Source of the DNA: a virus
Lineage: Duplodnaviria; Heunggongvirae; Uroviricota; Caudoviricetes
Strand: one strand, 5' to 3'
IMG/VR virus record: IMGVR_UViG_2874945390_000006
Span: 1-26,196 of that record
Length of the DNA: 26,196 bases
Shown: positions 1 through 26,196 of the stretch, in pieces
How the letters are laid out: each line of letters opens with the position of its first letter
Numbering within the stretch: position 1 is the stretch's first letter
Translations under genes and position numbers: made by a program
Notes under the pieces: generated by a model
What the model was told of the DNA's origin: nothing
Database searches by the model: none
The model's input: only the letters and a program-made list of their open reading frames with translations

Positions 1-847
1 CTACGATAACCGCGCATTCAACATGGCTATCTGTTCGTCGTTCATGTCATCAATCCACATACCGTAAATTTCATACACCATTTGCGCAGTTTCATGCCCC
101 ATCTGGCTGGCTATAAATGCCGGGTTCGCTCCTGCCGTCAACAGCCAGCAGGCAAAAGTATGTCGCGTATGGTACGGATTACGGCGGCGAATACCAGCAC
201 GTTTTACTGCTGCATTCCATCTTGCACCCAAACTGCTTACCGAGTAATAAGGTTTCTGTTTTTCGTTACACACCCTGGGCATGAAAACAAAATGCAGTTT
301 TTGCTTTTCAGTTCTGCCGTACTCCCGATGATAAAAAGTGATTTCGCTTTTGCGATGATGCCCGGTCAGTTTGTATTGCACCTTCAGTGCTTCAAGAGCC
401 GGCTGCAGTAATGTTACCGTCCGGATCCCGGCATTTGTTTTTGGGGGACCGAACATATCAAGTATCGTCAGGTTTCTTCTGACATTCACAATTCCCTTCT
501 CGAAATCCACATCCTCCCACGCCAGAGCTGCCAGTTCCCCGTGACGAAGCCCGGAGTAAACGGCAAATTTCCACAAGTTTTGGCTCTGTCCTTTTTCACT
601 TTCCATTAATGCATTGAATTCTGTTTTAGATAACGGGTCAGGCTTTATTCTGTTTCGCTGTAATTTTTTTACTCCTTCAAATGGTTTGGTTGATATAAAT
701 CCCGACTGATACGCAAAACGTAACAACGAACAGAGCAGGGCGATATAGTTATCAACTGTGCGCACGGTTCTTCCTTTTTTGTTGGATCTTGGATTATCTA
801 GGTAAAGCGTTTCTCCATGCAGCAGTTCATTCCGGTAGTTTAAGATA
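1..847 (-). pseudogene. Phage tyrosine integrase (site-specific recombinase), C-terminal catalytic part present, 5' end cut by the IS911 left end
   Basis: Minus-strand ORF ending at stop codon 1-3; contains box I Arg (VYSGLRHGELAALAWEDVDF) and C-terminal HTRHTFACWLL...Y motifs of tyrosine recombinases. Reading frame runs into the IS911 inverted repeat at 848; the track's start at 873 is a GTG inside the IS. Only about 100 residues precede box I, so the N-terminal arm-binding region looks absent. Confidence 0.7.
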
Positions 848-919
848 TGAAGTGGCACACTGAATTTGGCCACCTGAACAGAGGTGATATGCTCACCTCA
901 GAACAACACAGGTGCTCCA

Positions 920-2088
<1,169 letters not shown>

Positions 2089-2103
2089 CCACTTCAATCT
2101 GAC

Positions 2104-2181
2104 AACTGCCGAATCGTGACCCGACCGTCCTGATGCACGAGTTCCACAATTCGCGTCTTCAGTTCTTCCCGCTGTTCGGGA
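2104..2181 (-). pseudogene. 5' fragment (26 codons) of an unidentified phage gene downstream of the dnaC-like gene, cut by the IS911 right end
   Basis: Reverse complement reads GGAGGA-N5-ATG GCG AAA CCT TTT ACT CCC GAA CAG CGG GAA GAA CTG AAG... (MAKPFTPEQREELKTRIVELVHQDGRVTIRQLSD) and then runs straight into IS911 at 2103. Confidence 0.35.
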
Positions 2182-2212
2182 GTAAAAGGTTTCGCCATAA
2201 ATCCTCCTGAAA

Positions 2213-2959
2213 CTACTTAACAACCCTCGAATGGCTAACATTCGGACGCCAGCTCTCCCAGTTAAAATTCACCCAGCGCCCGCCGTTCATGACCATGCGA
2301 TCCATCACCCGCTCGCCGAGAAGTGTATTCATCGCTGCATGGTTAATATTTGTCAGCATCCCCACACCGCGTAACGATGCCGTCCGGCGATCAACAATCT
2401 GGTTCAGTACCACCTGCTCGTTTTTCGTATCCCGCTGCATGCCAATTTCATCCAGGACCAGCAGGTCAACACCACAAAGCTCCTGTAAAAATTTTTCACC
2501 GGATTTGCCGTTGTCGTAGCTCTCATGCAACACGCTCATGACATCGGACACGGTGACGATAATCACGCTACGCCCCTTCGCCATCAGCCGGTTGCCAATC
2601 GCGGCTGCAAGATGATTTTTTCCGGTGCCGGGCTTACCGCTGAACACAAAATTCGTACAGCCTGTCATCAGTTCGTCAGCTATGGATTTCGCCTGACTCA
2701 GTGCATGTCGCTGACCGTCGTTCTGCGCCCGGTAATTCGCAAACGAACACTTCCGGTGCAACGGCTGGATGCCGGAGCGGTTCAGGATTTTTTCCACCCG
2801 CAACTGACGATTCAGGCGGTTGATCTCCTCGCAACGTTTCTGGCCTTCAGCAAGTTGCCACTCGCGCCACTCCGCAACCGTTCTGAATGGGGCGGTTACA
2901 TGTGGTGGGGTCAGTCTGCGGATACGCTCCAGAACGCCTCCTGTCGCAATATTTTTCAT
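2213..2959 (-). CDS. DnaC-like replicative helicase loader (phage replication protein, AAA+ ATPase)
   Basis: 248 aa with Walker A FSGKPGTGKNHLAAAIG, Walker B DLLVLDEIG and the DnaC-like tail LGERVMDRM...FNWESWR; start overlaps the stop of the upstream initiator gene. Confidence 0.85.
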   Translation of the reverse strand: MKNIATGGVLERIRRLTPPHVTAPFRTVAEWREWQLAEGQKRCEEINRLNRQLRVEKILNRSGIQPLHRKCSFANYRAQNDGQRHALSQAKSIADELMTGCTNFVFSGKPGTGKNHLAAAIGNRLMAKGRSVIIVTVSDVMSVLHESYDNGKSGEKFLQELCGVDLLVLDEIGMQRDTKNEQVVLNQIVDRRTASLRGVGMLTNINHAAMNTLLGERVMDRMVMNGGRWVNFNWESWRPNVSHSRVVK

Positions 2960-2965
2960 GGTCTG

Positions 2966-4165
2966 TTACCCCCTGAAGCCTGGCGGGATCGCACTGTCCG
3001 GCAACGAGACGGTGTTAACCTGTCGGAGCAACGTCTCAGGCCGAACACCTTTCGGCGCGAACAGACCCTGGTATTCATTGGCGATGCTGTGTCGAATCAC
3101 CTGCTCAGGTGTAAAACCCTGCTGACGGAATTTTTCCAGTTCCCGTATCGCCCCGTTAGCGCCCTGCTCCGTTCGAATTGGTTTTCGCAATGCCTGCCTG
3201 AACTGGACCCACTCATGCCAGAGTGTTTCTGGCAACCAGTCGGGCAGATCAACTGACAACGGGTCAAATTTTTTCTGGCGAACAGCCCCACCGATAACCA
3301 GAATTCCCTGCTCGGTGTGCCTTGCGATATCACTGCGCCGCAAGACACATATCCCGGTTTCAACAGCACCGATTTTGAGCAGTGATTTCTGTCGCGGAGA
3401 ATTTCGGTCAAGCTCGATCCCACACCGGACACCGTTCCTGTCAGTCACGACGATATCAATCCGCCCTCCGCAACCGTCACCACGCTCTGGCACCGGATAC
3501 TCACGACAGACATCCAGGCCAGCAGCCTGCAACGCAACCACCGCAGAATTACAAAATTCCGCTGCAGTACCGCCAGATAATCTCCCCTCAAGCACTCCAG
3601 CCACAAAATCCCGAAACTCCCTTCCGGAAGGGAAGGGTTTGGGATGGGTTAGATCTGTTTTTAGAGCTTTATCTGTATCTTTATTAGTTGCCTTTGTGTT
3701 GGCATCATGTTCGAACACCACTCCAACATCTGTTTGAACACCTGTTAAATTTCTCTCTTGTTTTGTTTGAACATCTGCTTCCTTTCTGCTTCTTCTGGCC
3801 TGAACAGATGCTTTTCCTGCGGCTGATTTTTTGGTTAATTTTTCTCTGACAGATGCCAGATCTTCCTCAATCCGAAGATGCATCCATTCGTCGCCGTTAT
3901 CACAAAAAAACTCCCGCAAGGATGGTTCAACATCAACCCATCGCTCGTTAGTCAGACGGGCAATTTTTGCCAACCTGTTTTTGGGTATTGGCTTTCCTGT
4001 TTGCCAGTAATTGAACATCAGCAACAAATACGCGCCGTGCTCCTCTGCTGACAAATGCATGGTGTCAGCCAGGTAATCAGCTATGTACAGTTGCATGTAT
4101 GGTAATGCGGCCATAATTGCCCCGTATGATGCTGCCCGGTTGCTTAGAATAAGCACAAACAGCAT
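2966..4165 (-). CDS. Phage replication initiation protein, YdaU/DUF1376-like N-terminus with additional central and C-terminal domains
   Basis: N-terminal region MAALPYMQLYIADYLADTMHLSAEEHGAYLLLMFNYW resembles DUF1376; sits immediately upstream of and translationally coupled to the DnaC-like gene. True start may be the internal ATG at 4114. Central segment GRIDIVVTDRNGVRCGIELD is of unknown function. Confidence 0.55.
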   Translation of the reverse strand: MLFVLILSNRAASYGAIMAALPYMQLYIADYLADTMHLSAEEHGAYLLLMFNYWQTGKPIPKNRLAKIARLTNERWVDVEPSLREFFCDNGDEWMHLRIEEDLASVREKLTKKSAAGKASVQARRSRKEADVQTKQERNLTGVQTDVGVVFEHDANTKATNKDTDKALKTDLTHPKPFPSGREFRDFVAGVLEGRLSGGTAAEFCNSAVVALQAAGLDVCREYPVPERGDGCGGRIDIVVTDRNGVRCGIELDRNSPRQKSLLKIGAVETGICVLRRSDIARHTEQGILVIGGAVRQKKFDPLSVDLPDWLPETLWHEWVQFRQALRKPIRTEQGANGAIRELEKFRQQGFTPEQVIRHSIANEYQGLFAPKGVRPETLLRQVNTVSLPDSAIPPGFRG

Positions 4166-4273
4166 GGAAACTTTTGCTTAATGAACAATGACAGAATCGT
4201 CGGAAGACCTGAGGTAGCCTGAGTTTAACGGACACTCCTTCCTGAAATAGAATGGCATCAGAAGGAGCTAATA

Positions 4274-4576
4274 ATGAGCAGAAAAACCCAACGTTACTCT
4301 AAAGAGTTCAAAGCCGAAGCTGTCAGAACGGTTCTTGAAAATCAACTTTCGATCAGTGAAGGCGCTTCCCGATTATCCCTTCCTGAAGGCACTTTAGGAC
4401 AATGGGTTACCGCCGCCAGAAAAGGGCTCGGTACTCCTGGTTCCCGCACGGTGGCTGAACTGGAATCTGAAATTCTGCAACTGCGTAAGGCGTTAAATGA
4501 AGCTCGCCTTGAGCGAGATATATTAAAAAAAGCAACAGCGTATTTTGCACAGGAGTCGCTGAAAAATACGCGTTAA
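4274..4576 (+). CDS. IS600 OrfA
   Basis: 100-aa HTH protein; A7 run at 4525-4531 is the likely -1 frameshift site into orfB. Confidence 0.85.
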   Translation: MSRKTQRYSKEFKAEAVRTVLENQLSISEGASRLSLPEGTLGQWVTAARKGLGTPGSRTVAELESEILQLRKALNEARLERDILKKATAYFAQESLKNTR

Positions 4577-4611
4577 TCGAACAATGGCGACAACAATTTC
4601 CCATTGAAGCG

Positions 4612-5430
4612 ATGTGTCAGGTATTTGGTGTATCCAGGAGCGGTTATTACAACTGGGTACAGCATGAACCCTCAGACAGAAAACAAAGTGATGAGCGGCT
4701 AAAACTGGAGATTAAGGTGGCACATATCTGCACTCGCGAAACATATGGAACCCGGCGGCTCCAGACGGAGCTGGCAGAGAATGGCATCATCGTTGGTCGT
4801 GACCGACTGGCACGTCTTCGTAAGGAGCTAAGGCTACGCTGTAAGCAGAAACGCAAGTTCAGAGCGACTACGAACCCGAACCACAATCTGCCAGTTGCGC
4901 CAAATCTGCTGAACCAGACGTTCGCTCCTACAGAACCAAATCAGGTCTGGGTGGCGGACCTGACGTATGTTGCCACACAGGAGGGATGGTTGTACCTCGC
5001 TGGCATCAAAGATGTTTATACGTGCGAAATTGTCGGCTACGCCATGGGAGAGCGCATGACAAAAGAGCTGACAGGTAAAGCCCTGTTTATGGCGCTCAGG
5101 AGCCAGCGCCCACCTGCCGGGCTAATCCACCACTCTGATCGAGGTTCACAGTACTGCGCATACGATTACCGGGTCATACAGGAGCAGTTTGGTCTGAAAA
5201 CATCAATGTCGCGTAAAGGTAACTGTTACGACAACACTCCGATGGAAAGCTTCTGGGGAACGCTGAAAAATGAGAGCCTGAGCCACTATCGTTTTAATAA
5301 CCGGGATGAAGCCATCTCAGTAATACGGGAATACATTGAGATTTTCTACAATCGTCAGCGTCGTCACTCTCGTCTGGGGAATATCTCCCCGGCAGCCTTC
5401 AGGGAAAAATATCATCAGATGGCTGCTTAA
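4612..5430 (+). CDS. IS600 OrfB (DDE transposase catalytic part)
   Basis: 272-aa ORF in the -1 frame; that frame is open back to the A7 run, consistent with an OrfAB fusion. Confidence 0.85.
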   Translation: MCQVFGVSRSGYYNWVQHEPSDRKQSDERLKLEIKVAHICTRETYGTRRLQTELAENGIIVGRDRLARLRKELRLRCKQKRKFRATTNPNHNLPVAPNLLNQTFAPTEPNQVWVADLTYVATQEGWLYLAGIKDVYTCEIVGYAMGERMTKELTGKALFMALRSQRPPAGLIHHSDRGSQYCAYDYRVIQEQFGLKTSMSRKGNCYDNTPMESFWGTLKNESLSHYRFNNRDEAISVIREYIEIFYNRQRRHSRLGNISPAAFREKYHQMAA

Positions 5431-5473
5431 AAAAAGAACAAATGGTAGTGTCCGCTATTGCCAGTACACCTCA

Positions 5474-6762
5474 CTCTGGCCTGCTCGCTTTGTCTCTTCA
5501 ACAAAGAAATGGTTATCGGTTTCGGCTCCCGTAAAGAGGAATACGTCGACAGCACCGGTGACCCGAAAGCATTGTTCTGGAAGGCGCGCAAGTTCGTGGA
5601 AACACTACCTGTAGAGTTTCGCGGTTCGTGGAGCGAGAAGAAGCATGCGCCATATATGCGTGTTGAGTTTCCTGAAACTGGCGCGGTTATCAAAGGTGAG
5701 GCTGGCGATAATATCGGTCGTGGTGACCGTACGACCCTTTATTTTGTGGATGAGGCTGCTTTTCTCCAGCGACCATTACTTATTGATGCCGCGCTTTCTC
5801 AGACAACCCGACGTCGTATCGATCTCTCATCGGTTAACGGCATGAACAACCCCTTCGCACAGAAGCGGCACAGTGGAAAAATCCCGGTGTTTACGTTTCA
5901 CTGGCGTAGCGATCCGCGTAAAGACGATGAGTGGTATCACAAGGAGTGCGAGAAAATTGATAACCCAGTCATCGTTGCCCAGGAACTGGATCTTAATTAC
6001 CAGGCATCAGCAGAAGGCATCCTGATCCCCTCAGAATGGGTACAGGCTGCGGTTGATGCACATATCAGACTGGGCATTCAGCCCGGCGGGCAACGGCTTG
6101 GTGCAATGGATGTCGCCGACGAAGGGCGGGATAAAAACGCCTGTTCGCTCCGTTATGGCATCCTGCTGAATGACGTACAGGAGTGGTCAGGTAAGGGGAG
6201 TGACATCTATGACTCTGTGGTTAAGGTTTTTGGTCTGTGCGATGACTTTGGTGCCGATGAGTTTCGCTTTGATGAGGACGGATTGGGTGCTGGCGTTCGT
6301 GGTGATGCGCGCGCTATCAACGAACTGCGTGAAGCGGAGGGCATCTGTCAAATCACCGCCACTCCATTCCGGGGCAGCGGGAGCGTGTTTCATCCTGAAA
6401 ATGAAGCTGTTCCCGGTGATAATGGTAAACCGGCTCGTCTGAATAAGGACTTTTTTGTCAATGCCAAAGCCCAGGGGTGGTGGCATCTTCGCAAATTATT
6501 CCGCAATACATTTCGTGCACTACAGGGTATGGAGTATGACCCGGATGAGATTATTTCCATCAGCAGCACAATGGAAAATAAAGACCGGCTGTTGATGGAG
6601 CTGTCACAACCTACCTGGTCAAAAAATGCCACCGGAAAAATTCTTGTGGATAAGCAACCTGACGGAACGAAATCTCCAAACCTGGCTGATTCTGTGATGA
6701 TTGCTTATGCCCCGATGGAAATGCCCATCGTAATTTCTGATGACTTTATGGAGTGGATCTGA
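5474..6762 (+). pseudogene. Terminase large subunit, 5'-truncated (ATPase Walker A region missing) at the IS600 copy 1 right end
   Basis: Frame is open from the IS boundary; Walker B-like [10 protein letters not shown] is present but no Walker A GxxxxGK[ST] precedes it. Position immediately upstream of the portal gene with a TGATG stop/start overlap. Confidence 0.7.
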
Positions 6763-8303
6763 TGTGGCCGTTTAAACGAAAAGAACCGTCAGCGCCGGCG
6801 GTACCGGACAAACAACCTGAACCACAGCCACCGGAAATTAACGATGAGGTGATCGCTTCCGTCCGGCAGAAACCACGGAGGGAGTTTGTTCGCTATGAGC
6901 CACCACCGGGCGTTATCCCGGCACCGGTTCGCGATGCTGTGCTGGCAATGGATGCAATACCGTATGACACCCTGAACAGTCATTATCCTGATTTTGTTTA
7001 TGGTGGTTTCCCGGGCTATCCGTATCTGGCACTTCAGGCGCAGTTACCGGAGTACCGGCGTATGGTCAGTGTGCTTGCCGAGGAGATGACCCGTAAGTGG
7101 ATAAAGGTTAAGGCGGTCGGAGAAGGGGACGACAGCCACGCGTCACGCATAGCGCAGCTTACTGACGCACTGGAGCACTATAACGTACAGGACGTTTTCA
7201 GACTGGCGATTGAGCACGACGGCTTTTTCGGGCGAGGGCAGATTTATATTGATGTGCGTTCGCCATCGGGTATATCTGCCTGGACTGACCCGGCGGAGCT
7301 GGGATCCGGACTGTTTATTTCCGACAAAAAAATCCCGAAAGGTTCCCTGCTGGGGCTTCGTGTTATTGAACCCGTCTGGACGTATCCGGGTATATATAAC
7401 GCGGATAATCTGCTGAGTGATGATTTTTACCGTCCGTCCGAATGGTACGTAATGGGAAAAACGGTTCACGCCAGCCGCATGATTGATCTGATCTCCCGTC
7501 CGGTTCCGGACATGCTGAAGCCGGCCTACAACTTTGGCGGCCTGTCACTGGTTCAGATTGCTGAGCCTTATGTTGATAACTGGCTGCGAACACGCGACAG
7601 CGTGGGCGATATGCTGCATTCGTTTTCGCTGAGCGGGATTAAGACGGATATGACACAGGTATTAAGTGGTAAAAGGGACCCGAATTACGCAAAACGCGCG
7701 GAGTTGTTTAACCGTACCCGTGATAACCGCGGGCTGCTGATGCTGGACAAGACGAACGAAGAGTTTTTCCAGTTCAACACTCCCCTGAGCGGCCTCGACA
7801 CCCTTCAGGCGCAGGCACAGGAACACATGTTCTTTGTCAGTGCCATACCGTCCGTAAAATTCGCCGGGCTGAGCCCAACGGGACTGAATGCGTCGAGTGA
7901 GGGTGAAATCCGGGTGTTTTACGACACCATTGCTGCACTTGCCACCCGTCTTCTGAAGAAACCGCTGAAAAAGGTGCTGGATATTATCCAGTTGTCTGAG
8001 TTCGGCGATATCGATCCTGATATCACGTTTGAATTTGAACCCCTGCATGAGCTGACGCGCGAGCAACTGGCGAATATCCGTAAAACTGAGGCGGAAACGG
8101 ATCAGATTTATGAGAGCACCGGAGCAGTGACCAATAACGAAGTACGCGAACGGCTGGCGACTGCGCAGGACAGCCCGTACAGCGGTATTGACCTGAGCGG
8201 GGACATCGAAATTGACGACACTGAAATTGACAACACCGAAGAAAATCCGCCGCAAGGCCCGAATGCAGACCCTGAGGCGGATTTCACCCAACGCGGGGAT
8301 TGA
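6762..8303 (+). CDS. Phage portal protein
   Basis: About 513 aa, directly after the terminase (ATG 6762 overlaps terminase TGA 6760-6762, RBS GGAGTGG upstream), with the acidic C-terminal tail typical of portals ([14 protein letters not shown]...). Assigned by position, size and composition. Confidence 0.6.
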
Positions 8304-8421
8304 GGCCTGGTACCGCAGACAACTGGATAATGCCGTCAGTGGGATGCACAACAGTGTACTTTACTGGCTGCGGGCTGAGTACCGTAAAACAGACCTCGCG
8401 CAGGATGCGTCCCCGTTAACC
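8212..8421 (+). CDS. Small ORF overlapping the portal 3' end; possibly the displaced N-terminal part of the head morphogenesis gene
   Basis: 70-codon ORF ending in TGA that overlaps the ATG of the next ORF (ATGA); different frame from 8424-9032. Confidence 0.3.
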
Positions 8422-8423
8422 TG

Positions 8424-9032
8424 ATGCGTGGTGCCATGCAGCAACTTGCCCGGCGCTGGCAGAAAAATTTTGACGAAATGGCCCTGCGGCTGGCGAGGCG
8501 GTTTGCCGGTGATGTCCTGAAAAACAGCGATGCGTCACTGTACACTGCGCTCCGTGATGCCGGGTTTACGGTTCCTTTCCGTATGACAACGGAGATGAAT
8601 ACCGCACTTCAGGCCAGCATCACGGAGAATGTGAACCTCATTCGCTCCATCCCGCAGCAACATCTCCCCCAGGTGGAAACACTGGTCATGCAGTCTGTTG
8701 GCCGGGGACGTGACCTGAAAACGCTGACCGATGAACTGGAAAAACGTTACGGCATCACACGACGGCGCGCGGCGCTGATTGCCCGCGACCAGAACAATAA
8801 GGCAACGTCGGTAATGCAGGCCGCCAGACAGCGTTCGGTGGGTATCACTGAAGGTGTCTGGAGGCATTCCCGCGCGGGTAAAACATGGCGTCCGTCGCAT
8901 GTGAAGGCGAACGGTAAACGGTTTGACCTGCGAAAGGGGATGTTTCTGGATGGTAAGTGGGTACTGCCGGGCGAAGAAATCAACTGCCGGTGTGGCTGGG
9001 AGGCCGTTATTCCCGGACTGGAGAAAAAATGA
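8424..9032 (+). CDS. Phage head morphogenesis protein (Mu F / SPP1 gp7-like minor head protein)
   Basis: 202 aa; C-terminal region ...[24 protein letters not shown]...[31 protein letters not shown] resembles the Mu F domain; located after the portal gene. Confidence 0.65.
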
Positions 9033-10378
9033 TTATTACCGAAATGCTGGCGTTTGACCGGGCATCGGTAAGGCAGTTCGATAAAGTCGGTCGCCTCCAG
9101 ATTGAGCGCAGTAATCTCAGCAAGGCGAACGTCTGCGGTTATTTCGGGTATGAAATACCGGGGGCGGAAGCGCTGGGACTCGACCCCAAAAAACTTTATC
9201 AGCTTTACCGTGACCCCGATGAACTGCGCAAGGCAGTTTCAACCTTCAACAATATTCCCGTCCTGTGCCGACACAAACCCGATTATCCGGGCGCGCCCGC
9301 GCGCGAGTACCGGGTGGGGACGACTCATGCCAACAGCGAGTTTGACGGTACCTATCTGGTTAACGGCATGTCCATCTGGGACAACTCCGCCATCGCGGGG
9401 ATAGAAACGGATGAACAACGGAAAATCTCATCGTCATATGCCTATGTGGCAGATATGACGCCGGGAACCACCCCCGACGGTGAGCCGTATGACGGCGTTA
9501 TGCGGAATATCGTGGGAAATCATGTGGCCCTGGTCGGCGATGGCCGGGTAGGGTCGGACTGTCTTGTTATGGACTCTCTCCCTCAGGAGCTAAAACGCAT
9601 GAAACTGAGTAAAAAAGAAGTGGCGGTGCTTATCGCGCTGGGAACCTATCTTGCGCCGCGTCTGGCGCAGGATGCGGCTCCCGGGGATTTGTTACGCCTG
9701 ATGGCGCAGTATAAGCGTCCGGCAGCTATCGCCAGCGCGGTAAAAACTGCTTACAGCGAACGGCTGGCACAGGATATGGATATTGAACCGGCGGAGCTGG
9801 CGCAACTGATGGAATCAGCAGAAGCCGTACCGGAGCTGGTCGGGGATGATGATACCGGGTTAACTGACGAGTCGAAGGCATTTGATACCGACAGCCCGAT
9901 GGAAAGTGTACTGGCGTTGCTGTCCGGCAAAGTTCCTGATGATGTGCTGGAAAAAATTAAATCCGCACTGTCTCCGACAACCGACGAAGCCCCCGAAACA
10001 AAAGAGGCTGATGTGAAACCCGACGATGTGAAAGTCGATAAACCTGCGATGGATGCAGCAATCAGGCTGGCAACTGACCAGGCAACGAAACGGGCTGCTG
10101 AAAATTTCCGCGCCGTCCGTGTGGCTGAAGCTGAAGTGCGACCGCTGATTGGCGATGTGGTGGCGATGGACTGCGCCGAAGATGTTTACCGTACCGCGCT
10201 GGAACAGACGGGGATCGATATTCAGGGTATTCACCCCGGTGCGTACCGCAGCATGGTGAAGTTTGCCGTTGAGCAGAAGCAGACGGCCAAATCCTCTCCC
10301 CGTGTGGCGATGGATCAGGCCAGCGCATCGACGTTTGCGGCAGATTTCCCCGGTGCAAAACTGAAACGAGGTTACTGA
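9029..10378 (+). CDS. Putative prohead scaffold/protease protein (DUF2213-like N-terminus, acidic helical C-terminus)
   Basis: Likely start ATG 9029 ([23 protein letters not shown]...), overlapping the upstream stop; the track ORF starts earlier at 8957. Acidic Ala/Glu/Asp-rich C-terminal half typical of scaffolding proteins; sits between morphogenesis and capsid genes. Confidence 0.45.
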
Positions 10379-10379
10379 T

Positions 10380-10862
10380 ATGAATACTTTTCAGACACAC
10401 ATGAACCAGTACCCGGCACCGGGTATTCCGGGGGCGTTTGCCAGTGCTAACCCTCATGCCTCGTATGTGGCGGGAGATGGCGGGCTGATTACCGGCCCTG
10501 ACGGGCTGGTAATTGCCCGGTTTGCCTGGGTAACCAAAGGTGTTGCCGCTAATAAGGGGGCCGGCGCACCGGCGGGTTTTGTTCCTCGTGACGGGCAGGC
10601 TTCCATTGTGGAATGGCTGGCCGGGGACTCGAACACCATTTATCCGGGGCGTGAATGCACCCTGATGGTGTCGGGGGATTTCTGGGCGCTGACCACCACT
10701 ACTGCGACGATCGGGCAGAAAGTATTTGCCTCACTGGCCACCGGGGAGATAGCCACGGGGGCGGCTGGCACCTCGATGGCGGGGTTTGTCGAAACCTGGT
10801 TTTCCGTTGCCAGCGCTGCGGCGGCAAAAGAAGTCATTAAGATCAGTACCTGGAGCAAATAA
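10380..10862 (+). CDS. Putative capsid decoration / small head structural protein
   Basis: 160-aa Gly/Ala-rich protein immediately upstream of the major capsid gene, 2 bp after the preceding stop. Confidence 0.4.
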
Positions 10863-11890
10863 TGAATAAATTTAAACAGCATTATGCGACGGCAAGTCGC
10901 GACTACGGGATTATTCTTCCCGGAGCACAGGCTTATTTGCCGAAGGAGTACGCTGCCGATTACGGACTGGCGATGGACGCGCAGCCTGCGCTGGTCACAG
11001 CGGCTAACAGCGGTATCCCTGCGTATTTCACCAATTACGTTGAGCCAGAACTGATCCGCGTGCTGGTGACGCCGATGAAAGCCGCTCAGATTCTGGGCGA
11101 AACCAAAAAAGGTGACTGGACGACACTGTCGGCACAATTCCCGATTGCAGAATCTGACGGGGAGGTGAGTTCCTACGGGGATTACAGCAACAACGGGGTG
11201 GTAAGCGCAAACGTCAACTGGGTACCGCGCCAGAGCTATCACTTCCAGACCTTCACCGTATGGGGCGAACGTGAGCTGGAGATGTACGGCGCAGCCCGTA
11301 TTGGCTGGGCGGCAGAGCTGAACGTGGCGTCAGCACTGACGCTGAATAAGTTCCAGAATAAGTCCTATTTCTACGGTATTGCCGGACTGACGAACTACGG
11401 TTTGCTGAATGATCCGTCGTTATCTGCACCAATCACCCCGGATACCGTTGACGGTAAACTGAAGTGGGACGACAAGGACGGACAGGGCGTGTATGACGAT
11501 ATCGTGAAACTCTTTGAGCAACTGGTGAAACAGACTAACGGTCATATTGAGCGTACCGACAAAATGAAACTGTGCATGTCGCCGCTGGCAGAGGTGAACC
11601 TCACCAAAACAAACCAGTACAGGGTTAACGTGTCCGATCTGCTGGCGAAAAATTTCCCGGCGATGACCATTGAAACGGCGGTGGAATACACCTCTGACGC
11701 TGGCGAGCTGGTACAGCTTATCGCGGAGCGTCTGGGTGAACAGGATACAGGCTATTGCGCTTTCACTGAAAAAATGCGCGCCCATGCGGTAGTGGCAGAT
11801 ACGTCTTCCTGGAAACAGAAAAAATCCGCTGGTACCTGGGGGGCGATTATTCGCCAGCCGCTGGCGTATGCACAAATGCTGGGGGTGTGA
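10862..11890 (+). CDS. Major capsid protein
   Basis: 342-aa ORF in the canonical position after scaffold and decoration genes; ATG overlaps the upstream stop (TAATG). Confidence 0.6.
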
Positions 11891-11893
11891 GTT

Positions 11894-12241
11894 ATGGCTG
11901 AAATGGTAACAGTGGGCTGTAAACTGCCGAACGGTCTGGTGCTGGAAGTGGGTCAGAAACGGGTTCAGGTGGCAGGCTGGCGGAATAACGCGGTTAAAAT
12001 TGTGGGGGGCTATGGTCTGACGCAGGTCGATAAGGTGTTTTTTGACGCCTGGCTGGCGGAGCACGGACAGCAACCTTATGTGAAAAATGGCGTTATTTTT
12101 GCGCAGGATAAGGCGAACAGTGCAGTCTCGCAGGCTACGGAGCAGAAAGCCGTTAAATCCGGCCTTGAACCGCTGCCGCAGAAAAATCCGGCTCCGGGCG
12201 TTAACCGCAATGATGAAGTGATGGGTAAACCTCAGGAGTAA
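11894..12241 (+). CDS. Hypothetical small head-associated protein
   Basis: 115-aa ORF tightly packed between the capsid and connector genes; no recognisable motif. Confidence 0.4.
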
Positions 12242-12246
12242 ACGCT

Positions 12247-13278
12247 ATGGGTACGGTGACGTTTGACTGTCGGATGTTTGTCAGTCTGTACCCGGAGTTT
12301 TCCACGGTGACACCGGAGCTACTGACGGCGGTGTTTAACCAGGCGACCGCGTTGTACCTGGATAACACGGACGACAGTCCGGTTACCGACCTGAAGGAGC
12401 GGGAACAGCTTCTGTTCCTGCTGGTTGCGCATCTGTGCGCATTGCGGGGGCTGGGAAACGGGAGAGACGGGCAGGCTGGTCTGGTGGGGCGTATCACCAG
12501 TGCGTCGGAAGGTTCTGTATCGGTATCGGTGGATAATAGCGGCAGTAATGATGCGTCGTGGTGGTATCTCCAGACCCCCTGGGGTGCTGACTACTGGCAG
12601 GCGACAGCGCCATACCGCTCAATGCAGTATCATTCCGGGGGGCACCTTCGCGATATCCGGGGCATTATTACCGGGGATACGGGAGGGGCGTCGATGGTAA
12701 ATAAAGTCACAGGTGGCAAACAGTTCCGGCAGACGCTGAAACAGGTTGCCGCGAACCTTTCATTGGGTAAAAAACTCAAAGTGGGTTTTCTTGAGGGAGC
12801 AACTTACCCTGACGGTACGTCAGTGGCTTATATTGCCGCAGTTCAGGAGTTTGGCGGAAGAGCGGTCATACCCGCCCGTGAGCAGACGCTCCACTTTCGC
12901 TATAACGAAAAAACGGGAGAAACCGGGCACCGCTTTGTCAAAGCCGGTAAAGGGAATTTTGTTCAGGATGTGGTTATTCCTGAGCACACGGTCACCATTC
13001 CCCCCCGTCCGTTCTTCCGTAAGATGATCGAACATAAAAGTCCCGAATGGGGCGAAAAAATGGCGACCTTATTACGGGCGAATGATTTTGATACTGCGAC
13101 CGCTCTGGTGTGTATGGGAGAACATATCAAAGGGCAGTTGCAGATGTCTGTTCGCGACTGGGAAAGTCCGCCCAACGCTGCATCCACTGCCCGGCAAAAG
13201 GGTTTTAACAACCCGCTTATTGAAACCGGACATATGATGGACAGCGTTGATTATTCTGTAGACGGGGGCAAAAAATGA
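12247..13278 (+). CDS. Head-tail connector-like protein (DUF4054-like N-terminal region fused to an HK97 gp10-like C-terminal region)
   Basis: 343 aa; N-terminal [38 protein letters not shown]... resembles DUF4054; C-terminal part (...[36 protein letters not shown]...) resembles gp10-family tail-completion proteins; Gly-rich linker between them. Confidence 0.4.
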
Positions 13279-13640
13279 ACTTTCACGGTATTGTTTCCGG
13301 CGCAGTACGTCGGGTAAATCCCTTTACAGACGCGCTGGTTTATCGTTCCCGCGGGAGTACACAGCAGGCAGATTATTCCCGCGTACCTGAGTATGAAGAT
13401 CCGGTTTCCGTCAGGGTGCAAAAGCAGGCTGTCACTCAGGCTGATTTACGTCATCTTGATAATCTTAACCAGCAGGGAGTTTTCGCCACATTGTATACCG
13501 ATGGTAACTGGTGCGGGCTTAACCGTGCCCGGCAACAGGGAGGCGATAAATTTGTTATTGGCGATGAAACGTGGCTGGTGATTGAGGTACCGGAAATCTG
13601 TCCTGACTGGACGAGGGTTATTGTATGCCTTCAGGTGTGA
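13275..13640 (+). CDS. Hypothetical phage head-tail joining protein
   Basis: 121-aa ORF overlapping neighbours in the usual ATGA style; position between connector and neck genes. Confidence 0.4.
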
Positions 13641-14171
13641 CCCTCTCCGTTACGGAAAGCGCTCTTTATCAGGCCCTCGGTGATTATCTCCGGGGGCTTT
13701 TTTTCTGATGCCGGGATTGAACGAACGCAGCAGAACCAGGTCCCGATGCCTCAGGGGAATTTCATCACCATGACGGGCATTGATGTTACCGGATTATCCA
13801 CTGCGGTAGTGGCATATTCTGCGCCAGCGCAGGCTGGTGAGGGCTCTCAGCATATCACCCGTACCACAAAATGGCGTTGCCAGCTTGATTTCTACGGCCC
13901 TCACGCGGCAGATAACGCGCAGGTGCTGGCAACGCTTTTCCGGTCTGAATTTTCCGTACGGCTTTTCCGGCAGGGCGGTGGGCTGATTTCCCCGCTGTAT
14001 TGCTCAGAGCCCTTTAACACCACATTCCCCAACGGTCAGCAACAGTATGAACCGCGCTGGACGCTTGATATTCAGATGCAGATTAACCCTGTGGTCACAA
14101 CTTCCCTGATGTTTTTTGACAACGTGATCACCCGGACAACGGAGGCTGATAATGCCAATTCCACTCAGTAA
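13625..14171 (+). pseudogene. Neck/tail terminator-like structural gene interrupted by a +1 frameshift in a T7 homopolymer (13698-13704)
   Basis: ATG 13625 with RBS GAGGG 8 nt upstream gives [27 protein letters not shown] and stops at 13706-13708; the remainder of the protein (SDAGIERTQQNQVPMPQG..., track ORF 13680-14171) continues in the +1 frame. Removing one T from the run fuses the two. Confidence 0.5.
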
Positions 14172-15636
14172 AGATGTACAGATAAATCCCGGTGTGCTGG
14201 CTGTGGCGGGTAATGCCGTCGATCTTAACGGCCTGCTGTTGACCAGTAATCCGTTACTTCCGGTCGGCACTGTGGTTCCGTTTTCCTCTCCGGATGATGT
14301 GGCCGCGTATTTTGGTGCATTATCCGATGAGTACGCACGCGCTCAGCTTTATTTCCAGGGCTTCAAAAATGCCACCAGGACGCCGGGGCAATTGTTGTTT
14401 TCCCGTTTCAGTCCTGCCCCATCGGCGGCCTGGTTACGTAGCGGTTCGTTTAAGGGCGCGACTGTTGAACAGCTACAAAAACTTTCCGGCACGCTGATGC
14501 TGAGTATTAACGGGAAAAGCGTCAGCATTGAAGTGAATTTTAACGGTGTCGCCAGCTTCGCCGCTGCTGCAACGGCACTACAGACAGCGCTGACCGCAGC
14601 AGTGGCTACAGTGGTATTCGATACCACACAGAATGCTTTTGTCATTACTGTCGCCGGGGCGAAACCCGAGAGTACCACGATAACGTTCGGCAGTGGATCG
14701 GCAGCAGAACTCCTGAAGATGACCAGTAACACCGGTGCGGTGATATCCCGGGGCGCGCCTGTATCTGATGTCCCTGACACAATGGCAGCCATTAAGGCCG
14801 CTTCCCAGCAATGGGCGGGTTTTTCCACGGTATCTGAGGTCACTGACGAGCAACACCTGGCGTTTTCTGCATGGGCAAACGGGCAGGGCAAGCGTTACTT
14901 TTATGTGGCATGGACAACCAGCGGCAACGCCAGAGTAAAAGGCAGTACTGAACACATCGCTTACCAGATAATTGCTGTCAATAACTACAGCTCTGTTGTA
15001 CCTGTTTTCGCGACTGATGGTAACCGGGCTGCAGCGGTACTGGGGTATGCAGCGTGCCTTGATTTTGTCCGACCAGAGGGGCGTGTATCATTCAAGTTCC
15101 GCGAGTATGAGGGGCTGGCCGCTGATGTTACCAGTGGCAGCGATTATGATGCGCTGATCGCCGCAGGTTACAATTTCTACGGAAAATATGCGGAAAACAG
15201 TGTGGTGGAAGATTACTGGGCGGATGGCACTATTACCGGTGATTTTAAATGGCTGGACAGTTTCTGCGGGCAAATCTGGCTGAATGCCAGTTTGCAGGGG
15301 GCGGTGATCGCGTTATTCAAGTCAAACCAGACGATCCCCTACAACAATGAAGGGCGGGCGCTGGTTGCAGCGTCAATGAGTGACGTTATCCAGCAGTACA
15401 AACGCTGGGGAGGGATCCGTGAAGGGGGGACACTGACGGAGGCGCAGAAGAAACAGATTAACAATGTTGTGGGGGCAGATGTTTCTTCAACGTTGTTTGC
15501 CACCGGCTATTACCTGTATATCGGCGATATGCTTCCCTCTTTGCGGGCAACCCGTAGCAGTCCGTCCTGTACGCTCTGGTACTGTGACGGCGGTAGTATC
15601 CAGAAACTTGTTATTGCATCCACGGAGGTCCAGTAA
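14152..15636 (+). CDS. Contractile tail sheath protein (DUF3383-like)
   Basis: 494 aa, RBS GGAGG 8 nt upstream of ATG 14152; size and sequence character of phage sheath proteins; followed directly by a tube-sized gene. Confidence 0.7.
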
Positions 15637-16083
15637 ATGTCGGGTAACAACAACACCATCACTGCGGCGGATGCCATTATCACGCTGACAGTGAATAATC
15701 TGTATCCCTCCGGCGTACGACTTCAGGGATTTGCAACAGATAACGTTTATGGCACCGATCCACTGGTACTGGCGGAAACTGCCCGCGGTATTGACGGTAA
15801 ACTGTCCGCGGGATTTGTGTACAGCAACATTATCCAGACGTTTCATATCATGCCGGATTCCCCCAGCCGGGATATTTTTGATACTTGGTTAACCACATCC
15901 CGGGCCAGTCGGGCTGTATTCCGTTGTAACGCTGTCGTCCTGCTTCCGGCGATTGGCCGTAAATATACCTGCGTGAATGGCGTACTCAAACAATGGAAAG
16001 CGCTGCCTGATGCAGCTCGTACGTTGCAGCCAGGGCAGGCGGTTATTGAGTGGGAAACCATTACTCCGGAGGTTTTTAACTGA
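15637..16083 (+). CDS. Tail tube protein
   Basis: 148 aa, GGAGG RBS, directly downstream of the sheath gene. Confidence 0.6.
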   Translation: MSGNNNTITAADAIITLTVNNLYPSGVRLQGFATDNVYGTDPLVLAETARGIDGKLSAGFVYSNIIQTFHIMPDSPSRDIFDTWLTTSRASRAVFRCNAVVLLPAIGRKYTCVNGVLKQWKALPDAARTLQPGQAVIEWETITPEVFN

Positions 16084-16487
16084 TGGCCCGTAAAGAGAAA
16101 TTTATCACTATTGAAGGTCAGGGACGGGATAAGGGCAAGGTATTTCATCTTACCGAAATGTCTGCCTCACAGGCGGAATGGTGGGCGATGCGTGCCATTA
16201 TGGCAATGGGGCGTGGTGGCGTGGAGTTACCGGATGATGTTCGTAGTCTGGGGATGGCTGCGCTTGCCCTTGAAGGGCTGAAAGCATTATCGAAAATTCC
16301 GCCTGATGAGGCGCGTCCGTTGATGGATGAAATGATGGACTGTGTGCAGTTTGTTCCCGATCCGAAAAAACGCAGCATCCGGAGACCGCTTGTTGAAGAG
16401 GATATTGAAGAAATCATTACCCGTCTTAATCTGCGTGCGGAGGTCTTTAAGCTGCATGTGGATTTTTTCGCTACCGTCGTCAGCTAG
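16083..16487 (+). CDS. Tail assembly chaperone (pre-tape-measure gene)
   Basis: 134-aa acidic protein between the tube and tape measure genes; ATG overlaps the tube stop. Confidence 0.45.
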   Translation: MARKEKFITIEGQGRDKGKVFHLTEMSASQAEWWAMRAIMAMGRGGVELPDDVRSLGMAALALEGLKALSKIPPDEARPLMDEMMDCVQFVPDPKKRSIRRPLVEEDIEEIITRLNLRAEVFKLHVDFFATVVS

Positions 16488-16528
16488 ATATCCCCCCGCG
16501 TTATCTCGACCCCGACAGACCGTTCGGG

Positions 16529-16711
16529 GTGGTGGATTACGTTAATGTTCCCCGTACCATTGCGACCGTTATCTCCTCCGGTAAGGCTTCAAAAGCTGAA
16601 CTGGATTCTGTCCTTGGTGTGCAGGACTTATGGGATCTGCTGGAAATAATTCATGTGGATGCCCATAACGAACAGGTGATACAGGAGAACAGAAATGGCG
16701 CAGGTACTTGA
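16529..16711 (+). CDS. Small hypothetical ORF preceding the tape measure gene (possible second chaperone component)
   Basis: 60-codon ORF with GTG start; overlaps the tape measure start by 17 nt; does not overlap the chaperone ORF. Confidence 0.3.
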   Translation: MVDYVNVPRTIATVISSGKASKAELDSVLGVQDLWDLLEIIHVDAHNEQVIQENRNGAGT

Positions 16712-16776
16712 TGAGCTTGTTCTGTCCCTCGGGATTGATGACAGGGACTTTACTGCCGGGGAACAGGCAGTACATG

Positions 16777-16779
16777 CTG
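16777..16779. repeat. 3-bp target-site duplication (CTG), left copy, of IS600 copy 2
   Basis: CTG immediately before the IS end at 16780 matches CTG at 18044-18046. Confidence 0.7.
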
Positions 16780-16822
16780 TGAGGTGTACTGGCAATAGCG
16801 GACACTACCATTTGTTCTTTTT

Positions 16823-17641
16823 TTAAGCAGCCATCTGATGATATTTTTCCCTGAAGGCTGCCGGGGAGATATTCCCCAGACGAGAGTGACGACGCTGACG
16901 ATTGTAGAAAATCTCAATGTATTCCCGTATTACTGAGATGGCTTCATCCCGGTTATTAAAACGATAGTGGCTCAGGCTCTCATTTTTCAGCGTTCCCCAG
17001 AAGCTTTCCATCGGAGCGTTGTCGTAACAGTTACCTTTACGCGACATTGATGTTTTCAGACCAAACTGCTCCTGTATGACCCGGTAATCGTATGCGCAGT
17101 ACTGTGAACCTCGATCAGAGTGGTGGATTAGCCCGGCAGGTGGGCGCTGGCTCCTGAGCGCCATAAACAGGGCTTTACCTGTCAGCTCTTTTGTCATGCG
17201 CTCTCCCATGGCGTAGCCGACAATTTCGCACGTATAAACATCTTTGATGCCAGCGAGGTACAACCATCCCTCCTGTGTGGCAACATACGTCAGGTCCGCC
17301 ACCCAGACCTGATTTGGTGCTGTAGGAGCGAACGTCTGGTTCAGCAGATTTGGCGCAACTGGCAGATTGTGGTTCGGGTTCGTAGTCGCTCTGAACTTGC
17401 GTTTCTGCTTACAGCGTAGCCTTAGCTCCTTACGAAGACGTGCCAGTCGGTCACGACCAACGATGATGCCATTCTCTGCCAGCTCCGTCTGGAGCCGCCG
17501 GGTTCCATATGTTTCGCGAGTGCGGATATGTGCCACCTTAATCTCCAGTTTTAGCCGCTCATCACTTTGTTTTCTGTCTGAGGGTTCATGCTGTACCCAG
17601 TTGTAATAACCGCTCCTGGATACACCAAATACCTGACACAT
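16823..17641 (-). CDS. IS600 OrfB (transposase catalytic part)
   Basis: 272 aa, near-identical to the copy 1 OrfB (I/R, E/A and T/A differences). Confidence 0.85.
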   Translation of the reverse strand: MCQVFGVSRSGYYNWVQHEPSDRKQSDERLKLEIKVAHIRTRETYGTRRLQTELAENGIIVGRDRLARLRKELRLRCKQKRKFRATTNPNHNLPVAPNLLNQTFAPTAPNQVWVADLTYVATQEGWLYLAGIKDVYTCEIVGYAMGERMTKELTGKALFMALRSQRPPAGLIHHSDRGSQYCAYDYRVIQEQFGLKTSMSRKGNCYDNAPMESFWGTLKNESLSHYRFNNRDEAISVIREYIEIFYNRQRRHSRLGNISPAAFREKYHQMAA

Positions 17642-17676
17642 CGCTTCAACAGGGAATTGTTGTCGCCATTGTTCGA

Positions 17677-17979
17677 CTAACGCGTATTTTTCAGCGACTC
17701 CTGTGCAAAATACGCTGTTGCTTTTTTTAATATATCTCGCTCAAGGCGAGCTTCATTTAACGCCTTACGCAGTTGCAGAATTTCAGATTCCAGTTCAGCC
17801 ACCGTGCGGGAACCAGGAGTACCGAGCCCTTTTCTGGCGGCGGTAACCCATTGTCCTAAAGTGCCTTCAGGAAGGGATAATCGGGAAGCGCCTTCACTGA
17901 TCGAAAGTTGATTTTCAAGAACCGTTCTGACAGCTTCGGCTTTGAACTCTTTAGAGTAACGTTGGGTTTTTCTGCTCAT
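17677..17979 (-). CDS. IS600 OrfA
   Basis: 100 aa, identical to the copy 1 OrfA; T7 run 17722-17728 is the reverse complement of the slippery A7. Confidence 0.85.
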   Translation of the reverse strand: MSRKTQRYSKEFKAEAVRTVLENQLSISEGASRLSLPEGTLGQWVTAARKGLGTPGSRTVAELESEILQLRKALNEARLERDILKKATAYFAQESLKNTR

Positions 17980-18043
17980 TATTAGCTCCTTCTGATGCCA
18001 TTCTATTTCAGGAAGGAGTGTCCGTTAAACTCAGGCTACCTCA

Positions 18044-18046
18044 CTG
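18044..18046. repeat. 3-bp target-site duplication (CTG), right copy, of IS600 copy 2
   Basis: See left copy at 16777-16779. Confidence 0.7.
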
Positions 18047-19979
18047 CCCTTAACCGGCTCACGACGGTGATGGAAGGTGTCGCTGACACATTCAGTCAGG
18101 GACAGAAGAAAACCAGTGAATCACTGGAAAAAACCGGAAAAGATGCTGATAAAACGGCCCGTCGAATGGAAGATGCCGGGAAACGGGCGTCCCGTTTTTT
18201 TTCAGGGATCCGTAGCGAGATTCTGGCTCTTGCGGGTGTCAGTCTGACGCTGGGGGGGCTGAAGAACCTGGTAACAGGTTTTGCCCGTGATCTGAACCGT
18301 CTGTCCGTGGAATCTGATGCTTTTGGCATGAAGGCCAGAAATCTGGACGGATGGTTACGGGCTGCGCGGGCAAATAATGTTGATGAAGGGGAAATGTCTG
18401 GGGCATTTTCCCGGCTTGCAAATGCAAAAGCGGCCTTCAGAGCCGGAAGGTCCTTTGATCCTGTGTTACAGGATTTGTTTCAGGTTGCAGCCAGGGCGGG
18501 CATTAGTGTTGATTTAAATACTGACAGCACTGAAGCCATCATGCGCAAGCTGGCGGTTATTTTTCCGCGACTGACAAAGTCCGAACAAACTGCCTACGGC
18601 AACGCGCTGGGCTTCAGTTATGCCGGACAGCAGTTTCTTGGCTCCGGTCATGCGCTGAAAGATGTGGACGAATTTACTTCCCGTTCGCAGGTTACGCCGG
18701 AGCGTATAGCGCTGGCCCGTAAGCTACGAAAAGAGCTTGTTGAGCTCGAACAGACCTGGTCCGGCATCGGGATGACGATTAGCACCGCGTTGATGCCGTA
18801 CGCGCTGAAGCTCAGCCACTGGCTGGAGACACTCGGTGACTGGATGCAGCAACATCCGGAGGAAGTGAACAGGTTTATCACCACATTTCTGAATGACGTT
18901 GAGTCAGTGGCCTCCCTGGCGAATAAGGCTGCCGGAGAACTGGGGGGCTGGCAGAATGTCATTATTACGCTGATCGGGCTGAAAGTGGCGTCATGGGTGC
19001 GGGGGCTGACAAAAGCCCTCAGTGGCCCCGGAGGCCTTCTTTTTGCGATAACGGCGCTTTACCCGGTTGTTGACGGATTACTGACATCCATTGTTGGCAG
19101 GGAAAATAAGGACTGGCTGGATTCACATGGTTTTTTCTGGGCTTCAGACGGGACTTTCTTTTTCAATAAGAAAGAGATGGAGACGTATCAGACAAAACTG
19201 GATGCCGGAGAAAAGCCTGGCAACATCACCCGGGCACAATCACCCACAGTATGGCAGCAGGGCATGCTGGATACTCAGGCTTCTCAGGCAACCGGGAGGG
19301 AAGCAGCCTTCGGTGAATCCTGGCTACAGGGTATGCGTGCGACGCAGGAAAAACTCGGTAATGCCATGCAAAACCGCCAGCGACCGACGAAGACCGGGGA
19401 AGCCCTGTTAGGCTGGCTGCAACCGAAACTGTCTCAACTGGAGGAAAAATATAACCTGCCGCCCGGACTGCTGCGCAGCGTTGCGATCACCGAATCCCGT
19501 GGTAATCAGTTTGCCGTCTCACCTGCTGGTGCGATGGGACTGTTTCAGTTCATGCCGAAGACGGCCAGTGAATTTGGTCTGAGGGGGAACGATGCCTTTG
19601 ATCCCGAAAAAGCCGCTGATGCCGCCGCGAGAAAACTTGGTGGCCTGATACGTTTTTTTCATGGCGATCTGGCTAAGGCTCTGGCGGCATATAACTGGGG
19701 AGAGGGAAATGTTCAGCGTAAGGGACTGGCTGCTGCTCCGGAGGAGACCCGCAACTATATTCCGCGGGTGCTGGCGAACCTGCCTTATCCGGGTGCGGCA
19801 ATGGCCATACGGTCGCGCCATCCTGCGCCTGTATCGCAGTCCACCGTAACGGAAACCACGCATATCGGGACACTGAATGTCACCACAACGTCGGACAATG
19901 TGAAGGGTATTACCGATGACGCACGTCGGCGTATCACGAATTCGGCGCTTGTGTCGGTTTATTCCAGCGGGGTAACAGG

Positions 19980-20430
19980 ATGAGTTTTTCTTTCGATAAT
20001 ATTTCCCTGAATAACTTTTCGCTCAGTGAAAGTAACGTACTGAGTGCAGTTCGTGGCGGCGGTGTCCTGGGACTCATTAACAGTGTACTGGCACCGTCAT
20101 TCGGTATTTATTACGCACGGAATGATCCGGCAGGTGCCCATCAGAAGGGTGGCAAACCTTTCTCCCCGGATTCTTTTGTTGTCGTTGAGGTGGGCGCGGA
20201 GGCTTCTGTTTCCACCGTCCCCGTGGAGCAGGGGGCTTATACCACCTTTAATAAAATCCAGAGATCGCCGGAACTGCATGTGACTTTCACTGTAGAGGGG
20301 TGGACGGCCTTTTCCGGATCCGTCCCGAACCTGACAAATTTTTCCACCACCTCGCGGACGAATGTGCTGGAAACGCTTGAAAGGATGCGTACCACGGCAG
20401 GACTCTACGATATTGAGACGCCGGACAAGA
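19980..20430 (+). pseudogene. Tail-associated protein gene following the tape measure gene, 3' end replaced by the IS66-family element
   Basis: ATG 19980 overlaps the tape measure stop (ATGA); the ORF runs into the IS inverted repeat at 20431 and terminates inside it (track ORF 19980-20459). Confidence 0.45.
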
Positions 20431-20512
20431 GTAAGCGCCCCATCAGCGACGTCTTGTGAAAATTGTCCTGTCTGGCAACAATCGCGCCCATCTATATAGA
20501 TGGACACGAACG

Positions 20513-21187
20513 ATGAATTCCCAGACAAAAAAAGATATTCCCTGCTTCCGTTCTTATTTGCCTGATGCCCTGCGTTTAAGATTTGAAGATAAACTGACCA
20601 TCCGGGCCATCGCTCAGCGTCTGGGTCTCAGTCATTCCACAATACATACGCTTTTTCAGCGATTTCTTGCATCCGGTATCGCATGGCCATTGCCCGATTC
20701 AGTTTCATTCGCTCAACTTGACGCCATCCTTTATGCCAACAGAAAGAAGGAATTAACAGAGCCTCAAATCAGAGAAGGCTCATGGCGAAAAGAACGGCGA
20801 ACCAGCTATAGCCGTGAATTTAAGGTCCGTCTGGCTAAGCAGGCGTTACAGCCTGGGGCTGTTGTTGCCCGGATCGCCAGAGAACACGATATCAATAATA
20901 ACCTGCTGTTTAAATGGAAAAGCCAGTACGAGGACGGCTTACTGAGCGATGATGACATACAGGAATGCATGCCTGTCCCGGTGGCACTGACTGATACGCC
21001 GGAGCCGACCAGACCAGTTACAAATCCCTTCTGGCGTAACAAGCATGATGAGCGCCCTGAGGGGGCTCCCGGAAACGTCCCACGGTGCGAGCTGCATCTT
21101 AAATCAGGTGTGGTAAAACTGTTTGACCCTCTCACTCCGGAACTGTTACGGGCGCTAATCCGCGAAATGAAAGGGGGTATCCGATGA
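20513..21187 (+). CDS. IS66-family TnpA (Orf1, HTH accessory protein)
   Basis: Start at ATG 20513 (MNSQTKK...); contains ...RRTSYSREFKVRLAKQALQPGAVVARIAREHDINNNLLFKWKSQYEDG typical of IS66 Orf1. The track ORF begins at 20456, inside the inverted repeat. Confidence 0.7.
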   Translation: MNSQTKKDIPCFRSYLPDALRLRFEDKLTIRAIAQRLGLSHSTIHTLFQRFLASGIAWPLPDSVSFAQLDAILYANRKKELTEPQIREGSWRKERRTSYSREFKVRLAKQALQPGAVVARIAREHDINNNLLFKWKSQYEDGLLSDDDIQECMPVPVALTDTPEPTRPVTNPFWRNKHDERPEGAPGNVPRCELHLKSGVVKLFDPLTPELLRALIREMKGGIR

Positions 21188-21531
21188 TAACGCTGCCGAC
21201 CGGTACCAAAATCTGGATCATCGCTGGCATCACAGATATGCGTTGTGGCTTCAATGGCCTGGCTTCGAAGGTGCAGAACACGCTGAAAGATGACCCGTTC
21301 TCCGGGCATATCTTCGTCTTCCGGGGCCGCAGTGGCAAAATGGTGAAAATACTGTGGGCCGATCGTGACGGGTTATGCCTGTTCGCCAAACGCCTGGAAC
21401 GGGGCCGCTTCGTCTGGCCGGTGACCCGGGAAGGGAAAGTGCACCTGACGCCAGCTCAGTTATCCATGCTACTGGAGGGGATCGCGTGGCAACATCCCAA
21501 ACGGACAGAACGGCCTGGCATCCGGATATAA
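21184..21531 (+). CDS. IS66-family TnpB (Orf2)
   Basis: 115 aa, MITLPTGTKIWIIAGITDMRCGFNGL...ILWADRDGLCLFAKRLERGRFVWP, the conserved IS66 Orf2 family. Confidence 0.85.
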   Translation: MITLPTGTKIWIIAGITDMRCGFNGLASKVQNTLKDDPFSGHIFVFRGRSGKMVKILWADRDGLCLFAKRLERGRFVWPVTREGKVHLTPAQLSMLLEGIAWQHPKRTERPGIRI

Positions 21532-21592
21532 CCCGTGATAAAACAAGGGAATGAACAATTAACTCCCCGATGATATTGAGCTGCTTAAAGCC

Positions 21593-23157
21593 ATGTTGCG
21601 TAAGCAACAGAGTCGGCTTCGACAGTATGCCTGTCAGGTCGCGGGCTATGAGCAGGAAATTGAACGGCTGAAAGCGCAACTCGACAGGTTGCGTCGTATG
21701 TTGTTCGGCCAGAGTTCAGAGAAAAAGCGTCATAAGCTTGAAAATCAGATCCGACAGGCAGAAAAACGACTGTCGGAACTGGAAAACCGGCTGAACACAG
21801 CCAGAAATCTTCTGGAAGATGCATCGTCAGTCACAGATTCACCTGACACCAGTCCCCCGTCAGAAAACCCGATCGCCAGTAAGCCTGAATCCCCGGGACG
21901 AAAATCTTCACGAAAACCGCTGCCGGCAGAACTTCCCCGGGAGACACATCGCCTTCTGCCTGCTGAAACCAGTTGCCCGGCCTGTGGAGGTGTTCTGAAA
22001 GAAATGGGGGAAACAATCTCAGAGCAACTGGATATCATTAATACCGCCTTTAAAGTTATCGAAACCATACGTCCCAAACTGGCCTGTAGCCGGTGTGATG
22101 TCATCGTTCAGGCACCACTTCCCCCTAAACCGATCGAACGCGGTTATGCCAGTGCAGGGTTACTTGCACGGATCCTGGTCAGCAAATATATGGAACATAT
22201 CCCTTTATATCGCCAGTCAGAAATATACGCGCGACAGGGCGTGGAGCTGAGCCGTAATACCATGGTGCGCTGGGTATCAGAAATGGCAGACAAACTCCGT
22301 CCTCTGTATATAGCGCTGAATGACTATGTTCTTGAGGCAGGAAAGGTGCACGCAGATGGCACTCCGGTGAAAGTACTGGCCCCGGGGAACGGAAAGACGA
22401 AAACGGGTCGTCTGTGGGTATACGTCAGGGATGATCGTAATGCGGGTTCATCCCTGCCGGCAGCCGTCTGGTTCGCGTATTCGGCAGATCGCAAAGGAGA
22501 ACATCCGCAGCTCCACCTGGCAAAGTATCAGGGCGTACTGCACTGCAGGCTGATGCCTATGCAGGTTATAACGTACTGTACGAAACGGGCCGGGTGAAGG
22601 AAGCCGGGTGCCTGGCCCACGCCCGCCGAAAAATCCATGACGAGGATGTGCGCCGTCCGACAGAAATGACTCAGGAAGCGCTCAGACGGATAGCAGAGTT
22701 ATACGACATAGAAGCGGAGATACGTGGCAGTCCGGCAGAGGAACGGCTTGCAGTCAGAAAAGCCAGAAGCGTCCAGTTGATGCAGTCGTTGTACGACTGG
22801 ATACAGTTGCAGAGGAAAACGCTGTCGAAACATGCGGAGATGGCGAAGGCGTTCGACTATATCCTGAATCACTGGAATGCGCTGAACGAGTTCTGTCGTG
22901 ACGGCTGGGTGGAAATAGACAACAACATCGGTGAAAACGCGTTACGATCGGTGGCGGTTGGAAGAAAAAATTATCTCTTTTTCGGCTCAGACAAGGGAGG
23001 AGAAAGTGCGGCGATCATCTACAGTCTGCTGGTCACCTGCAAACAGAACGAAGTGGAGCCGGAGGACTGGTTGCGCGAAGTGATCGAGAAGCTCAATGAC
23101 TGGCCGTCGAACCAAGTGCATGAACTGCTGCCCTGGAACTTCTCGTCTGTAAAATAA
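21593..23157 (+). pseudogene. IS66-family transposase TnpC (Orf3), disrupted by a 5-bp tandem duplication (CTGCA CTGCA at 22538-22547)
   Basis: Track ORFs 21593-22597 and 22594-23157 are two halves of one transposase (…CPACGG…HADGTPV…[12 protein letters not shown]… then …[13 protein letters not shown]…[13 protein letters not shown]…). Deleting 5 nt restores the conserved [32 protein letters not shown] stretch. Confidence 0.8.
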
Positions 23158-23189
23158 TCCTTACGCTACGTACTTCTCGGGGCGCTTAC

Positions 23190-23795
23190 ATTGGTACGAC
23201 GAATGCGTTAGGTGGAAGTTCAATCGTTTTAGGAGATAACGATACCGGGTTTAAACAAAATGGCGATGGTCTGCTTGATGTTTATGCGAATGGACAGCAT
23301 GTATTTCGTTTTCAGAATGGCGTGGCTATTGCTTTTAAGAATATTCAGGCCGGAACTGCCAGAAAATTCACGTTATCCAGCGCCAACAACTCCACGAAAA
23401 ATGCAGCGTTTTGTTTGTGGGGTAATCCATCCAGGCCTGTTGTTGCAGAGCTTGGTGATGATTCAGGCTGGCATTTTTTCAGCCAGAGAAACCCGGATAA
23501 CAGCATAGTGTTCACTGTTAACGGACAGGTAATTCCGTTAAATTACGGAAACTTCGATGCCCGCTATAAATATCGAACAGAGGGGGTACAGGATGTACGG
23601 TATGGCCATGAAATGTATTACAGCCCCGGCAGTAACACCGTTTCGTGGAGATTTTGCGCACCTTCGGGACACGGGCTGTCAGGGATGGCGATATCGGATA
23701 CCGGCCGTAACTCAGCGGATAACGTTGACGGTGTGTATTACCGACCACTGCAAAAACTGATTAATGGCACCTGGTATAACGTAGCGAGTATTTAA
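23190..23795 (+). pseudogene. 3' fragment of a side tail fibre gene (receptor-binding C-terminal region), 5' end lost at the IS66-family right end
   Basis: Frame is open from the IS boundary with no upstream start in phage sequence; ends ...YYRPLQKLINGTWYNVASI, resembling the C-terminus of lambdoid Stf proteins; a tail fibre assembly gene follows 3 bp later. Confidence 0.6.
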
Positions 23796-23797
23796 CA

Positions 23798-24220
23798 ATG
23801 TTGCATTTAAAAAATATTACTGCGGGTAATCCGAAAACAGCAGAACAATATCAGATGACAAAACGATATTCGGTCACCTGGCTTTTTTCAGAAGACGGAA
23901 AAAACTGGTATGAAGAGCTGAAGAATTTCGCCAGCGACACAATAAAAATAGCTTACACCGGAGATGGTCGCGTGGTGTGGGTCGGTAAGGATGTGACAGG
24001 CATCGAGCCACGCAATGCCAGCGTTATCGAAGTTCCGGATATTACCGCTAACCGACGGATTACCGCGCCGGGTTACTGGTTTTACCGCAATGATGAATTT
24101 GTCTTTGACTACAGACTCAAAGCGGAAGATGAGCGTGATGCCCTTCTGGCTCAGGTCAGTGCCCGGACAGGGGAATGGGAAGAAGACCTGCTGCTGGGGT
24201 TAATCAGCGAGAAAAGCTGA
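23798..24220 (+). CDS. Tail fibre assembly protein, Mu U-like N-terminus; C-terminus atypical
   Basis: N-terminus MLHLKNITAGNPKTAEQYQMTKRYSVTWLFSEDGKNWYEE...VIEVPDITANRR matches the Mu U/Tfa family; starts 3 bp after the fibre fragment stop. Confidence 0.65.
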   Translation: MLHLKNITAGNPKTAEQYQMTKRYSVTWLFSEDGKNWYEELKNFASDTIKIAYTGDGRVVWVGKDVTGIEPRNASVIEVPDITANRRITAPGYWFYRNDEFVFDYRLKAEDERDALLAQVSARTGEWEEDLLLGLISEKS

Positions 24221-24356
24221 AAGCCTGTCGTATTTACGCGAAATCACTGCAGGCGATGGATTTCAGCACCATCACTGATAAATCCTCATACAACGCCATT
24301 GAATGGTCCGTCTCTCCGGAAGGTTCTTCCTGATTTAATTTATCGCGAGAAAAACT

Positions 24357-25622
24357 ATGTCTGTAGTGATATCAGGTGCGCTGACTGATGGCGCAGGTAT
24401 CCCCATGTCCGGATACCATATTATTCTGAAATCCCGGGTAAACACCCCGGAAGTGGTGATGCACACTGTTGCTGATGTGATGACAGGAAACGATGGTGAA
24501 TACTGTTTCCATGCGCGGACTGGAAAATATGGTGTGTATCTGAAACAGGACTGGCGCAACGAGTACTGTGTTGGCGACATTGCTGTATACGACGACTCAA
24601 AGCCCGGCACGCTGAATGACTTTCTGATTGCTCCTGATGAGGGCGACCTGAAACCGGATGTCGTCAAACGCTTTGAGGAAATGGTGGCGCAGGCGCAGCA
24701 GAGCGCCGGGGCCGCAGCCGGAAACGCACGGCAGACGGCGCAGGATGTGGCGGCAGCCGCAGGTTATGCCCGCGCAGCAGAACAGGCCAAAAATGACATT
24801 GATGCTGCGCTGACCGGCACTCTGAAAACGGCTAACCATCTGTCTGAAATCGCAGCAGCAGGCGAAAAGGCACAACAGAAGTCCCGGGATAGTCTGGGGC
24901 TGAAAAGTGCAGCCACGATGGAAGCACAGAGCGACATTTACGACCGGACAAAAGGCCGTCTGGCGATACCCGGCGCATTCGGCTTTGGGCGTGCTTTTCT
25001 GTATGAAGATGTTATCCGTTTTGACGCTAAGGATGATTTCCTGGCCTGGGTAAGGAATGCGCTGCCAGGTGAATATTCCGTTGCTGCCCCCTACGACATC
25101 ATCATACCCGACGCACTGTTTGAAGGGGGGCTCAGCATCCGGTGGACTGATGCACGCCCTGAGACAAGGGAACCGCGGCGCAGAGCCAAATCCCTTACTT
25201 TTTACGGCATTAACGGCCCCATTTATCACGCCCGCTACCGGCTCTTATCTGGATTTCTGACTGACTGGGTGAAAATAAATATAACCACAGAAGATATTAT
25301 TTACAGAATCGTGGCGAGCTCTGTCCGCAACAGATGGGGAGACCCTGACATTGGCGGGCTGATTATTGCTGCGTACCAGGGAGAAGCTGACGGTGATAAA
25401 GACATCAGACTTGTCAGGGGGCGGTCATACAGAGGCTCACGACTGGGACCGGTGGGGATTTCAGCGCCCTGTACTCCCACCGGAACGCATATAGTATACC
25501 CACAATATTTCATTACGGGATGTTCAGAGCATTCATTACCGGGGTCATATTGCGCCCTGTCCGGGGTGCCGGATACATATGTCTCTGGCGCAATGCTTGG
25601 GCTTTTTATTCGCACATCGTGA
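24357..25622 (+). CDS. Side tail fibre protein with prophage tail-fibre N-terminal domain
   Basis: 421 aa; N-terminus MSVVISGALTDGAGIPMSGYHIILKSRVNTPEVV...VYDDSKPGTLNDFLIAPDEGDLKPDVV parallels the conserved N-terminal domain of E. coli prophage Stf proteins, followed by an Ala/Gln-rich coiled region and a distinct C-terminal domain. Confidence 0.65.
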   Translation: MSVVISGALTDGAGIPMSGYHIILKSRVNTPEVVMHTVADVMTGNDGEYCFHARTGKYGVYLKQDWRNEYCVGDIAVYDDSKPGTLNDFLIAPDEGDLKPDVVKRFEEMVAQAQQSAGAAAGNARQTAQDVAAAAGYARAAEQAKNDIDAALTGTLKTANHLSEIAAAGEKAQQKSRDSLGLKSAATMEAQSDIYDRTKGRLAIPGAFGFGRAFLYEDVIRFDAKDDFLAWVRNALPGEYSVAAPYDIIIPDALFEGGLSIRWTDARPETREPRRRAKSLTFYGINGPIYHARYRLLSGFLTDWVKINITTEDIIYRIVASSVRNRWGDPDIGGLIIAAYQGEADGDKDIRLVRGRSYRGSRLGPVGISAPCTPTGTHIVYPQYFITGCSEHSLPGSYCALSGVPDTYVSGAMLGLFIRTS

Positions 25623-25632
25623 GGAATGCACC

Positions 25633-26196
25633 GTGGAAATTAAAAAAATCATTAATCCCCGTTATACCGAAAGTGGCGCAGTAGACTGTGACGTTTTTTT
25701 TGACGACAGGGACCAGGCAGTCCCCTACACAGCCACCGCTGATGATGTCGCTTCGACGGGTCAGCAAATCTGGCAGGAACTGCAAAGCGGCAAATGGGGT
25801 GAGATAGCCCCATTCACTGTGACACCAGAAATGCTGGAAGCGGCCAGAGAGGCCAGACGTCAGGGAATTGAAGCATGGCGCACAGAACAGGAGGCGAAGC
25901 CGTTCACGTTTGAATGGAACGGTCGTATCTGGAATGCTGGCCCCAACTCACTGGGCCGCCTTTATCCGGTGGTAATGGCTGCGAAATCCGACATTGTACG
26001 GGACGTGATGACGTGGGGTGATGCCGATAATCAGCAGGTGAAACTGTCGATGCCGGAACTGGAAGAACTGGCGGCAGCAATGGCTCAGGCACAGGTTGAG
26101 CGCAATGACGAGATTTATCGCCGTCAGCGGGAGCTGAAGGAAGAGCTGAATAGTCTGAAGGATTTGAATTCGGTTAGGAATTTTATCGTGGAATAA
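25633..26196 (+). CDS. Putative tail fibre assembly/chaperone protein
   Basis: 188 aa from GTG 25633 (RBS GAGGAA 7 nt upstream); the track ORF starts earlier at 25579 and overlaps the fibre gene. Assigned by position directly downstream of the fibre gene; stop TAA at the last three bases of the window. Confidence 0.4.
   Translation: MEIKKIINPRYTESGAVDCDVFFDDRDQAVPYTATADDVASTGQQIWQELQSGKWGEIAPFTVTPEMLEAAREARRQGIEAWRTEQEAKPFTFEWNGRIWNAGPNSLGRLYPVVMAAKSDIVRDVMTWGDADNQQVKLSMPELEELAAAMAQAQVERNDEIYRRQRELKEELNSLKDLNSVRNFIVE

Follow-up and report, generated by a model that had tools for sequence, protein, structure and literature searches.

Probable dismantling of a Rac-site prophage of Shigella boydii by insertion sequences: one IS600 copy as a plain insertion, the other as a rearrangement junction

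Introduction

Shigella chromosomes carry 229–348 insertion sequences (ISs) each, and IS600 and IS911 belong to the five families that have expanded in every Shigella (PMC7373316); IS-flanked inversions of 20–130 kb have become fixed in S. sonnei lineages (PMC12795559). The IS600-driven decay described in Shigella and EIEC shares with the locus considered here the element itself (99.4–100% identity), the 3-bp duplication, the host group and the outcomes, namely gene disruption, deletions, inversions and pseudogenised prophages, with no difference in kind. Rac-type lambdoid prophages at ttcA share the site (ttcA–intR), the gene series ydaT–ydaU–ydaV(dnaC)–DUF977 and the right border sit–uspF with its sitABCD cargo, and EIEC prophages with an E217/DUF3383-type contractile-tail module (CFSAN029787, VL40 and RMDEC strains) are 99.7% identical in that module. 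In contrast to these intact Rac-type and EIEC prophages, the present locus is missing ~17–18 kb, its replication block is inverted, its tape-measure gene is split, and an IS66-family element replaces ~5 kb of baseplate genes. The geometry of two inverted ISs around a passenger is also that of compound transposons of the Tn10/Tn5 type, from which the locus differs in having no common outer duplication, one arm with a duplication of its own, and a dead phage module as passenger. Neither this IS600 pair nor the Rac-site inversion-plus-deletion of CP026836 was found in the literature searched.

The prophage and its borders

The window, the whole 26,196-nt stretch of DNA analysed here (IMG/VR record IMGVR_UViG_2874945390_000006), has Shigella boydii CP026836 as its source genome (organism as given in PMC12817139), and from its sequence and neighbours it is identified as a defective Rac-site prophage running from ttcA to uspF (Table 1). 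At the left border, a tyrosine integrase gene remnant (intR′), which matches the same-site relative's intR (L034rc 13701–14548) at 99.9% identity, adjoins ttcA–dbpA–ynaL–zntB, which lie just outside the window in the source genome; at the right border the source genome has sitDCBA–Usp, the Usp gene being annotated as uspF in the E. coli matches. The sit–uspF adjacency is present in 476 E. coli genomes, and in several EIEC strains it comes directly after the matching structural module.

Table 1. Features of the window, with positions counted from its first letter
Feature	Position	Strand	Details
intR (Rac-type integrase), 3′ 847 nt	1–847	−	Pfam Phage_integrase; stop codon 1–3; 5′ 388 nt missing
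IS911	848–2096	+	1249 bp; TGAAGTGG...CCACTTCA; IS3-family OrfA/OrfB; flanks ATA / ATC mismatched
Inverted replication block, 2.1 kb	2097–4209	−	Pfam DUF1376, IstB_IS21
DUF977, 5′ 34 codons	2097–2212	−	Inverted block
ydaV (DnaC-like)	2213–2959	−	Inverted block
ydaU	2966–4165	−	Inverted block
ydaT, last 32 nt	4178–4209	−	Inverted block
IS600 copy 1	4210–5473	+	1264 bp; orfA 4274–4576, orfB 4612–5430; consensus + 3 private nonsynonymous SNPs
Orphan bases CT	5474–5475		Between IS600 right end and start of terL homology
terL, 3′ part (nt 334 / codon 112 to stop)	5476–6762	+	PHROG terminase large subunit; 99.7% identical to annotated TerL
Head, neck and tail-sheath module	6762–16694	+	Native order and orientation; portal, MuF-like, DUF2213, cement, major capsid, connectors, neck terminator, sheath (14152–15636), tube, chaperones
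Tape-measure gene (lytic-transglycosylase-domain), first 85 nt	16695–16779	+	Left CTG copy 16777–16779
IS600 copy 2	16780–18043	−	1264 bp; consensus + 4 SNPs clustered in 28 bp; CTG duplication
Tape-measure gene, remainder	18044–19983	+	Right CTG copy 18044–18046
IS66-family element	20431–23189	+	tnpA, tnpB, split tnpC; terminal repeats GTAAGCGCCCC / GGGGCGCTTAC

ISs make up 25% of the window, and the prophage, which is dead, is without regulation, lysis, terS and the N-terminus of terL; its tape measure is broken and most of its baseplate is gone. The IS66-family element, whose 8-bp flanks are mismatched and which stands in place of the baseplate genes, is part of the same decay and does not belong to the IS600 pair. 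In the CP026836 sequence there are three homopolymer differences, at about 8410, 12636 and 13698.

The IS600 pair

An earlier note, made from the letters alone, had described two IS600 copies in opposite orientation around the structural genes, and this description stands: the bracketed 11.3 kb extends from terL without codons 1–111 through tape-measure codon 28. An inverted repeat of 1265 nt (4210–5474 and 16779–18043; 99% complementary, 11,304 nt between the arms) encloses the exact element limits given in Table 1, each copy reading TGAGG...CCTCA, with 7 mismatches between the two. Both copies have the terminal sequences TGAGGTAGCC...GTACACCTCA, with the length and the imperfect terminal inverted repeats (5′-TG...CA-3′) of IS600. 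Their assignment to this element is borne out by RefSeq E. coli records, which label matching sequence of ~99% identity as ‘IS3-like element IS600 family transposase’, and by the IS600 of locus L004 (strain VL7S7), to which a chimera of both copies is identical; each copy lies 3–4 nt off the consensus, itself identical to the L004 copy, and both exceed 95% nucleotide identity to IS600. The encoded domains are HTH_Tnp_1 and rve (NCBIfam transpos_IS3), and an A7 run at about nt 315–321, together with an orfB frame open from nt 304, gives both copies the orfA/orfB arrangement for which −1 frameshifting is predicted; the transposase reading frames are open in both. At 20–54 IS600 copies per Shigella chromosome, chance alone leads one to expect 0.5–3.5 inverted pairs no more than 11.3 kb apart per genome; so close a pair is within what chance gives, and the repeat as such lies far outside it.

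The 3-bp target duplication of IS600 is found at copy 2, where direct reading gives ACATGCTG, IS, CTGCCCTT (CTG / CTG), and is absent from copy 1. Three IS-free relatives (L001, L003 and L004) have an empty site, GTACATGCTGCCCTTAACC, with a single CTG exactly at the position of copy 2, so that the duplication noted earlier from the flanks is real and not a 1/64 coincidence. By comparison with these sites, copy 2 is shown to be a simple insertion by ordinary transposition into tape-measure codon 29, apparently unchanged since, and every contig of a sister isolate that extends as far as the tape-measure site shows its junction.

The module between the copies is collinear with that of L003 at 99.7% identity, and in IS-free relatives it is co-oriented with the downstream tail genes. 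Since this orientation is the native one, the parity of the inner segment is at present the same as when copy 2 inserted, and the claim that no inversion has taken place since then holds in the sense of zero or an even number of flips. A past crossover between the copies, considered from their complementary SNP pattern, was unsupported: a search of 5,426 genomes of E. coli, a set outside S. boydii, did not turn up an all-variant parent (P2), the best match being at 99.4% and the same as the consensus, and the differences accordingly look private to each copy. The tracts identical between the two copies measure 125–366 bp, and a RecA-dependent crossover between them could invert the 11.3-kb module; with identical tracts of up to 366 bp, it is reasonable to call the pair, as the earlier note did, a ready substrate for inversion. 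Because so many functions of the prophage have been lost, no phenotypic effect would be evident from such a flip, and in sister isolates without copy 1 the question is moot.

The copy 1 junction

Copy 1 is flanked, on direct reading, by GGAAGACC and CTCTGGCC (ACC / CTC), and renewed reading of the boundary gave no 3-bp duplication, in agreement with the mismatch first reported. The N-terminal 111 codons of terL are missing from the locus, and at the position of the two orphan bases native terL reads GA (codon 111, GGA; L001 and L003). A terL allele with a natural CTC, which would make CTC a normal duplication, was rejected, as the alignment to terL begins at 5476 in 40 of 40 records drawn at even spacing from a set of 347 E. 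coli genomes. The orphan CT can be explained neither as a target duplication nor as a direct joint between IS and target, and it is not predicted by recombination between normally inserted IS600 copies, where the expected flank is GAC. Copy 1 is shown by these comparisons to be a rearrangement junction, joining the last 32 nt of ydaT to terL codon 112, and at such a junction no duplication is expected. An ancient ydaT–IS600 junction common to S. boydii and S. flexneri was also considered and is absent from 10 S. flexneri loci, in which IS600 lies 56 bp from the S. boydii junction position, inside ydaU codon 4.

In the intact same-site relative, EIEC CFSAN029787 (Rac site), the gene order is ttcA–intR–xis–...–cro–ydaT–replication–DUF977–...–Q–tRNAs–lysis–terS–terL–portal. 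Against this relative, positions 1–848 of the window align forward, 2097–2218 (DUF977′) in reverse and 5476–9000 forward, and the 21,755 bp that separate intR from terL codon 112 there correspond to 4,627 bp here, composed of IS911, the inverted 2.1-kb replication block and IS600 copy 1. The IS911, 100% identical to that annotated in L004, joins intR′ to the inverted block. The block as a whole is 99.86% identical to positions 13198–15310 of L002, in forward alignment, while window positions 1–848 align to L002 in reverse; relative to both intR and terL, the block is thus reversed in comparison with intact relatives. Missing near copy 1 are the early-left operon, the immunity region, Q, tRNAs, lysis genes, terS and terL codons 1–111, in all ~17–18 kb; in the same-site relative the corresponding blocks are L034rc 14549–22274 and 25591–36303.

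These comparisons sustain part of the claim that copy 1 marks an adjacent deletion: DNA is missing beside it, as the contraction from 21.8 kb to 4.6 kb makes plain, but a plain deletion does not account for the inverted block or for the mismatched flanks of IS911. Deletion alone cannot invert an adjoining block, and at least one inversion together with the ~17–18 kb loss is needed; on the alignments, copy 1 marks an inversion plus loss that also involves IS911.

Sister isolates and the loss of copy 1

One complete genome of the lineage is present in the collections (CP026836), the other assemblies being contigs that break at ISs; about 16 short-read sister assemblies yield contigs of 10–20 kb from the locus. 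Those inspected cover window positions 5446–16808 and end in IS600 ends, with junctions identical to those of CP026836. Both IS600 copies appear on this evidence to be conserved in the lineage, although copy 1 has been lost in some sister isolates. Neither the inverted isomer nor an intermediate (inversion without deletion) was found in the other assemblies, all of which break at ISs; short-read contigs stop inside the IS, and the junctions between IS end and flank are the same in both inversion isomers.

Copy 1 is lost in GCA_003572455.1 and SRR6760302, through a deletion of 1390 bp that comprises the element, 123 bp beyond IRL and 3 bp beyond IRR; one endpoint lies exactly 3 nt outside IRR, and at the other, 123 bp beyond IRL, there is 1 nt of microhomology. 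The SRR6760302 unitig begins exactly where the IS-less path departs from intact ydaU, and copy 1 excision may still be going on in culture. The event resembles IEE-enhanced excision of IS629 and IS600, for which a strand-switch model has been proposed, in that the whole IS600 and adjacent DNA are removed with an endpoint at IRR+3, and differs from it in that the S. boydii event is inferred from genome comparison. A model of bridged intermediates with primer strand switching predicts such deletions (bioRxiv 10.1101/2023.06.07.543989; PMC9397093). Primer strand switching could account for the 1390-bp excision, with its end exactly at IRR+3 and its 1 nt of microhomology, and the CTC that stands beside IRR in place of native GAC may represent a circle-junction spacer that was retained. 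That the copy 1 junction and the sister-isolate derivative are both natural footprints of IS3-family copy-out chemistry is put forward tentatively, as a reading somewhat unlikely to be correct; if true, it would make the locus a ready natural setting in which to test, with or without IEE, how IS600 is proposed to be excised in Shigella.

History of the locus

The reading preferred here, and considered highly probable on the comparisons above, is that a Rac-site prophage was dismantled by ISs in a two-step history within one prophage, copy 2 being a plain insertion and copy 1 and IS911 rearrangement junctions. This is the simplest history, and two paths would lead to it. In one, inverted IS911 copies in intR and in DUF977 would have recombined and flipped the early region, after which an IS600-associated deletion would have removed ~18 kb from ydaT to terL; in the other, inverted IS600 copies in ydaT and terL would have inverted the stretch that begins at the replication genes, takes in lysis and ends with terL′, and an IS911-associated deletion would then have taken out the rest. 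Both paths yield the exact observed product, which does not distinguish between them; copy 1 would be the deletion endpoint on the first and the inversion endpoint on the second.

A single adjacent deletion, caused or joined by the inserted copy 1 and with nothing else at the junction, was the version of the earlier note; it agrees with the lack of a target duplication at copy 1 and with the gap beside it, which takes in terL codons 1–111 and extends upstream to the replication genes. Such a deletion would, however, leave the remaining DNA in its orientation, whereas positions 2097–4209 are reversed against terL and intR in comparison with every intact relative; a second IS with mismatched flanks, IS911, bounds the block, and the two orphan bases would go unexplained, all of which makes this version very improbable. 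Rather less improbable, though still unlikely, is that copy 1 is the scar of IS600 recombination between two prophages, one Rac-type with ydaU/dnaC and one ipaH-type with the structural module, which would imply, with the same low probability, a large chromosomal inversion or patchwork replacement and a ydaU block that is not native. EIEC VL40 does hold a ydaU arm (at 2.30 Mb, 99.8% identical) and a structural module (at 1.23 Mb) in different prophages, and in S. flexneri the partner on the far side of IS600 copies near ydaU varies, being either a LysR-family gene or one for a holin. Where relatives have this structural module at the same site, replication genes of another kind (HTH + DnaB type) accompany it. 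The nearest matches of the ydaU/dnaC block are in prophages whose late genes differ (L002) or which lie at other loci (VL40), and the block may possibly have originated outside this prophage; phage mosaicism alone, however, can account for a different replication module. Against two prophages there is also the evidence of the borders, both native and co-oriented (ttcA–intR on the left, sit–uspF on the right), with the structural module in precisely the place beside sit–uspF that it occupies in EIEC relatives at this site; had there been a single large inversion, these borders would have been parted.

The pair could be taken, finally, for a functional unit, either a composite transposon (IS600–module–IS600) or the product of replicative intramolecular transposition, given near-identical inverted copies around a passenger segment and open transposase frames in both. 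The compound transposon was rejected on the outer flanks, which differ (ACC on the left, CTG on the right), and on the separate direct duplication of copy 2, whose empty site was verified; that duplication, the inner segment, collinear and not inverted against the downstream genes, and the 7 differences, with private changes in each copy, led to rejection of the replicative inversion product. The IS3 family uses an IRL–IRR circle junction, and here IRL stands at both outer ends. A functional unit is scarcely credible on these grounds, less so than any other reading, and the two-step dismantling of one Rac-site prophage is retained.

Implications

The locus represents ordinary IS-driven prophage decay, a well-resolved case of IS600, IS911 and an IS66-family element dismantling a Shigella prophage, and has little import beyond bookkeeping. 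For annotation, it is best treated as the remnant of a single Rac-site prophage in which the replication block is inverted, terL lacks codons 1–111 and the tape-measure gene is split. It also carries a caution, that the absence of a target duplication does not by itself mean an adjacent deletion. A mildly useful lead is offered by the IS-less junction of the sister isolates, whose endpoint at IRR+3 fits the strand-switch excision proposed for copy-out-paste-in ISs.

The IS600 pair and copy 2

A repeat search of the window returned a single inverted pair (4210-5474 and 16779-18043; 1265 nt, 99% complementary, spacer 11,304 nt), whose borders, once read, delimit two IS600 elements of 1264 bp each (TGAGGTAGCC...GTACACCTCA), the 1265th matching base being a chance match. 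Both encode an HTH OrfA (100 aa) and an rve/DDE OrfB (272 aa), with an A7 slippery run and an orfB frame open from nt 304; RefSeq E. coli annotation of the matching sequence reads 'IS3-like element IS600 family transposase' (~99% identity). The earlier note's observation is thereby confirmed as a whole, in limits, inverted arrangement and flanks: copy 2 lies between CTG and CTG, and re-reading of copy 1 upheld the mismatched ACC / CTC, a matching 3-bp duplication being absent. Copy 2 is placed 85 nt inside the tape-measure (lytic-transglycosylase-domain) gene, and the empty site in three IS-free relatives, L001 and the EIEC strains VL40 (L003) and VL7S7 (L004), carries one CTG precisely at the insertion point (..GGCAGTACATGCTGCCCTTAACCGG..), so that copy 2 is a simple insertion with a 3-bp duplication, as had been proposed.

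Coordinates of the features discussed, in window numbering
Feature	Position	Orientation	Details
intR match	1-848	forward	99.9%; alignment to CFSAN029787
IS911	848-2096		1249 bp
DUF977 match	2097-2218	reverse	alignment to CFSAN029787
IS600 copy 1	4210-5473	+	
terL (from nt 334) and portal match	5476-9000	forward	99.7%; alignment to CFSAN029787
Tape-measure gene ATG	16695		
IS600 copy 2	16780-18043	-	
IS66-family element	20431-23189		terminal repeats GTAAGCGCCCC / GGGGCGCTTAC; tnpC split, 334- and 187-aa ORFs

Chromosomal site of the prophage

An exact YdaU protein match was found in one chromosome, CP026836.1 (GCA_002950135.1, 5.11 Mb), recorded as Shigella boydii (PMC12817139). The left neighbours of the window are ttcA, dbpA, ynaL and zntB, and on the right the remaining tail-fibre genes are followed by sitDCBA and a Usp gene; the structural module of the window directly adjoins sit-uspF in several EIEC strains. 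Taken together, the ttcA and sit-uspF sides identify the whole element as one prophage that fills the ttcA-uspF interval, the Rac site. At its right end (right of the window; L006 16418-20480) the iron/manganese transporter genes sitDCBA stand beside uspF, a cargo and border that recur in 476 E. coli genomes. VL40 and VL7S7 carry the same structural module at other chromosomal sites, followed by ipaH effectors (ipaHb, ipaH3) and not by sit (L003 33402-35228; L004 27642-29357), and also have IS600 insertions at differing sheath-gene positions.

Rearrangement at copy 1

A nearly intact prophage occupies the same site in EIEC CFSAN029787, in the order ttcA-intR-xisR-...-recE-...-repressor/cro-ydaT-replication-DUF977-...-Q region-four tRNAs-holin-RrrD-lysis-terS-terL-portal-..., with all genes from cro on co-directional. 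Aligned in window orientation, 4,627 bp of the window stand for 21,755 bp of CFSAN029787 between the two outer breakpoints. An agreeing outcome (window 1-848 reverse, 2097-4209 forward) comes from FDAARGOS_944, whose Rac-type prophage (L002) shares the ydaU/dnaC module at 99.86% identity, and from both alignments the local order is intR'(-), IS911, an inverted DUF977'-dnaC-ydaU-ydaT' block (all -), IS600 copy 1 and 'terL (+). IS911, which matches an annotated IS911 at 100% identity and likewise has mismatched flanks (ATA / ATC), links intR, truncated at its 5' end, to the DUF977' end of the inverted block; this is a further rearrangement junction, at a distance of 2.1 kb from copy 1.

Comparison with CFSAN029787 also defined the DNA gone from the locus as two stretches. 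One, of ~7.7 kb, extends between the 5' part of intR and the 5' part of ydaT and includes xis, recE and the immunity region; the other, of ~9.4-10.7 kb, extends between the 3' part of DUF977 and terL codon 111 and includes Q, the tRNAs, lysis and terS. The interpretation offered earlier is thus partly supported: the duplication and orientation of copy 2 stand, and DNA is indeed missing at copy 1, but an adjacent deletion is an incomplete account, because a deletion leaves orientation unchanged and the neighbouring block is reversed.

Two equally short histories each yield exactly the observed product. Two IS911 copies in opposite orientation, lying in intR and in DUF977, may have recombined to flip the early region, after which an IS600-associated deletion would have taken out ~18 kb between ydaT and terL, and the earlier note would be right about copy 1. 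Alternatively, two oppositely oriented IS600 copies, in ydaT and in terL, may have recombined to flip the replication-to-terL' segment, an IS911-associated deletion then removing the remainder, and copy 1 would be an inversion endpoint. An intermediate state separating the two was not found in collections holding one complete genome of the lineage. Derivation of the ydaU block from another prophage has some support, in that VL40 carries the ydaU block and the structural module in different prophages, and same-site relatives carrying the window's structural module have a DnaB-type replication module; it is, however, less likely, given that the locus has a native chromosomal border on either side and that the two are co-oriented.

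In S. flexneri, an independent IS600 lies in ydaU codon 4 (..AATAAG|TGAGG; L016 6206-7469, with equivalents in L014-L023). It is separated from the S. boydii site by 56 bp and agrees with it in relative orientation. Depending on the strain, the partner on its far side is a LysR-family gene or a gene for a holin; this small region has thus been struck repeatedly.

Orphan bases and loss of copy 1

Homology to terL starts at 5476, not 5474; beside the IS600 right end, 5474-5475 read CT, where native terL has GA in every sampled E. coli allele. This CT is explained neither by a normal duplication (GAC expected), nor by a direct end-to-target joint, nor by a simple transposition or recombination model; one possibility is that CTC represents the kept 3-nt spacer of an IS3-family circle junction. 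Sister isolates vary at this junction. Contigs of SRR4787860, ERR200292 and ERR5888630 match the window (CCTCA|CTC|TGGCC). GCA_003572455.1 and SRR6760302 join window 4086 straight to 5477 (..CAGCTATG-T-GGCC..; L025 2015-2075, L028 1-60), a 1390-bp deletion (window 4087-5476) of 123 bp of ydaU/ydaT', the entire copy 1 and CTC, so the inverted pair is absent from these isolates. The deletion ends precisely 3 nt beyond IRR on the right and at a 1-nt microhomology on the other side, endpoints that fit the prediction of the bridged-intermediate, primer strand-switch model for excision of copy-out-paste-in ISs (bioRxiv 10.1101/2023.06.07.543989); IS600 excision with flanking deletions is documented in STEC (PMC9397093). 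The SRR6760302 unitig (L028 1-31) starts at the very 31-mer where the IS-less path leaves intact ydaU, hinting that this read set contains both forms, or a second ydaU copy.

Possible inversion of the module and its consequences

In Shigella reference chromosomes ISs number 229-348, and the five families expanded in all Shigella species include IS600 and IS911; Sb227, Sf301 and Sd197 have 20, 35 and 54 copies of IS600 (PMC7373316). These counts predict, by chance, 0.5-3.5 inverted IS600 pairs per genome at a spacing of up to 11.3 kb, a figure uncorrected for the ease with which dead prophages tolerate insertion. Lineage-fixed inversions flanked by ISs are described in S. sonnei (PMC12795559), and the pair is a known element with known behaviour.

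The segment between the copies is collinear and co-oriented with the downstream tail genes of IS-free relatives, which, with the intact CTG / CTG, places the module in the orientation in which copy 2 inserted; 'no inversion since', as had been claimed, strictly becomes no flip at all or an even number of them. The copies differ at seven positions, copy 1 having the consensus at 367-394 and the variant at 520, 725 and 1027, and copy 2 the reverse. Reciprocal exchange, a first impression from these SNPs, gained no support from chimera searches: the all-consensus chimera is identical to the L004 IS600, and the all-variant chimera had no match better than the consensus itself among 5,426 E. coli genomes, so the differences are best read as private to each copy. 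Four, all private to copy 2, cluster within 28 bp (IS600 nt 367-394; window 4576-4603 and 17650-17677) at the orfA stop/orfB overlap; the three private to copy 1 each replace an amino acid of OrfB (R>C, A>E, A>T).

The copies share identical tracts of 366, 301, 237, 204 and 125 bp, long enough for RecA-dependent recombination, and on this sequence basis inversion of the module is plausible. Complete genomes of the lineage in collections number one, short-read contigs end within IS600, and the IS-end/flank junctions are the same in both isomers.

The IS share of the window is 25%. The IS66-family element, with mismatched 8-bp flanks (GGACAAGA / ATTGGTAC), stands in place of ~5 kb of baseplate genes that VL40 has. 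Homopolymer differences at ~8410, ~12636 and ~13698 (C4 vs C5, G6 vs G7, T7 vs T6), found only in the window's assembly as against all Illumina-based sister contigs, make the MuF-like, gp27-like and neck-terminator genes look frameshifted or fused, and are probably long-read consensus errors. In a prophage without immunity and early-left region, Q, lysis, terS and the terL N-terminus, with its tape measure split and ~5 kb of baseplate genes replaced, a flip of the module would be inconsequential.

Follow-up and report, generated by a model that had tools for sequence, protein, structure and literature searches.

The two inverted IS600 copies in the window, as the whole analysed stretch of 26,196 nucleotides is called here, are probably (about 0.8) independent insertions of different IS600 sub-lineages, copy 2 belonging to a patched lineage and copy 1 being of the consensus type. 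This reading is favored because copy 2 has its own target-site duplication and four identical siblings, and because copy 1 carries the alternative ATCA haplotype together with A725. Direct descent of one copy from the other is not possible in either direction. By different donors we mean distinct master copies or distinct sub-lineages; a horizontal uptake from separate organisms lies outside the claim, and any statement on the relative ages of the two insertions is conditional.

Positions 4210-5473 and the reverse complement of 16780-18043 align without gaps over 1264 nt each, with 7 mismatches, no indels and 99.45% identity, and a repeat search of the window returned the pair as an inverted repeat of 1265 nt with 99% complementarity. 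A first-pass annotation had proposed that the copies are diverged and not fresh duplicates of each other; pairwise alignment bears this out with 7 mismatches in 1264 bases, the copies not being identical, and the gapless match confirms the assigned coordinates as exact. Three differences lie in OrfB and all are non-synonymous: at IS position 520 copy 1 reads ATC TGC (Cys40) and copy 2 ATC CGC (Arg40), at 725 GAA (Glu108) and GCA (Ala108), and at 1027 ACT (Thr209) and GCT (Ala209). These are the codons named in that annotation under the wording 'at least three', and all three are real; four further differences had been missed. The latter lie within 28 bp, at IS positions 367, 390, 393 and 394 (window positions 4576, 4599, 4602 and 4603 in copy 1 and 17677, 17654, 17651 and 17650 in copy 2), and cover the orfA stop codon and the OrfAB linker. 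Clustering of 4 of the 7 differences in such a stretch has P ~0.001. Position 367 belongs to the orfA stop codon, which copy 1 has as TAA and copy 2 as TAG, so that the supposed identity of OrfA holds for the 100-aa protein and fails for its stop codon. In the frameshifted OrfAB the cluster results in I102V and I111V, and the OrfAB proteins of the two copies differ at 5 residues. The features of the two elements are as follows.

4210..5473, plus strand: IS600 copy 1, complete at 1264 bp; ATCA-TAA haplotype (IS positions 367/390/393/394-520/725/1027); flanks ACC / CTC
4274..4576, plus strand: orfA of copy 1, 100 aa, HTH_Tnp_1, stop TAA
4525..4532, plus strand: A7G slippery run with predicted -1 programmed frameshifting; a 385-aa fused product is annotated in the source record
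4576..4603, plus strand: four-base cluster of copy 1 (A, T, C, A), the consensus IS600 state; counterpart in copy 2 at 17650-17677 (G, C, T, G)
4612..5430, plus strand: orfB of copy 1, 272 aa from ATG, rve / DDE; Cys40 (4729 T), Glu108 (4934 A), Thr209 (5236 A)
16780..18043, minus strand: IS600 copy 2, full length; haplotype GCTG-CCG, the same as in four other chromosomal copies
16823..17641, minus strand: orfB of copy 2, 272 aa, consensus IS600 OrfB found on 359 contigs
17677..17979, minus strand: orfA of copy 2, 100 aa, stop TAG; protein the same as copy 1 OrfA

IS600 is a member of the IS3 family that was first described in Shigella sonnei. Judged by their sequences, both elements are ordinary IS600 insertion sequences. 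They are 99.7-99.8% identical over 1264/1264 nt to RefSeq features named 'IS3-like element IS600 family transposase', and they share with IS600 the length of 1264 bp, the orfA of 100 aa and the orfB of 272 aa. Both ends carry the imperfect terminal inverted repeats TGAGGT...CGGACAC (5'-TG...CA-3'). OrfB scores 330 bits against NF033516 transpos_IS3 (cutoff 160), and Pfam rve, rve_2, rve_3 and HTH_21 were found on the product. Among 108 homologues the catalytic column D116 is invariant and E212 is present in 107, and both residues are kept in both copies. The HTH-encoding orfA is overlapped by the DDE-encoding orfB in the -1 frame, and an OrfAB fusion via the A7G slippery site is predicted; the reconstructed fusion of 385 aa has the annotated length of the copy 1 product in the source record.

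The window matches the Shigella boydii chromosome CP026836.1 at 100% identity; PMC12817139 names CP026836.1 as S. boydii. The degraded host prophage adjoins ttcA in this chromosome. A search of a phage collection with the segment between the copies returned distant terL matches only. The prophage parts and the duplicated target site are listed below.

2093..4209, minus strand: left flank of copy 1, Rac-like early genes (ydaT 3' end, ydaU, ydaV), inverted relative to the late genes
5476..16779, plus strand: 11.3 kb of late genes between the copies (5'-truncated terL, portal, head, sheath, tube, start of tape-measure / lytic transglycosylase)
16777..16779, unstranded: first CTG of the copy 2 target-site duplication; the VL46 empty site reads GTACATGCTGCCCTTAACC
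18044..18046, unstranded: second CTG of the copy 2 target-site duplication
18044..20430, plus strand: tape-measure gene continued beyond the copy 2 insertion, then the beginning of the baseplate genes

That copy 2 entered the prophage tape-measure gene by simple insertion is shown by its intact 3-bp duplication (CTG), another feature in which it resembles IS600, and by the same site being uninterrupted in the prophage of the EIEC strain VL46. Other IS600 elements of the genome were compared in a sample: 8 copies, including both window copies, all from the first ~1.6 Mb of CP026836.1, were retrieved via an OrfB identical to that of copy 2, variant-OrfB or fused-annotated copies being outside this sample. 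Within it, L008, L009, L012 and L013 match copy 2 over all 1264 nt, and two of these four siblings have 3-bp target duplications of their own (TTT, ATG). Such base-for-base identity suggests that copy 2 stems from a recent burst. The copy 2 sub-lineage would thus be chromosome-specific and would have transposed recently and repeatedly, one jump leading into the tape-measure gene by normal IS3-family transposition.

The four-base cluster is the clearest lineage marker, and on sequence grounds it indicates a short recombination tract rather than point divergence. Across 5,426 E. coli genomes and 72,556 plasmids the consensus sits between the copies, the best matches (haplotype ATCA-CCG) differing from copy 1 at 3 positions and from copy 2 at 4. 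ATCA is the consensus state in E. coli, EIEC and Shigella plasmids and also occurs in L014 and L011 of the same chromosome as the window copies; ATCA and GCTG are each present in several copies. Copy 2 differs from the IS600 consensus by the 4-base patch (orfA stop TAA to TAG; OrfAB I102V, I111V) and equals it at all other 1260 positions. GCTG is the state of an IS600-like element of Shigella/EIEC virulence plasmids with ~93% identity (L018, L019), which is found on 129 Shigella plasmids and shares GCTG at IS 367-394 with copy 2. L018 equals copy 2 over IS 223-409 and L019 over 299-409. The nearest sites that separate this relative from the consensus are 298 and 410, and copy 2 follows the consensus at both. 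Elsewhere about 7% of the positions set the relative apart from both window copies; it is a candidate patch donor and not the same element. Its annotation varies, from 'IS600 ORF1/ORF2' in pCP301 to 'IS3 family' or 'ISSfl11 family' transposase in RefSeq. The match of the copy 2 cluster to this relative is the reason for proposing a recombination patch: the copy 2 sub-lineage would be a consensus IS600 with a tract of 28-111 bp, just 3' of the frameshift signal, that has the sequence of the relative, most likely through short-patch recombination or gene conversion between the two.

The direction of this transfer is presumptive, and GCTG could conceivably be ancestral with ATCA converted. For the cluster only, such a history has GCTG kept as the ancestral IS600 state in a basal S. 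boydii lineage and the worldwide ATCA as derived; it is rather unlikely, yet has some points in its favor. Both diverged relatives have C, T and G at 390/393/394, L018 and L019 have G at 367, and L006 and L007 carry an intermediate haplotype, ATTA. What weighs against it is the agreement of copy 2 with the ATCA consensus at the other 1260 positions and the occurrence of the GCTG-in-consensus mosaic in CP026836.1 only: an exact 81-mer and 61-mer of the mosaic had 0 matches in E. coli genomes, PLSDB, GTDB representative genomes and JGI metagenomes. A rare, lineage-restricted state with identical copies has a derived look. The ATTA intermediate also leaves room for some stepwise change between ATCA and GCTG.

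Copy 1 would represent the widespread consensus sub-lineage with three extra OrfB amino-acid substitutions (R40C, A108E, A209T), a combination present on no other contig; the triple-substituted OrfB was found on one contig only among ~15 billion proteins, and its three substitutions rest on one assembly. Variants of the 272-aa OrfB were compared in this search, since exact matches of the 385-aa fusion are uninformative, the consensus fusion itself being on just 2 contigs. T520 (R40C) had 0 exact matches in 382 plasmid records (1,440 IS600 places) and 2,776 E. coli records (5,265 places). A725 (A108E) is found without the other two in one IS600 of S. boydii PSSP01000001.1, whose background is likewise ATCA, and A1027 (A209T) without the other two on 23 contigs of S. 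flexneri-type background. Because this last background differs, A1027 in copy 1 may have arisen by recurrent mutation or have come in through a second small exchange. Ala209 is conserved in 104 of 108 homologues and lies 3 residues ahead of the catalytic Glu. Inactivation of copy 1 by A209T was rejected as a firm conclusion: S. flexneri copies with the same substitution are found at at least 3 loci, two with target duplications, and such copies should therefore be at least mobilisable.

IS elements often hop locally, and the two copies are just 11.3 kb apart, so that one might have given rise to the other inside the prophage, with later point mutation in place producing the 7 differences. That all three OrfB differences are non-synonymous, as under unconstrained drift, fits this origin, which is nevertheless very improbable. 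Copy 2 is undrifted, as it is identical to four copies elsewhere in the chromosome, the alternative state in copy 1 is the widespread consensus, and the clustered four (P ~0.001) match base for base a haplotype that pre-existed in a related element. Independent mutation to the same bases at the same four sites would have a probability of ~1e-7, as we estimate ourselves on the basis of ~74 differing sites per 1098 nt. Multi-copy IS elements are also hard to polish, and a copy 1 OrfB variant seen on a single contig might raise the suspicion that the differences are sequencing or assembly artefacts of a repeat-rich long-read assembly. There is little to recommend this, as mis-assigned reads pull towards the common sequence and would not produce states that the sampled copies lack, ATCA and GCTG each recur in several copies, A725 and A1027 each appear in independent assemblies, and indels, the typical long-read error, are lacking.

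Two full-length inverted copies that bracket a discrete segment also call to mind a composite transposon, in which the pair would have mobilised the 11.3 kb as a unit. This is scarcely credible: the outer flanks show no duplication (ACC left of copy 1, CTG right of copy 2), the copy 2 duplication spans its own two ends, and the inner segment is contiguous with the sequence past copy 2 in the intact VL46 prophage, which implies that the segment was resident before the IS elements arrived. Neither a duplication around the unit nor a unit foreign to its surroundings was thus found. The segment 5476..16779 has 99.75% identity to the VL46 prophage and is collinear with it, as is the right flank of copy 2. 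An inversion between the copies is likewise contradicted by the collinear segment, the intact copy 2 duplication and a copy 2 that is non-chimeric because it is identical to four siblings. Recombinants between the copies were not seen, copy 2 being pure GCTG-CCG with both flanks intact. The expectation that the differences allow recombination products to be told apart is borne out by 7 diagnostic sites, by which read data could reveal inversion or gene-conversion products between the copies; the assembly shows none.

Independent origin from distinct sub-lineages accordingly agrees with the suggestion in the first-pass annotation of independent transposition from different donors, except that simple transposition of copy 1 to its present site is unsupported. 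Copy 1 is without a target-site duplication (ACC left, CTC right) and joins the inverted early prophage genes to the 5'-truncated terminase gene, which makes it an IS-associated rearrangement junction. We interpret the missing duplication as the result of a later rearrangement, whose mechanism we infer; a transposition of copy 1 to precisely this place would be conjecture.

A pair of non-identical inverted IS600 copies is already known biology and ordinary for an IS-laden S. boydii chromosome. IS expansion in Shigella (IS1, IS2, IS4, IS600, IS911) has been described (Hawkey et al., 2020; PMC7373316), and the spread of IS600, the allelic differences between its copies and the decay of prophages driven by IS elements are well documented there. 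The present chromosome resembles that picture in having many IS600 elements with identical copies at separate sites, in the inactivation of genes and of prophages, and in IS alleles common to Shigella, EIEC and pINV; there is no substantive difference, the short mosaic tract from the ~93% relative being an allele-level detail. The significance is small beyond bookkeeping. In this S. boydii strain the 4-base patch is a handy marker of the IS600 lineage behind the chromosome-specific burst; it is also a small case of mosaicism between related IS elements, by which allele trees built on point mutation alone can be misled.

The patch is present in at least 5 identical copies and lies directly 3' of a predicted frameshift-stimulating stem-loop, where it alters the orfA stop codon and residues 102 and 111 of OrfAB. 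This strong predicted stem-loop (IS 325-365), 3' of the slippery run, is the same in both copies. Compensatory base pairs within the patch were considered and found unsupported, the strong stem-loop being unaltered. It is doubtful whether copy 2 and its siblings represent an IS600 allele of altered function and higher activity that drove the recent burst in this S. boydii chromosome, although the patch could, in a model of this kind, act on frameshift efficiency or OrfAB activity. Only the predicted folding of a weak hairpin further downstream differs between the alleles.

Judged by sequence, both IS600 copy 1 (4210-5473, plus strand) and IS600 copy 2 (16780-18043, minus strand) are full-length elements. 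Across 1264/1264 nt they match loci annotated as 'IS3-like element IS600 family transposase' from E. coli, EIEC and Shigella plasmids at 99.7-99.8% identity; they end in imperfect terminal repeats (TG...CA) and encode a 100-aa HTH protein (OrfA) and a 272-aa rve/DDE protein (OrfB; 330 bits against NCBIfam transpos_IS3). An A7G slippery run at 4525-4532 is followed by a strong predicted stem-loop. A repeat search of the window returned the two intervals as the arms of one 1264-nt inverted repeat, and 4210-5473, aligned without gaps to the reverse-complemented interval 16780-18043, showed seven mismatches and no indels (99.45% identity). The first-pass annotation, which had described the copies as diverged, is borne out, and the three OrfB codon differences that it had named by eye are all present.

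OrfB codon differences (IS positions counted along the element)
IS 520: TGC in copy 1, CGC in copy 2; Cys40 / Arg40
IS 725: GAA in copy 1, GCA in copy 2; Glu108 / Ala108
IS 1027: ACT in copy 1, GCT in copy 2; Thr209 / Ala209

Overlooked were four more differences, at IS 367, 390, 393 and 394. At IS 367 the orfA stop codon is TAA in copy 1 and TAG in copy 2, so that the claim of an identical OrfA holds for the protein but not for the DNA. Read in the -1 frame of the frameshift product OrfAB, this cluster amounts to I102V, I111V and two silent changes, and the 385-aa OrfAB transposases of the two copies differ at five residues. If placed at random, four of seven differences would fall inside 28 bp with a probability of ~0.001.

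Searches of 5,426 complete E. coli genomes and PLSDB gave top matches three mismatches away from copy 1 and four from copy 2 (worked out from the bit scores, 2318 and 2313, versus ~2335 for a perfect match, the latter being our own estimate). This indicates that the widespread IS600 is ATCA-CCG (bases at IS 367/390/393/394 and 520/725/1027), sharing the cluster with copy 1 (ATCA-TAA) and OrfB with copy 2 (GCTG-CCG). Precisely the same GCTG occurs in an IS600-like element (~93% identical) of Shigella and EIEC virulence plasmids (L018, L019), which itself is found on 129 Shigella plasmids. The diagnostic sites closest to the cluster that separate this relative from IS600 lie, in L019, at 298 and 410. 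Copy 2 has the IS600 consensus at both, which makes its lineage a mosaic that includes 28-111 bp of foreign sequence. This tract, which holds the cluster (window 17650-17677), lies just 3' of the frameshift stem-loop, with consensus IS600 on either side; neither an 81-mer nor a 61-mer taken from the mosaic had an exact match in E. coli genomes, PLSDB, GTDB species representatives or JGI metagenomes. Most likely, short-patch recombination carried the tract from the ~93% relative into an IS600 copy, which would then have been amplified. It is conceivable that the polarity is reversed and GCTG is the ancestral state; an intermediate haplotype, ATTA, occurs in another genome (L006, L007). Of the differences between the copies, the overlooked cluster is the most informative marker, and on the mosaic reading it stems from recombination, not from divergence by point changes.

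CP026836.1, listed as Shigella boydii (PMC12817139), matches the window at 100% identity. Both copies sit in a heavily degraded prophage adjoining ttcA, organized as follows:

1-843: truncated integrase
844-2096: IS3-family element, ISEc52-like, 94% identical to ISEc52 of EIEC FDAARGOS_944
2093-4209, minus strand: left flank of copy 1, Rac-like early genes (DUF977 fragment, ydaV, ydaU, last 32 nt of ydaT)
Right of copy 1: terL with the initial ~331 nt missing, followed by portal, head, sheath and tube genes
At copy 2: tape-measure / lytic-transglycosylase gene, interrupted by the element
20431-23192: ISSfl3 (IS66 family), terminal repeats GTAAGCG...
After ISSfl3: tail-fibre genes

EIEC strain VL46 carries a near-identical prophage (99.75%) with no interruption at either IS600 site. 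At the copy 2 site, GTACATGCTGCCCTTAACC of VL46 has become GTACATGCTG-IS600-CTGCCCTTAACC in the window, a clean 3-bp target-site duplication (CTG), and the same junction is found in a second assembly (QWSV01000228.1). Seven IS600 copies with one identical OrfB, copy 2 included, were compared from the same chromosome. Five, copy 2 among them, are identical across all 1264 nt, and two of these siblings carry 3-bp duplications of their own (TTT and ATG), from which it follows that copy 2 is one product of a recent burst that started from a single master sequence; the remaining two have the ATCA cluster. An IS600 copy elsewhere on this chromosome (L011 2617-3862; CP026836.1 ~809.7-816.5 kb) has an 18-nt deletion (IS 317-334), and its OrfA is called as 94 aa. 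The deletion takes out the A7G slippery run, and production of OrfAB transposase from this copy is presumably abolished.

The flanks of copy 1, ACC (4207-4209) and CTC (5474-5476), form no target duplication. The left flank stops exactly within ydaT, a gene that EIEC (L015, L016) has intact, the right flank starts at ~nt 333 of terL after two bases that do not match VL46, and the early-gene block on the left lies in inverted orientation to the late genes. Together these features point to copy 1 as the mark of an IS-associated rearrangement, an inversion or deletion breakpoint. The junction likely arose either by inversion between two IS600 copies and a subsequent deletion or by recombination between prophages. 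Positions 5474-5475 read CT where terL of VL46 has GA, and the next 11.3 kb are 99.75% identical to VL46.

Copy 1 combines the consensus cluster with three OrfB substitutions, and all three together were seen on one contig only. The region around T520 (R40C) was present at 1,440 places in 382 plasmid records and at 5,265 places in 2,776 E. coli records, and none of them was an exact match for T520. A725 (A108E) occurs alone in an IS600 of another S. boydii assembly, PSSP01000001.1; the copy lies at the mglA locus, has an ATCA background and shows no other difference. This element (L021 4376-6862), the only other A725 copy found, lies inside an mglA-like ABC transporter gene and is in turn interrupted by a further IS, which sits at IS position 324-327, directly past the slippery site, and has duplicated these 4 bp. 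A1027 (A209T) is found without the other two on 23 contigs whose background is of the S. flexneri type (169T, 621G, 816T); these cover at least three loci, and target duplications are present at two. Among 108 homologues of <90% identity, OrfB positions 40 and 108 vary; at position 209, three residues ahead of the catalytic Glu212, 104 have Ala and four have Ser. Inactivity of copy 1 through A209T is not concluded, since A209T copies have spread in S. flexneri.

No sign of interaction between the copies was seen, the 11.3-kb segment and the right flank being collinear with VL46; copy 2 keeps both duplication halves and is not chimeric. A composite transposon is ruled out because the outer flanks of the pair form no duplication. 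The proposal of independent transposition from different donors finds partial support: the two copies have independent origins in different donor lineages, but the position of copy 1 is not demonstrably the result of simple transposition. These findings all fit the IS600 expansion and allelic intermingling documented in Shigella and EIEC (PMC7373316).

The ISEc52-like element is a third IS3-family element, abutting the truncated integrase on one side and the truncated DUF977 gene on the other; in EIEC FDAARGOS_944 the same ISEc52 lies beside an intact DUF977 gene. ISSfl3, with tnpC in two ORFs (21593-22597 and 22594-23157), stands in place of ~5 kb of VL46 baseplate genes (L001 22690-27770). 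Just past the right end of the window, after the tail-fibre genes, L003 18403-21852 encodes a ZnuA-family binding protein, an ABC ATPase and two ABC-3 permeases, a four-gene layout that we take to resemble the sitABCD iron/manganese transporter.

Follow-up and report, generated by a model that had tools for sequence, protein, structure and literature searches.

A probable dead large terminase remnant joined to IS600 in a myovirus-type prophage at the Rac site of Shigella boydii

RESULTS

Truncation of terL at the right end of IS600

The stretch of DNA analyzed here, called the window in the following, comprises 26,196 nucleotides. Positions 5476 to 6762 of the window very probably represent a dead remnant of the large terminase gene (terL) of a myovirus-type prophage at the Rac site, for which we infer a history of IS600-mediated inversion and IS911-associated deletion. 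The remnant matches codons 112 to 539 plus the stop codon of the 539-aa TerL of Escherichia coli RMDEC364 with 99.6% identity, or five codon differences in 428 codons. An N-terminally truncated large terminase had been proposed in the initial annotation, which was made from the sequence alone, and this match bears it out. The number of missing residues, which had been left there to be counted against full-length terminases, is 111 according to the alignment to RMDEC364 TerL, corresponding to a loss of 333 nt. In RMDEC364, terL is an intact open reading frame of 1620 nt for 539 aa, preceded by a gene for a Terminase_2 small subunit and followed by a DUF1073 portal gene. A terL copy with at least 99% identity was present in eight E. 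coli genomes.

The positions of the features are listed in Table 1. When positions 5474 to 6762 were used as the query against phages and E. coli genomes, the homology to terminase began at position 5476 in every DNA match. The sequence at the breakpoint is GGA/CTGGCC in all intact terL copies. The intact gene reads ...GCGATCGGA/CTGGCC and the window ...ACACCTCA/CT/CTGGCC, with the slashes marking the borders. A break at the right end of IS600, as had been noticed initially, is thus located to the base, with IS600 ending at position 5473 and two orphan bases between this end and the homology to terL. One candidate source of the orphan CT, the IS600 copy within an IS66 element of CP026877.1, was rejected: the flank in this copy reads CCCTG and not CTCTG, and the apparent 5-base match was an end effect of BLAST.

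Table 1. Positions of features in the window
Feature	Position	Strand	Remarks
intR 3' fragment (Rac-type integrase)	1..847	-	848 of 1236 nt kept; Pfam Phage_integrase; adjoins ttcA
IS911, 1249 bp	848..2096	+	rearrangement junction; 100% identical to copies annotated "IS3-like element IS911 family"
DUF977 gene 5' fragment, ~34 codons	2097..2212	-	cut by IS911; gene call with Pfam DUF977; inverted match to RMDEC332
ydaV-like gene, DnaC/IstB-type replication ATPase	2213..2959	-	Pfam IstB_IS21; inverted versus ancestral order
ydaU-like gene, replication initiator (DUF1376)	2966..4165	-	Pfam DUF1376; E. coli annotation "YdaU family protein"; inverted
Spacer plus last ~32 nt of ydaT	4166..4209	-	cut by left end of IS600
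IS600 copy (a), 1264 bp	4210..5473	+	orfA 4274-4576, orfB 4612-5430; Pfam HTH_Tnp_1, rve
Orphan dinucleotide CT	5474-5475	+	matches neither IS600 nor terL
terL remnant	5476..6762	+	putative Walker A lost; GRGDR, LYFVDE, nuclease domain kept; C224R
GRGDR	5716-5730	+	retained in terL remnant
Walker B plus catalytic Glu, LYFVDE	5737-5754	+	retained in terL remnant
C224R	5812-5814	+	substitution in terL remnant
Nuclease domain	~6022-6726	+	retained in terL remnant
Portal gene (Phage_portal_3 / DUF1073)	6753..8303	+	intact; overlaps terL stop; Pfam E = 1.7e-84
Frameshift, head-morphogenesis gene	~8412		
Frameshift, DUF4054 gene	~12640		
Frameshift, neck-terminator gene	~13700		
IS600 copy (b)	16780..18043	-	simple insertion, codon 29 of tape-measure/lytic transglycosylase gene
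Baseplate gene cut	20432		
IS66-family element	20456-23157		transposase itself split
Frameshift, tail-fibre-assembly gene	~24208		

The frame of the remnant is open back through 18 nt of the right end of IS600 to a TTG at position 5458, and the first ATG in this frame is at position 5509. It is also the frame of orfB of IS600, from which the remnant is separated by one TAA and 15 codons. This agreement, to be expected by chance in one of three cases, is treated as a coincidence.

A natural start of full-length homologs near the boundary, named in the initial annotation as a possible refutation, does not agree with the lengths of the relatives. Among the best 120 of 6166 matches, almost all TerL relatives were 534 to 543 aa long, compared to the 428 codons of the remnant. 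Full-length relatives with 38% to 41% identity are present in isolated and viable phages, namely Pseudoalteromonas phage TW1, Vibrio phage 1.200.O, Pseudanabaena phage Pam3, and Rhizobium phage P106B, and their alignments begin at residues 6 to 13 of the query, so that none of them starts close to residue 112. Moreover, the gene order terS-terL-portal is not preserved in the window: the portal gene follows the remnant, and IS600 stands before it in the place of terS.

Motifs and domains lost and retained

Pfam and NCBIfam gave no match to the terL remnant or to full-length TerL. PHROG 2 and PHROG 5989, both described as "terminase large subunit," matched TerL. Residues 294 to 528 form the C-terminal RNase-H-like nuclease domain and were similar to solved terminase nuclease domains, with E = 1.8e-30 for 8dkr and E = 4e-21 for Sf6 gp2. 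A profile search against the PDB gave E = 4e-38 for this domain, and hhalign assigned a probability of 99.8% to the alignment with Sf6 gp2; both cover essentially the nuclease domain only, plus the last ~30 residues ahead of it.

The N-terminal ASCE ATPase of terminases requires a Walker A motif, or P-loop, and the remnant begins at residue 112. In a regular-expression scan, the sole Walker-A-like pattern of the full TerL was KSREMGLS at residues 99 to 106, inside the missing part, and none was found in the remnant. Residues 97 to 107, with the pattern (hydrophobic)-E-K-x-R-[DE]-x-G-x-[ST]-W, are conserved in the relatives from TW1, Vibrio 1.200.O, Pam3, and P106B. The Walker A motif is LS-R162-QLGKT in T4 gp17 and KSA-R79-VGYS in lambda gpA (PMC6379665, Table 1). 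K99-S-R101-E-M-G104-L-S106 has the same S-R-x-x-G-x-[ST] register as T4 gp17, and it shares with lambda gpA a lysine that is shifted upstream. KSREMGLS is located ~100 residues ahead of LYFVD203-E204, a distance comparable with the spacing from R24 to E119 in Sf6 (PMC6379665, Table 1). The assignment of K99-S-R101-E-M-G104-L-S106 as the putative Walker A or P-loop of this TerL rests on motif, spacing, and conservation. In an AlphaFold2 model of a full-length homolog, built on a 23-sequence alignment, the nuclease domain was confident and residues 42 to 291 had a pLDDT below 50.

The Walker B motif plus the catalytic glutamate are present in the remnant as L199-Y-F-V-D203-E204, of which D203 and E204 are invariant in the aligned homologs. 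Eight residues ahead of Walker B is the invariant G192-R-G-D-R196, which we take to resemble the arginine-finger position of other terminases. The earlier observation that Walker B is present in the absence of a preceding Walker A can now be given a cause, with KSREMGLS being in the missing 111 codons. Only the first ~40% of the predicted ATPase domain is lost, and residues 112 to ~290 remain. Since the putative Walker A is in the lost part, a protein made from the remnant would not be able to bind or hydrolyze ATP to drive DNA into capsids and could not power DNA packaging.

The prophage site and the block missing upstream of terL

The window is 100% identical to positions ~777,555 to 803,750 of CP026836.1, which is a record of Shigella boydii (PMC12817139). 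The left flank in CP026836.1 is dgcM-zntB-dbpA-ttcA, then intR, and the right flank is sitDCBA-uspF-ompN-ydbK. The site between ttcA-intR and sitABCD-uspF is the Rac prophage site, and the same flanks, ttcA and intR to the left and uspF and ompN beyond the right end, were found in E. coli RMDEC332. The canonical Rac order, with intR and xis leftward, then cro, ydaT, ydaU, and ydaV rightward and the late genes, is not present in the window.

E. coli RMDEC332 contains a near-intact 47-kb prophage at the Rac site, and its intR and structural module are 99.9% and 99.7% identical, respectively, to those of the window. From the left, its order is intR, xisR, gam/recE, immunity genes, a cro-like gene, ydaT, replication genes, DUF977, hok, and DUF1367/1364/1133, followed by four tRNAs, holin, rrrD, lysis, a hypothetical gene, terS, terL, portal, and the head, tail, and fiber genes. 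The distance from nucleotide 848 of intR to codon 112 of terL is 21,754 bp in RMDEC332 compared to 4,627 bp in the window, in accordance with the large block upstream of the terminase that had been described as missing. The 21.75-kb stretch of RMDEC332 carries xis, immunity, and replication genes, a Q-like gene, tRNAs, lysis genes, and terS. Its 4.6-kb replacement in the window consists of IS911, an inverted 2.1-kb segment, and IS600(a). The window lacks the xis, immunity, Q-like, tRNA, lysis, and terS genes that are present in RMDEC332. The absence of terS, lysis genes, and a late regulator ahead of the terminase, as initially annotated, agrees with these results: only 44 bp plus IS600 separate the start codon of the replication gene at position 4165 from the remnant, and the list of open reading frames together with Pfam yielded no terS, lysis gene, or antiterminator in between.

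The 5' third of intR is absent, with ~129 N-terminal codons missing. What remains is 99.9% identical to the annotated intR of EIEC-like E. coli, and the match stops at position 848. The Rac-site prophage of E. coli VL40 matches the 2.1-kb segment ydaT'-ydaU-ydaV-DUF977' with 99.76% identity; the match to ydaU and ydaT stops exactly at position 4209 of the window, and the intact ydaT continues with CGCCGCC. Relative to intR, this segment is inverted compared to both VL40 and RMDEC332. No single E. coli genome showed the ancestral combination of ydaUV with this structural module at the Rac site: the replication genes of RMDEC332 are different, and VL40 has a lambda-type head module.

Insertion sequences at the junctions

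IS600(a) has the 1264 bp and the Pfam domains expected of IS600 and is 99.7% identical to an E. coli element annotated as "IS3-like element IS600 family"; both copies of the window are 99.6% to 99.7% identical to this element, and copy (a) is 99% identical to the inverted copy (b). IS600(a) lies between ACC and CTC and thus has no 3-bp target-site duplication, which does not count against copy (a) being IS600. IS911 also has no target-site duplication, with ATA on one side and ATC on the other. IS600(b) is flanked by the 3-bp duplication CAG/CAG, and its flanks are colinear with the intact prophage, overlapping by 3 bp. The missing duplication identifies IS600(a) as a rearrangement junction that arose by recombination or deletion. 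An inversion between IS600(a) and IS600(b) was rejected as its origin because copy (b), with its target duplication and colinear flanks, is a simple insertion.

Rearrangement history

The initial annotation implied one simple deletion, which does not hold because the replication genes are turned around with respect to both the terminase and intR, so that an inversion plus deletions need to be considered. A single IS600-mediated adjacent deletion that removed the interval from the replication genes to codon 112 of terL would explain why IS600 borders on the replication module on one side and on the terL remnant on the other, why a target duplication is missing, and why the late genes are absent. 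It is nevertheless very unlikely. The genes ydaU, ydaV, and DUF977' are on the strand opposite to terL and inverted versus intR in comparison to two Rac-site reference prophages, and one step cannot invert a segment that is kept. Moreover, the region from the 5' part of intR through ydaT is also gone, and the segment ends at another insertion sequence, IS911.

The most economical history, inferred from the end state, would be an inversion plus an IS911-associated deletion, two events that would explain all junction orientations. Two IS600 copies may have inserted in opposite orientation into the 3' end of ydaT and into codon 111/112 of terL. Recombination between them would have inverted the interval of ~14 kb between ydaT and terL, placing ydaT'-ydaU-ydaV in reverse beside the 3' part of terL and leaving the 5' part of terL, terS, the lysis genes, and the rest reversed on the left. 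An IS911-associated deletion would then have removed everything from nucleotide 849 of intR through the inverted late region to codon 34 of DUF977. The end state of these steps would be IS911, the inverted DUF977'-ydaV-ydaU-ydaT', IS600, and the terL remnant, as in the window. The orphan CT is left unexplained by this history, and it is not predicted by an insertion of IS600 into terL with a 3-bp duplication.

Neither the 5,426 E. coli genomes nor the retrieved Shigella loci contained an intermediate state, and no complete genome among these 5,426 carried IS600 at the ydaT or terL site. The final junction was already present in all Shigella loci examined. A search with residues 1 to 111 of TerL gave many N-terminal fragments, none with the predicted reciprocal structure of codons 1 to 111 joined to IS600. 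The best match to the 111 residues, P0001 in CP026877.1, was rejected as the reciprocal product; it overlaps the remnant of the window and represents an independent event. Neither the reciprocal junction nor that of the window itself turned up when species-representative genomes were scanned for the exact patterns, so that this collection evidently does not contain these Shigella genomes.

Alternatively, IS600 copies of two prophages or of distant sites may have recombined, in which case the 5' part of terL, terS, and the lysis genes would be expected at another place in the genome, beside a further IS600. In several EIEC-like E. coli strains, ydaUV with intR and the 539-aa terL module reside in separate prophages ~0.8 to 1 Mb apart, Shigella genomes contain many IS600 copies, and 5' fragments of terL occur at other junctions in other Shigella genomes, such as P0001 in CP026877.1. 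Such an exchange is unlikely, however, when the borders are considered. Both outer borders are native to the Rac site, and the structural module is colinear with that of RMDEC332 up to the right border, with only the 2.1-kb internal piece out of order, which argues for a rearrangement internal to the prophage. In addition, no N-terminal fragment of ~111 aa with at least 98% identity was found among ~15 billion predicted proteins, a weak negative since annotation pipelines often skip pseudogene fragments.

Distribution of the junction in Shigella

The same junction, CT included, was present in 12 of the 12 Shigella loci examined and was identical in genomes of S. boydii and S. dysenteriae. These loci came from the megabase-scale chromosome records CP026836.1, PSSP01000001.1, CP026824.1, and CP027027.1, the 712-kb contig UYIS01000021.1, a short NCBI draft contig, and several SRA assemblies. 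A misjoining at the repeated IS600 during assembly needs to be considered because IS600 is highly repeated and short-read contigs break 31 to 64 nt upstream of the remnant. The four independent megabase-scale records and the 712-kb contig, all with the same junction plus CT, and independent SRA assemblies whose ends reach into the right end of IS600 make such an artifact hardly conceivable. The identity of the junction in all of these loci indicates that it is real and inherited. In sister genomes, IS30-like insertions were added into IS911 and IS600, and in UYIS01000021.1, the whole ydaUV segment was lost by recombination between two IS30-like copies.

Decay of the prophage

The lesions of the prophage were scored gene by gene in comparison to RMDEC332. 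Over 513 aa, the portal protein shares 99.4% of its residues with that of RMDEC332. Besides the frameshifts and the cut baseplate gene listed in Table 1, the genes for plug, hub, spike, sheath initiator, baseplate J, and DUF2612 and most of the fiber gene were lost by a baseplate-to-fiber deletion. Counting the lesion in terL, the prophage has at least ten inactivating lesions. The element lacks terS, the lysis cassette, the late antiterminator, the immunity region, and xis as well as the 5' third of intR and therefore appears, as far as its gene content tells, unable to excise, to lyse the cell, or to package DNA. In contrast to the decaying phage functions, the sitABCD iron/manganese transporter at the right end has stayed intact, as cargo genes usually do.

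Within the remnant, C224R affects a residue that is conserved in 22 of 22 aligned homologs, and a sister lineage, represented by a protein annotated in S. dysenteriae, adds R149C at an invariant arginine. This pattern would fit neutral decay, and the terL remnant may accordingly be regarded as decaying neutrally and without function.

The opposite reading would be that the remnant was kept in service of the host and is expressed by IS600 read-through from TTG 5458 or ATG 5509 as a TerL without Walker A but with an intact nuclease. The 428 codons are free of internal stops in each of the 12 loci, at least 36 contigs have a gene call for a 417-aa protein, and isolated terminase nuclease domains fold alone and were crystallized (8dkr, 5c10). 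Such a retained function would be highly unlikely. No promoter-like site was matched in a scan around the IS600-terL junction. The sole amino acid changes, C224R and R149C, are at family-conserved residues, the opposite of purifying selection; an open frame of 1.3 kb is unremarkable at a local rate of ~4 frameshifts per 15 kb; and half an ATPase domain is unlikely to fold. With similarly little probability, the beheaded TerL with its portal-interacting C terminus and nuclease might act as a dominant-negative packaging inhibitor, or as a free nuclease, against superinfecting phages with a related portal and be kept for this purpose in the clade of S. boydii and S. dysenteriae.

DISCUSSION

The terL remnant is an ordinary IS-mediated pseudogene in a decaying Shigella prophage and nothing categorically new. 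The 26-kb element is a permanently grounded prophage remnant, and the consequence of this is mainly one for annotation: the "bacteriophage protein" of 417 or 434 aa predicted in several Shigella genomes should be flagged as the product of a pseudogene. The shared junction with its CT is a clean synapomorphy, by which a subset of S. boydii and S. dysenteriae might be recognized as a lineage, and the series from CP026836 to PSSP01 and UYIS01 illustrates a stepwise IS-mediated erosion.

Comparison with known systems

The intact relatives of the remnant share with the large terminases T4 gp17, lambda gpA, Sf6 gp2, and P74-26 TerL an N-terminal ASCE ATPase with an arginine-containing Walker A motif, a Walker B motif of four hydrophobic residues followed by D-E, and a C-terminal RNase-H-like nuclease. 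The 539-aa TerL family differs from these proteins in that ~95 residues precede the P-loop and in that Leu105 stands in the position of the classical Walker lysine, with Lys99 upstream. The terL copy of the window, without residues 1 to 111, falls short of the ATPase of all of them. Compared to the nuclease-domain constructs in PDB 8dkr and in 5c10/5c12, the C-terminal domain of Sf6 gp2, the whole homologous domain (residues 294 to 528) is contained in the remnant. These constructs are engineered clean domains, however, whereas the remnant also carries ~180 residues of a beheaded ATPase domain.

The Rac prophage of E. coli K-12 occupies the same site, with ttcA-intR to the left and uspF-ompN to the right, and has the same integrase family and the ydaT, ydaU, and ydaV genes. 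The element in the window differs from it by an E217/Pa193-like myovirus head-tail module, the 539-aa TerL, sitABCD, the truncated intR, and the inverted ydaUV segment. K-12 Rac has presumably lost its head genes altogether.

Genome reduction in Shigella via the expansion of IS1, IS2, IS600, IS911, and IS30 is established. The window shares with the IS-driven formation of pseudogenes and decay of prophages in Shigella an IS breakpoint in a phage gene, junction insertion sequences without target duplications, and the accumulation of more IS insertions and IS-IS deletions in sister lineages. The only particular feature in comparison to this known process is the 2.1-kb replication segment inverted between IS911 and IS600.

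Junction between IS600 and the terminase gene

The right end of the first IS600 copy (...CCTCA) is precise at its junction with the remnant of terL, the gene for the large terminase, and an orphan dinucleotide CT at positions 5474-5475 of the window separates this end from the first terL base. The dinucleotide matches neither IS600 nor terL, forms no part of a 3-bp target duplication, and was conserved in all 12 of the 12 Shigella loci examined. A second damaged Shigella terL was present in CP026877.1 (locus L012, 8763-10483), where IS600 is positioned between terS and terL, and terL is cut further after residue ~133, leaving a 160-aa open reading frame (ORF) that starts inside the IS600 end. 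This damage is an event independent of the terL truncation in the window.

The IS600 orfB (4612-5430) and the terL remnant (5476-6762) share a reading frame, with only the TAA stop codon of orfB and 15 sense codons between them; the chance of such a coincidental agreement is one in three. No evidence was found for read-through from IS600 orfB into the terL remnant.

Other lesions and stepwise erosion

Further lesions and the prophage cargo are listed in the table below, with frameshifts called by comparison with the near-intact prophage of E. coli RMDEC332.

Lesions and cargo of the prophage (window positions unless a locus is given)
Feature	Position	Remark
intR (Rac integrase) fragment	1-847	~129 N-terminal codons lost to IS911
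IS911	848-2096	without target duplication
Frameshift	~8412	head-morphogenesis gene (Mu F-like)
Frameshift	~12640	DUF4054 gene
Frameshift	~13700	neck-terminator gene
Second IS600	16780-18043	inverted relative to first copy; simple insertion, CAG duplication
Frameshift	~24208	tail-fibre-assembly gene
sitABCD, intact	L031 12041-15490	iron/manganese transporter operon; CP026836.1, just right of window
sitABCD, intact	L032 2902-6351	E. coli RMDEC332

The N-terminal part of intR is lost, and the prophage element therefore appears unable to excise. The tape-measure/lytic transglycosylase gene is interrupted at codon 29 by the second IS600 copy. Head and tail genes spanning 11.3 kb lie between the two inverted IS600 copies, and no recombination between these copies has occurred. 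The frameshift in the DUF4054 gene fused two genes into a single 343-aa ORF (12247-13278). The baseplate gene breaks off after residue 151 at the start of the region 20432-23190. Where the genes for plug, hub, spike, sheath initiator, baseplate J, and DUF2612 and the greater part of the fibre gene would be expected, this region instead has an IS66-family element, which contains a tnpA-like gene, tnpB, and a transposase split into ORFs of 334 aa and 187 aa.

In sister Shigella genomes, IS30-like elements encoding a 383-aa HTH_38+rve transposase were inserted into both IS911 and the first IS600 copy (L021 = UYIS01000021.1, 7380-9025; L007, 1892-3114 and 7805-9025), and in one such genome everything between the two IS30-like copies was deleted, including ydaU and ydaV. 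Insertion followed by deletion between the copies represents a stepwise erosion series. The sitABCD operon is located at the right end of the prophage, flanked by tail-fibre genes and uspF, in S. boydii and in E. coli RMDEC332; this cargo is kept while the phage genes decay.

Mosaicism of the structural module

In E. coli RMDEC465 (locus L002, 9287-9826), an N-terminal fragment of the DUF1073 portal protein (179 aa), cut by IS4, carries the RefSeq name "anti-CBASS protein Acb1 family protein." This name is probably an artefact, because the full-length gene is named DUF1073 protein.

At least three different early regions precede the structural module with the 539-aa TerL: a Rac-site lambdoid region with a DnaB-type helicase, a lambdoid region carrying DUF977/ead genes, and a type encoding DNA polymerase A together with a DUF5906 primase. 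Conversely, the Rac-site prophage of E. coli VL40, which has the same ydaUV genes as the window, possesses a lambda-type head module. These combinations of structural module and early region (loci L013, L003, L004/L030, and L029) represent strong modular mosaicism.

Follow-up and report, generated by a model that had tools for sequence, protein, structure and literature searches.

A split neck/tail terminator gene in a defunct Shigella boydii prophage is most probably a homopolymer error of the genome record

The stretch of 26,196 nucleotides analysed here, called the window throughout, was placed by exact-protein look-ups on the chromosome CP026836.1 (assembly GCA_002950135.1, 5,106,737 bp), which is cited as Shigella boydii in PMC12817139. 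It carries a prophage of the E217-like myovirus type, a defunct member of a kind known in Shigella and EIEC. The features of the window are listed in Table 1. Several lesions of this prophage are not artefacts, namely the two IS600 copies, the ISSfl3 element with the accompanying baseplate deletion, and a short duplication within the tnpC gene of ISSfl3. Where ISSfl3 is located in the window, relatives of the prophage possess baseplate, hub, spike and J-plate genes, and the window has lost tail genes amounting to about 5 kb. The duplication becomes apparent in comparison to an intact copy of the element, it splits tnpC into parts of 334 and 187 aa, and it is unlikely to be a sequencing error. 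An overlap of 3 bp between the alignments on either side of the second IS600 copy suggests a duplicated target site.

The tail-fibre region at the right end differs in its similarity to EIEC relatives from the rest of the prophage. It showed approximately 93% identity with 30 gap positions, unlike the remaining prophage, which was approximately 99.7% identical. The comparison suggests a host-range module of mosaic or recombined origin. Just past this module, relatives carry an ipaH effector gene.

Table 1 Features of the 26,196-nt window, with positions counted from its first letter
Feature	Positions	Strand	Remarks
Phage-type integrase fragment	1-873	-
IS3-family element	about 844-2088
IstB/DnaC-like prophage replication gene	2213-2959	-
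DUF1376 prophage replication gene	2966-4165	-
IS600, copy 1	4210-5473	+	truncates the large terminase gene
A7 run of IS600 copy 1	4525-4531		annotated programmed -1 frameshift
C4 run	8407-8410	+	C5 in all relatives; truncates the Mu-F-like head morphogenesis gene
202-aa ORF	8424-9032		head morphogenesis product in this record
343-aa ORF	12247-13278		joins two neck genes
G6 run	12637-12642; indel at 12636	+	G7 in same-haplotype short-read contigs; fuses two neck genes
Shine-Dalgarno-like GAGGG	13613-13617	+	7-nt spacer to ATG 13625-13627; read from the sequence
Terminator gene, 5' fragment	13625-13708	+	27 codons plus TGA; ORF list
GTG-initiated ORF	13680-14171	+	163 aa, +1 frame, stop 14169-14171; mechanical ORF list
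G5-C-T7 double homopolymer tract	13692-13704	+	G5 13692-13696, C 13697, T7 13698-13704, then TGA 13706-13708; seventh T is the frameshifting base; read from the sequence
Terminator gene, 3' part	13707-14171	+	+1 frame; PF23961 96 bits and NF047498 66 bits on the 163-aa ORF
IS600, copy 2	16780-18043	-	splits the tape-measure/SLT (lytic-transglycosylase) gene
T7 run of IS600 copy 2	17722-17728		annotated programmed -1 frameshift; letters of the + strand, copy on the reverse strand
ISSfl3 (IS66 family; tnpA, tnpB, tnpC)	20431-23189		replaces baseplate genes
5-bp tandem duplication ACTGC in tnpC	22537-22541
Tail-fibre, fibre-assembly and 'prophage tail fibre N-terminal' genes	23517-26166

Between the neck genes and the sheath gene of the prophage lies a gene that is broken in this record. 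Its upstream neighbours encode a gp27-like DUF4054 protein, a Neck1/tail-completion-like protein and a gp28-like collar protein, and downstream follow the sheath (DUF3383/E217_gp31) and then the tube (E217_gp32). The sheath gene begins at position 14152, within the 3' end of the broken gene. The sequence-only reading had described an ATG with a ribosome binding site whose frame runs into a stop just behind a run of seven T, the remainder of the protein being encoded in the +1 frame up to position 14171; each of these elements was found where it had been placed. When one T was deleted, a gene of 546 nt and 181 codons was obtained, the product of which is identical to WP_001139094.1. Downstream of the tract, the amino acids encoded in the window are those of WP_001139094.1 as they stand. 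A or T runs of at least seven bases occur 14 times in the window, and T7 is unremarkable by itself.

The repaired 181-aa protein was matched by three family profiles. It scored 105.6 bits against PF23961 (Phage_tail_terminator_9; cut-off 27) over profile positions 2-144 and 70.9 bits against NF047498 (LIC_12616 family; cut-off 28), and it matched PHROG 1876 with residues 4-177. The 163-aa ORF also passes the cut-offs of PF23961 and NF047498, and its match to PF23961 begins only at position 18. The residues encoded by the 27-codon fragment supply what is missing there: they align to positions 2-17 of PF23961, to PHROG 1876 and to the phage homologs. As PF23961 and PHROG 1876 run unbroken across the junction, the two ORFs belong together and are not adjacent by chance, and the proposal of a single neck/tail structural gene divided by a +1 shift in the T-run, with T6 restoring 181 codons, was borne out. 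The possibility had been left that homologs would start at the GTG at 13680 and lack the N-terminal 27 residues; no such homolog was found, the profiles and all homologs including this segment. A true start at this GTG behind a fortuitous upstream ORF is thereby ruled out.

In searches against PDB structures, a profile built from nine sequences matched 7kjk, annotated as 'Tail terminator protein', with an E-value of 4.8e-4, profile positions 11-163 aligning to chain residues 3-150. The single sequence was uninformative, reaching only E=0.74. Since the profile match starts at position 11, the N-terminal segment is part of the fold. Family scores, the position upstream of the sheath gene and the match of the structural profile thus join the gene to the PF23961/NF047498 terminators and to 7kjk, from which it differs in being split in this record, with the 163-aa ORF lacking profile positions 2-17. 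Judged by its sequence, the gene belongs to a known family of phage neck/tail terminators and is unexceptional within it; its putative function is taken from the family names.

Homologs from cultured phages were examined in eight cases, with hosts among Pantoea, Klebsiella, Burkholderia, Aeromonas, Edwardsiella, Pseudomonas and Ralstonia. In all eight the terminator is a single CDS of 168-188 aa without internal stop, the gene order is the same with the terminator directly upstream of the sheath gene, and a homopolymer run of at least five bases is absent from the equivalent position. A distant homolog was aligned by tblastn in one piece from about residue 5 onwards. Among close relatives, eight RefSeq genomes of E. 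coli (EIEC-like) were 99.6-99.7% identical in this region, and each match was one base shorter than the query. The E. coli records that were fetched contain one 546-nt CDS, annotated as 'phage neck terminator protein', which starts at the equivalent ATG and has T6. This T6 was read from the sequence in six loci of five genomes, and in all eight genomes 1125 of 1126 bases were matched. The alignment of both halves to homologs, as the sequence-only reading had proposed, therefore gave one protein in close and distant homologs alike and T6 in the close relatives.

The split terminator is not the only frameshifted gene in this part of the prophage. Across the 11.3 kb that separate the two IS600 copies, approximately 28 substitutions but only three indels distinguish the window from intact EIEC prophages. 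Each of these indels concerns a single base, is located in a homopolymer and causes a frameshift. One of them is the seventh T of the terminator tract. Another, a C4 run in place of C5, leaves a head morphogenesis product of 202 aa as opposed to 229 or 256 aa elsewhere, and probably arose through an assembly error of the same sort as T7. The last, a G6 run, produces an ORF of 343 aa in which the E217-gp27-like DUF4054 gene (152 aa) is joined to the 194-aa gene of the Neck1/tail-completion-like protein. In short-read contigs of the same haplotype this ORF is replaced by two overlapping genes of 152 aa and 194 aa. The 343-aa ORF exists because the G7 run was read as G6, and it is not a real fusion protein. 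An exact-protein look-up in a collection of approximately 15 billion proteins returned one contig each for the 343-aa and the 202-aa products and two for the 163-aa product, while the intact 181-aa terminator was present in 642 contigs.

The haplotype of the window was defined by three markers, W109C in the gp28-like protein and G173E and V426G in the sheath. It was found on 18 contigs, 17 of them from short reads, and the full-length contigs of this haplotype span approximately 11 kb with ends near the two IS600 copies of the window. Nine distinct short-read assemblies were examined at the tract (SRR4787860, ERR200292, ERR5888630, SRR6760302, SRR11215207, ERR13731114, DRR015923, QWSV01000110.1 and DAYJKZ010000126.1); these are tied to the window by haplotype and may derive from strains other than that of CP026836.1. 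All nine exhibited T6 at position 13698, without any variation in the length of the T-run among them. The short-read assemblies that reach the other two sites carry C5 at 8410 and G7 at 12636. The closest contig, DRR015923_1397 (Logan), shares the only private SNP of the window, at position 11516 (K219E). Over 9,029 bp, no substitution separates this assembly from the window; the only differences, exactly three, are the one-base homopolymer indels behind the three frameshifts.

The RefSeq complete E. coli collection contained T6 only and no T7, a search for the allele in GTDB representative genomes returned no match, and JGI metagenomes yielded one contig with T6. Inheritance of T7 within the Shigella lineage was considered and rejected: the lineage mates have T6, and the one other record with T7 belongs to a different haplotype. 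Variation in another homopolymer of the neck region was also encountered. At the equivalent of positions 13000-13006, SRR4787860 has C8 and not C7, which divides the 194-aa neck gene into parts of 109 and 103 aa and may represent a genuine homopolymer frameshift of this isolate. In four sibling PacBio records the run is read as C6.

The accession of CP026836.1 falls within a block, CP0267xx-CP0268xx, which citing papers attribute to the PacBio sequencing of 59 historical Shigella strains (Kim et al. 2018). Sibling records of this block display a pattern of homopolymer errors. In CP026824.1, 13 one-base deletions were counted in 4.7 kb, affecting 8 of 11 G/C runs of at least five bases, the G5 of the terminator tract included, and none of 10 A/T runs of at least six bases. 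Three further records (CP026823.1, CP026825.1 and CP026842.1) each contain 4-6 one-base indels in 2.6 kb, mostly deletions in G/C runs and not all of them shared. All four records have G4 in place of the G5 of the tract, and three of these four also possess a T-to-A SNP 7 nt upstream. From the accession block and the pattern of its siblings we infer that CP026836.1 belongs to this unpolished PacBio series. According to Yassine et al. (2022; PMC8795385), the genomes of the series carry "numerous indels in the homopolymers" and were left out of cgMLST. In the examined rows of its Supplementary Table 1, the PacBio and the Illumina genome of one and the same strain are 29-288 allele differences apart.

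Other lengths of the tract occur in several records. T7 was found in two records only, the window and CP091398.1, an unrelated record labelled as E. coli which has a different haplotype and shares none of the SNPs of the window. In the sheath gene of CP091398.1, insertions of 1-3 nt outside homopolymers were observed beside CCGG motifs, together with a change from A6 to A5, and the record looks like another error-laden long-read assembly. T5 occurs in the draft contig ADUR01000137.1 of E. coli OK1357. With the exception of this draft contig, all variant tract lengths stem from long-read assemblies with error signatures at the same locus. Across these records the G5-C-T6 tract is affected often. 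For two T7 calls that were independent and equally likely at any long A/T run, the chance of hitting the same run was estimated from run counts at roughly 5-7%.

Taken as a whole, these observations point strongly to the seventh T being an error of homopolymer length in the consensus of the long-read assembly CP026836.1, a reading in which we have high confidence. It rests on the nine independent short-read assemblies of the same haplotype, in each of which the tract reads T6 and the gene is intact. Mutation spectra of E. coli contain about ten times as many substitutions as indels. Three indels to no substitution, as found against the nearest contig, is the reverse of real divergence and constitutes the signature of an unpolished long-read consensus; we infer that the three private indels are miscalls rather than mutations. 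The S. boydii strain would then most probably carry T6 and an intact 181-aa terminator gene, and this gene would reside in a prophage already crippled by IS600, ISSfl3 and the deletion of baseplate genes. With the errors of the unpolished PacBio (CLR) genomes of Kim et al. (2018), the T7 call shares its nature as a private one-base homopolymer indel with two companions and no substitutions. It differs from that set in being an insertion into a T-run, and the membership of CP026836.1 is read from its accession block.

Several findings count against an assembly error. The documented errors of the sibling records are nearly all deletions in G/C runs, and T7 is an insertion in a T-run. Along IS600, ISSfl3 and the tape-measure sequence, 7.7 kb in all, no one-base indel was detected, and other runs of the window, such as G7 and T8, agree with the relatives. 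Moreover, T7 is also present in CP091398.1, and with the split tnpC of ISSfl3 a genuine frameshift lesion exists in the same window. A generally sloppy assembly across the whole window was accordingly only partly true as an explanation, the error rate being far below that of the sibling CP026824.1.

The main competitor of the assembly error is a slipped-strand insertion of very recent date that would have turned T6 into T7 in this isolate alone and left a terminator pseudogene, as a further neutral lesion, in a decaying and already non-inducible prophage. Homopolymers are expected sites of spontaneous frameshifts, and the decay of the prophage is evident from the truncated terminase, the split tape-measure/SLT gene, the replaced baseplate genes and the duplication in tnpC; an insertion in a T-run also departs from the G/C-run deletions usual in the series. 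Against such a mutation stand the T6 of all nine short-read assemblies of the haplotype, among which the frameshift proved private to CP026836.1 and not inherited within the lineage, and the excess of homopolymer indels over substitutions in 9 kb relative to the nearest contig, as published for unpolished PacBio genomes. A real slipped-strand mutation is consequently improbable, though it retains a small share of our belief. Among the three causes that the sequence-only reading had offered, sequencing error was thus favoured, slipped-strand mutation persisted as a minor possibility, and an on/off switch found no support.

Such a switch would be one form of a functional tract, the other being programmed +1 slippage, ribosomal or transcriptional, by which full-length terminator would be produced from the T7 allele. 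The tract does differ between records, both in the T-run (T7 twice, T5 once, in OK1357) and in the G-run (G4 four times), and the mRNA of the T7 allele reads GGGGG-CUU-UUU-UUC-UGA, in which an SD-like G-run precedes the U-run by 3 nt and an in-frame UGA follows. We take this context to recall loosely the +1 site of prfB. Re-pairing of tRNA-Phe by +1 on the U-run would restore exactly the wild-type residues G-L-F-S-D. Programmed sites such as prfB (+1, CUU UGA with SD), the orfA-orfB junction of IS3-family elements (-1, A6G/A7) and the tail chaperone G/GT (-1) share with the tract a slippery run, a downstream stop and an upstream G-rich stretch. The two-frame layout of the terminator is, however, not conserved; it was absent from eight E. 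coli genomes, nine short-read Shigella assemblies and eight cultured phages. Homologs with a single ORF and no conserved slippery run rule out a conserved programmed frameshift, and the A7 runs of IS600 in the same window, which are annotated programmed frameshifts, provide the contrast.

The tract resembles phase-variable contingency loci in that a mononucleotide repeat close to the start of the gene shifts the frame when its length changes. Known phase-variable tracts are usually longer than the 6-7 nt found here, and the gene encodes a virion part of a dead prophage and not a surface or restriction function. The uniform T-run of the nine short-read assemblies argues against a phase switch, and the metagenome contig likewise has T6. 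In the intact gene the G5 and T6 runs merely encode R-G-L-F-S. With terminase, tape measure and baseplate all defective or lost in this prophage, there would be nothing for a switch to control, and a functional role of the tract can be considered extremely improbable. Scarcely any credence is given either to T7 being real and the G5-C-T6/7 tract a hot spot, whether through recurrent toggling between T5, T6 and T7 in unrelated strains or through prfB-like +1 read-through.

With the assembly error as the preferred explanation, the frameshift most probably has no biological reality. All three apparent frameshifts in the 26-kb window vanish when compared with short-read assemblies, and the fused 343-aa ORF could pass for a novel fusion protein. 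Homopolymer 'pseudogenes' in CP026836.1 and the other genomes of the series need confirmation by short-read data before they are taken for decay, phase variation or recoding. This caution carries more weight in Shigella, where pseudogene counts support arguments on genome reduction.

Follow-up and report, generated by a model that had tools for sequence, protein, structure and literature searches.

A tail tape measure gene in a Shigella boydii prophage has almost certainly been split by the insertion of an IS600 element. The DNA analysed (26,196 nucleotides, hereafter the window) was identical to S. boydii GenBank CP026836.1, in which the target would be a temperate prophage of the myovirus type adjoining sitABCD. 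We propose that one IS600 transposed into codon 28/29 of the gene by the usual IS3-family route, in which the OrfAB transposase is produced by a -1 frameshift and 3 bp of target are duplicated. The insertion would have been a simple one, with flanks that are still contiguous and an intact CTG duplication, and it would have cut the gene into a 43-aa stub and a promoterless remainder of 645 codons. Through its other IS-associated deletions the prophage would be unable to build tails or package DNA anyway, and the insertion is an example of the erosion of Shigella genomes by IS expansion.

The IS600 element and its empty site

The inserted element is complete, belongs to the IS3 family and occupies positions 16780 to 18043 (1264 bp) on the minus strand, so that its transposase genes are antisense to the phage gene. 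It has TG...CA ends (TGAGGT at the 5' terminus, ACCTCA at the 3' terminus) and imperfect terminal inverted repeats, in which 20 of the 28 terminal bases matched in an ungapped comparison of both ends; because of these imperfections the repeats were not picked up by a repeat search with 9-nt seeds. Both transposase genes are full length. The orfA gene (17677 to 17979, minus strand) encodes 100 aa with an HTH_Tnp_1 domain (1.5e-20), and orfB (16823 to 17641, minus strand) encodes 272 aa with an HTH_21 domain and the rve DDE integrase core (rve 3.2e-26). Close to the end of orfA is an A7G slippery run (~17728-17721), where a programmed -1 frameshift would join the two genes. The element receives its name from copies annotated by NCBI as 'IS3-like element IS600 family transposase', with which it shared 99.6% identity over 1264 bp; other copies that were compared differed from it by 5-7 nt. 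The match supports its assignment to IS600, one of the five IS that Hawkey et al. (2020, PMC7373316) describe as expanded in every Shigella species.

The boundaries and target duplication given in the initial annotation proved exact to the base: a CTG abuts each terminus of the element (16777-16779 on the left, 18044-18046 on the right). A 3-bp match has a probability of 1/64 by chance alone. Three uninterrupted copies of the gene (L001, L002 and L007), which were fetched and read, all carry GTACATGCTGCCCTTAAC with a single CTG at the site, and both flanks from the window align onto that one and the same CTG. Duplications of 3 bp were present at three independent IS600 insertions, namely CTG in the window and AAC/AAC and GGG/GGG in the sheath genes of enteroinvasive E. 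coli (EIEC) prophages. Excision of 16780-18043 and one CTG rejoins the two halves in frame, as had been anticipated: positions 16695-16779 joined to 18047-19983 give an ORF of 2022 nt, a multiple of 3, that has no internal stop and encodes 673 aa. Across the join the restored protein reads ...GEQAVHAALNRLTTVMEGV..., and the intact homologues all read ...GEQAVHAALNRL....

In nine EIEC genomes the gene is uninterrupted, with 99.7-99.9% identity, and alignment of the IS-excised sequence with these related prophage genes left only 2-4 nt of difference. The prophage of VL46 (L007), located through the prophage-sitD junction, is the orthologous sitABCD-adjacent copy. Positions 5476-16779 of the window correspond to 9001-20305 of L007, and positions 18044-20430 to 20303-22689, with one CTG shared between the two segments. 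The view that this was a simple insertion into a formerly intact gene is borne out by the orthologous locus, which has the site empty and is 99.8% identical. RMDEC465 (L006) was also considered as an orthologous locus and was rejected, as its copy belongs to the ipaH3 / yebY-pphA prophage and is not sit-adjacent. The insertion at codon 28/29 was present in only two assemblies, and its junction was absent from 5426 complete E. coli genomes. The chimeric ORF that it creates was found on 2 contigs, and intact versions were on 377, 188 and 100 contigs. Together with the intact duplication, this rarity indirectly supports the proposal that the insertion is fairly recent.

Identity of the interrupted gene

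The interrupted gene follows the genes of a contractile tail. The tail sheath gene (14152 to 15636, plus strand; DUF3383 / E217_gp31) and the tail tube gene (15637 to 16083, plus strand; E217_Gp32) are both intact, and they are followed by the tail assembly chaperone pair (16083 to 16711, plus strand). The latter consists of a 134-aa ORF (16083-16487), which matches phrog_1932, and an ORF in the -1 frame, open over 16451-16711, into which a slippery T_TTT_TTC sequence at 16463-16469 leads. Such a pair directly upstream points to the gene that follows as the tape measure gene. In intact relatives the baseplate genes follow, and the isolated phage Edno5 has the same order of sheath, tube, chaperone, small ORF, this gene and baseplate.

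At the level of protein families, the restored protein matched phrog_2013 from end to end (2e-246). This best PHROG is labelled 'lytic tail protein'; three others labelled as tail length tape measure protein matched restored residues 1-607 (phrog_2276, 1.4e-30), 1-463 (phrog_9570, 5.5e-21) and 65-380 (phrog_8125, 6e-13). The Pfam search yielded SLT (PF01464) and a weak SLT_2 match, and no Pfam tape-measure model matched the protein at E<=0.01. This lowers confidence in the identification only slightly, because many genuine tape measures have no Pfam tape-measure match. The NCBI name of the protein is just 'lytic transglycosylase domain-containing protein'. Its nearest homologues from isolated phages, which belong to Klebsiella temperate phages, are about 35% identical, and the public phage records held no isolated-phage relative above 35% identity.

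A tape measure with a transglycosylase domain is documented in Pseudomonas phage Pa193, where gp41 was identified by cryo-EM (PDB 9B45; PMC11456595). The gp41 gene has the same position in an E217/Pa193-like contractile tail module, and the SLT lytic transglycosylase domain lies at about the same place in both proteins (restored residues 493-598 in the window, 491-582 in gp41). The window protein is shorter, with 673 aa versus 858 aa, and the two sequences are detectably similar over the SLT domain only.

The absence of a match to the Pa193 tape measure beyond the SLT domain could be taken to mean that the split gene encodes a separate virion-associated lysin and that another protein sets tail length. 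In line with this reading, Pfam shows SLT alone, NCBI and most phage records call the homologues 'transglycosylase', and the best PHROG carries the lytic label. However, the N-terminal 460 residues, which lie outside the lysin domain, match the three tape-measure PHROGs (1e-30 to 6e-13), and apart from the split gene no large ORF lies between the chaperone pair and the baseplate genes, whether in the window, the EIEC prophages or phage Edno5. As transglycosylase-bearing tape measures are also on record, we regard a separate lysin as very improbable. The identification made in the initial annotation is upheld by the position of the gene after sheath, tube and chaperone, by the end-to-end PHROG match and by the tape-measure PHROG matches outside the lysin domain. 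The product is thus predicted, from gene position and PHROG-level homology, to be a tape measure protein whose C-terminal part contains a lytic transglycosylase domain.

Fate of the two gene fragments

The 5' fragment of the gene (16695 to 16779, plus strand) comprises the first 28 codons and one base, and a GGAG Shine-Dalgarno sequence lies upstream of its ATG at 16695. Its reading frame runs on into IS600 and meets a stop at 16826, which gives a stub of 43 aa with 28 native and 15 IS-encoded residues. The 3' fragment (18046 to 19983, plus strand) contains 645 codons for restored residues 29-673, followed by the stop. It is continuous with a chimeric ORF of 662 aa that starts at an ATG at 17995, inside the end of IS600, from which its first 17 residues derive; this ORF is the RefSeq protein WP_241560032.1. 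Two non-synonymous changes, G247E and D263E, are private to the window copy of the gene.

An uninterrupted ORF from an in-frame ATG in the IS600 terminus, listed as a protein by gene callers and RefSeq, raises the question whether the gene survives, with the chimeric protein expressed and functional, for example as a tape measure with an altered N-terminus or as a free lytic transglycosylase. Against this, no Shine-Dalgarno sequence was read ahead of the ATG at 17995, and no outward-facing promoter-like site was found that leads from IS600 toward the 3' fragment, the sole nearby candidate being the inward-facing promoter of IS600 itself, on the other strand. The fragment is no longer coupled in translation to the chaperone gene, deletion has removed the baseplate hub and spike that the protein would need as partners, and the two private changes are compatible with relaxed constraint. 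We give a surviving gene even less credence than a separate lysin. A more specific version, in which IS read-through expresses the chimeric protein and it is kept as a free periplasm-directed lytic transglycosylase or as a membrane-active protein serving the host, appears extremely unlikely.

As read from its sequence, the 3' fragment is a promoterless remainder without a Shine-Dalgarno sequence. If transcription reads through from the late operon, translation could re-initiate at the ATG at 17995 within IS600 or at native Met36 and yield a slightly shortened protein. We infer that the gene yields hardly any functional tape measure, or none, and is a pseudogene; the gene now listed through WP_241560032.1 should be annotated as an IS-disrupted pseudogene.

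Other lesions of the prophage and comparison with known systems

The window contains three further IS copies, and the earlier statement that the IS600 in the tape measure gene is the only one with a target duplication holds for all of them, as each has unequal flanks. IS911 (about 847-2096) is flanked by GAT or ATA versus ATC. The second IS600 (4210 to 5473, plus strand), flanked by ACC versus CTC, lies in the opposite orientation to the first copy and is 99.45% identical to it (7 positions differ). It adjoins a 5'-truncated large terminase gene, of which the first 333 nt are missing together with all late genes upstream. The IS66-family element (20431 to 23189, plus strand) has a perfect 11-bp terminal inverted repeat, GTAAGCGCCCC, flanks that read GGACAAGA versus ATTGGTAC, and a tnpC gene split into two ORFs. 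It has replaced 5080 bp of baseplate and tail-fibre genes, and it cuts a baseplate protein gene (19980 to 20430, plus strand), of which the first 451 of 711 nt are left. A match of VL40 to window positions 4210-5473 was considered as a shared insertion and was rejected, since it represents VL40's own IS600 in its sheath gene. Two minus-strand ORFs at 2097-4209 (248 and 399 aa) were likewise considered as IS21-type istA/istB genes and rejected in favour of phage replication DNA: the 248-aa ORF encodes a DnaC-like helicase loader that reaches the curated cut-off of NF009043 (PRK12377), its IstB score is far under the cut-off, and no terminal repeats were found at 2097-4209.

Hundreds of near-identical IS copies per Shigella genome complicate assembly (PMC7373316), but the chance that the IS600 was misplaced in the finished chromosome as an assembly artefact is practically nil, given its base-exact bounds with a 3-bp duplication, the differences that separate it from the second copy, and an independent short-read contig that starts at 17991 in the IS600 terminus, is identical through the gene and stops at 20484 after 54 bp of the IS66-family element, in the way that repeats are expected to interrupt short-read assemblies. 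No result spoke against the structural reading of the insertion.

It had been predicted that the IS600 alone would abolish tail assembly. This is plausible, and it is moot in this prophage because the 5080-bp baseplate and tail-fibre block, the 5' end of the terminase gene and the late genes upstream are gone. The event is ordinary and of an already known kind, the IS-driven decay of Shigella genomes. It provides a clean and fully documented case of a Shigella gene disrupted by IS600, for which an orthologous empty site exists, and is of little import beyond bookkeeping, and the IS600 junction could serve to mark the strain or lineage of this S. boydii clone.

Compared with IS600 in general, the element is alike in its length of 1264 bp, its TG...CA ends, the orfA HTH domain, the orfB DDE rve domain, the A7G site and the 3-bp duplication. 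The disruption of a gene is typical for Shigella, and nothing substantive differs. Sibling Shigella/EIEC prophages with ipaH or sitABCD at their right end (VL46, VL40, O121 201805972 and RMDEC465) share the head and tail genes in the same order at 99.1-99.9% nucleotide identity. They are likewise full of IS, and IS600 has entered the sheath gene at two separate positions; their tape measure gene, unlike that of the window, is uninterrupted. Together with these two independent sheath-gene insertions, the insertion in the tape measure gene illustrates how sit- and ipaH-carrying prophages are immobilised and their cargo genes kept. The sit-adjacent copy of VL46 retains a complete late region, whereas the window copy has lost the left part of the late operon as well as its baseplate block.

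Structure of the IS600 insertion and its empty site

The IS600 copy was delimited by reading positions 16600-18200 and by end-to-end comparison. It occupies 16780-18043 (1264 bp), starts with TGAGGT and finishes with ACCTCA; comparison of the two ends showed imperfect terminal inverted repeats. Two transposase ORFs lie on the minus strand, one of 100 aa (17979-17677; Pfam HTH_Tnp_1, 1.5e-20), near the end of which is an A7G slippery run, and one of 272 aa (17641-16823; Pfam HTH_21 plus rve integrase core, 3.2e-26). This gene layout is that of the IS3 family, and the element shares 99.6% identity with E. coli genome copies that carry the NCBI product name "IS3-like element IS600 family transposase". 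The initial annotation had described a clean insertion with an intact CTG target duplication that can be rejoined in frame. The two CTG copies indeed lie directly outside both termini (16777-16779 and 18044-18046), and excision of the element plus one CTG (16695-16779 joined to 18047-19983) gave a stop-free stretch of 2022 nt for a 673-aa protein that reads ...GEQAVHAALNRLTTVMEGV.... As the IS boundaries, the CTG positions and the restored ORF were all confirmed, every sequence statement of that annotation is correct.

A search of 5426 complete E. coli genomes with the restored gene gave a match in nine, in each case as one uninterrupted piece with 99.7-99.9% identity. Those of the nine that were examined further are of the invasive type, as the fetched loci carry ipaH, and several had additional matches on large plasmids bearing ospC4. 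Three uninterrupted copies from EIEC prophage loci (L001, L002 and L007) were fetched and read; each had a single CTG within GTACATGCTGCCCTTAAC and differed from the restored gene at 2-4 of 2022 nt.

GenBank CP026836.1 matches the window at 100% identity; it is listed as S. boydii (PMC12817139), and in it sitDCBA follows the prophage. Since the matching genomes contain several sibling prophages, the orthologous one was sought by a search for the prophage-sitD junction, which found this arrangement in five EIEC genomes. In the sit-adjacent prophage of VL46 (L007) the late region is complete and the 673-aa gene intact. Window positions 5476-16779 aligned to L007 9001-20305 (99.75% identity) and 18044-20430 to L007 20303-22689 (99.83% identity). 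As the first alignment ends at 20305 and the second begins at 20303, both flanks share one CTG, L007 20303-20305. The decisive test asked for in the initial annotation is thereby passed, and this orthologous empty site bears out the proposed simple insertion into a previously intact gene.

Identity of the split gene and probable consequences of the insertion

The split gene very probably encodes a tape measure protein that carries a lytic transglycosylase domain, in agreement with the initial annotation; the physical role is a predicted one for this family. The sole Pfam domain seen was an SLT lytic transglycosylase domain at restored residues 493-598, and the NCBI protein name follows it (lytic transglycosylase). 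The restored protein matched phrog_2013 ("lytic tail protein") over its full length (2e-246), and its N-terminal, non-lysin part matched phrog_2276, 9570 and 8125, all labelled tail length tape measure protein. The gene is preceded by tail sheath (DUF3383 / E217_gp31), tube (E217_Gp32) and chaperone (phrog_1932) genes, and in intact relatives it is followed by those for baseplate, plug, hub and spike. Over its final 37 nt the chaperone gene (16083-16487) shares sequence with a -1 frame ORF (open at 16451-16711), which in turn reaches 17 nt into the tape measure gene; a canonical slippery heptamer, T_TTT_TTC, lies in the zero frame of the chaperone gene at 16463-16469. This pair is likely a G/GT-type programmed frameshift; G/GT-like arrangements are classically found ahead of tape measure genes. 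The isolated phage Edno5 has the gene order of the window module and no other tape measure candidate, and gp41 of Pseudomonas phage Pa193 (PDB 9B45), identified as the tape measure by cryo-EM, has its transglycosylase domain at almost identical coordinates (PMC11456595).

Translation from 16695 stops after 28 native and 15 IS-encoded residues. Reading of the sequence revealed no Shine-Dalgarno sequence before the ORF-extending ATG at 17995, ahead of the remaining 645 codons, and the only promoter-like site near the downstream fragment was the inward promoter of the IS itself, on the other strand. In long-tailed phages, tail assembly cannot start without the tape measure protein. Considering this requirement, the early stop and the lack of a Shine-Dalgarno sequence and an outward promoter, tape measure function would likely be lost. 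The proposal that this insertion alone would abolish tail assembly is moot, as further lesions set the prophage apart from VL46.

RefSeq gives the 662-aa ORF at 17995-19983 as an ordinary S. boydii protein, WP_241560032.1 ("lytic transglycosylase domain-containing protein"). Its first 17 residues are encoded by IS600, as its start ATG lies inside the IS end. WP_241560032.1 is an IS-phage chimera and an annotation artefact of an IS-disrupted pseudogene; the practical by-product is limited to the correction of this annotation.

Other lesions of the prophage

Compared to VL46, 5080 bp (L007 22690-27769) are absent, with an IS66-family element (20431-23189) in their place. With this block went the 3' end of the baseplate protein gene, the genes for plug, hub, spike, sheath initiator, baseplate J and DUF2612, and the greater part of a tail fibre gene. 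The terminal repeats of the IS66-family element are perfect over 11 bp (GTAAGCGCCCC), its flanks show no 8-bp target duplication, and the element looks defective, as its transposase gene tnpC is split in two overlapping ORFs (21593-22597 and 22594-23157). Also missing relative to VL46 is all sequence up to and including nt 333 of the large terminase gene; the truncated gene is adjoined by a second IS600 copy (4210-5473), which is inverted with respect to the first and differs from it at 7 nt. This copy has no target duplication (flanks ACC/CTC), with the large terminase from its nt 334 on the right and replication genes on the opposite strand on the left, a context pointing to a deletion or inversion mediated by the IS. 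Recombination between the two IS600 copies, which lie 11.3 kb apart in inverted orientation, could also invert the head-tail block. The tyrosine recombinase (integrase) gene, whose ORF spans 1-873 on the minus strand, is interrupted by an IS911 (about 847-2096) into which that ORF continues; the IS911 matches an EIEC copy at 100% identity. The IS911 flanks are not contiguous, as a DnaC-like loader gene (2213-2959, minus strand) stands on the far side, and no target duplication was found. The missing duplications at these three elements are consistent with IS-mediated deletions or rearrangements, and the IS600 copy in the tape measure gene is, as originally noted, the only IS in the window with a preserved one.

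Age, spread and relation to known IS600 disruptions

In a 15-billion-protein collection, from which contig counts were drawn, the chimeric 662-aa ORF was present on two contigs only, CP026836.1 and a 2.5-kb short-read contig that starts at 17991, within the IS end, and shows no difference as far as 20484. Intact 673-aa versions were present on 377, 188 and 100 contigs, some of them from S. boydii, S. flexneri and S. dysenteriae. The IS600-gene junction was absent from all 5426 complete E. coli genomes searched. Two changes, G247E and D263E, both non-synonymous, were private to the window copy when compared to every intact homologue seen; they are compatible with relaxed constraint or decay after inactivation, two being far too few for a test. 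The best reading is that the insertion is recent, at the level of the strain or clone.

The cargo directly after the DUF4376 tail-fibre-region gene differs between sibling prophages (L003 18403-21852; L007 30823-34272; L001 29865-31580; L002 32402-34228). It is the sitABCD iron/manganese transporter in the locus of the window prophage and in five EIEC genomes, and the T3SS effector ipaH3 or ipaHb elsewhere. The virulence cargo is kept as the phage genes decay.

In two EIEC sibling prophages the sheath gene was hit by IS600 independently and at different sites (L001 17604-18867 and L002 17941-19204; window equivalents about 15489-15491 and 15412-15414); the target duplications, each of 3 bp, are AAC and GGG, respectively. 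In this prophage family a single IS has struck the tail module repeatedly. Five IS have expanded in all Shigella species, IS600 among them, and each Shigella reference genome contains IS copies in the hundreds and 199 or more pseudogenes (PMC7373316). Because of this expansion across Shigella and the independent hits in sibling EIEC sheath genes, the IS600 disruption described here is a textbook member of an already known class.

Follow-up and report, generated by a model that had tools for sequence, protein, structure and literature searches.

An ISSfl3 element on the probable scar of a baseplate deletion in a sitABCD-carrying prophage

What happened to the baseplate genes of a prophage that still encodes the sheath and tube of a contractile tail? 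The window, a 26,196-nt stretch of viral DNA (IMG/VR record IMGVR_UViG_2874945390_000006), raises this question where an insertion sequence (IS) stands between two incomplete tail genes. An earlier note, made from the sequence alone, had read this IS as an IS66-family element that marks either a multi-kilobase deletion or a junction between two different prophages. Here, we identify the element, compare its flanks with intact relatives, and weigh the ways in which they could have come together.

The insertion element and its ends

The element at the junction (Table 1) shares 99.3-99.6% nucleotide identity with copies annotated as ISSfl3 in E. coli RefSeq genomes, above our threshold of at least 95%, and we use the name ISSfl3 as given in that annotation. 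It has the three-ORF layout tnpA-tnpB-tnpC typical of the IS66 family, and its tnpC contains the LZ, zf-IS66, DDE_Tnp_IS66 and IS66_C domains (PF13007, PF13005, PF03050 and PF13817). The terminal inverted repeats are 11 bp long, perfect (GTAAGCGCCCC/GGGGCGCTTAC) and begin with GTAAGCG, and sister copies have the same GTAAGCGCCCC ends. Domains, repeats and identity thus all bear out the family assignment made earlier. When aligned to the intact ISSfl3 of contig L012, the window copy shows 14 substitutions and one 5-bp indel. A G>T change at 21560 places a nonsense codon at position 4 of tnpC, and ACTGC at 22537-22541 is a 5-bp tandem duplication that shifts the tnpC frame. These two lesions imply that the copy lacks its own transposase and is non-autonomous.

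The 8 bp beside the element differ, with GGACAAGA on the left and ATTGGTAC on the right, which agrees with the earlier claim that there is no 8-bp target duplication. The absence is meaningful because a sister copy in contig L021, a simple ISSfl3 insertion with the same element ends, carries the expected 8-bp duplication GGGAAGTC on both sides. The missing duplication is explained by rearrangement after insertion and is no argument against IS66 membership.

Table 1. Tail genes and ISSfl3 features in window coordinates
Feature	Position	Strand	Matches and basis
Sheath gene	14152-15636		
Tube gene	15637-16083		
Tape-measure or lytic tail protein gene (SLT domain)	18044..19983	+	PF01464 SLT, phrog_2013
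Dit-like "phage baseplate protein" gene, 5' 451 of 711 nt	19980..20430	+	phrog_1830 at 2.9e-44
ISSfl3 (IS66 family), 2,759 bp	20431-23189	+	IRL 20431-20441, IRR 23179-23189
tnpA (HTH_Tnp_1, PF01527)	20513-21187	+	
tnpB (TnpB_IS66, PF05717; IS66 Orf2-like)	21184-21531	+	
tnpC (DDE transposase) pseudogene	21551..23157	+	Alignment with intact ISSfl3 of L012; translations; split DDE_Tnp_IS66 matches
Tail-fibre gene, 3' 606 nt (201 codons + stop) of 1,401 nt	23190..23795	+	phrog_454, phrog_6859
Tail-fibre assembly gene, broken	23798..24333	+	PF02413 Caudo_TAP
Second tail-fibre gene (phage_tail_N)	24357-25622	+	
DUF4376 gene	25579 onward, off window end (24357..26196 block)	+	

Cut flanking genes and their intact relatives

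Of the tail genes ahead of the deletion, the tape-measure gene is the last one intact, save that its first 82 nt are missing because an IS600 copy is inserted at 16780-18043. It is 99.7-99.9% identical to L001 14001-16387 and L003 20663-23049, which belong to two of the reference prophages described below. The Dit-like gene that follows is broken, and its ORF reads nine codons into ISSfl3 before a stop at 20459. A full-length homologue of this gene matches PF21821 (Dit_like); in a sequence search of the full-length protein against solved structures, no match was found. On the far side of the element, the first 795 nt are gone from a tail-fibre gene whose upstream part is intact in contigs L018 and L019. 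The earlier description of a truncated tail gene to the left and a fibre gene entered midway to the right therefore holds for both flanks. Its further remark that the flanks share a codon phase holds by window numbering, where 19980 and 23190 are each 0 mod 3, but carries no meaning. We rejected an in-frame fusion across the IS since the left gene amounts to 150 codons plus 1 nt and the IS length is 2 mod 3. The right flank begins on a codon boundary, and the left and right parts would be out of frame if joined.

Downstream of the fibre fragment, a 10-bp deletion after 24209 splits the fibre-assembly gene into fragments of 140 and 52 aa (gene calls in L004), compared with the intact 181-aa gene of L018, while 24357..26196 represents the distal part that the prophage has kept. 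Apart from the truncated Dit-like fragment, the window holds no baseplate gene. The contractile-tail set is thus incomplete: sheath and tube are present, the SLT tape measure is interrupted by IS600, the baseplate is gone except for a 5' fragment, and the fibre is truncated. A contractile tail lacking its baseplate genes is what the earlier note had described.

Comparison with intact relatives, the check that it had proposed, drew on three prophages of enteroinvasive E. coli (EIEC) that are intact across the region: L001 and L014 in CFSAN029787 and L003 in RMDEC465. All three are colinear with the window from the terminase to the DUF4376 gene, and their head and tail genes are 99.5-99.8% identical to those of the window. 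The left flank is 99.7-99.9% identical to these references, and its alignment ends at L001 16387, L003 23049 and L014 3919. The right flank is 91-98.6% identical, and its alignment resumes at L001 21469, L003 28131 and approximately L014 9000. About 5,081 bp lie between the breakpoints in each of the three prophages, as an IS-associated deletion would predict. This segment holds the 3' part of the Dit-like gene, the Pam3_gp18 plug, the E217_GP41 hub, the spike, the sheath initiator, Baseplate_J, the DUF2612 wedge and the 5' part of the fibre gene. The references keep the segment and lack the window's ISSfl3 copy, whereas the window is reversed on both points. Eight genes lie between the tape measure and the fibres in all three references and in Pantoea phage PA-1, and among the relatives compared, we found none with the same gene order that lacks only the IS.

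The lower similarity of the right flank compared with the left could likewise reflect a separate origin of the right arm, although mosaicism is common among tail-fibre modules.

Deletion within one prophage or junction of two

The window is identical over 16,217 nt of overlap to GenBank CP026836.1, a complete 5.1-Mb chromosome that is probably that of Shigella boydii ATCC 49812. The prophage is bordered by intR-ttcA-dbpA-zntB on the left and by sitDCBA-uspF on the right. In L004, sitDCBA lies 200 bp past the DUF4376 gene, just outside the window, and L014 is arranged alike. L014 itself adjoins sitDCBA-uspF-ompN, the same site as that of the window prophage; in E. coli K-12, the Rac prophage occupies this ttcA-uspF integration site. 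Other lesions in the prophage include two IS600 copies, an IS911 copy, a truncated terminase gene and the frameshifted fibre-assembly gene. Between the left arm and intR lie IS911, an inverted ydaV-ydaU segment and an IS600 copy that lacks a target duplication, so the continuity of the left arm with the integration site is not clean.

Taken together, the cut genes, the differing 8-bp flanks and the three intact colinear prophages make it very probable that ISSfl3 occupies the place where a single defective, sitABCD-carrying prophage between ttcA and uspF lost 5,081 bp. Between the two options raised earlier, the multi-kilobase deletion is the one supported; a two-prophage junction is disfavoured because both outer borders match the single locus of intact L014. 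The deletion would begin at nt 452 in the Dit-like gene and end at nt 795 in the tail-fibre gene, and with it would have gone the genes for the plug, hub, spike, sheath initiator, baseplate J and DUF2612 wedge. Loss of these genes implies that the tail module is unable to build a baseplate.

How the deletion arose we infer from its product. In one route, a single ISSfl3 copy would have inserted at one breakpoint and then promoted an adjacent deletion by intramolecular transposition into the second site. In another, two ISSfl3 copies would have inserted about 5 kb from each other, facing the same way, and homologous recombination between them would have followed. Either route would leave one IS copy with flanks from different target sites, hence no 8-bp duplication. 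We give the single-insertion route about an even chance and the two-copy route somewhat less, a slight preference that stems only from the need for one insertion and not two within 5 kb. The tnpC nonsense codon and 5-bp duplication would have come after the deletion, and the copy would now be fixed unless another copy supplies transposase. Intermediates would carry the ISSfl3 right end joined to GGACAAGA and the Dit-like 3' part, or the fibre 5' part joined to ATTGGTAC and the ISSfl3 left end. Neither junction had an exact match in viral, genome and metagenome contigs, which include few Shigella isolates, and the window's own left junction had no match in these same collections.

The alternative that survives best, which we nonetheless consider improbable, is that homologous recombination between ISSfl3 copies in two related prophages of the family brought a left arm from one next to a right arm from the other. 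Several prophages of this kind, bearing ipaH or sit, occur in Shigella and EIEC genomes, and substrates for exchange exist: at least two near-identical family members occupy different sites in CFSAN029787, namely L001 with ipaH and L014 with sit, and VL40 carries a third, more divergent type. The best match to the right flank is also not its positional equivalent, the sit prophage L014 (91% over the first 133 nt, then 97.4%), but the ipaH3 prophage of RMDEC465 (98.6% to L003 28131-28736), and the IS600 copy at 4210-5473, which has no target duplication, shows that the locus was reshaped by other recombination events. However, recombination between distant sites would delete or invert the intervening chromosome, and both borders here belong to one site (ttcA-intR and sit-uspF). 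The arms have the order and orientation expected for one prophage, with the same spacing in every reference, and the left flank is equally close to all reference copies, with no sign of foreign origin. To find a second prophage copy that might carry the missing baseplate genes, we looked for the exact tube protein and found it in one place only of CP026836.1, although copies with a slightly different tube sequence would escape this search.

Far less probable still is that the multi-copy, 2.76-kb IS led the assembly to join two non-adjacent contigs falsely. The IS is a repeat at whose ends all short-read contigs break, and three 1-nt homopolymer indels relative to short-read assemblies of the same lineage suggest uncorrected long-read errors. 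Against such an artefact, the assembly record is a complete chromosome, the flanks have the order, orientation and locus expected of neighbours, and both lie inside one prophage with the correct chromosomal border genes. In short-read assemblies, the Dit-like gene also ends exactly at 20430 against ISSfl3, with its 3' part absent thereafter. The ORF across the left junction recurs exactly in 11 contigs, all but one of them (10/11) from short draft or read-set assemblies, and contig L020 begins 4 nt past the right junction; this makes a single-assembly artefact unlikely for the junctions. The IS is not spanned by any short-read contig, and it is the one complete assembly that connects its flanks physically. 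Lastly, the idea that this tail type naturally has one short gene between tape measure and fibres, with the IS as a simple insertion, found no support and is refuted by the undeleted relatives, the PA-1 gene order, the cuts at nt 451 of 711 and nt 795 of 1,401, and the lack of a target duplication.

Meaning and comparison with known systems

A prophage unable to build its tail would leave its sit cargo locked in the chromosome. The breakpoints are exact and the left junction is common to many assemblies; the assemblies that share these lesions probably represent one lineage. The scar could serve to mark that Shigella lineage. IS-driven prophage decay in Shigella is a known, ordinary process, and the importance of the deletion reaches little beyond annotation. 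The ipaH-carrying L001 and the sit-carrying L014 belong to a temperate phage lineage whose early region is Rac-like and whose tail is contractile. Tentatively, and with the odds against it, some of the undeleted EIEC copies may have kept the capacity for induction and for transfer of ipaH effectors and the sit iron/manganese transporter between E. coli and Shigella. If so, the Shigella copy in the window would be a dead, IS-pinned remnant of such an ipaH/sit vector.

The nearest isolated phage in the collection searched is PA-1, which shares the module order sheath, tube, chaperone, tape measure, Dit-like, plug, hub, spike, wedge, baseplate J, DUF2612 and fibre but whose sheath has only 52% amino-acid identity. 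Other phages with tail proteins that match the E217- and Pam3-named Pfam families have the same module order. At the DNA level, no isolated phage in the collection was close to the tape-measure/baseplate flank, for which only a 49-nt IS600 end was matched, in Stx phages.

The element itself is 99.3-99.6% identical over its full length to ISSfl3 of Shigella flexneri and EIEC and has the same ends and gene order; the window copy differs in that it lacks the 8-bp target duplication and has a dead tnpC. A literature search for ISSfl3 returned resistome surveys only.

With respect to its cargo, the locus resembles PAI sit in that a sitABCD operon is linked to phage-derived genes, with sitDCBA directly behind the tail-fibre and DUF4376 genes at the right end of the prophage. 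A review notes the instability of the sit island, where rearrangements, deletions and IS are numerous (PMC7545054, summarising Fisher et al. 2009), and describes neither the present deletion nor which tail type the carrier prophage has.

Deletions mediated by IS are recognised as a driver of genome decay in Shigella (Hawkey et al. 2020, PMC7373316). The elements at the centre of that study are IS1, IS2, IS4, IS600 and IS911, and a text search of it gave no mention of IS66; the present locus links a less-studied IS, ISSfl3 of the IS66 family, to Shigella gene loss beside the five usually counted. As in those cases, an IS marks where genes were lost, copies of IS600 and IS911 occur in the same locus, and the lesions are common to many assemblies, whereas the genes lost here are those of a prophage and not of core metabolism.

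Gene content around ISSfl3 and in intact relatives

The IS66-family element of the window, a copy of ISSfl3, lies between two gene remnants. On its left, the Dit-like fragment retains the 5'-most 451 nt of a "phage baseplate protein" gene that measures 711 nt and matches Pfam Dit_like in its full-length form; the truncated ORF extends 9 codons into ISSfl3. On its right, a tail-fibre gene of 1,401 nt keeps its final 606 nt, followed after 23795 by genes for fibre assembly, a second fibre (phage_tail_N) and a DUF4376 protein. The short truncated tail gene and the mid-gene fibre start described in an earlier note, made from the sequence alone, were thus both borne out.

Features of the window on either side of ISSfl3
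Feature	Position	Strand	Match or remark
Truncated integrase	~1-765	minus	
IS911	~863-2110		beside truncated integrase
DUF977 fragment, ydaV, ydaU	after IS911, within 1-4209	minus	
IS600, second copy	4210-5473	plus	
Tail sheath	14152-15636		phrog_205, E217_gp31_N
Tube	15637-16083		E217_Gp32
Chaperone, then tape-measure or lytic tail protein	upstream of ISSfl3		SLT domain in the latter
IS600, first copy	16780-18043	minus	1,264 bp
Dit-like gene fragment	19980-20430		phrog_1830
ISSfl3	20431-23189		2,759 bp
Tail-fibre gene, 3' part	23190-23795		phrog_454, phrog_6859

We found the region undisturbed in three prophages: the ipaH and sit prophages of CFSAN029787 (L001 and L014) and the ipaH3 prophage of RMDEC465 (L003). 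The left flank could be aligned at 99.7-99.8% as far as L001 16387, L003 23049 and L014 3919, and the right flank resumed at L001 21469 (94%), L003 28131 (98.6%) and L014 ~9000 (91%, then 97.4%). The DNA between these breakpoints, ~5,081 bp in each prophage, contains the 3' end of the Dit-like gene, a Pam3_gp18-type plug, an E217_GP41-type hub, a spike, a sheath initiator, baseplate J, a DUF2612 wedge and the fibre gene's first 795 nt. The same gene order is found in Pantoea phage PA-1, the closest isolated phage in the collection searched (52% sheath identity). Comparison with related phages, as the note had proposed, therefore confirmed that baseplate genes are missing. No relative differing only by the absence of the IS was present in the data examined; every relative carried an additional 5 kb. 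Most of the left flank is carried by only 9 of 5,426 complete E. coli genomes, and the carriers for which records were read were isolated from humans and also harbor ipaH or sit prophages.

The ISSfl3 copy and its junctions

The element begins with GTAAGCGCCCC and finishes with GGGGCGCTTAC, a perfect 11-bp inverted repeat, and encodes tnpA (HTH_Tnp_1), tnpB (TnpB_IS66) and a split tnpC (LZ, zf-IS66, DDE_Tnp_IS66 and IS66_C domains). Its full-length identity of 99.3-99.6% to RefSeq-annotated ISSfl3 of enteroinvasive E. coli (EIEC) chromosomes and plasmids agrees with the family assignment made earlier. Aligned with an intact comparison copy (L012), it differs by 14 substitutions and a tandem duplication of 5 bp. 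The duplication (ACTGC, 22537-22541) shifts the tnpC frame, and a G>T substitution at 21560 creates a stop at tnpC codon 4. Since these lesions prevent the copy from making its own transposase, it is mobile only if another copy supplies the enzyme.

The 8 bp on the left of the element, GGACAAGA, are unlike those on the right, ATTGGTAC, so the lack of an 8-bp target duplication stated in the note was upheld. At identical element ends, a simple ISSfl3 insertion of E. coli FDAARGOS_943 (L021) shows the expected 8-bp duplication, GGGAAGTC; the lack of one in the window thus genuinely points to rearrangement after insertion. The ISSfl3 of L012, on the FDAARGOS_943 plasmid, also lacks a duplication (L012 293-300 and 3055-3062; GTCGTACC versus CCTGAAGT); mismatched flanks are thus not rare among ISSfl3 copies.

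The exact 159-aa junction ORF, comprising the Dit-like start and IS codons, was found in 11 contigs, 10 of which are 2-2.5 kb long, come from short draft or read-set assemblies and extend from the end of IS600 to that of ISSfl3. Another contig (L020) begins 4 nt past the right junction, and many samples yield the 11.3-kb block that separates the two IS600 copies as one contig. Given this recurrence, the IS positions look real and common to many assemblies, which probably represent one lineage. ISSfl3 is spanned by no short-read contig, so the link from flank to flank rests on the complete assembly.

Origin of the probable deletion

Over 16,217 nt, the window matches the complete chromosome CP026836.1 (assembly GCA_002950135.1) without a difference. 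Leftward, the sequence runs through ydaU, ydaV, IS911 and the truncated integrase to ttcA, dbpA and zntB; rightward, beyond the window, it reaches sitDCBA and then uspF. On the K-12 map, ttcA and uspF flank the site of the Rac prophage, and the intact prophage L014 abuts the same sitDCBA-uspF-ompN border. This implies that both outer borders belong to one locus and, together with arms ordered and oriented as in one prophage, favors the reading that ISSfl3 marks an internal deletion in a single prophage. Several near-identical prophages of the same family coexist in such genomes, and the fibre arm is less similar to the reference prophages than the head and tail arm, as might be expected if two related prophages had fused at ISSfl3; however, such a fusion is not favored by the single-locus borders and the concordant arms. 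Hence, where the note had offered a multi-kb deletion or a two-prophage junction, the deletion (~5,081 bp in relatives) is favored and the junction is unlikely.

An internal deletion could have arisen from one ISSfl3 insertion followed by IS-promoted adjacent deletion, or from two same-orientation copies 5 kb apart joined by homologous recombination; either route would leave one IS copy with unrelated flanks. Intermediates of either were absent from viral, genome and metagenome contig collections, which include few Shigella isolates, and the two routes are therefore indistinguishable in these data. We lean slightly toward the former because only one insertion is needed.

Other lesions and known context

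The first IS600 entered the tape-measure gene 82 nt from its start as a simple insertion and is flanked by a 3-bp duplication of the target, CTG (16777-16779 and 18044-18046); a 662-aa ORF at 17995 begins within the end of this IS600. The second, which differs from the first by 7 mismatches, lacks a target duplication (ACC versus CTC) and truncates the large terminase gene, whose first 333 nt are gone. To the left of 4210, the window lacks the small terminase and lysis genes of relatives and most of their early genes, so this copy marks another deletion or rearrangement. Whereas ydaV-ydaU is co-oriented with the late genes in the Rac-type layout, the segment is inverted in the window. In the fibre-assembly gene, a 10-bp deletion at 24209-24210, a position that no short-read contig covers, causes a frameshift that yields 140-aa and 52-aa pieces (181 aa when intact, in L018). 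Relative to four short draft or read-set assemblies of the 11.3-kb block, three 1-nt indels (8410, 12636-12642 and 13698) all fall in homopolymer runs (C4, G6 and T7). They split the head-morphogenesis gene, shorten the tail-terminator gene and merge the DUF4054 gene with the following one into a 343-aa ORF (12247-13278), and are probably long-read errors in CP026836.1, not real mutations.

In this contractile-tail family, prophages bear their cargo immediately downstream of the DUF4376 gene. L014 and the present prophage have sitDCBA there (16418-19867 of L004, the record used to read past the window's right end, ~200 bp beyond it), and four EIEC prophages located elsewhere on the chromosome (L001, L002, L003 and L013) have an ipaH effector gene. 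Overall, the earlier reading holds, but the event is an ordinary one. Gene loss driven by IS is characteristic of Shigella (PMC7373316), and the sit island has been described as unstable and as showing deletions, rearrangements and IS (PMC7545054); the IS-linked prophage gene loss seen here is already known in kind.

Follow-up and report, generated by a model that had tools for sequence, protein, structure and literature searches.

IS66-Family Elements and Split Transposase Genes

Insertion sequences (ISs) of the IS66 family, such as IS66 and IS679, carry three genes, tnpA, tnpB and tnpC. The last of these encodes a transposase with a DDE_Tnp_IS66 domain and a CxAHxRR motif. The termini of these elements begin with GTAA, and they are flanked by an 8-bp target duplication. 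All three genes are reportedly required for transposition of IS679. The element described here, ISSfl3, has the same features, and its proteins are expected to share about 50% identity or less with those of IS679 and IS66.

Two other kinds of element invite comparison. Miniature inverted-repeat elements (MITEs) and defective IS copies that are mobilised in trans have intact ends, no working transposase, and many copies with target duplications. In the IS1 and IS3 families, the transposase frame is split into two overlapping open reading frames (ORFs), which are read through by programmed -1 frameshifting. An example is IS600, which is found in the DNA analysed here. Every member of these families has the split, which lies on a slippery heptamer.

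The locus in question lies in a stretch of 26,196 nucleotides of DNA, hereafter the window. It is a copy of ISSfl3 that is 99.3–99.9% identical in nucleotide sequence to intact ISSfl3 copies, with the same ends and the same order of genes; 8-bp target duplications are found in its sibling copies. Unlike intact ISSfl3, the window copy has 5 additional base pairs, a split tnpC, a stop at codon 4, a D270G substitution, and no target duplication. The lineage to which it belongs resembles MITEs and defective IS copies in the three respects named above, but its members are full length with tnpA and tnpB open, and their mobilisation after inactivation is something that we infer. No helper element for the lineage was identified among the copies examined in the same genome. 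The split of tnpC recalls the IS1 and IS3 families. However, it is a derived 5-bp insertion with no heptamer, absent from most copies and from all homologues.

The ISSfl3 Copy in the Window

The element occupies positions 20431 to 23189; features lie on the plus strand unless otherwise stated. Its length is 2759 bp, compared with 2754 bp in intact copies, the difference being a 5-bp duplication. It was identified by full-length nucleotide identity, using megablast against complete E. coli genomes and plasmids. An isoform of ISSfl3 is taken to have at least 95% nucleotide identity over the full length, here with the copies that RefSeq annotates as ISSfl3 as the reference, and the identity found lies above that value. 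The same element goes under the name “ISSfl4” in the annotation of pCP301 and Sb227. A sequence-only reading of this DNA had assigned the transposase to the IS66 family, and both the nucleotide identity and the NCBIfam and Pfam models agree. IS66_access_TnpA, IS66_TnpB and transpos_IS66 all score above their NCBIfam cut-offs, and the organisation tnpA-tnpB-tnpC, with tnpA and tnpB overlapping, is that of the family.

The terminal inverted repeats have a perfect 11-bp core. It was located by an inverted-repeat search and, at both ends, by direct reading; it is GTAAGCGCCCC on the left (20431–20441) and GGGGCGCTTAC on the right (23179–23189). The repeats start with 5'-GTAA, as in the IS66 family, and the ends are the same as those of intact copies. 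The 8-bp target-site duplication typical of IS66 elements is missing, the flanks being GGACAAGA and ATTGGTAC. Such a duplication was found in the sibling copies L005, L012, L015, L016 and L017 and in the intact copy L001.

The tnpA gene (20513–21187) is open and encodes 224 residues, which match IS66_access_TnpA with 283.9 bits. Its product differs from that of the copies in enteroinvasive E. coli (EIEC) by T6K, D129N and P178H. The tnpB gene (21184–21531) overlaps tnpA in an ATGA, is likewise open, and encodes 115 residues that match Pfam TnpB_IS66 (5.4e-39) and NCBIfam IS66_TnpB. In intact copies, tnpC is annotated to start 20 nt past the tnpB stop, and its product has 533 residues. In the window copy, tnpC falls into two parts. 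The 5' part, in the original frame (21551–22597), matches LZ_Tnp_IS66, zf-IS66 and positions 2–132 of the 284 in the Pfam DDE_Tnp_IS66 profile. The 3' part, in the shifted frame (22549–23157), matches positions 148–283 of that profile and DDE_Tnp_IS66_C.

A 5-bp Duplication Splits the Transposase Gene

At positions 22535–22549 the window reads GTA CTGCA CTGCA GG. The 5-periodic sequence ACTGCACTGCA at 22537–22547, that is, ACTGC-ACTGC-A, can be read directly and is a 5-bp tandem duplication by comparison with intact copies. In the intact copies L001, L002 and L003, the site is GTACTGCAGG, with a single ACTGC unit. This comparison is what identifies the repeat as a mutation, since the pattern by itself is not evidence: the window holds three 11-nt stretches of period 5, compared with 4.1 ± 1.9 in shuffled sequences, which is unremarkable. 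A second such stretch, at 21007–21017 within tnpA, is not a mutation, because intact copies have it too.

The duplication divides tnpC into an ORF of 334 residues (21593–22597) and an ORF of 187 residues (22594–23157). If any 5-nt register within 22537–22543 is removed in silico, a single open frame for a TnpC of 533 residues results. The sequence-only reading had proposed this split into two ORFs, and that loss of one CTGCA unit would restore the conserved motif; the sequence, the ORF coordinates and the in-silico deletion all bear it out. It had further expected intact copies to carry a single unit. As they do, the duplication is the derived state. A slipped-strand origin for it can reasonably be inferred.

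The consequences for the protein follow from where the duplication lies. It is two codons before D333, the Asp of QADAY (QADAYAGY) and the second catalytic Asp. In an alignment of 106 homologues, D269, D270 and E460 are present in 106 of 106 and D333 in 100, and the segment C352–K359 (CxAHxRRK) is nearly invariant. We take the conserved D/D/E residues and the CwAH-rR motif of TnpC to be the DDE triad and its companion motif, as reportedly described by Gourbeyre et al. 2010.

All of these elements (DD at 269–270, D333, CLAHARRK at 352–359, and E460) are present in the repaired TnpC. In the gene as it stands, the domain is divided between two ORFs, neither of which includes D333. The upstream ORF has its first ATG past the early stop at 21593, is out of frame from 22542 onwards, and ends 16 codons past the frameshift, in nonsense sequence, at the TGA of 22595–22597. 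The second catalytic Asp codon is at 22552–22554, whereas the callable downstream ORF begins at a GTG at 22594. The gap between profile positions 132 and 148 contains the segment QADAYAGY, and neither ORF encodes it. The shifted frame is open from 22441, and a scan of it found no ATG, GTG or TTG before 22594. D333 is therefore outside every normally initiated product. No normally translated product holds the full catalytic triad, and so tnpC is dead as written. Judged from its sequence, it is an IS66-family tnpC that has become a pseudogene. This accords with the earlier proposal that the transposase had been killed and that the copy is non-autonomous, the DDE gene being broken just upstream of the second catalytic Asp.

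When repaired and given E4, D270 and D313, the protein is identical to P0121, an “ISSfl3 family transposase” found on 576 contigs. The fragments of 348 and 187 residues are found on 26 and 36 contigs, respectively.

Further Lesions in the Window Copy

Comparison with intact copies reveals two further changes in tnpC. Codon 4 (21560–21562) is TAA, a premature stop, where intact copies have GAA. This stop is found in five copies of the lineage, including L012, L016 and L044, and most siblings lack it. A restart at M15 would not be harmless, because residues 5–16 of TnpC are conserved among homologues. The second change is D270G (GAC to GGC, 22358–22360), in the HADDTP motif, at a residue that is Asp in 106 of 106 homologues; three lineage copies have it. 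A third candidate, G313D, which differs from the EIEC copies, was rejected as a lesion: Asp is the family consensus at that position, in 99 of 106 homologues.

The window copy is thus triply damaged, by the duplication, the codon-4 stop and D270G. For annotation, this means that the ISSfl3 copy should be labelled a dead element and a pseudogene, and that three reversions would be needed to restore it, not one.

Across the lineage, the mutations within tnpC are the codon-4 stop, D270G, two more missense changes and a single synonymous one. Such a pattern resembles neutral decay and counts against use of the gene through recoding.

Distribution of the Duplication

Exact protein matches place the region in the chromosome of Shigella boydii ATCC 49812 (CP026836.1), at about 796–804 kb. 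The 187-residue downstream ORF, which is a separate gene only where tnpC is split, is encoded at many places in CP026836.1 and on plasmids. The duplication is present in all 14 ISSfl3 copies examined: three on plasmid NZ_CP026837.1 and 11 in the chromosome (L009–L017, L044 and L050), the latter a sample of at least 11 copies drawn from the matches listed, in which copies past about 3.5 Mb or with another TnpB allele would be missed. All 14 also share 20623G, 20845G, 20857G, 21045A, 21234A, 21280A and 22488A, which set them apart from the intact EIEC copies L001 and L002.

Several of these copies lie in perfect 8-bp target duplications. In CP026836.1 these are GAAACAGC (L012), CCTCATTC (L015), CATACATC (L016) and AGGCGAAG (L017). 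The duplication-bearing copy L005, on the virulence plasmid (pINV) of EIEC, has AATTCATT. The target duplication of L011 is 9 bp long, and the flanks of L009 match at seven of eight positions.

No intact ISSfl3 that might serve as a helper was found among the three plasmid copies and 11 chromosomal copies of ATCC 49812. The intact protein P0121 occurs, among the matches listed, in other genomes only.

The duplication is also found outside this strain. It is on the pINV of EIEC 201908119, from France, and in four Logan short-read assemblies, there on a collapsed IS contig. The split product occurs in S. boydii Sb227 (ABB66300.1) and in S. dysenteriae 155-74. Among 115 plasmid records that hold the site, 104 have the intact allele and three have the duplication, those same three being without an intact allele. 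The site is also present in 48 complete E. coli genomes, all of them without the duplication. An exact-pattern scan of species-representative genomes gave no matches, which is uninformative, because that collection presumably counts Shigella under E. coli.

Because all 14 copies from this chromosome and plasmid carry the same duplication, as do copies in other strains, the duplication is, on this comparison, evidently an inherited lineage marker in the window copy rather than a private accident. The sequence-only reading had implied a private hit on one copy, and this part of it has to be given up. It had also considered that all copies might carry the same 10 nucleotides and still encode a contiguous transposase in another frame arrangement. 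The same 10 nucleotides were indeed found in all copies seen in the genome, but a contiguous transposase was found in none.

Some members of the lineage show peculiarities of their own. L044, at about 120 kb in CP026836.1, is truncated and ends at IS nucleotide 2594, and L050, at about 1.83 Mb, is broken off at nucleotide 2185, where an IS3-family element has inserted; both carry the duplication. At the equivalent of 20897, L017 (at about 3.51 Mb) has G, like the intact lineage, in contrast to the A of every other lineage member. Either a back-mutation or conversion from a non-lineage copy formerly present beside it could account for this. On NZ_CP026837.1, two duplication-bearing copies in inverted orientation, at 26607–29365 (minus strand) and 32028–34786 (plus strand), flank ospI. 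In L005, the orthologous EIEC copy, the target duplication is still present. The copy on the plus strand has lost it, which suggests a rearrangement between copies.

Evolution of the Defective Lineage

The best overall explanation, to which we give a probability of roughly 85%, is that the window holds a dead ISSfl3 copy with an inherited duplication, which had a single old origin and was followed by the spread of a defective lineage. The duplication would have arisen once, by replication slippage, possibly in a copy borne on pINV. The defective lineage would next have spread to at least 14 sites. The likeliest route is mobilisation by the transposase of an intact ISSfl3, which would have been present at the time and which was later lost or was not found. 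Later mutations would have been shuffled among the copies by gene conversion. The window copy would afterwards have joined in an IS-mediated deletion of 4.3 kb from the baseplate module of the prophage.

A single origin with amplification is favoured because the duplication is accompanied, except in L017, by single-nucleotide polymorphisms (SNPs) 1.5 kb away, an association that short conversion tracts, even if repeated, could hardly produce. Amplification of an element that is already defective requires a transposase from elsewhere. Because its ends, tnpA and tnpB are intact, the window copy could be mobilised if a transposase were supplied in trans. Likewise, that duplication-bearing copies occupy at least five distinct sites with target duplications fits mobilisation in trans, with gene conversion as the alternative. 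A point against mobilisation in trans is that the helper it calls for would have to be one that was lost or escaped notice. A full-text literature search for trans-complementation in IS66 elements found nothing.

The main competitor, which we consider unlikely, is that a functional ISSfl3 multiplied and that gene conversion then homogenised the duplication across the family (concerted evolution), without any defective copy ever having transposed. In principle, gene conversion could have carried the duplication into copies that were inserted while intact. Conversion between ISSfl3 copies is shown by the sequences themselves, because the four-gamete test fails in three site pairs among the five informative sites 20498, 20529, 21560, 22333 and 22359 (in comparison with L004 and L009–L017), and because the window copy is an apparent patchwork of L011-like, L016-like and L009-like segments. 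Moreover, the S. boydii plasmid copy next to ospC4 has the duplication, whereas the orthologous and identically flanked pINV copy of EIEC RMDEC332 does not. For a neutral variant, moreover, the chance of fixation among the N copies of a family is about 1/N. However, all copies but L017 share the lineage SNPs 1.5 kb away (20897A and 21045A), and L017 departs from them at 20897. The mosaic implies conversion tracts of less than about 0.8 kb, which would call for several independent sweeps across 14 or more copies. At the ospC4 site, the IS differs by 6 SNPs in 2415 bp and the flanks by 2 SNPs and 1 indel in about 2100 bp. The two are similar, and divergence of the IS is not clearly above that of the flanks. 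Simple descent, with an origin of the duplication on pINV, would account for this pattern, and there is no need to invoke conversion.

That the frameshifted lineage is still mobile without an intact copy seems improbable to us, whether through traces of TnpC made by a +5 hop or because a full-length non-autonomous IS has replaced its autonomous parent. Translational bypass of the frameshift, by which the lineage would move itself at a low level, we rate as slightly more improbable again. The ribosome could hop by +5 with peptidyl-tRNA-Leu from the CUG at 22538–40 to the CUG at 22543–45, which would give exact wild-type TnpC, or it could slip by -1 at the A_AAG of 22522–25. The duplication does supply matched take-off and landing codons, and the tetramer lies 12 nt upstream of it; restoring the frame needs -1, +2 or +5. 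It also speaks for bypass that all 14 copies are frameshifted, several with target duplications, and that no helper is visible among the copies examined. On the other hand, the split is not a conserved design: the frame is contiguous in 104 of the 115 plasmid records, in all 48 E. coli genomes and in all 106 homologues (proteins of 500–560 residues). There is no X_XXY_YYZ heptamer, only the tetramer. CAC, the codon that follows the take-off site, is not a rare one. The predicted local RNA fold does not stand out (z = -1.9), and it begins directly after A_AAG, without a spacer. A conserved split and a slippery heptamer with a spaced stimulatory structure, which characterise programmed frameshifting, are thus both absent. 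A slip at A_AAG would in addition exchange the conserved YQGVL for VSGRTAL beside the catalytic Asp. The codon-4 stop and D270G, in five and three copies of the lineage, form the pattern of a gene without selection. The remaining possibilities concern the duplication itself. It might be the footprint of a removed element with 5-bp target duplications, such as IS2 or a member of the Tn3 family. The repeat is exactly 5 bp long, and several elements that are common in Shigella make target duplications of this length. Removal of an element in enterobacteria, however, usually takes one repeat along, and no ISSfl3 copy among the matches is interrupted at the duplication site; the insertions seen, of IS600 and ISEc11, are at other positions. 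We regard a footprint as very improbable. Practically no weight can be given to a recent mutation private to the window copy, in favour of which there is nothing beyond the window itself, and against which stand the same 10 nucleotides in 13 other copies of the genome and plasmid, in the French pINV, in Sb227 and in the short-read assemblies. An artefact of sequencing or assembly has an equally negligible chance. The source is a repeat-rich long-read assembly, to judge from the closed genome, but the same allele comes from independent projects and technologies (Sb227, the French pINV and the four Logan assemblies), and the copies of CP026836.1 are individually resolved by private SNPs.

A frameshifted IS pseudogene as such is ordinary. 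The interest of the case is modest and lies in the dead lineage being the sole form of ISSfl3 seen in the genome. For IS biology, it means that every visible ISSfl3 member of one genome is frameshifted, and yet that members are found at many sites with fresh target duplications. The spread of a defective lineage bears on the trans action of IS66-family transposases and on the burn-out of IS families in Shigella.

A Deletion Junction in a Degraded Prophage

The IS lies within a degraded myovirus-like prophage with portal, DUF3383 sheath-like, tape-measure/SLT and tail-fibre genes. An uninterrupted relative of this prophage was found in the E. coli genome collection, in EIEC O121 (L054). The left flank (19980–20430) consists of the first 150 codons of a phage baseplate gene of 236 residues, cut by the IS. 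It is part of a region with 99.9% identity to positions 12001–14331 of L054, where the gene continues to 14591. The right flank (23190–23795) consists of the last 201 codons, the 3' end, of a tail-fibre gene likewise cut by the IS; in L054 the matching sequence begins at 18626. This flank shares 66% identity with the C-terminus of gp67 in PP818812.1. A megablast search of the left flank against phages found only an IS600 copy.

The junctions at 20430 and 23190 thus map to 14331 and 18626 in L054. The intervening 4294 bp (L054 14332–18625), which hold baseplate genes and the 5' part of tail-fibre genes, are missing from the window, and the IS stands in their place. Because the flanks are 4294 bp apart in L054, the IS is on a deletion junction, which explains why the window copy has no target-site duplication. 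Among the loci compared, no partner ISSfl3 copy had the swapped flanks of the window copy. The prophage is unable to build a baseplate. On pINV, recombination that leads to deletions most often involves pairs of ISSfl4 and ISSfl3 (PMC5629016). ISSfl3 serves as a deletion junction in the prophage as it does there.

The 26 kb of prophage hold at least four IS copies. Two are full-length copies of IS600 of 1264 bp each, at 4210–5473 (plus strand) and 16780–18043 (minus strand), 99.5–99.6% identical to the IS600 in L003. The second is directly upstream of, or inside, the start of the tape-measure/SLT gene (17995–19983). A further IS3-family element, at about 884–2088 on the plus strand, consists of an ORF at 884–1222 followed by an ORF at 1249–2088 with rve and rve_3 domains.

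The record PP818812.1 (L043), named “Actinobacillus phage vB_Apl-pPE4”, has tail-fibre and assembly genes at 22224–25967 with about 83% DNA identity to the Shigella prophage. This likeness reflects either an odd host assignment or a recent exchange.

Follow-up and report, generated by a model that had tools for sequence, protein, structure and literature searches.

We found that the end of the 26,196-nt stretch of viral DNA analyzed here (the window), from position 23190 to position 26196, is best explained as a whole as the decayed right-hand end, concerned with host recognition, of a defective prophage of myovirus type, the Shigella boydii "sit island," a reading to which we give a probability of about 0.85. 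Two tandem cassettes of a tail fibre and a chaperone gene lie there on one strand, as the first-pass annotation had described; the first is inactivated, the second has intact reading frames, and no invertible switch accompanies them.

The last 11,840 nt of the window are the same as S. boydii CP026836.1 with 0 mismatches, and the downstream DNA could therefore be read from that record, of which 9.4 kb was examined. The order past the window is sitDCBA cargo, an attR core, uspF, ompN (porin), and ydbK (PFOR). The attR core beside uspF (26 bp) is identical to the attB of Escherichia phage Rac-SA53; the prophage occupies the attachment site of Rac-SA53, next to uspF and ompN. Identification of the sheath and tube genes listed below bore out the contractile-tail context noticed earlier. 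Further head and tail families of the prophage include an XM1 gp53-type cement protein and a Phage_tail_terminator_9 protein, and a PDB search with its E217 gp28-like protein returned spurious matches only. Elsewhere, the prophage is riddled with insertion sequence (IS) elements.

14152 to 15636: DUF3383/E217 gp31-type sheath (PF11863; 8env, E 1e-15)
15637 to 16083: E217 gp32-type tube
19980 to 20430, plus strand: Dit-like baseplate gene, 5' part, interrupted by the IS66-family element (Pfam Dit_like, weak match at E 8.9e-4)
20431 to 23189, plus strand: IS66-family insertion sequence with tnpA, tnpB, and a split tnpC (HTH_Tnp_1, TnpB_IS66, DDE_Tnp_IS66, IS66_C)
23190 to 23795, plus strand: Mu S-type baseplate tail fibre (fibre 1), 3' fragment, last 201 codons (100% identity to intact fibres)
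23798 to 24333, plus strand: Mu U-type tail fibre assembly chaperone (Tfa), frameshifted pseudogene (Caudo_TAP, PF02413, E 2.1e-12)
24357 to 25622, plus strand: second fibre (fibre 2), intact, 421 aa (PF08400 at residues 1 to 131, E 9.7e-70, full profile)
25633 to 26196, plus strand: DUF4376 protein, presumed fibre 2 chaperone, 187 aa (PF14301, E 2.2e-15, residues 88 to 192)

Gene content and lesions of the two cassettes

The fibre 1 fragment is 100% identical to residues 200 to 400 and 212 to 412 of intact fibres of 400 and 412 aa in S. dysenteriae L005/L006, and the earlier description of a fibre 3' fragment therefore stands. The gene is a pseudogene because its start codon is absent, the IS66-family element having cut it at 23189/23190. 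The intact homologue matches the Mu fibre protein S (5yvq_A, E 3.4e-56) and also the phiTE short tail fibre (9cuy, 1.7e-13), and the top PHROG match of fibre 1 is phrog_454, tail fibre. Directly downstream lies the Caudo_TAP chaperone gene, whose intact homologue matches Mu U (5yvq_B, E 3.6e-37). Relative to L005, enteroinvasive Escherichia coli (EIEC) VL40, and phiP27, the window copy carries a 10-bp deletion (ACGAAGATAA, after window position 24209) that splits it into ORFs of 140 and 52 aa, matching residues 1 to 139 and 140 to 181 of 181-aa homologues. Because of this deletion the Tfa gene is a pseudogene as well; the first-pass annotation was right in calling the product Mu U-like and overlooked the deletion. 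Both genes of this Mu S/U-type pair are thus inactivated in the window.

Position 23190, where the first-pass annotation began the region, is exactly the first base past the right inverted repeat of the IS66-family element. The terminal inverted repeats (GTAAGCGCCCC) lie at 20431 to 20441 and 23179 to 23189, the Dit-like ORF runs into the left end at 20431, and the 8-mers flanking the element are unlike (GGACAAGA versus ATTGGTAC). The two junctions mark where the baseplate genes were deleted along with the fibre 1 5' half. The genes deleted in the window are found in the S. dysenteriae copy L005 and in EIEC VL46. At the right IS66 junction, the one covered by the loci compared, the S. dysenteriae copies differ from the window, and there was no sign of a target duplication; if the insertion were shared with those copies, the deletion in the window would be one that arose next to it. 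Very probably the IS66-family element and a deletion beside it account for the loss of the baseplate genes and the fibre 1 5' half.

Fibre 2 is complete and consists of a Stf-type N-terminal collar domain, an Ala-rich shaft, and a narrowly distributed C-terminal domain. It aligns over its full length with a 422-aa homologue in EIEC VL40 (92% identical), which confirms the earlier report of a complete second fibre with an Stf N-terminal domain. Its N-terminal domain hits the collar domain of lambda Stf (9e7m/9mgh, E 5.3e-15), with 44.5% identity to that of lambda orf-401. Thus, the label "lambdoid type," which had been given to both cassettes, holds for the N-terminal domain of fibre 2 only, fibre 1 and Tfa being of Mu/P2 type. 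Likeness to lambda Stf ends with this domain: the C-terminal domains are unrelated, and the chaperone is a Caudo_TAP protein there and a DUF4376 protein here. A T4 gp37-like tip domain with a Caudo_TAP chaperone was likewise not found for fibre 2, the downstream gene being DUF4376.

Past residue 202, sequence searches of fibre 2 gave no PDB or Pfam match. An AlphaFold model of the C-terminal domain, for which 12 sequences were aligned, was of poor quality (pLDDT 46), and a Foldseek search of the PDB with it gave nothing below E 0.015. The top matches, none of them significant, were phage fibre or receptor-binding proteins (phi812, P68, and R1 pyocin). Because of the poor model and the lack of a significant structural match, we base the assignment of this part as a putative receptor-binding domain on its position and on analogy. 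It has only 37 database relatives, from Shigella, E. coli, and Salmonella; many of the entries are partial proteins encoded on short contigs. The exact fibre 2 sequence occurs in one genome, that of S. boydii (WP_134796318.1).

The DUF4376 gene most likely begins at the GTG at 25633, which is preceded by GAGGAA, rather than at the ATG at 25579 that opens the longest ORF. This accords with the annotations of phiP27 L57, pPE4 gp70, and 187-aa Shigella proteins; the product is 76 to 79% identical to L57 and gp70, and the alignment starts at codon 19 of the long ORF. The gene thus begins 11 nt past the fibre 2 stop, so that a PF14301 protein directly follows the fibre, and its TAA stop is the last position of the window, as stated earlier. 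The family phrog_11571 is a hybrid in which a Tfa N-terminal part is joined to a DUF4376 C-terminal part. The gene bears a record of past purifying selection (dN/dS 0.16 to 0.27). In Alteromonas phages V22 (gp26/gp27) and A5 (gp8/gp9), DUF4376 proteins of about 190 to 240 aa are encoded directly after the fibre they serve, and gp27 and gp9 have been reported as fibre chaperones (PMC7289586, PMC10579305). Those fibres differ from the one in the window. From these two phages and the phrog_11571 hybrid, the window protein is presumed to be the chaperone on which fibre 2 would depend for folding and trimerization.

The question of an invertible switch

The first-pass annotation had suggested that an invertase gene might lie just beyond the window. 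It would then belong to a switch of the Mu G, P1 C, or e14 P type, exchanging fibre C termini and chaperones. Tandem pairs of fibre and chaperone genes are indeed the usual content of invertible segments. Also in favor of a switch, the Rac prophage of strain K-12, in the same chromosomal neighborhood, carries stfR-tfaR-pinR.

However, no Resolvase-family gene is present in the S. boydii downstream record: no Resolvase Pfam match was obtained among the called genes, 9.4 kb downstream or 10 kb upstream. Nor did the serine-recombinase motif [YF].R[VIL]S[TS]..Q occur in any of the six frames of the window and the 9.4 kb downstream. Over the same range we found no AAACCnnGGTTT crossover core and no match with 7 or fewer mismatches to the hixL, gix, and hixC 26-mers. 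We give this site search less weight, and the case against a switch stands chiefly on the absent recombinase gene and on the absence of inverted repeats flanking the two fibre cassettes. An invertase is also absent from 7 of the 7 relatives inspected.

The arrangement of the genes speaks against inversion as well. Both cassettes are on the plus strand, and each fibre has its own N terminus; alternative fibre 3' parts in opposite orientation on one constant 5' part were not found, fibre 2 having its own start. Besides, blastp of fibre 1 against fibre 2, and of the first chaperone against the second, gave no match at E < 1e-3, and hence no constant region is shared. In Mu, whose S and U (like H and G of P2) are the counterparts of fibre 1 and Tfa, that pair is part of the invertible G segment, S'/U' point the other way, and gin adjoins the segment; unlike Mu, the window has neither an inverted partner nor an invertase. 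The first-pass annotation had itself named the lack of an invertase or crossover sites downstream, and of a constant region shared by the fibres, as what would refute the idea, and both are what we observed. The invertible host-range switch is refuted, and we leave it next to no probability.

Recurrence and mosaicism of the four-gene module

The order fibre, Tfa, PF08400 fibre, and DUF4376 forms the last structural block in all seven relatives. The block stands before attR in phiP27 (L54 to L57), before the integrase in Actinobacillus phage vB_Apl-pPE4 (gp67 to gp70), before attB in Rac-SA53 (tail1 to tail4), and before ipaH in EIEC VL40, and is likewise present in E. coli C7 and ETEC4090. EIEC VL46 is the intact counterpart: it keeps genes for a spike, a sheath initiator, baseplate J, and DUF2612, after which come the four module genes and sitDCBA. 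Rac-SA53 has the same attachment core, and both it and pPE4 have other fibre 2 C-terminal domains, in proteins of 1,061 and 667 aa, respectively. Compared with Rac-SA53, pPE4, and VL46, the window has lost the baseplate genes and the fibre 1 5' half, and its Tfa gene is frameshifted. In all, the module has matches in 457 of 5,426 complete E. coli genomes, and the layout of two fibres and two chaperones is already known from phiP27 and hundreds of E. coli prophages.

Among the closest known systems, the Stx2e phage phiP27 (NC_003356) has the genes in the same order at the extreme right end of its genome, with identities to the window of 67% for Tfa, 40 to 46% for fibre 2, and 79% for DUF4376. 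It differs in that all four genes are intact, fibre 2 is longer (490 aa), no sit cargo follows, and the tail and baseplate genes are unrelated, without detectable similarity to the window prophage.

The fibre-region proteins are 87 to 97% identical to those of EIEC VL40, whereas the baseplate proteins reach at most 32%, which identifies a horizontally exchanged host-range module. With pPE4, identity is 66 to 89% for the fibre 1 fragment, Tfa, the N-terminal part of fibre 2, and DUF4376, and only 32% for the fibre 2 C-terminal domain; with phiP27, fibre-region identities are 40 to 79%. Over VL40, pPE4, and phiP27, baseplate and tail proteins are at most 24 to 37% identical or undetectable. Nucleotide similarity to these three is limited to window positions 23190 to 26196. 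The earlier claim that the host-range genes have a history other than that of the tail genes is thereby upheld. Most likely the four genes move jointly, as one unit exchanged by recombination among unrelated temperate phages with contractile tails, and host range changes through module swapping, not DNA inversion.

Attachment and fate of the second fibre

In the intact phage, two adsorption devices, independent of each other, would have stood at the end of the late operon. If Mu and P2 are a guide, the first would be the Mu S-like fibre, with the N terminus inserted in the baseplate wedge and the tip at the C terminus folded by the Mu U-like Tfa chaperone. The second would be an accessory fibre, the Stf-type Ig-like N-terminal domain forming a collar around the tail or a neck ring and the C-terminal receptor-binding domain being folded by the DUF4376 chaperone encoded directly downstream. 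The Stf N-terminal domain has been described as a collar in Ur-lambda (PMC12617516), and XM1 gp40 docks at the neck (PMC10457771). Lambda Stf docks at the tube/Dit junction of a noncontractile tail, whereas the carrier of the window module encodes sheath and baseplate genes.

It is conceivable, if less likely than not, that fibre 2 is no foreign lambdoid addition and is instead the native neck or collar fibre of an E217/XM1-like myovirus lineage, with a role like that of XM1 gp40 and an Ig-like domain docking on the connector and tail-terminator rings. Residues 1 to 202 of fibre 2 match residues 1 to 196 of gp40 (collar spike 7kjk_A3, E 5.6e-6), whose Ig-like domain spans residues 1 to 126, and the E217-type sheath and tube, the XM1 gp53-type cement, and the Phage_tail_terminator_9 protein fit such a lineage. 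Furthermore, the tube-to-Dit junction that lambda Stf uses would lie hidden beneath a sheath, which would leave the neck as the accessible ring (PMC12617516, PMC10457771). However, the domain is closer to that of lambda Stf, as the values above indicate, and the roughly 300 phage records that have it are mostly lambdoid siphoviruses. The pair of fibre 2 and DUF4376 also occurs in phiP27, a phage with unrelated tail and neck genes, and the prophage terminator has no significant match to XM1 gp5 (E 1). This alternative bears on nothing but where the fibre attaches, and it can stand together with the decayed host-recognition end proposed here.

With the baseplate genes deleted from the prophage, both cassettes are leftovers, and we infer that neither device still functions; fibre 2 and the DUF4376 gene would have stayed intact only as remnants. 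Taken alone, their intactness may reflect recent decay or retained function, but decay is favored because the fibre 2 gene is broken in the S. dysenteriae copies, with products of 290 and 304 aa. We regard as very improbable that the two genes were kept by selection for a function in the lysogen next to the sit virulence cargo, for instance as an adhesin on the cell surface or as a component that a different resident phage or tailocin takes over. Their ORFs are intact amid an IS-riddled prophage, and the C-terminal domain of fibre 2 shows 25 nonsynonymous and 4 synonymous differences from VL40 (dN/dS of about 2.1), as diversifying selection would give; these counts are small, however, and relaxed constraint fits them equally well. 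The disruption in S. dysenteriae and the many partial relatives on short contigs argue against such a role. The fibre 2 gene has no export signal, and no signal for a promoter or terminator of the second cassette's own rose above shuffled expectation.

We therefore advise annotating the region as a pseudogenized fibre 1 and Tfa followed by an intact Stf-type fibre with a DUF4376 chaperone, not as a candidate invertible switch. It illustrates cleanly how four host-range genes can be shared, at 80 to 95% nucleotide identity, among contractile-tailed prophages whose tails are otherwise unrelated. Virulence cargo lies directly behind the fibre module and before attR, sitABCD here and ipaH in the EIEC relative. 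We tentatively raise a broader possibility, which we hold to be rather less than even, that the PF08400 fibre and DUF4376 pair is a self-contained accessory-fibre cassette able to dock on rings of virions that are unrelated in structure (lambda at the tube/Dit junction, XM1 at the neck, and myoviruses of the E217-like and phiP27 types at the tail). If so, the cassette could plug behind any primary fibre and add a second receptor specificity, and the window would be one decayed example.

Organization of the terminal fibre region

At 23190-26196 lies the host-range module that ends a Shigella prophage. The module is degraded, ordinary in type and without an inversion system. The window reaches from int to the final tail gene and so contains almost all of the prophage, which is interrupted by two IS3-family copies and an IS66-family element, as follows.

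1-873, minus strand: partial tyrosine integrase, truncated by the window's left edge
Replication genes
4210-5474: first IS3-family copy, 1,265 bp
5458-6762: probable terminase, assigned by position only, without a Pfam match
Head genes: portal, Mu F-like protein, DUF2213 protein and XM1 gp53-type cement
10862-11890: probable major capsid gene, assigned by position only, without a Pfam match
Neck proteins
DUF3383/E217 gp31-type sheath and E217 gp32-type tube
16779-18043: second IS3-family copy, 1,265 bp, inverted relative to the first and 99.4% identical
SLT-domain tape-measure gene: 5' end removed by the second IS3-family copy, which places the ATG at 17995 within that copy
19980-20430: Dit-like baseplate gene, cut by the left side of the IS66-family element
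20431-23189: IS66-family element with HTH_Tnp_1, TnpB_IS66 and a DDE_Tnp_IS66 transposase in two ORFs (split tnpC, 21593-22597 and 22594-23157)

The IS3-family copies bracket the terminase-to-tube genes. Across 23190-26196, ORF listing and Pfam scans revealed four consecutive plus-strand features, the second of which is split.

23190-23795, plus strand: fragment of a Mu S-type fibre (fibre 1), an open frame of 201 aa without a start codon
23798-24220, plus strand: first ORF of the chaperone Tfa, 140 aa, Caudo_TAP (PF02413, E 2.1e-12)
24175-24333, plus strand: second ORF of Tfa, 52 aa, in a different frame from the 140-aa ORF
24357-25622, plus strand: Stf-type fibre 2, 421 aa, residues 1-131 covering the entire PF08400 profile ("prophage tail fibre N-terminal"; E 9.7e-70)
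25579-26196, plus strand: longest ORF of the DUF4376 gene (PF14301, E 2.2e-15), its TAA stop being the window's final codon

Since these Pfam matches lie far beyond chance, the tandem fibre and chaperone features seen in the first-pass annotation are real. The layout is already known from the sequence of phiP27 and from annotations of many genomes. The order fibre, Tfa, PF08400 fibre and DUF4376 protein forms the final structural block in seven relatives: phages phiP27 (L54-L57, before attR), pPE4 (gp67-70, before the integrase) and Rac-SA53 (tail1-4, before attB), and the prophages of EIEC VL40 (followed by ipaH), EIEC VL46 (followed by sitDCBA), and E. coli C7 and ETEC4090. Among 5,426 complete E. 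coli genomes, 457 contain matches.

Deletions in the baseplate and first chaperone genes

The IS66-family element has the terminal inverted repeats GTAAGCGCCCC, and 23190, where the fibre region had been taken to start, is the base directly after its right repeat. Two S. dysenteriae copies of the same prophage encode fibres of 400 and 412 aa, whose C-terminal 201 residues are 100% identical to the 201-aa fibre 1 frame. This intact homologue is similar to tail fibre protein S of Mu (5yvq_A, E 3.4e-56) and, at its tip, to the phiTE short tail fibre (9cuy, E 1.7e-13). The 8-mers on the two sides of the element are unlike (GGACAAGA versus ATTGGTAC), and therefore its junctions mark a deletion, which removed baseplate genes over a length of at least 4.7 kb: the E217 gp41-like, spike, sheath initiator, baseplate J and DUF2612 wedge genes, together with the 5' half of fibre 1. 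All of these are present in S. dysenteriae 1012 and EIEC VL46. Because its baseplate genes are absent, the prophage presumably cannot build a tail. The S. dysenteriae copies contain an IS66 end at another right junction.

Alignment with three relatives shows that 10 bp (ACGAAGATAA) are missing from the window after 24209. This deletion splits Tfa in two, and the pieces correspond to residues 1-139 and 140-181 of 181-aa homologues. Similarity of the intact homologue to Mu tail fibre assembly protein U (5yvq_B, E 3.6e-37) bears out the earlier label of a Mu U-like chaperone, but the gene in the window is a pseudogene.

Fibre 2 and the DUF4376 protein

Fibre 2 is full length compared with a 422-aa EIEC homologue (92% identity), and its gene is intact in the window but broken in the S. 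dysenteriae copies. Its N-terminal domain, 44.5% identical to lambda orf-401, matches the Ur-lambda side tail fibre collar domain (9e7m/9mgh, E 5.3e-15) and is found in about 300 phage records, the majority of them lambdoid siphoviruses. A weaker match links the N-terminal region (24357-24960) to collar spike gp40 of the Vibrio myophage XM1 (7kjk, E 5.6e-6). The side tail fibre N-termini of Ur-lambda assemble into a dodecameric collar where gpV meets gpM (PMC12617516), and the XM1 neck is the docking place of six gp40 trimers (PMC10457771). The gp40 precedent suggests that an Stf-type collar domain could dock at the neck of a sheathed tail, and the gp40 match makes neck attachment of fibre 2 possible in this E217/XM1-like prophage.

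For the C-terminal 232 residues, the databases contain only 37 relatives, from Shigella, E. coli and Salmonella. In some other proteins, such as P0017, this domain (24924-25622) follows an unrelated N-terminal part. The AlphaFold model of the region was poor (pLDDT 46), and a Foldseek search of the PDB with this poor model gave no match better than E 0.015; we therefore only infer a receptor-binding role. Compared with VL40, the domain has 25 nonsynonymous and 4 synonymous differences (dN/dS about 2.1). Relaxed constraint fits this pattern, and so does diversifying selection that acted on a receptor-binding tip in the past.

The DUF4376 gene is intact, and its dN/dS (0.16-0.27) shows purifying selection over the long term. 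It most likely starts at GTG 25633, which is preceded 6 nt upstream by GAGGAA and would give 187 aa, a length shared with phiP27 L57, pPE4 gp70 and several Shigella annotations. DUF4376 proteins encoded directly after the fibre gene in Alteromonas phages V22 and A5 have been shown to be fibre chaperones (PMC7289586, PMC10579305). Both Tfa and the DUF4376 protein are matched by phrog_11571, a PHROG family: Tfa over its N-terminal part and the DUF4376 protein over its C-terminal part. This points to hybrid chaperones combining parts of both and fits DUF4376 as an alternative module with which such chaperones bind fibres.

Module exchange, lack of an inversion system, and cargo

At the nucleotide level, only 23190-26196 of the window is similar to VL40 (95%), pPE4 (about 81-84%) and phiP27 (about 73-84%). 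Fibre-region proteins are 87-97% identical to their VL40 counterparts, whereas for baseplate proteins of the lineage to which the window belongs, identity to VL40 reaches at most 24-32% or no counterpart is detectable, and protein comparison detected none in phiP27. The similarity break falls within the first 60-100 residues of fibre 1. A similar fibre region beside a dissimilar baseplate argues that all four genes were exchanged horizontally as one host-range module, in agreement with the first-pass view that this module belongs to another lineage than the tail genes. In the VL40 locus (15200-16963), a different prophage has this fibre module at 95% identity.

An exact-protein look-up placed fibre 2 in one record, Shigella boydii CP026836.1, which matches the window's final 11,840 bases with 0 mismatches. 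After the DUF4376 stop, this record continues with a 200-bp spacer, sitD, sitC, sitB and sitA on the opposite strand, a 26-bp attB-like core, uspF, an ompN-like porin gene and ydbK. The S. boydii DNA downstream of the window contains no Resolvase-family gene, and neither a serine-recombinase catalytic motif (six frames) nor a hix/gix-like site (up to 7 mismatches to hixL, gix or hixC allowed) was found in the window plus 9.4 kb downstream. Thus, the invertase that might have lain just beyond the window did not materialize, and all seven relatives inspected lack one. No inverted repeats flank the two cassettes, and blastp found no similarity between the fibres, which share no constant region, or between Tfa and the DUF4376 protein. 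An invertible fibre switch was rejected on these grounds, chiefly the missing recombinase gene and flanking repeats.

The 26-bp sequence between the sit genes and uspF is identical to the attB core annotated in Rac-SA53. The iron/manganese transporter genes sitDCBA lie between the final phage gene and this core (within 11841-16500 of the S. boydii locus), with about 3.8 kb of sit DNA in place of about 75 bp in Rac-SA53. These genes are the known "PAI sit" (PMC7545054), which here is clearly cargo within a prophage. The type III effector gene ipaH in VL40 occupies the position held by sit in S. boydii, and the slot behind the DUF4376 gene is thus a recurrent cargo site.
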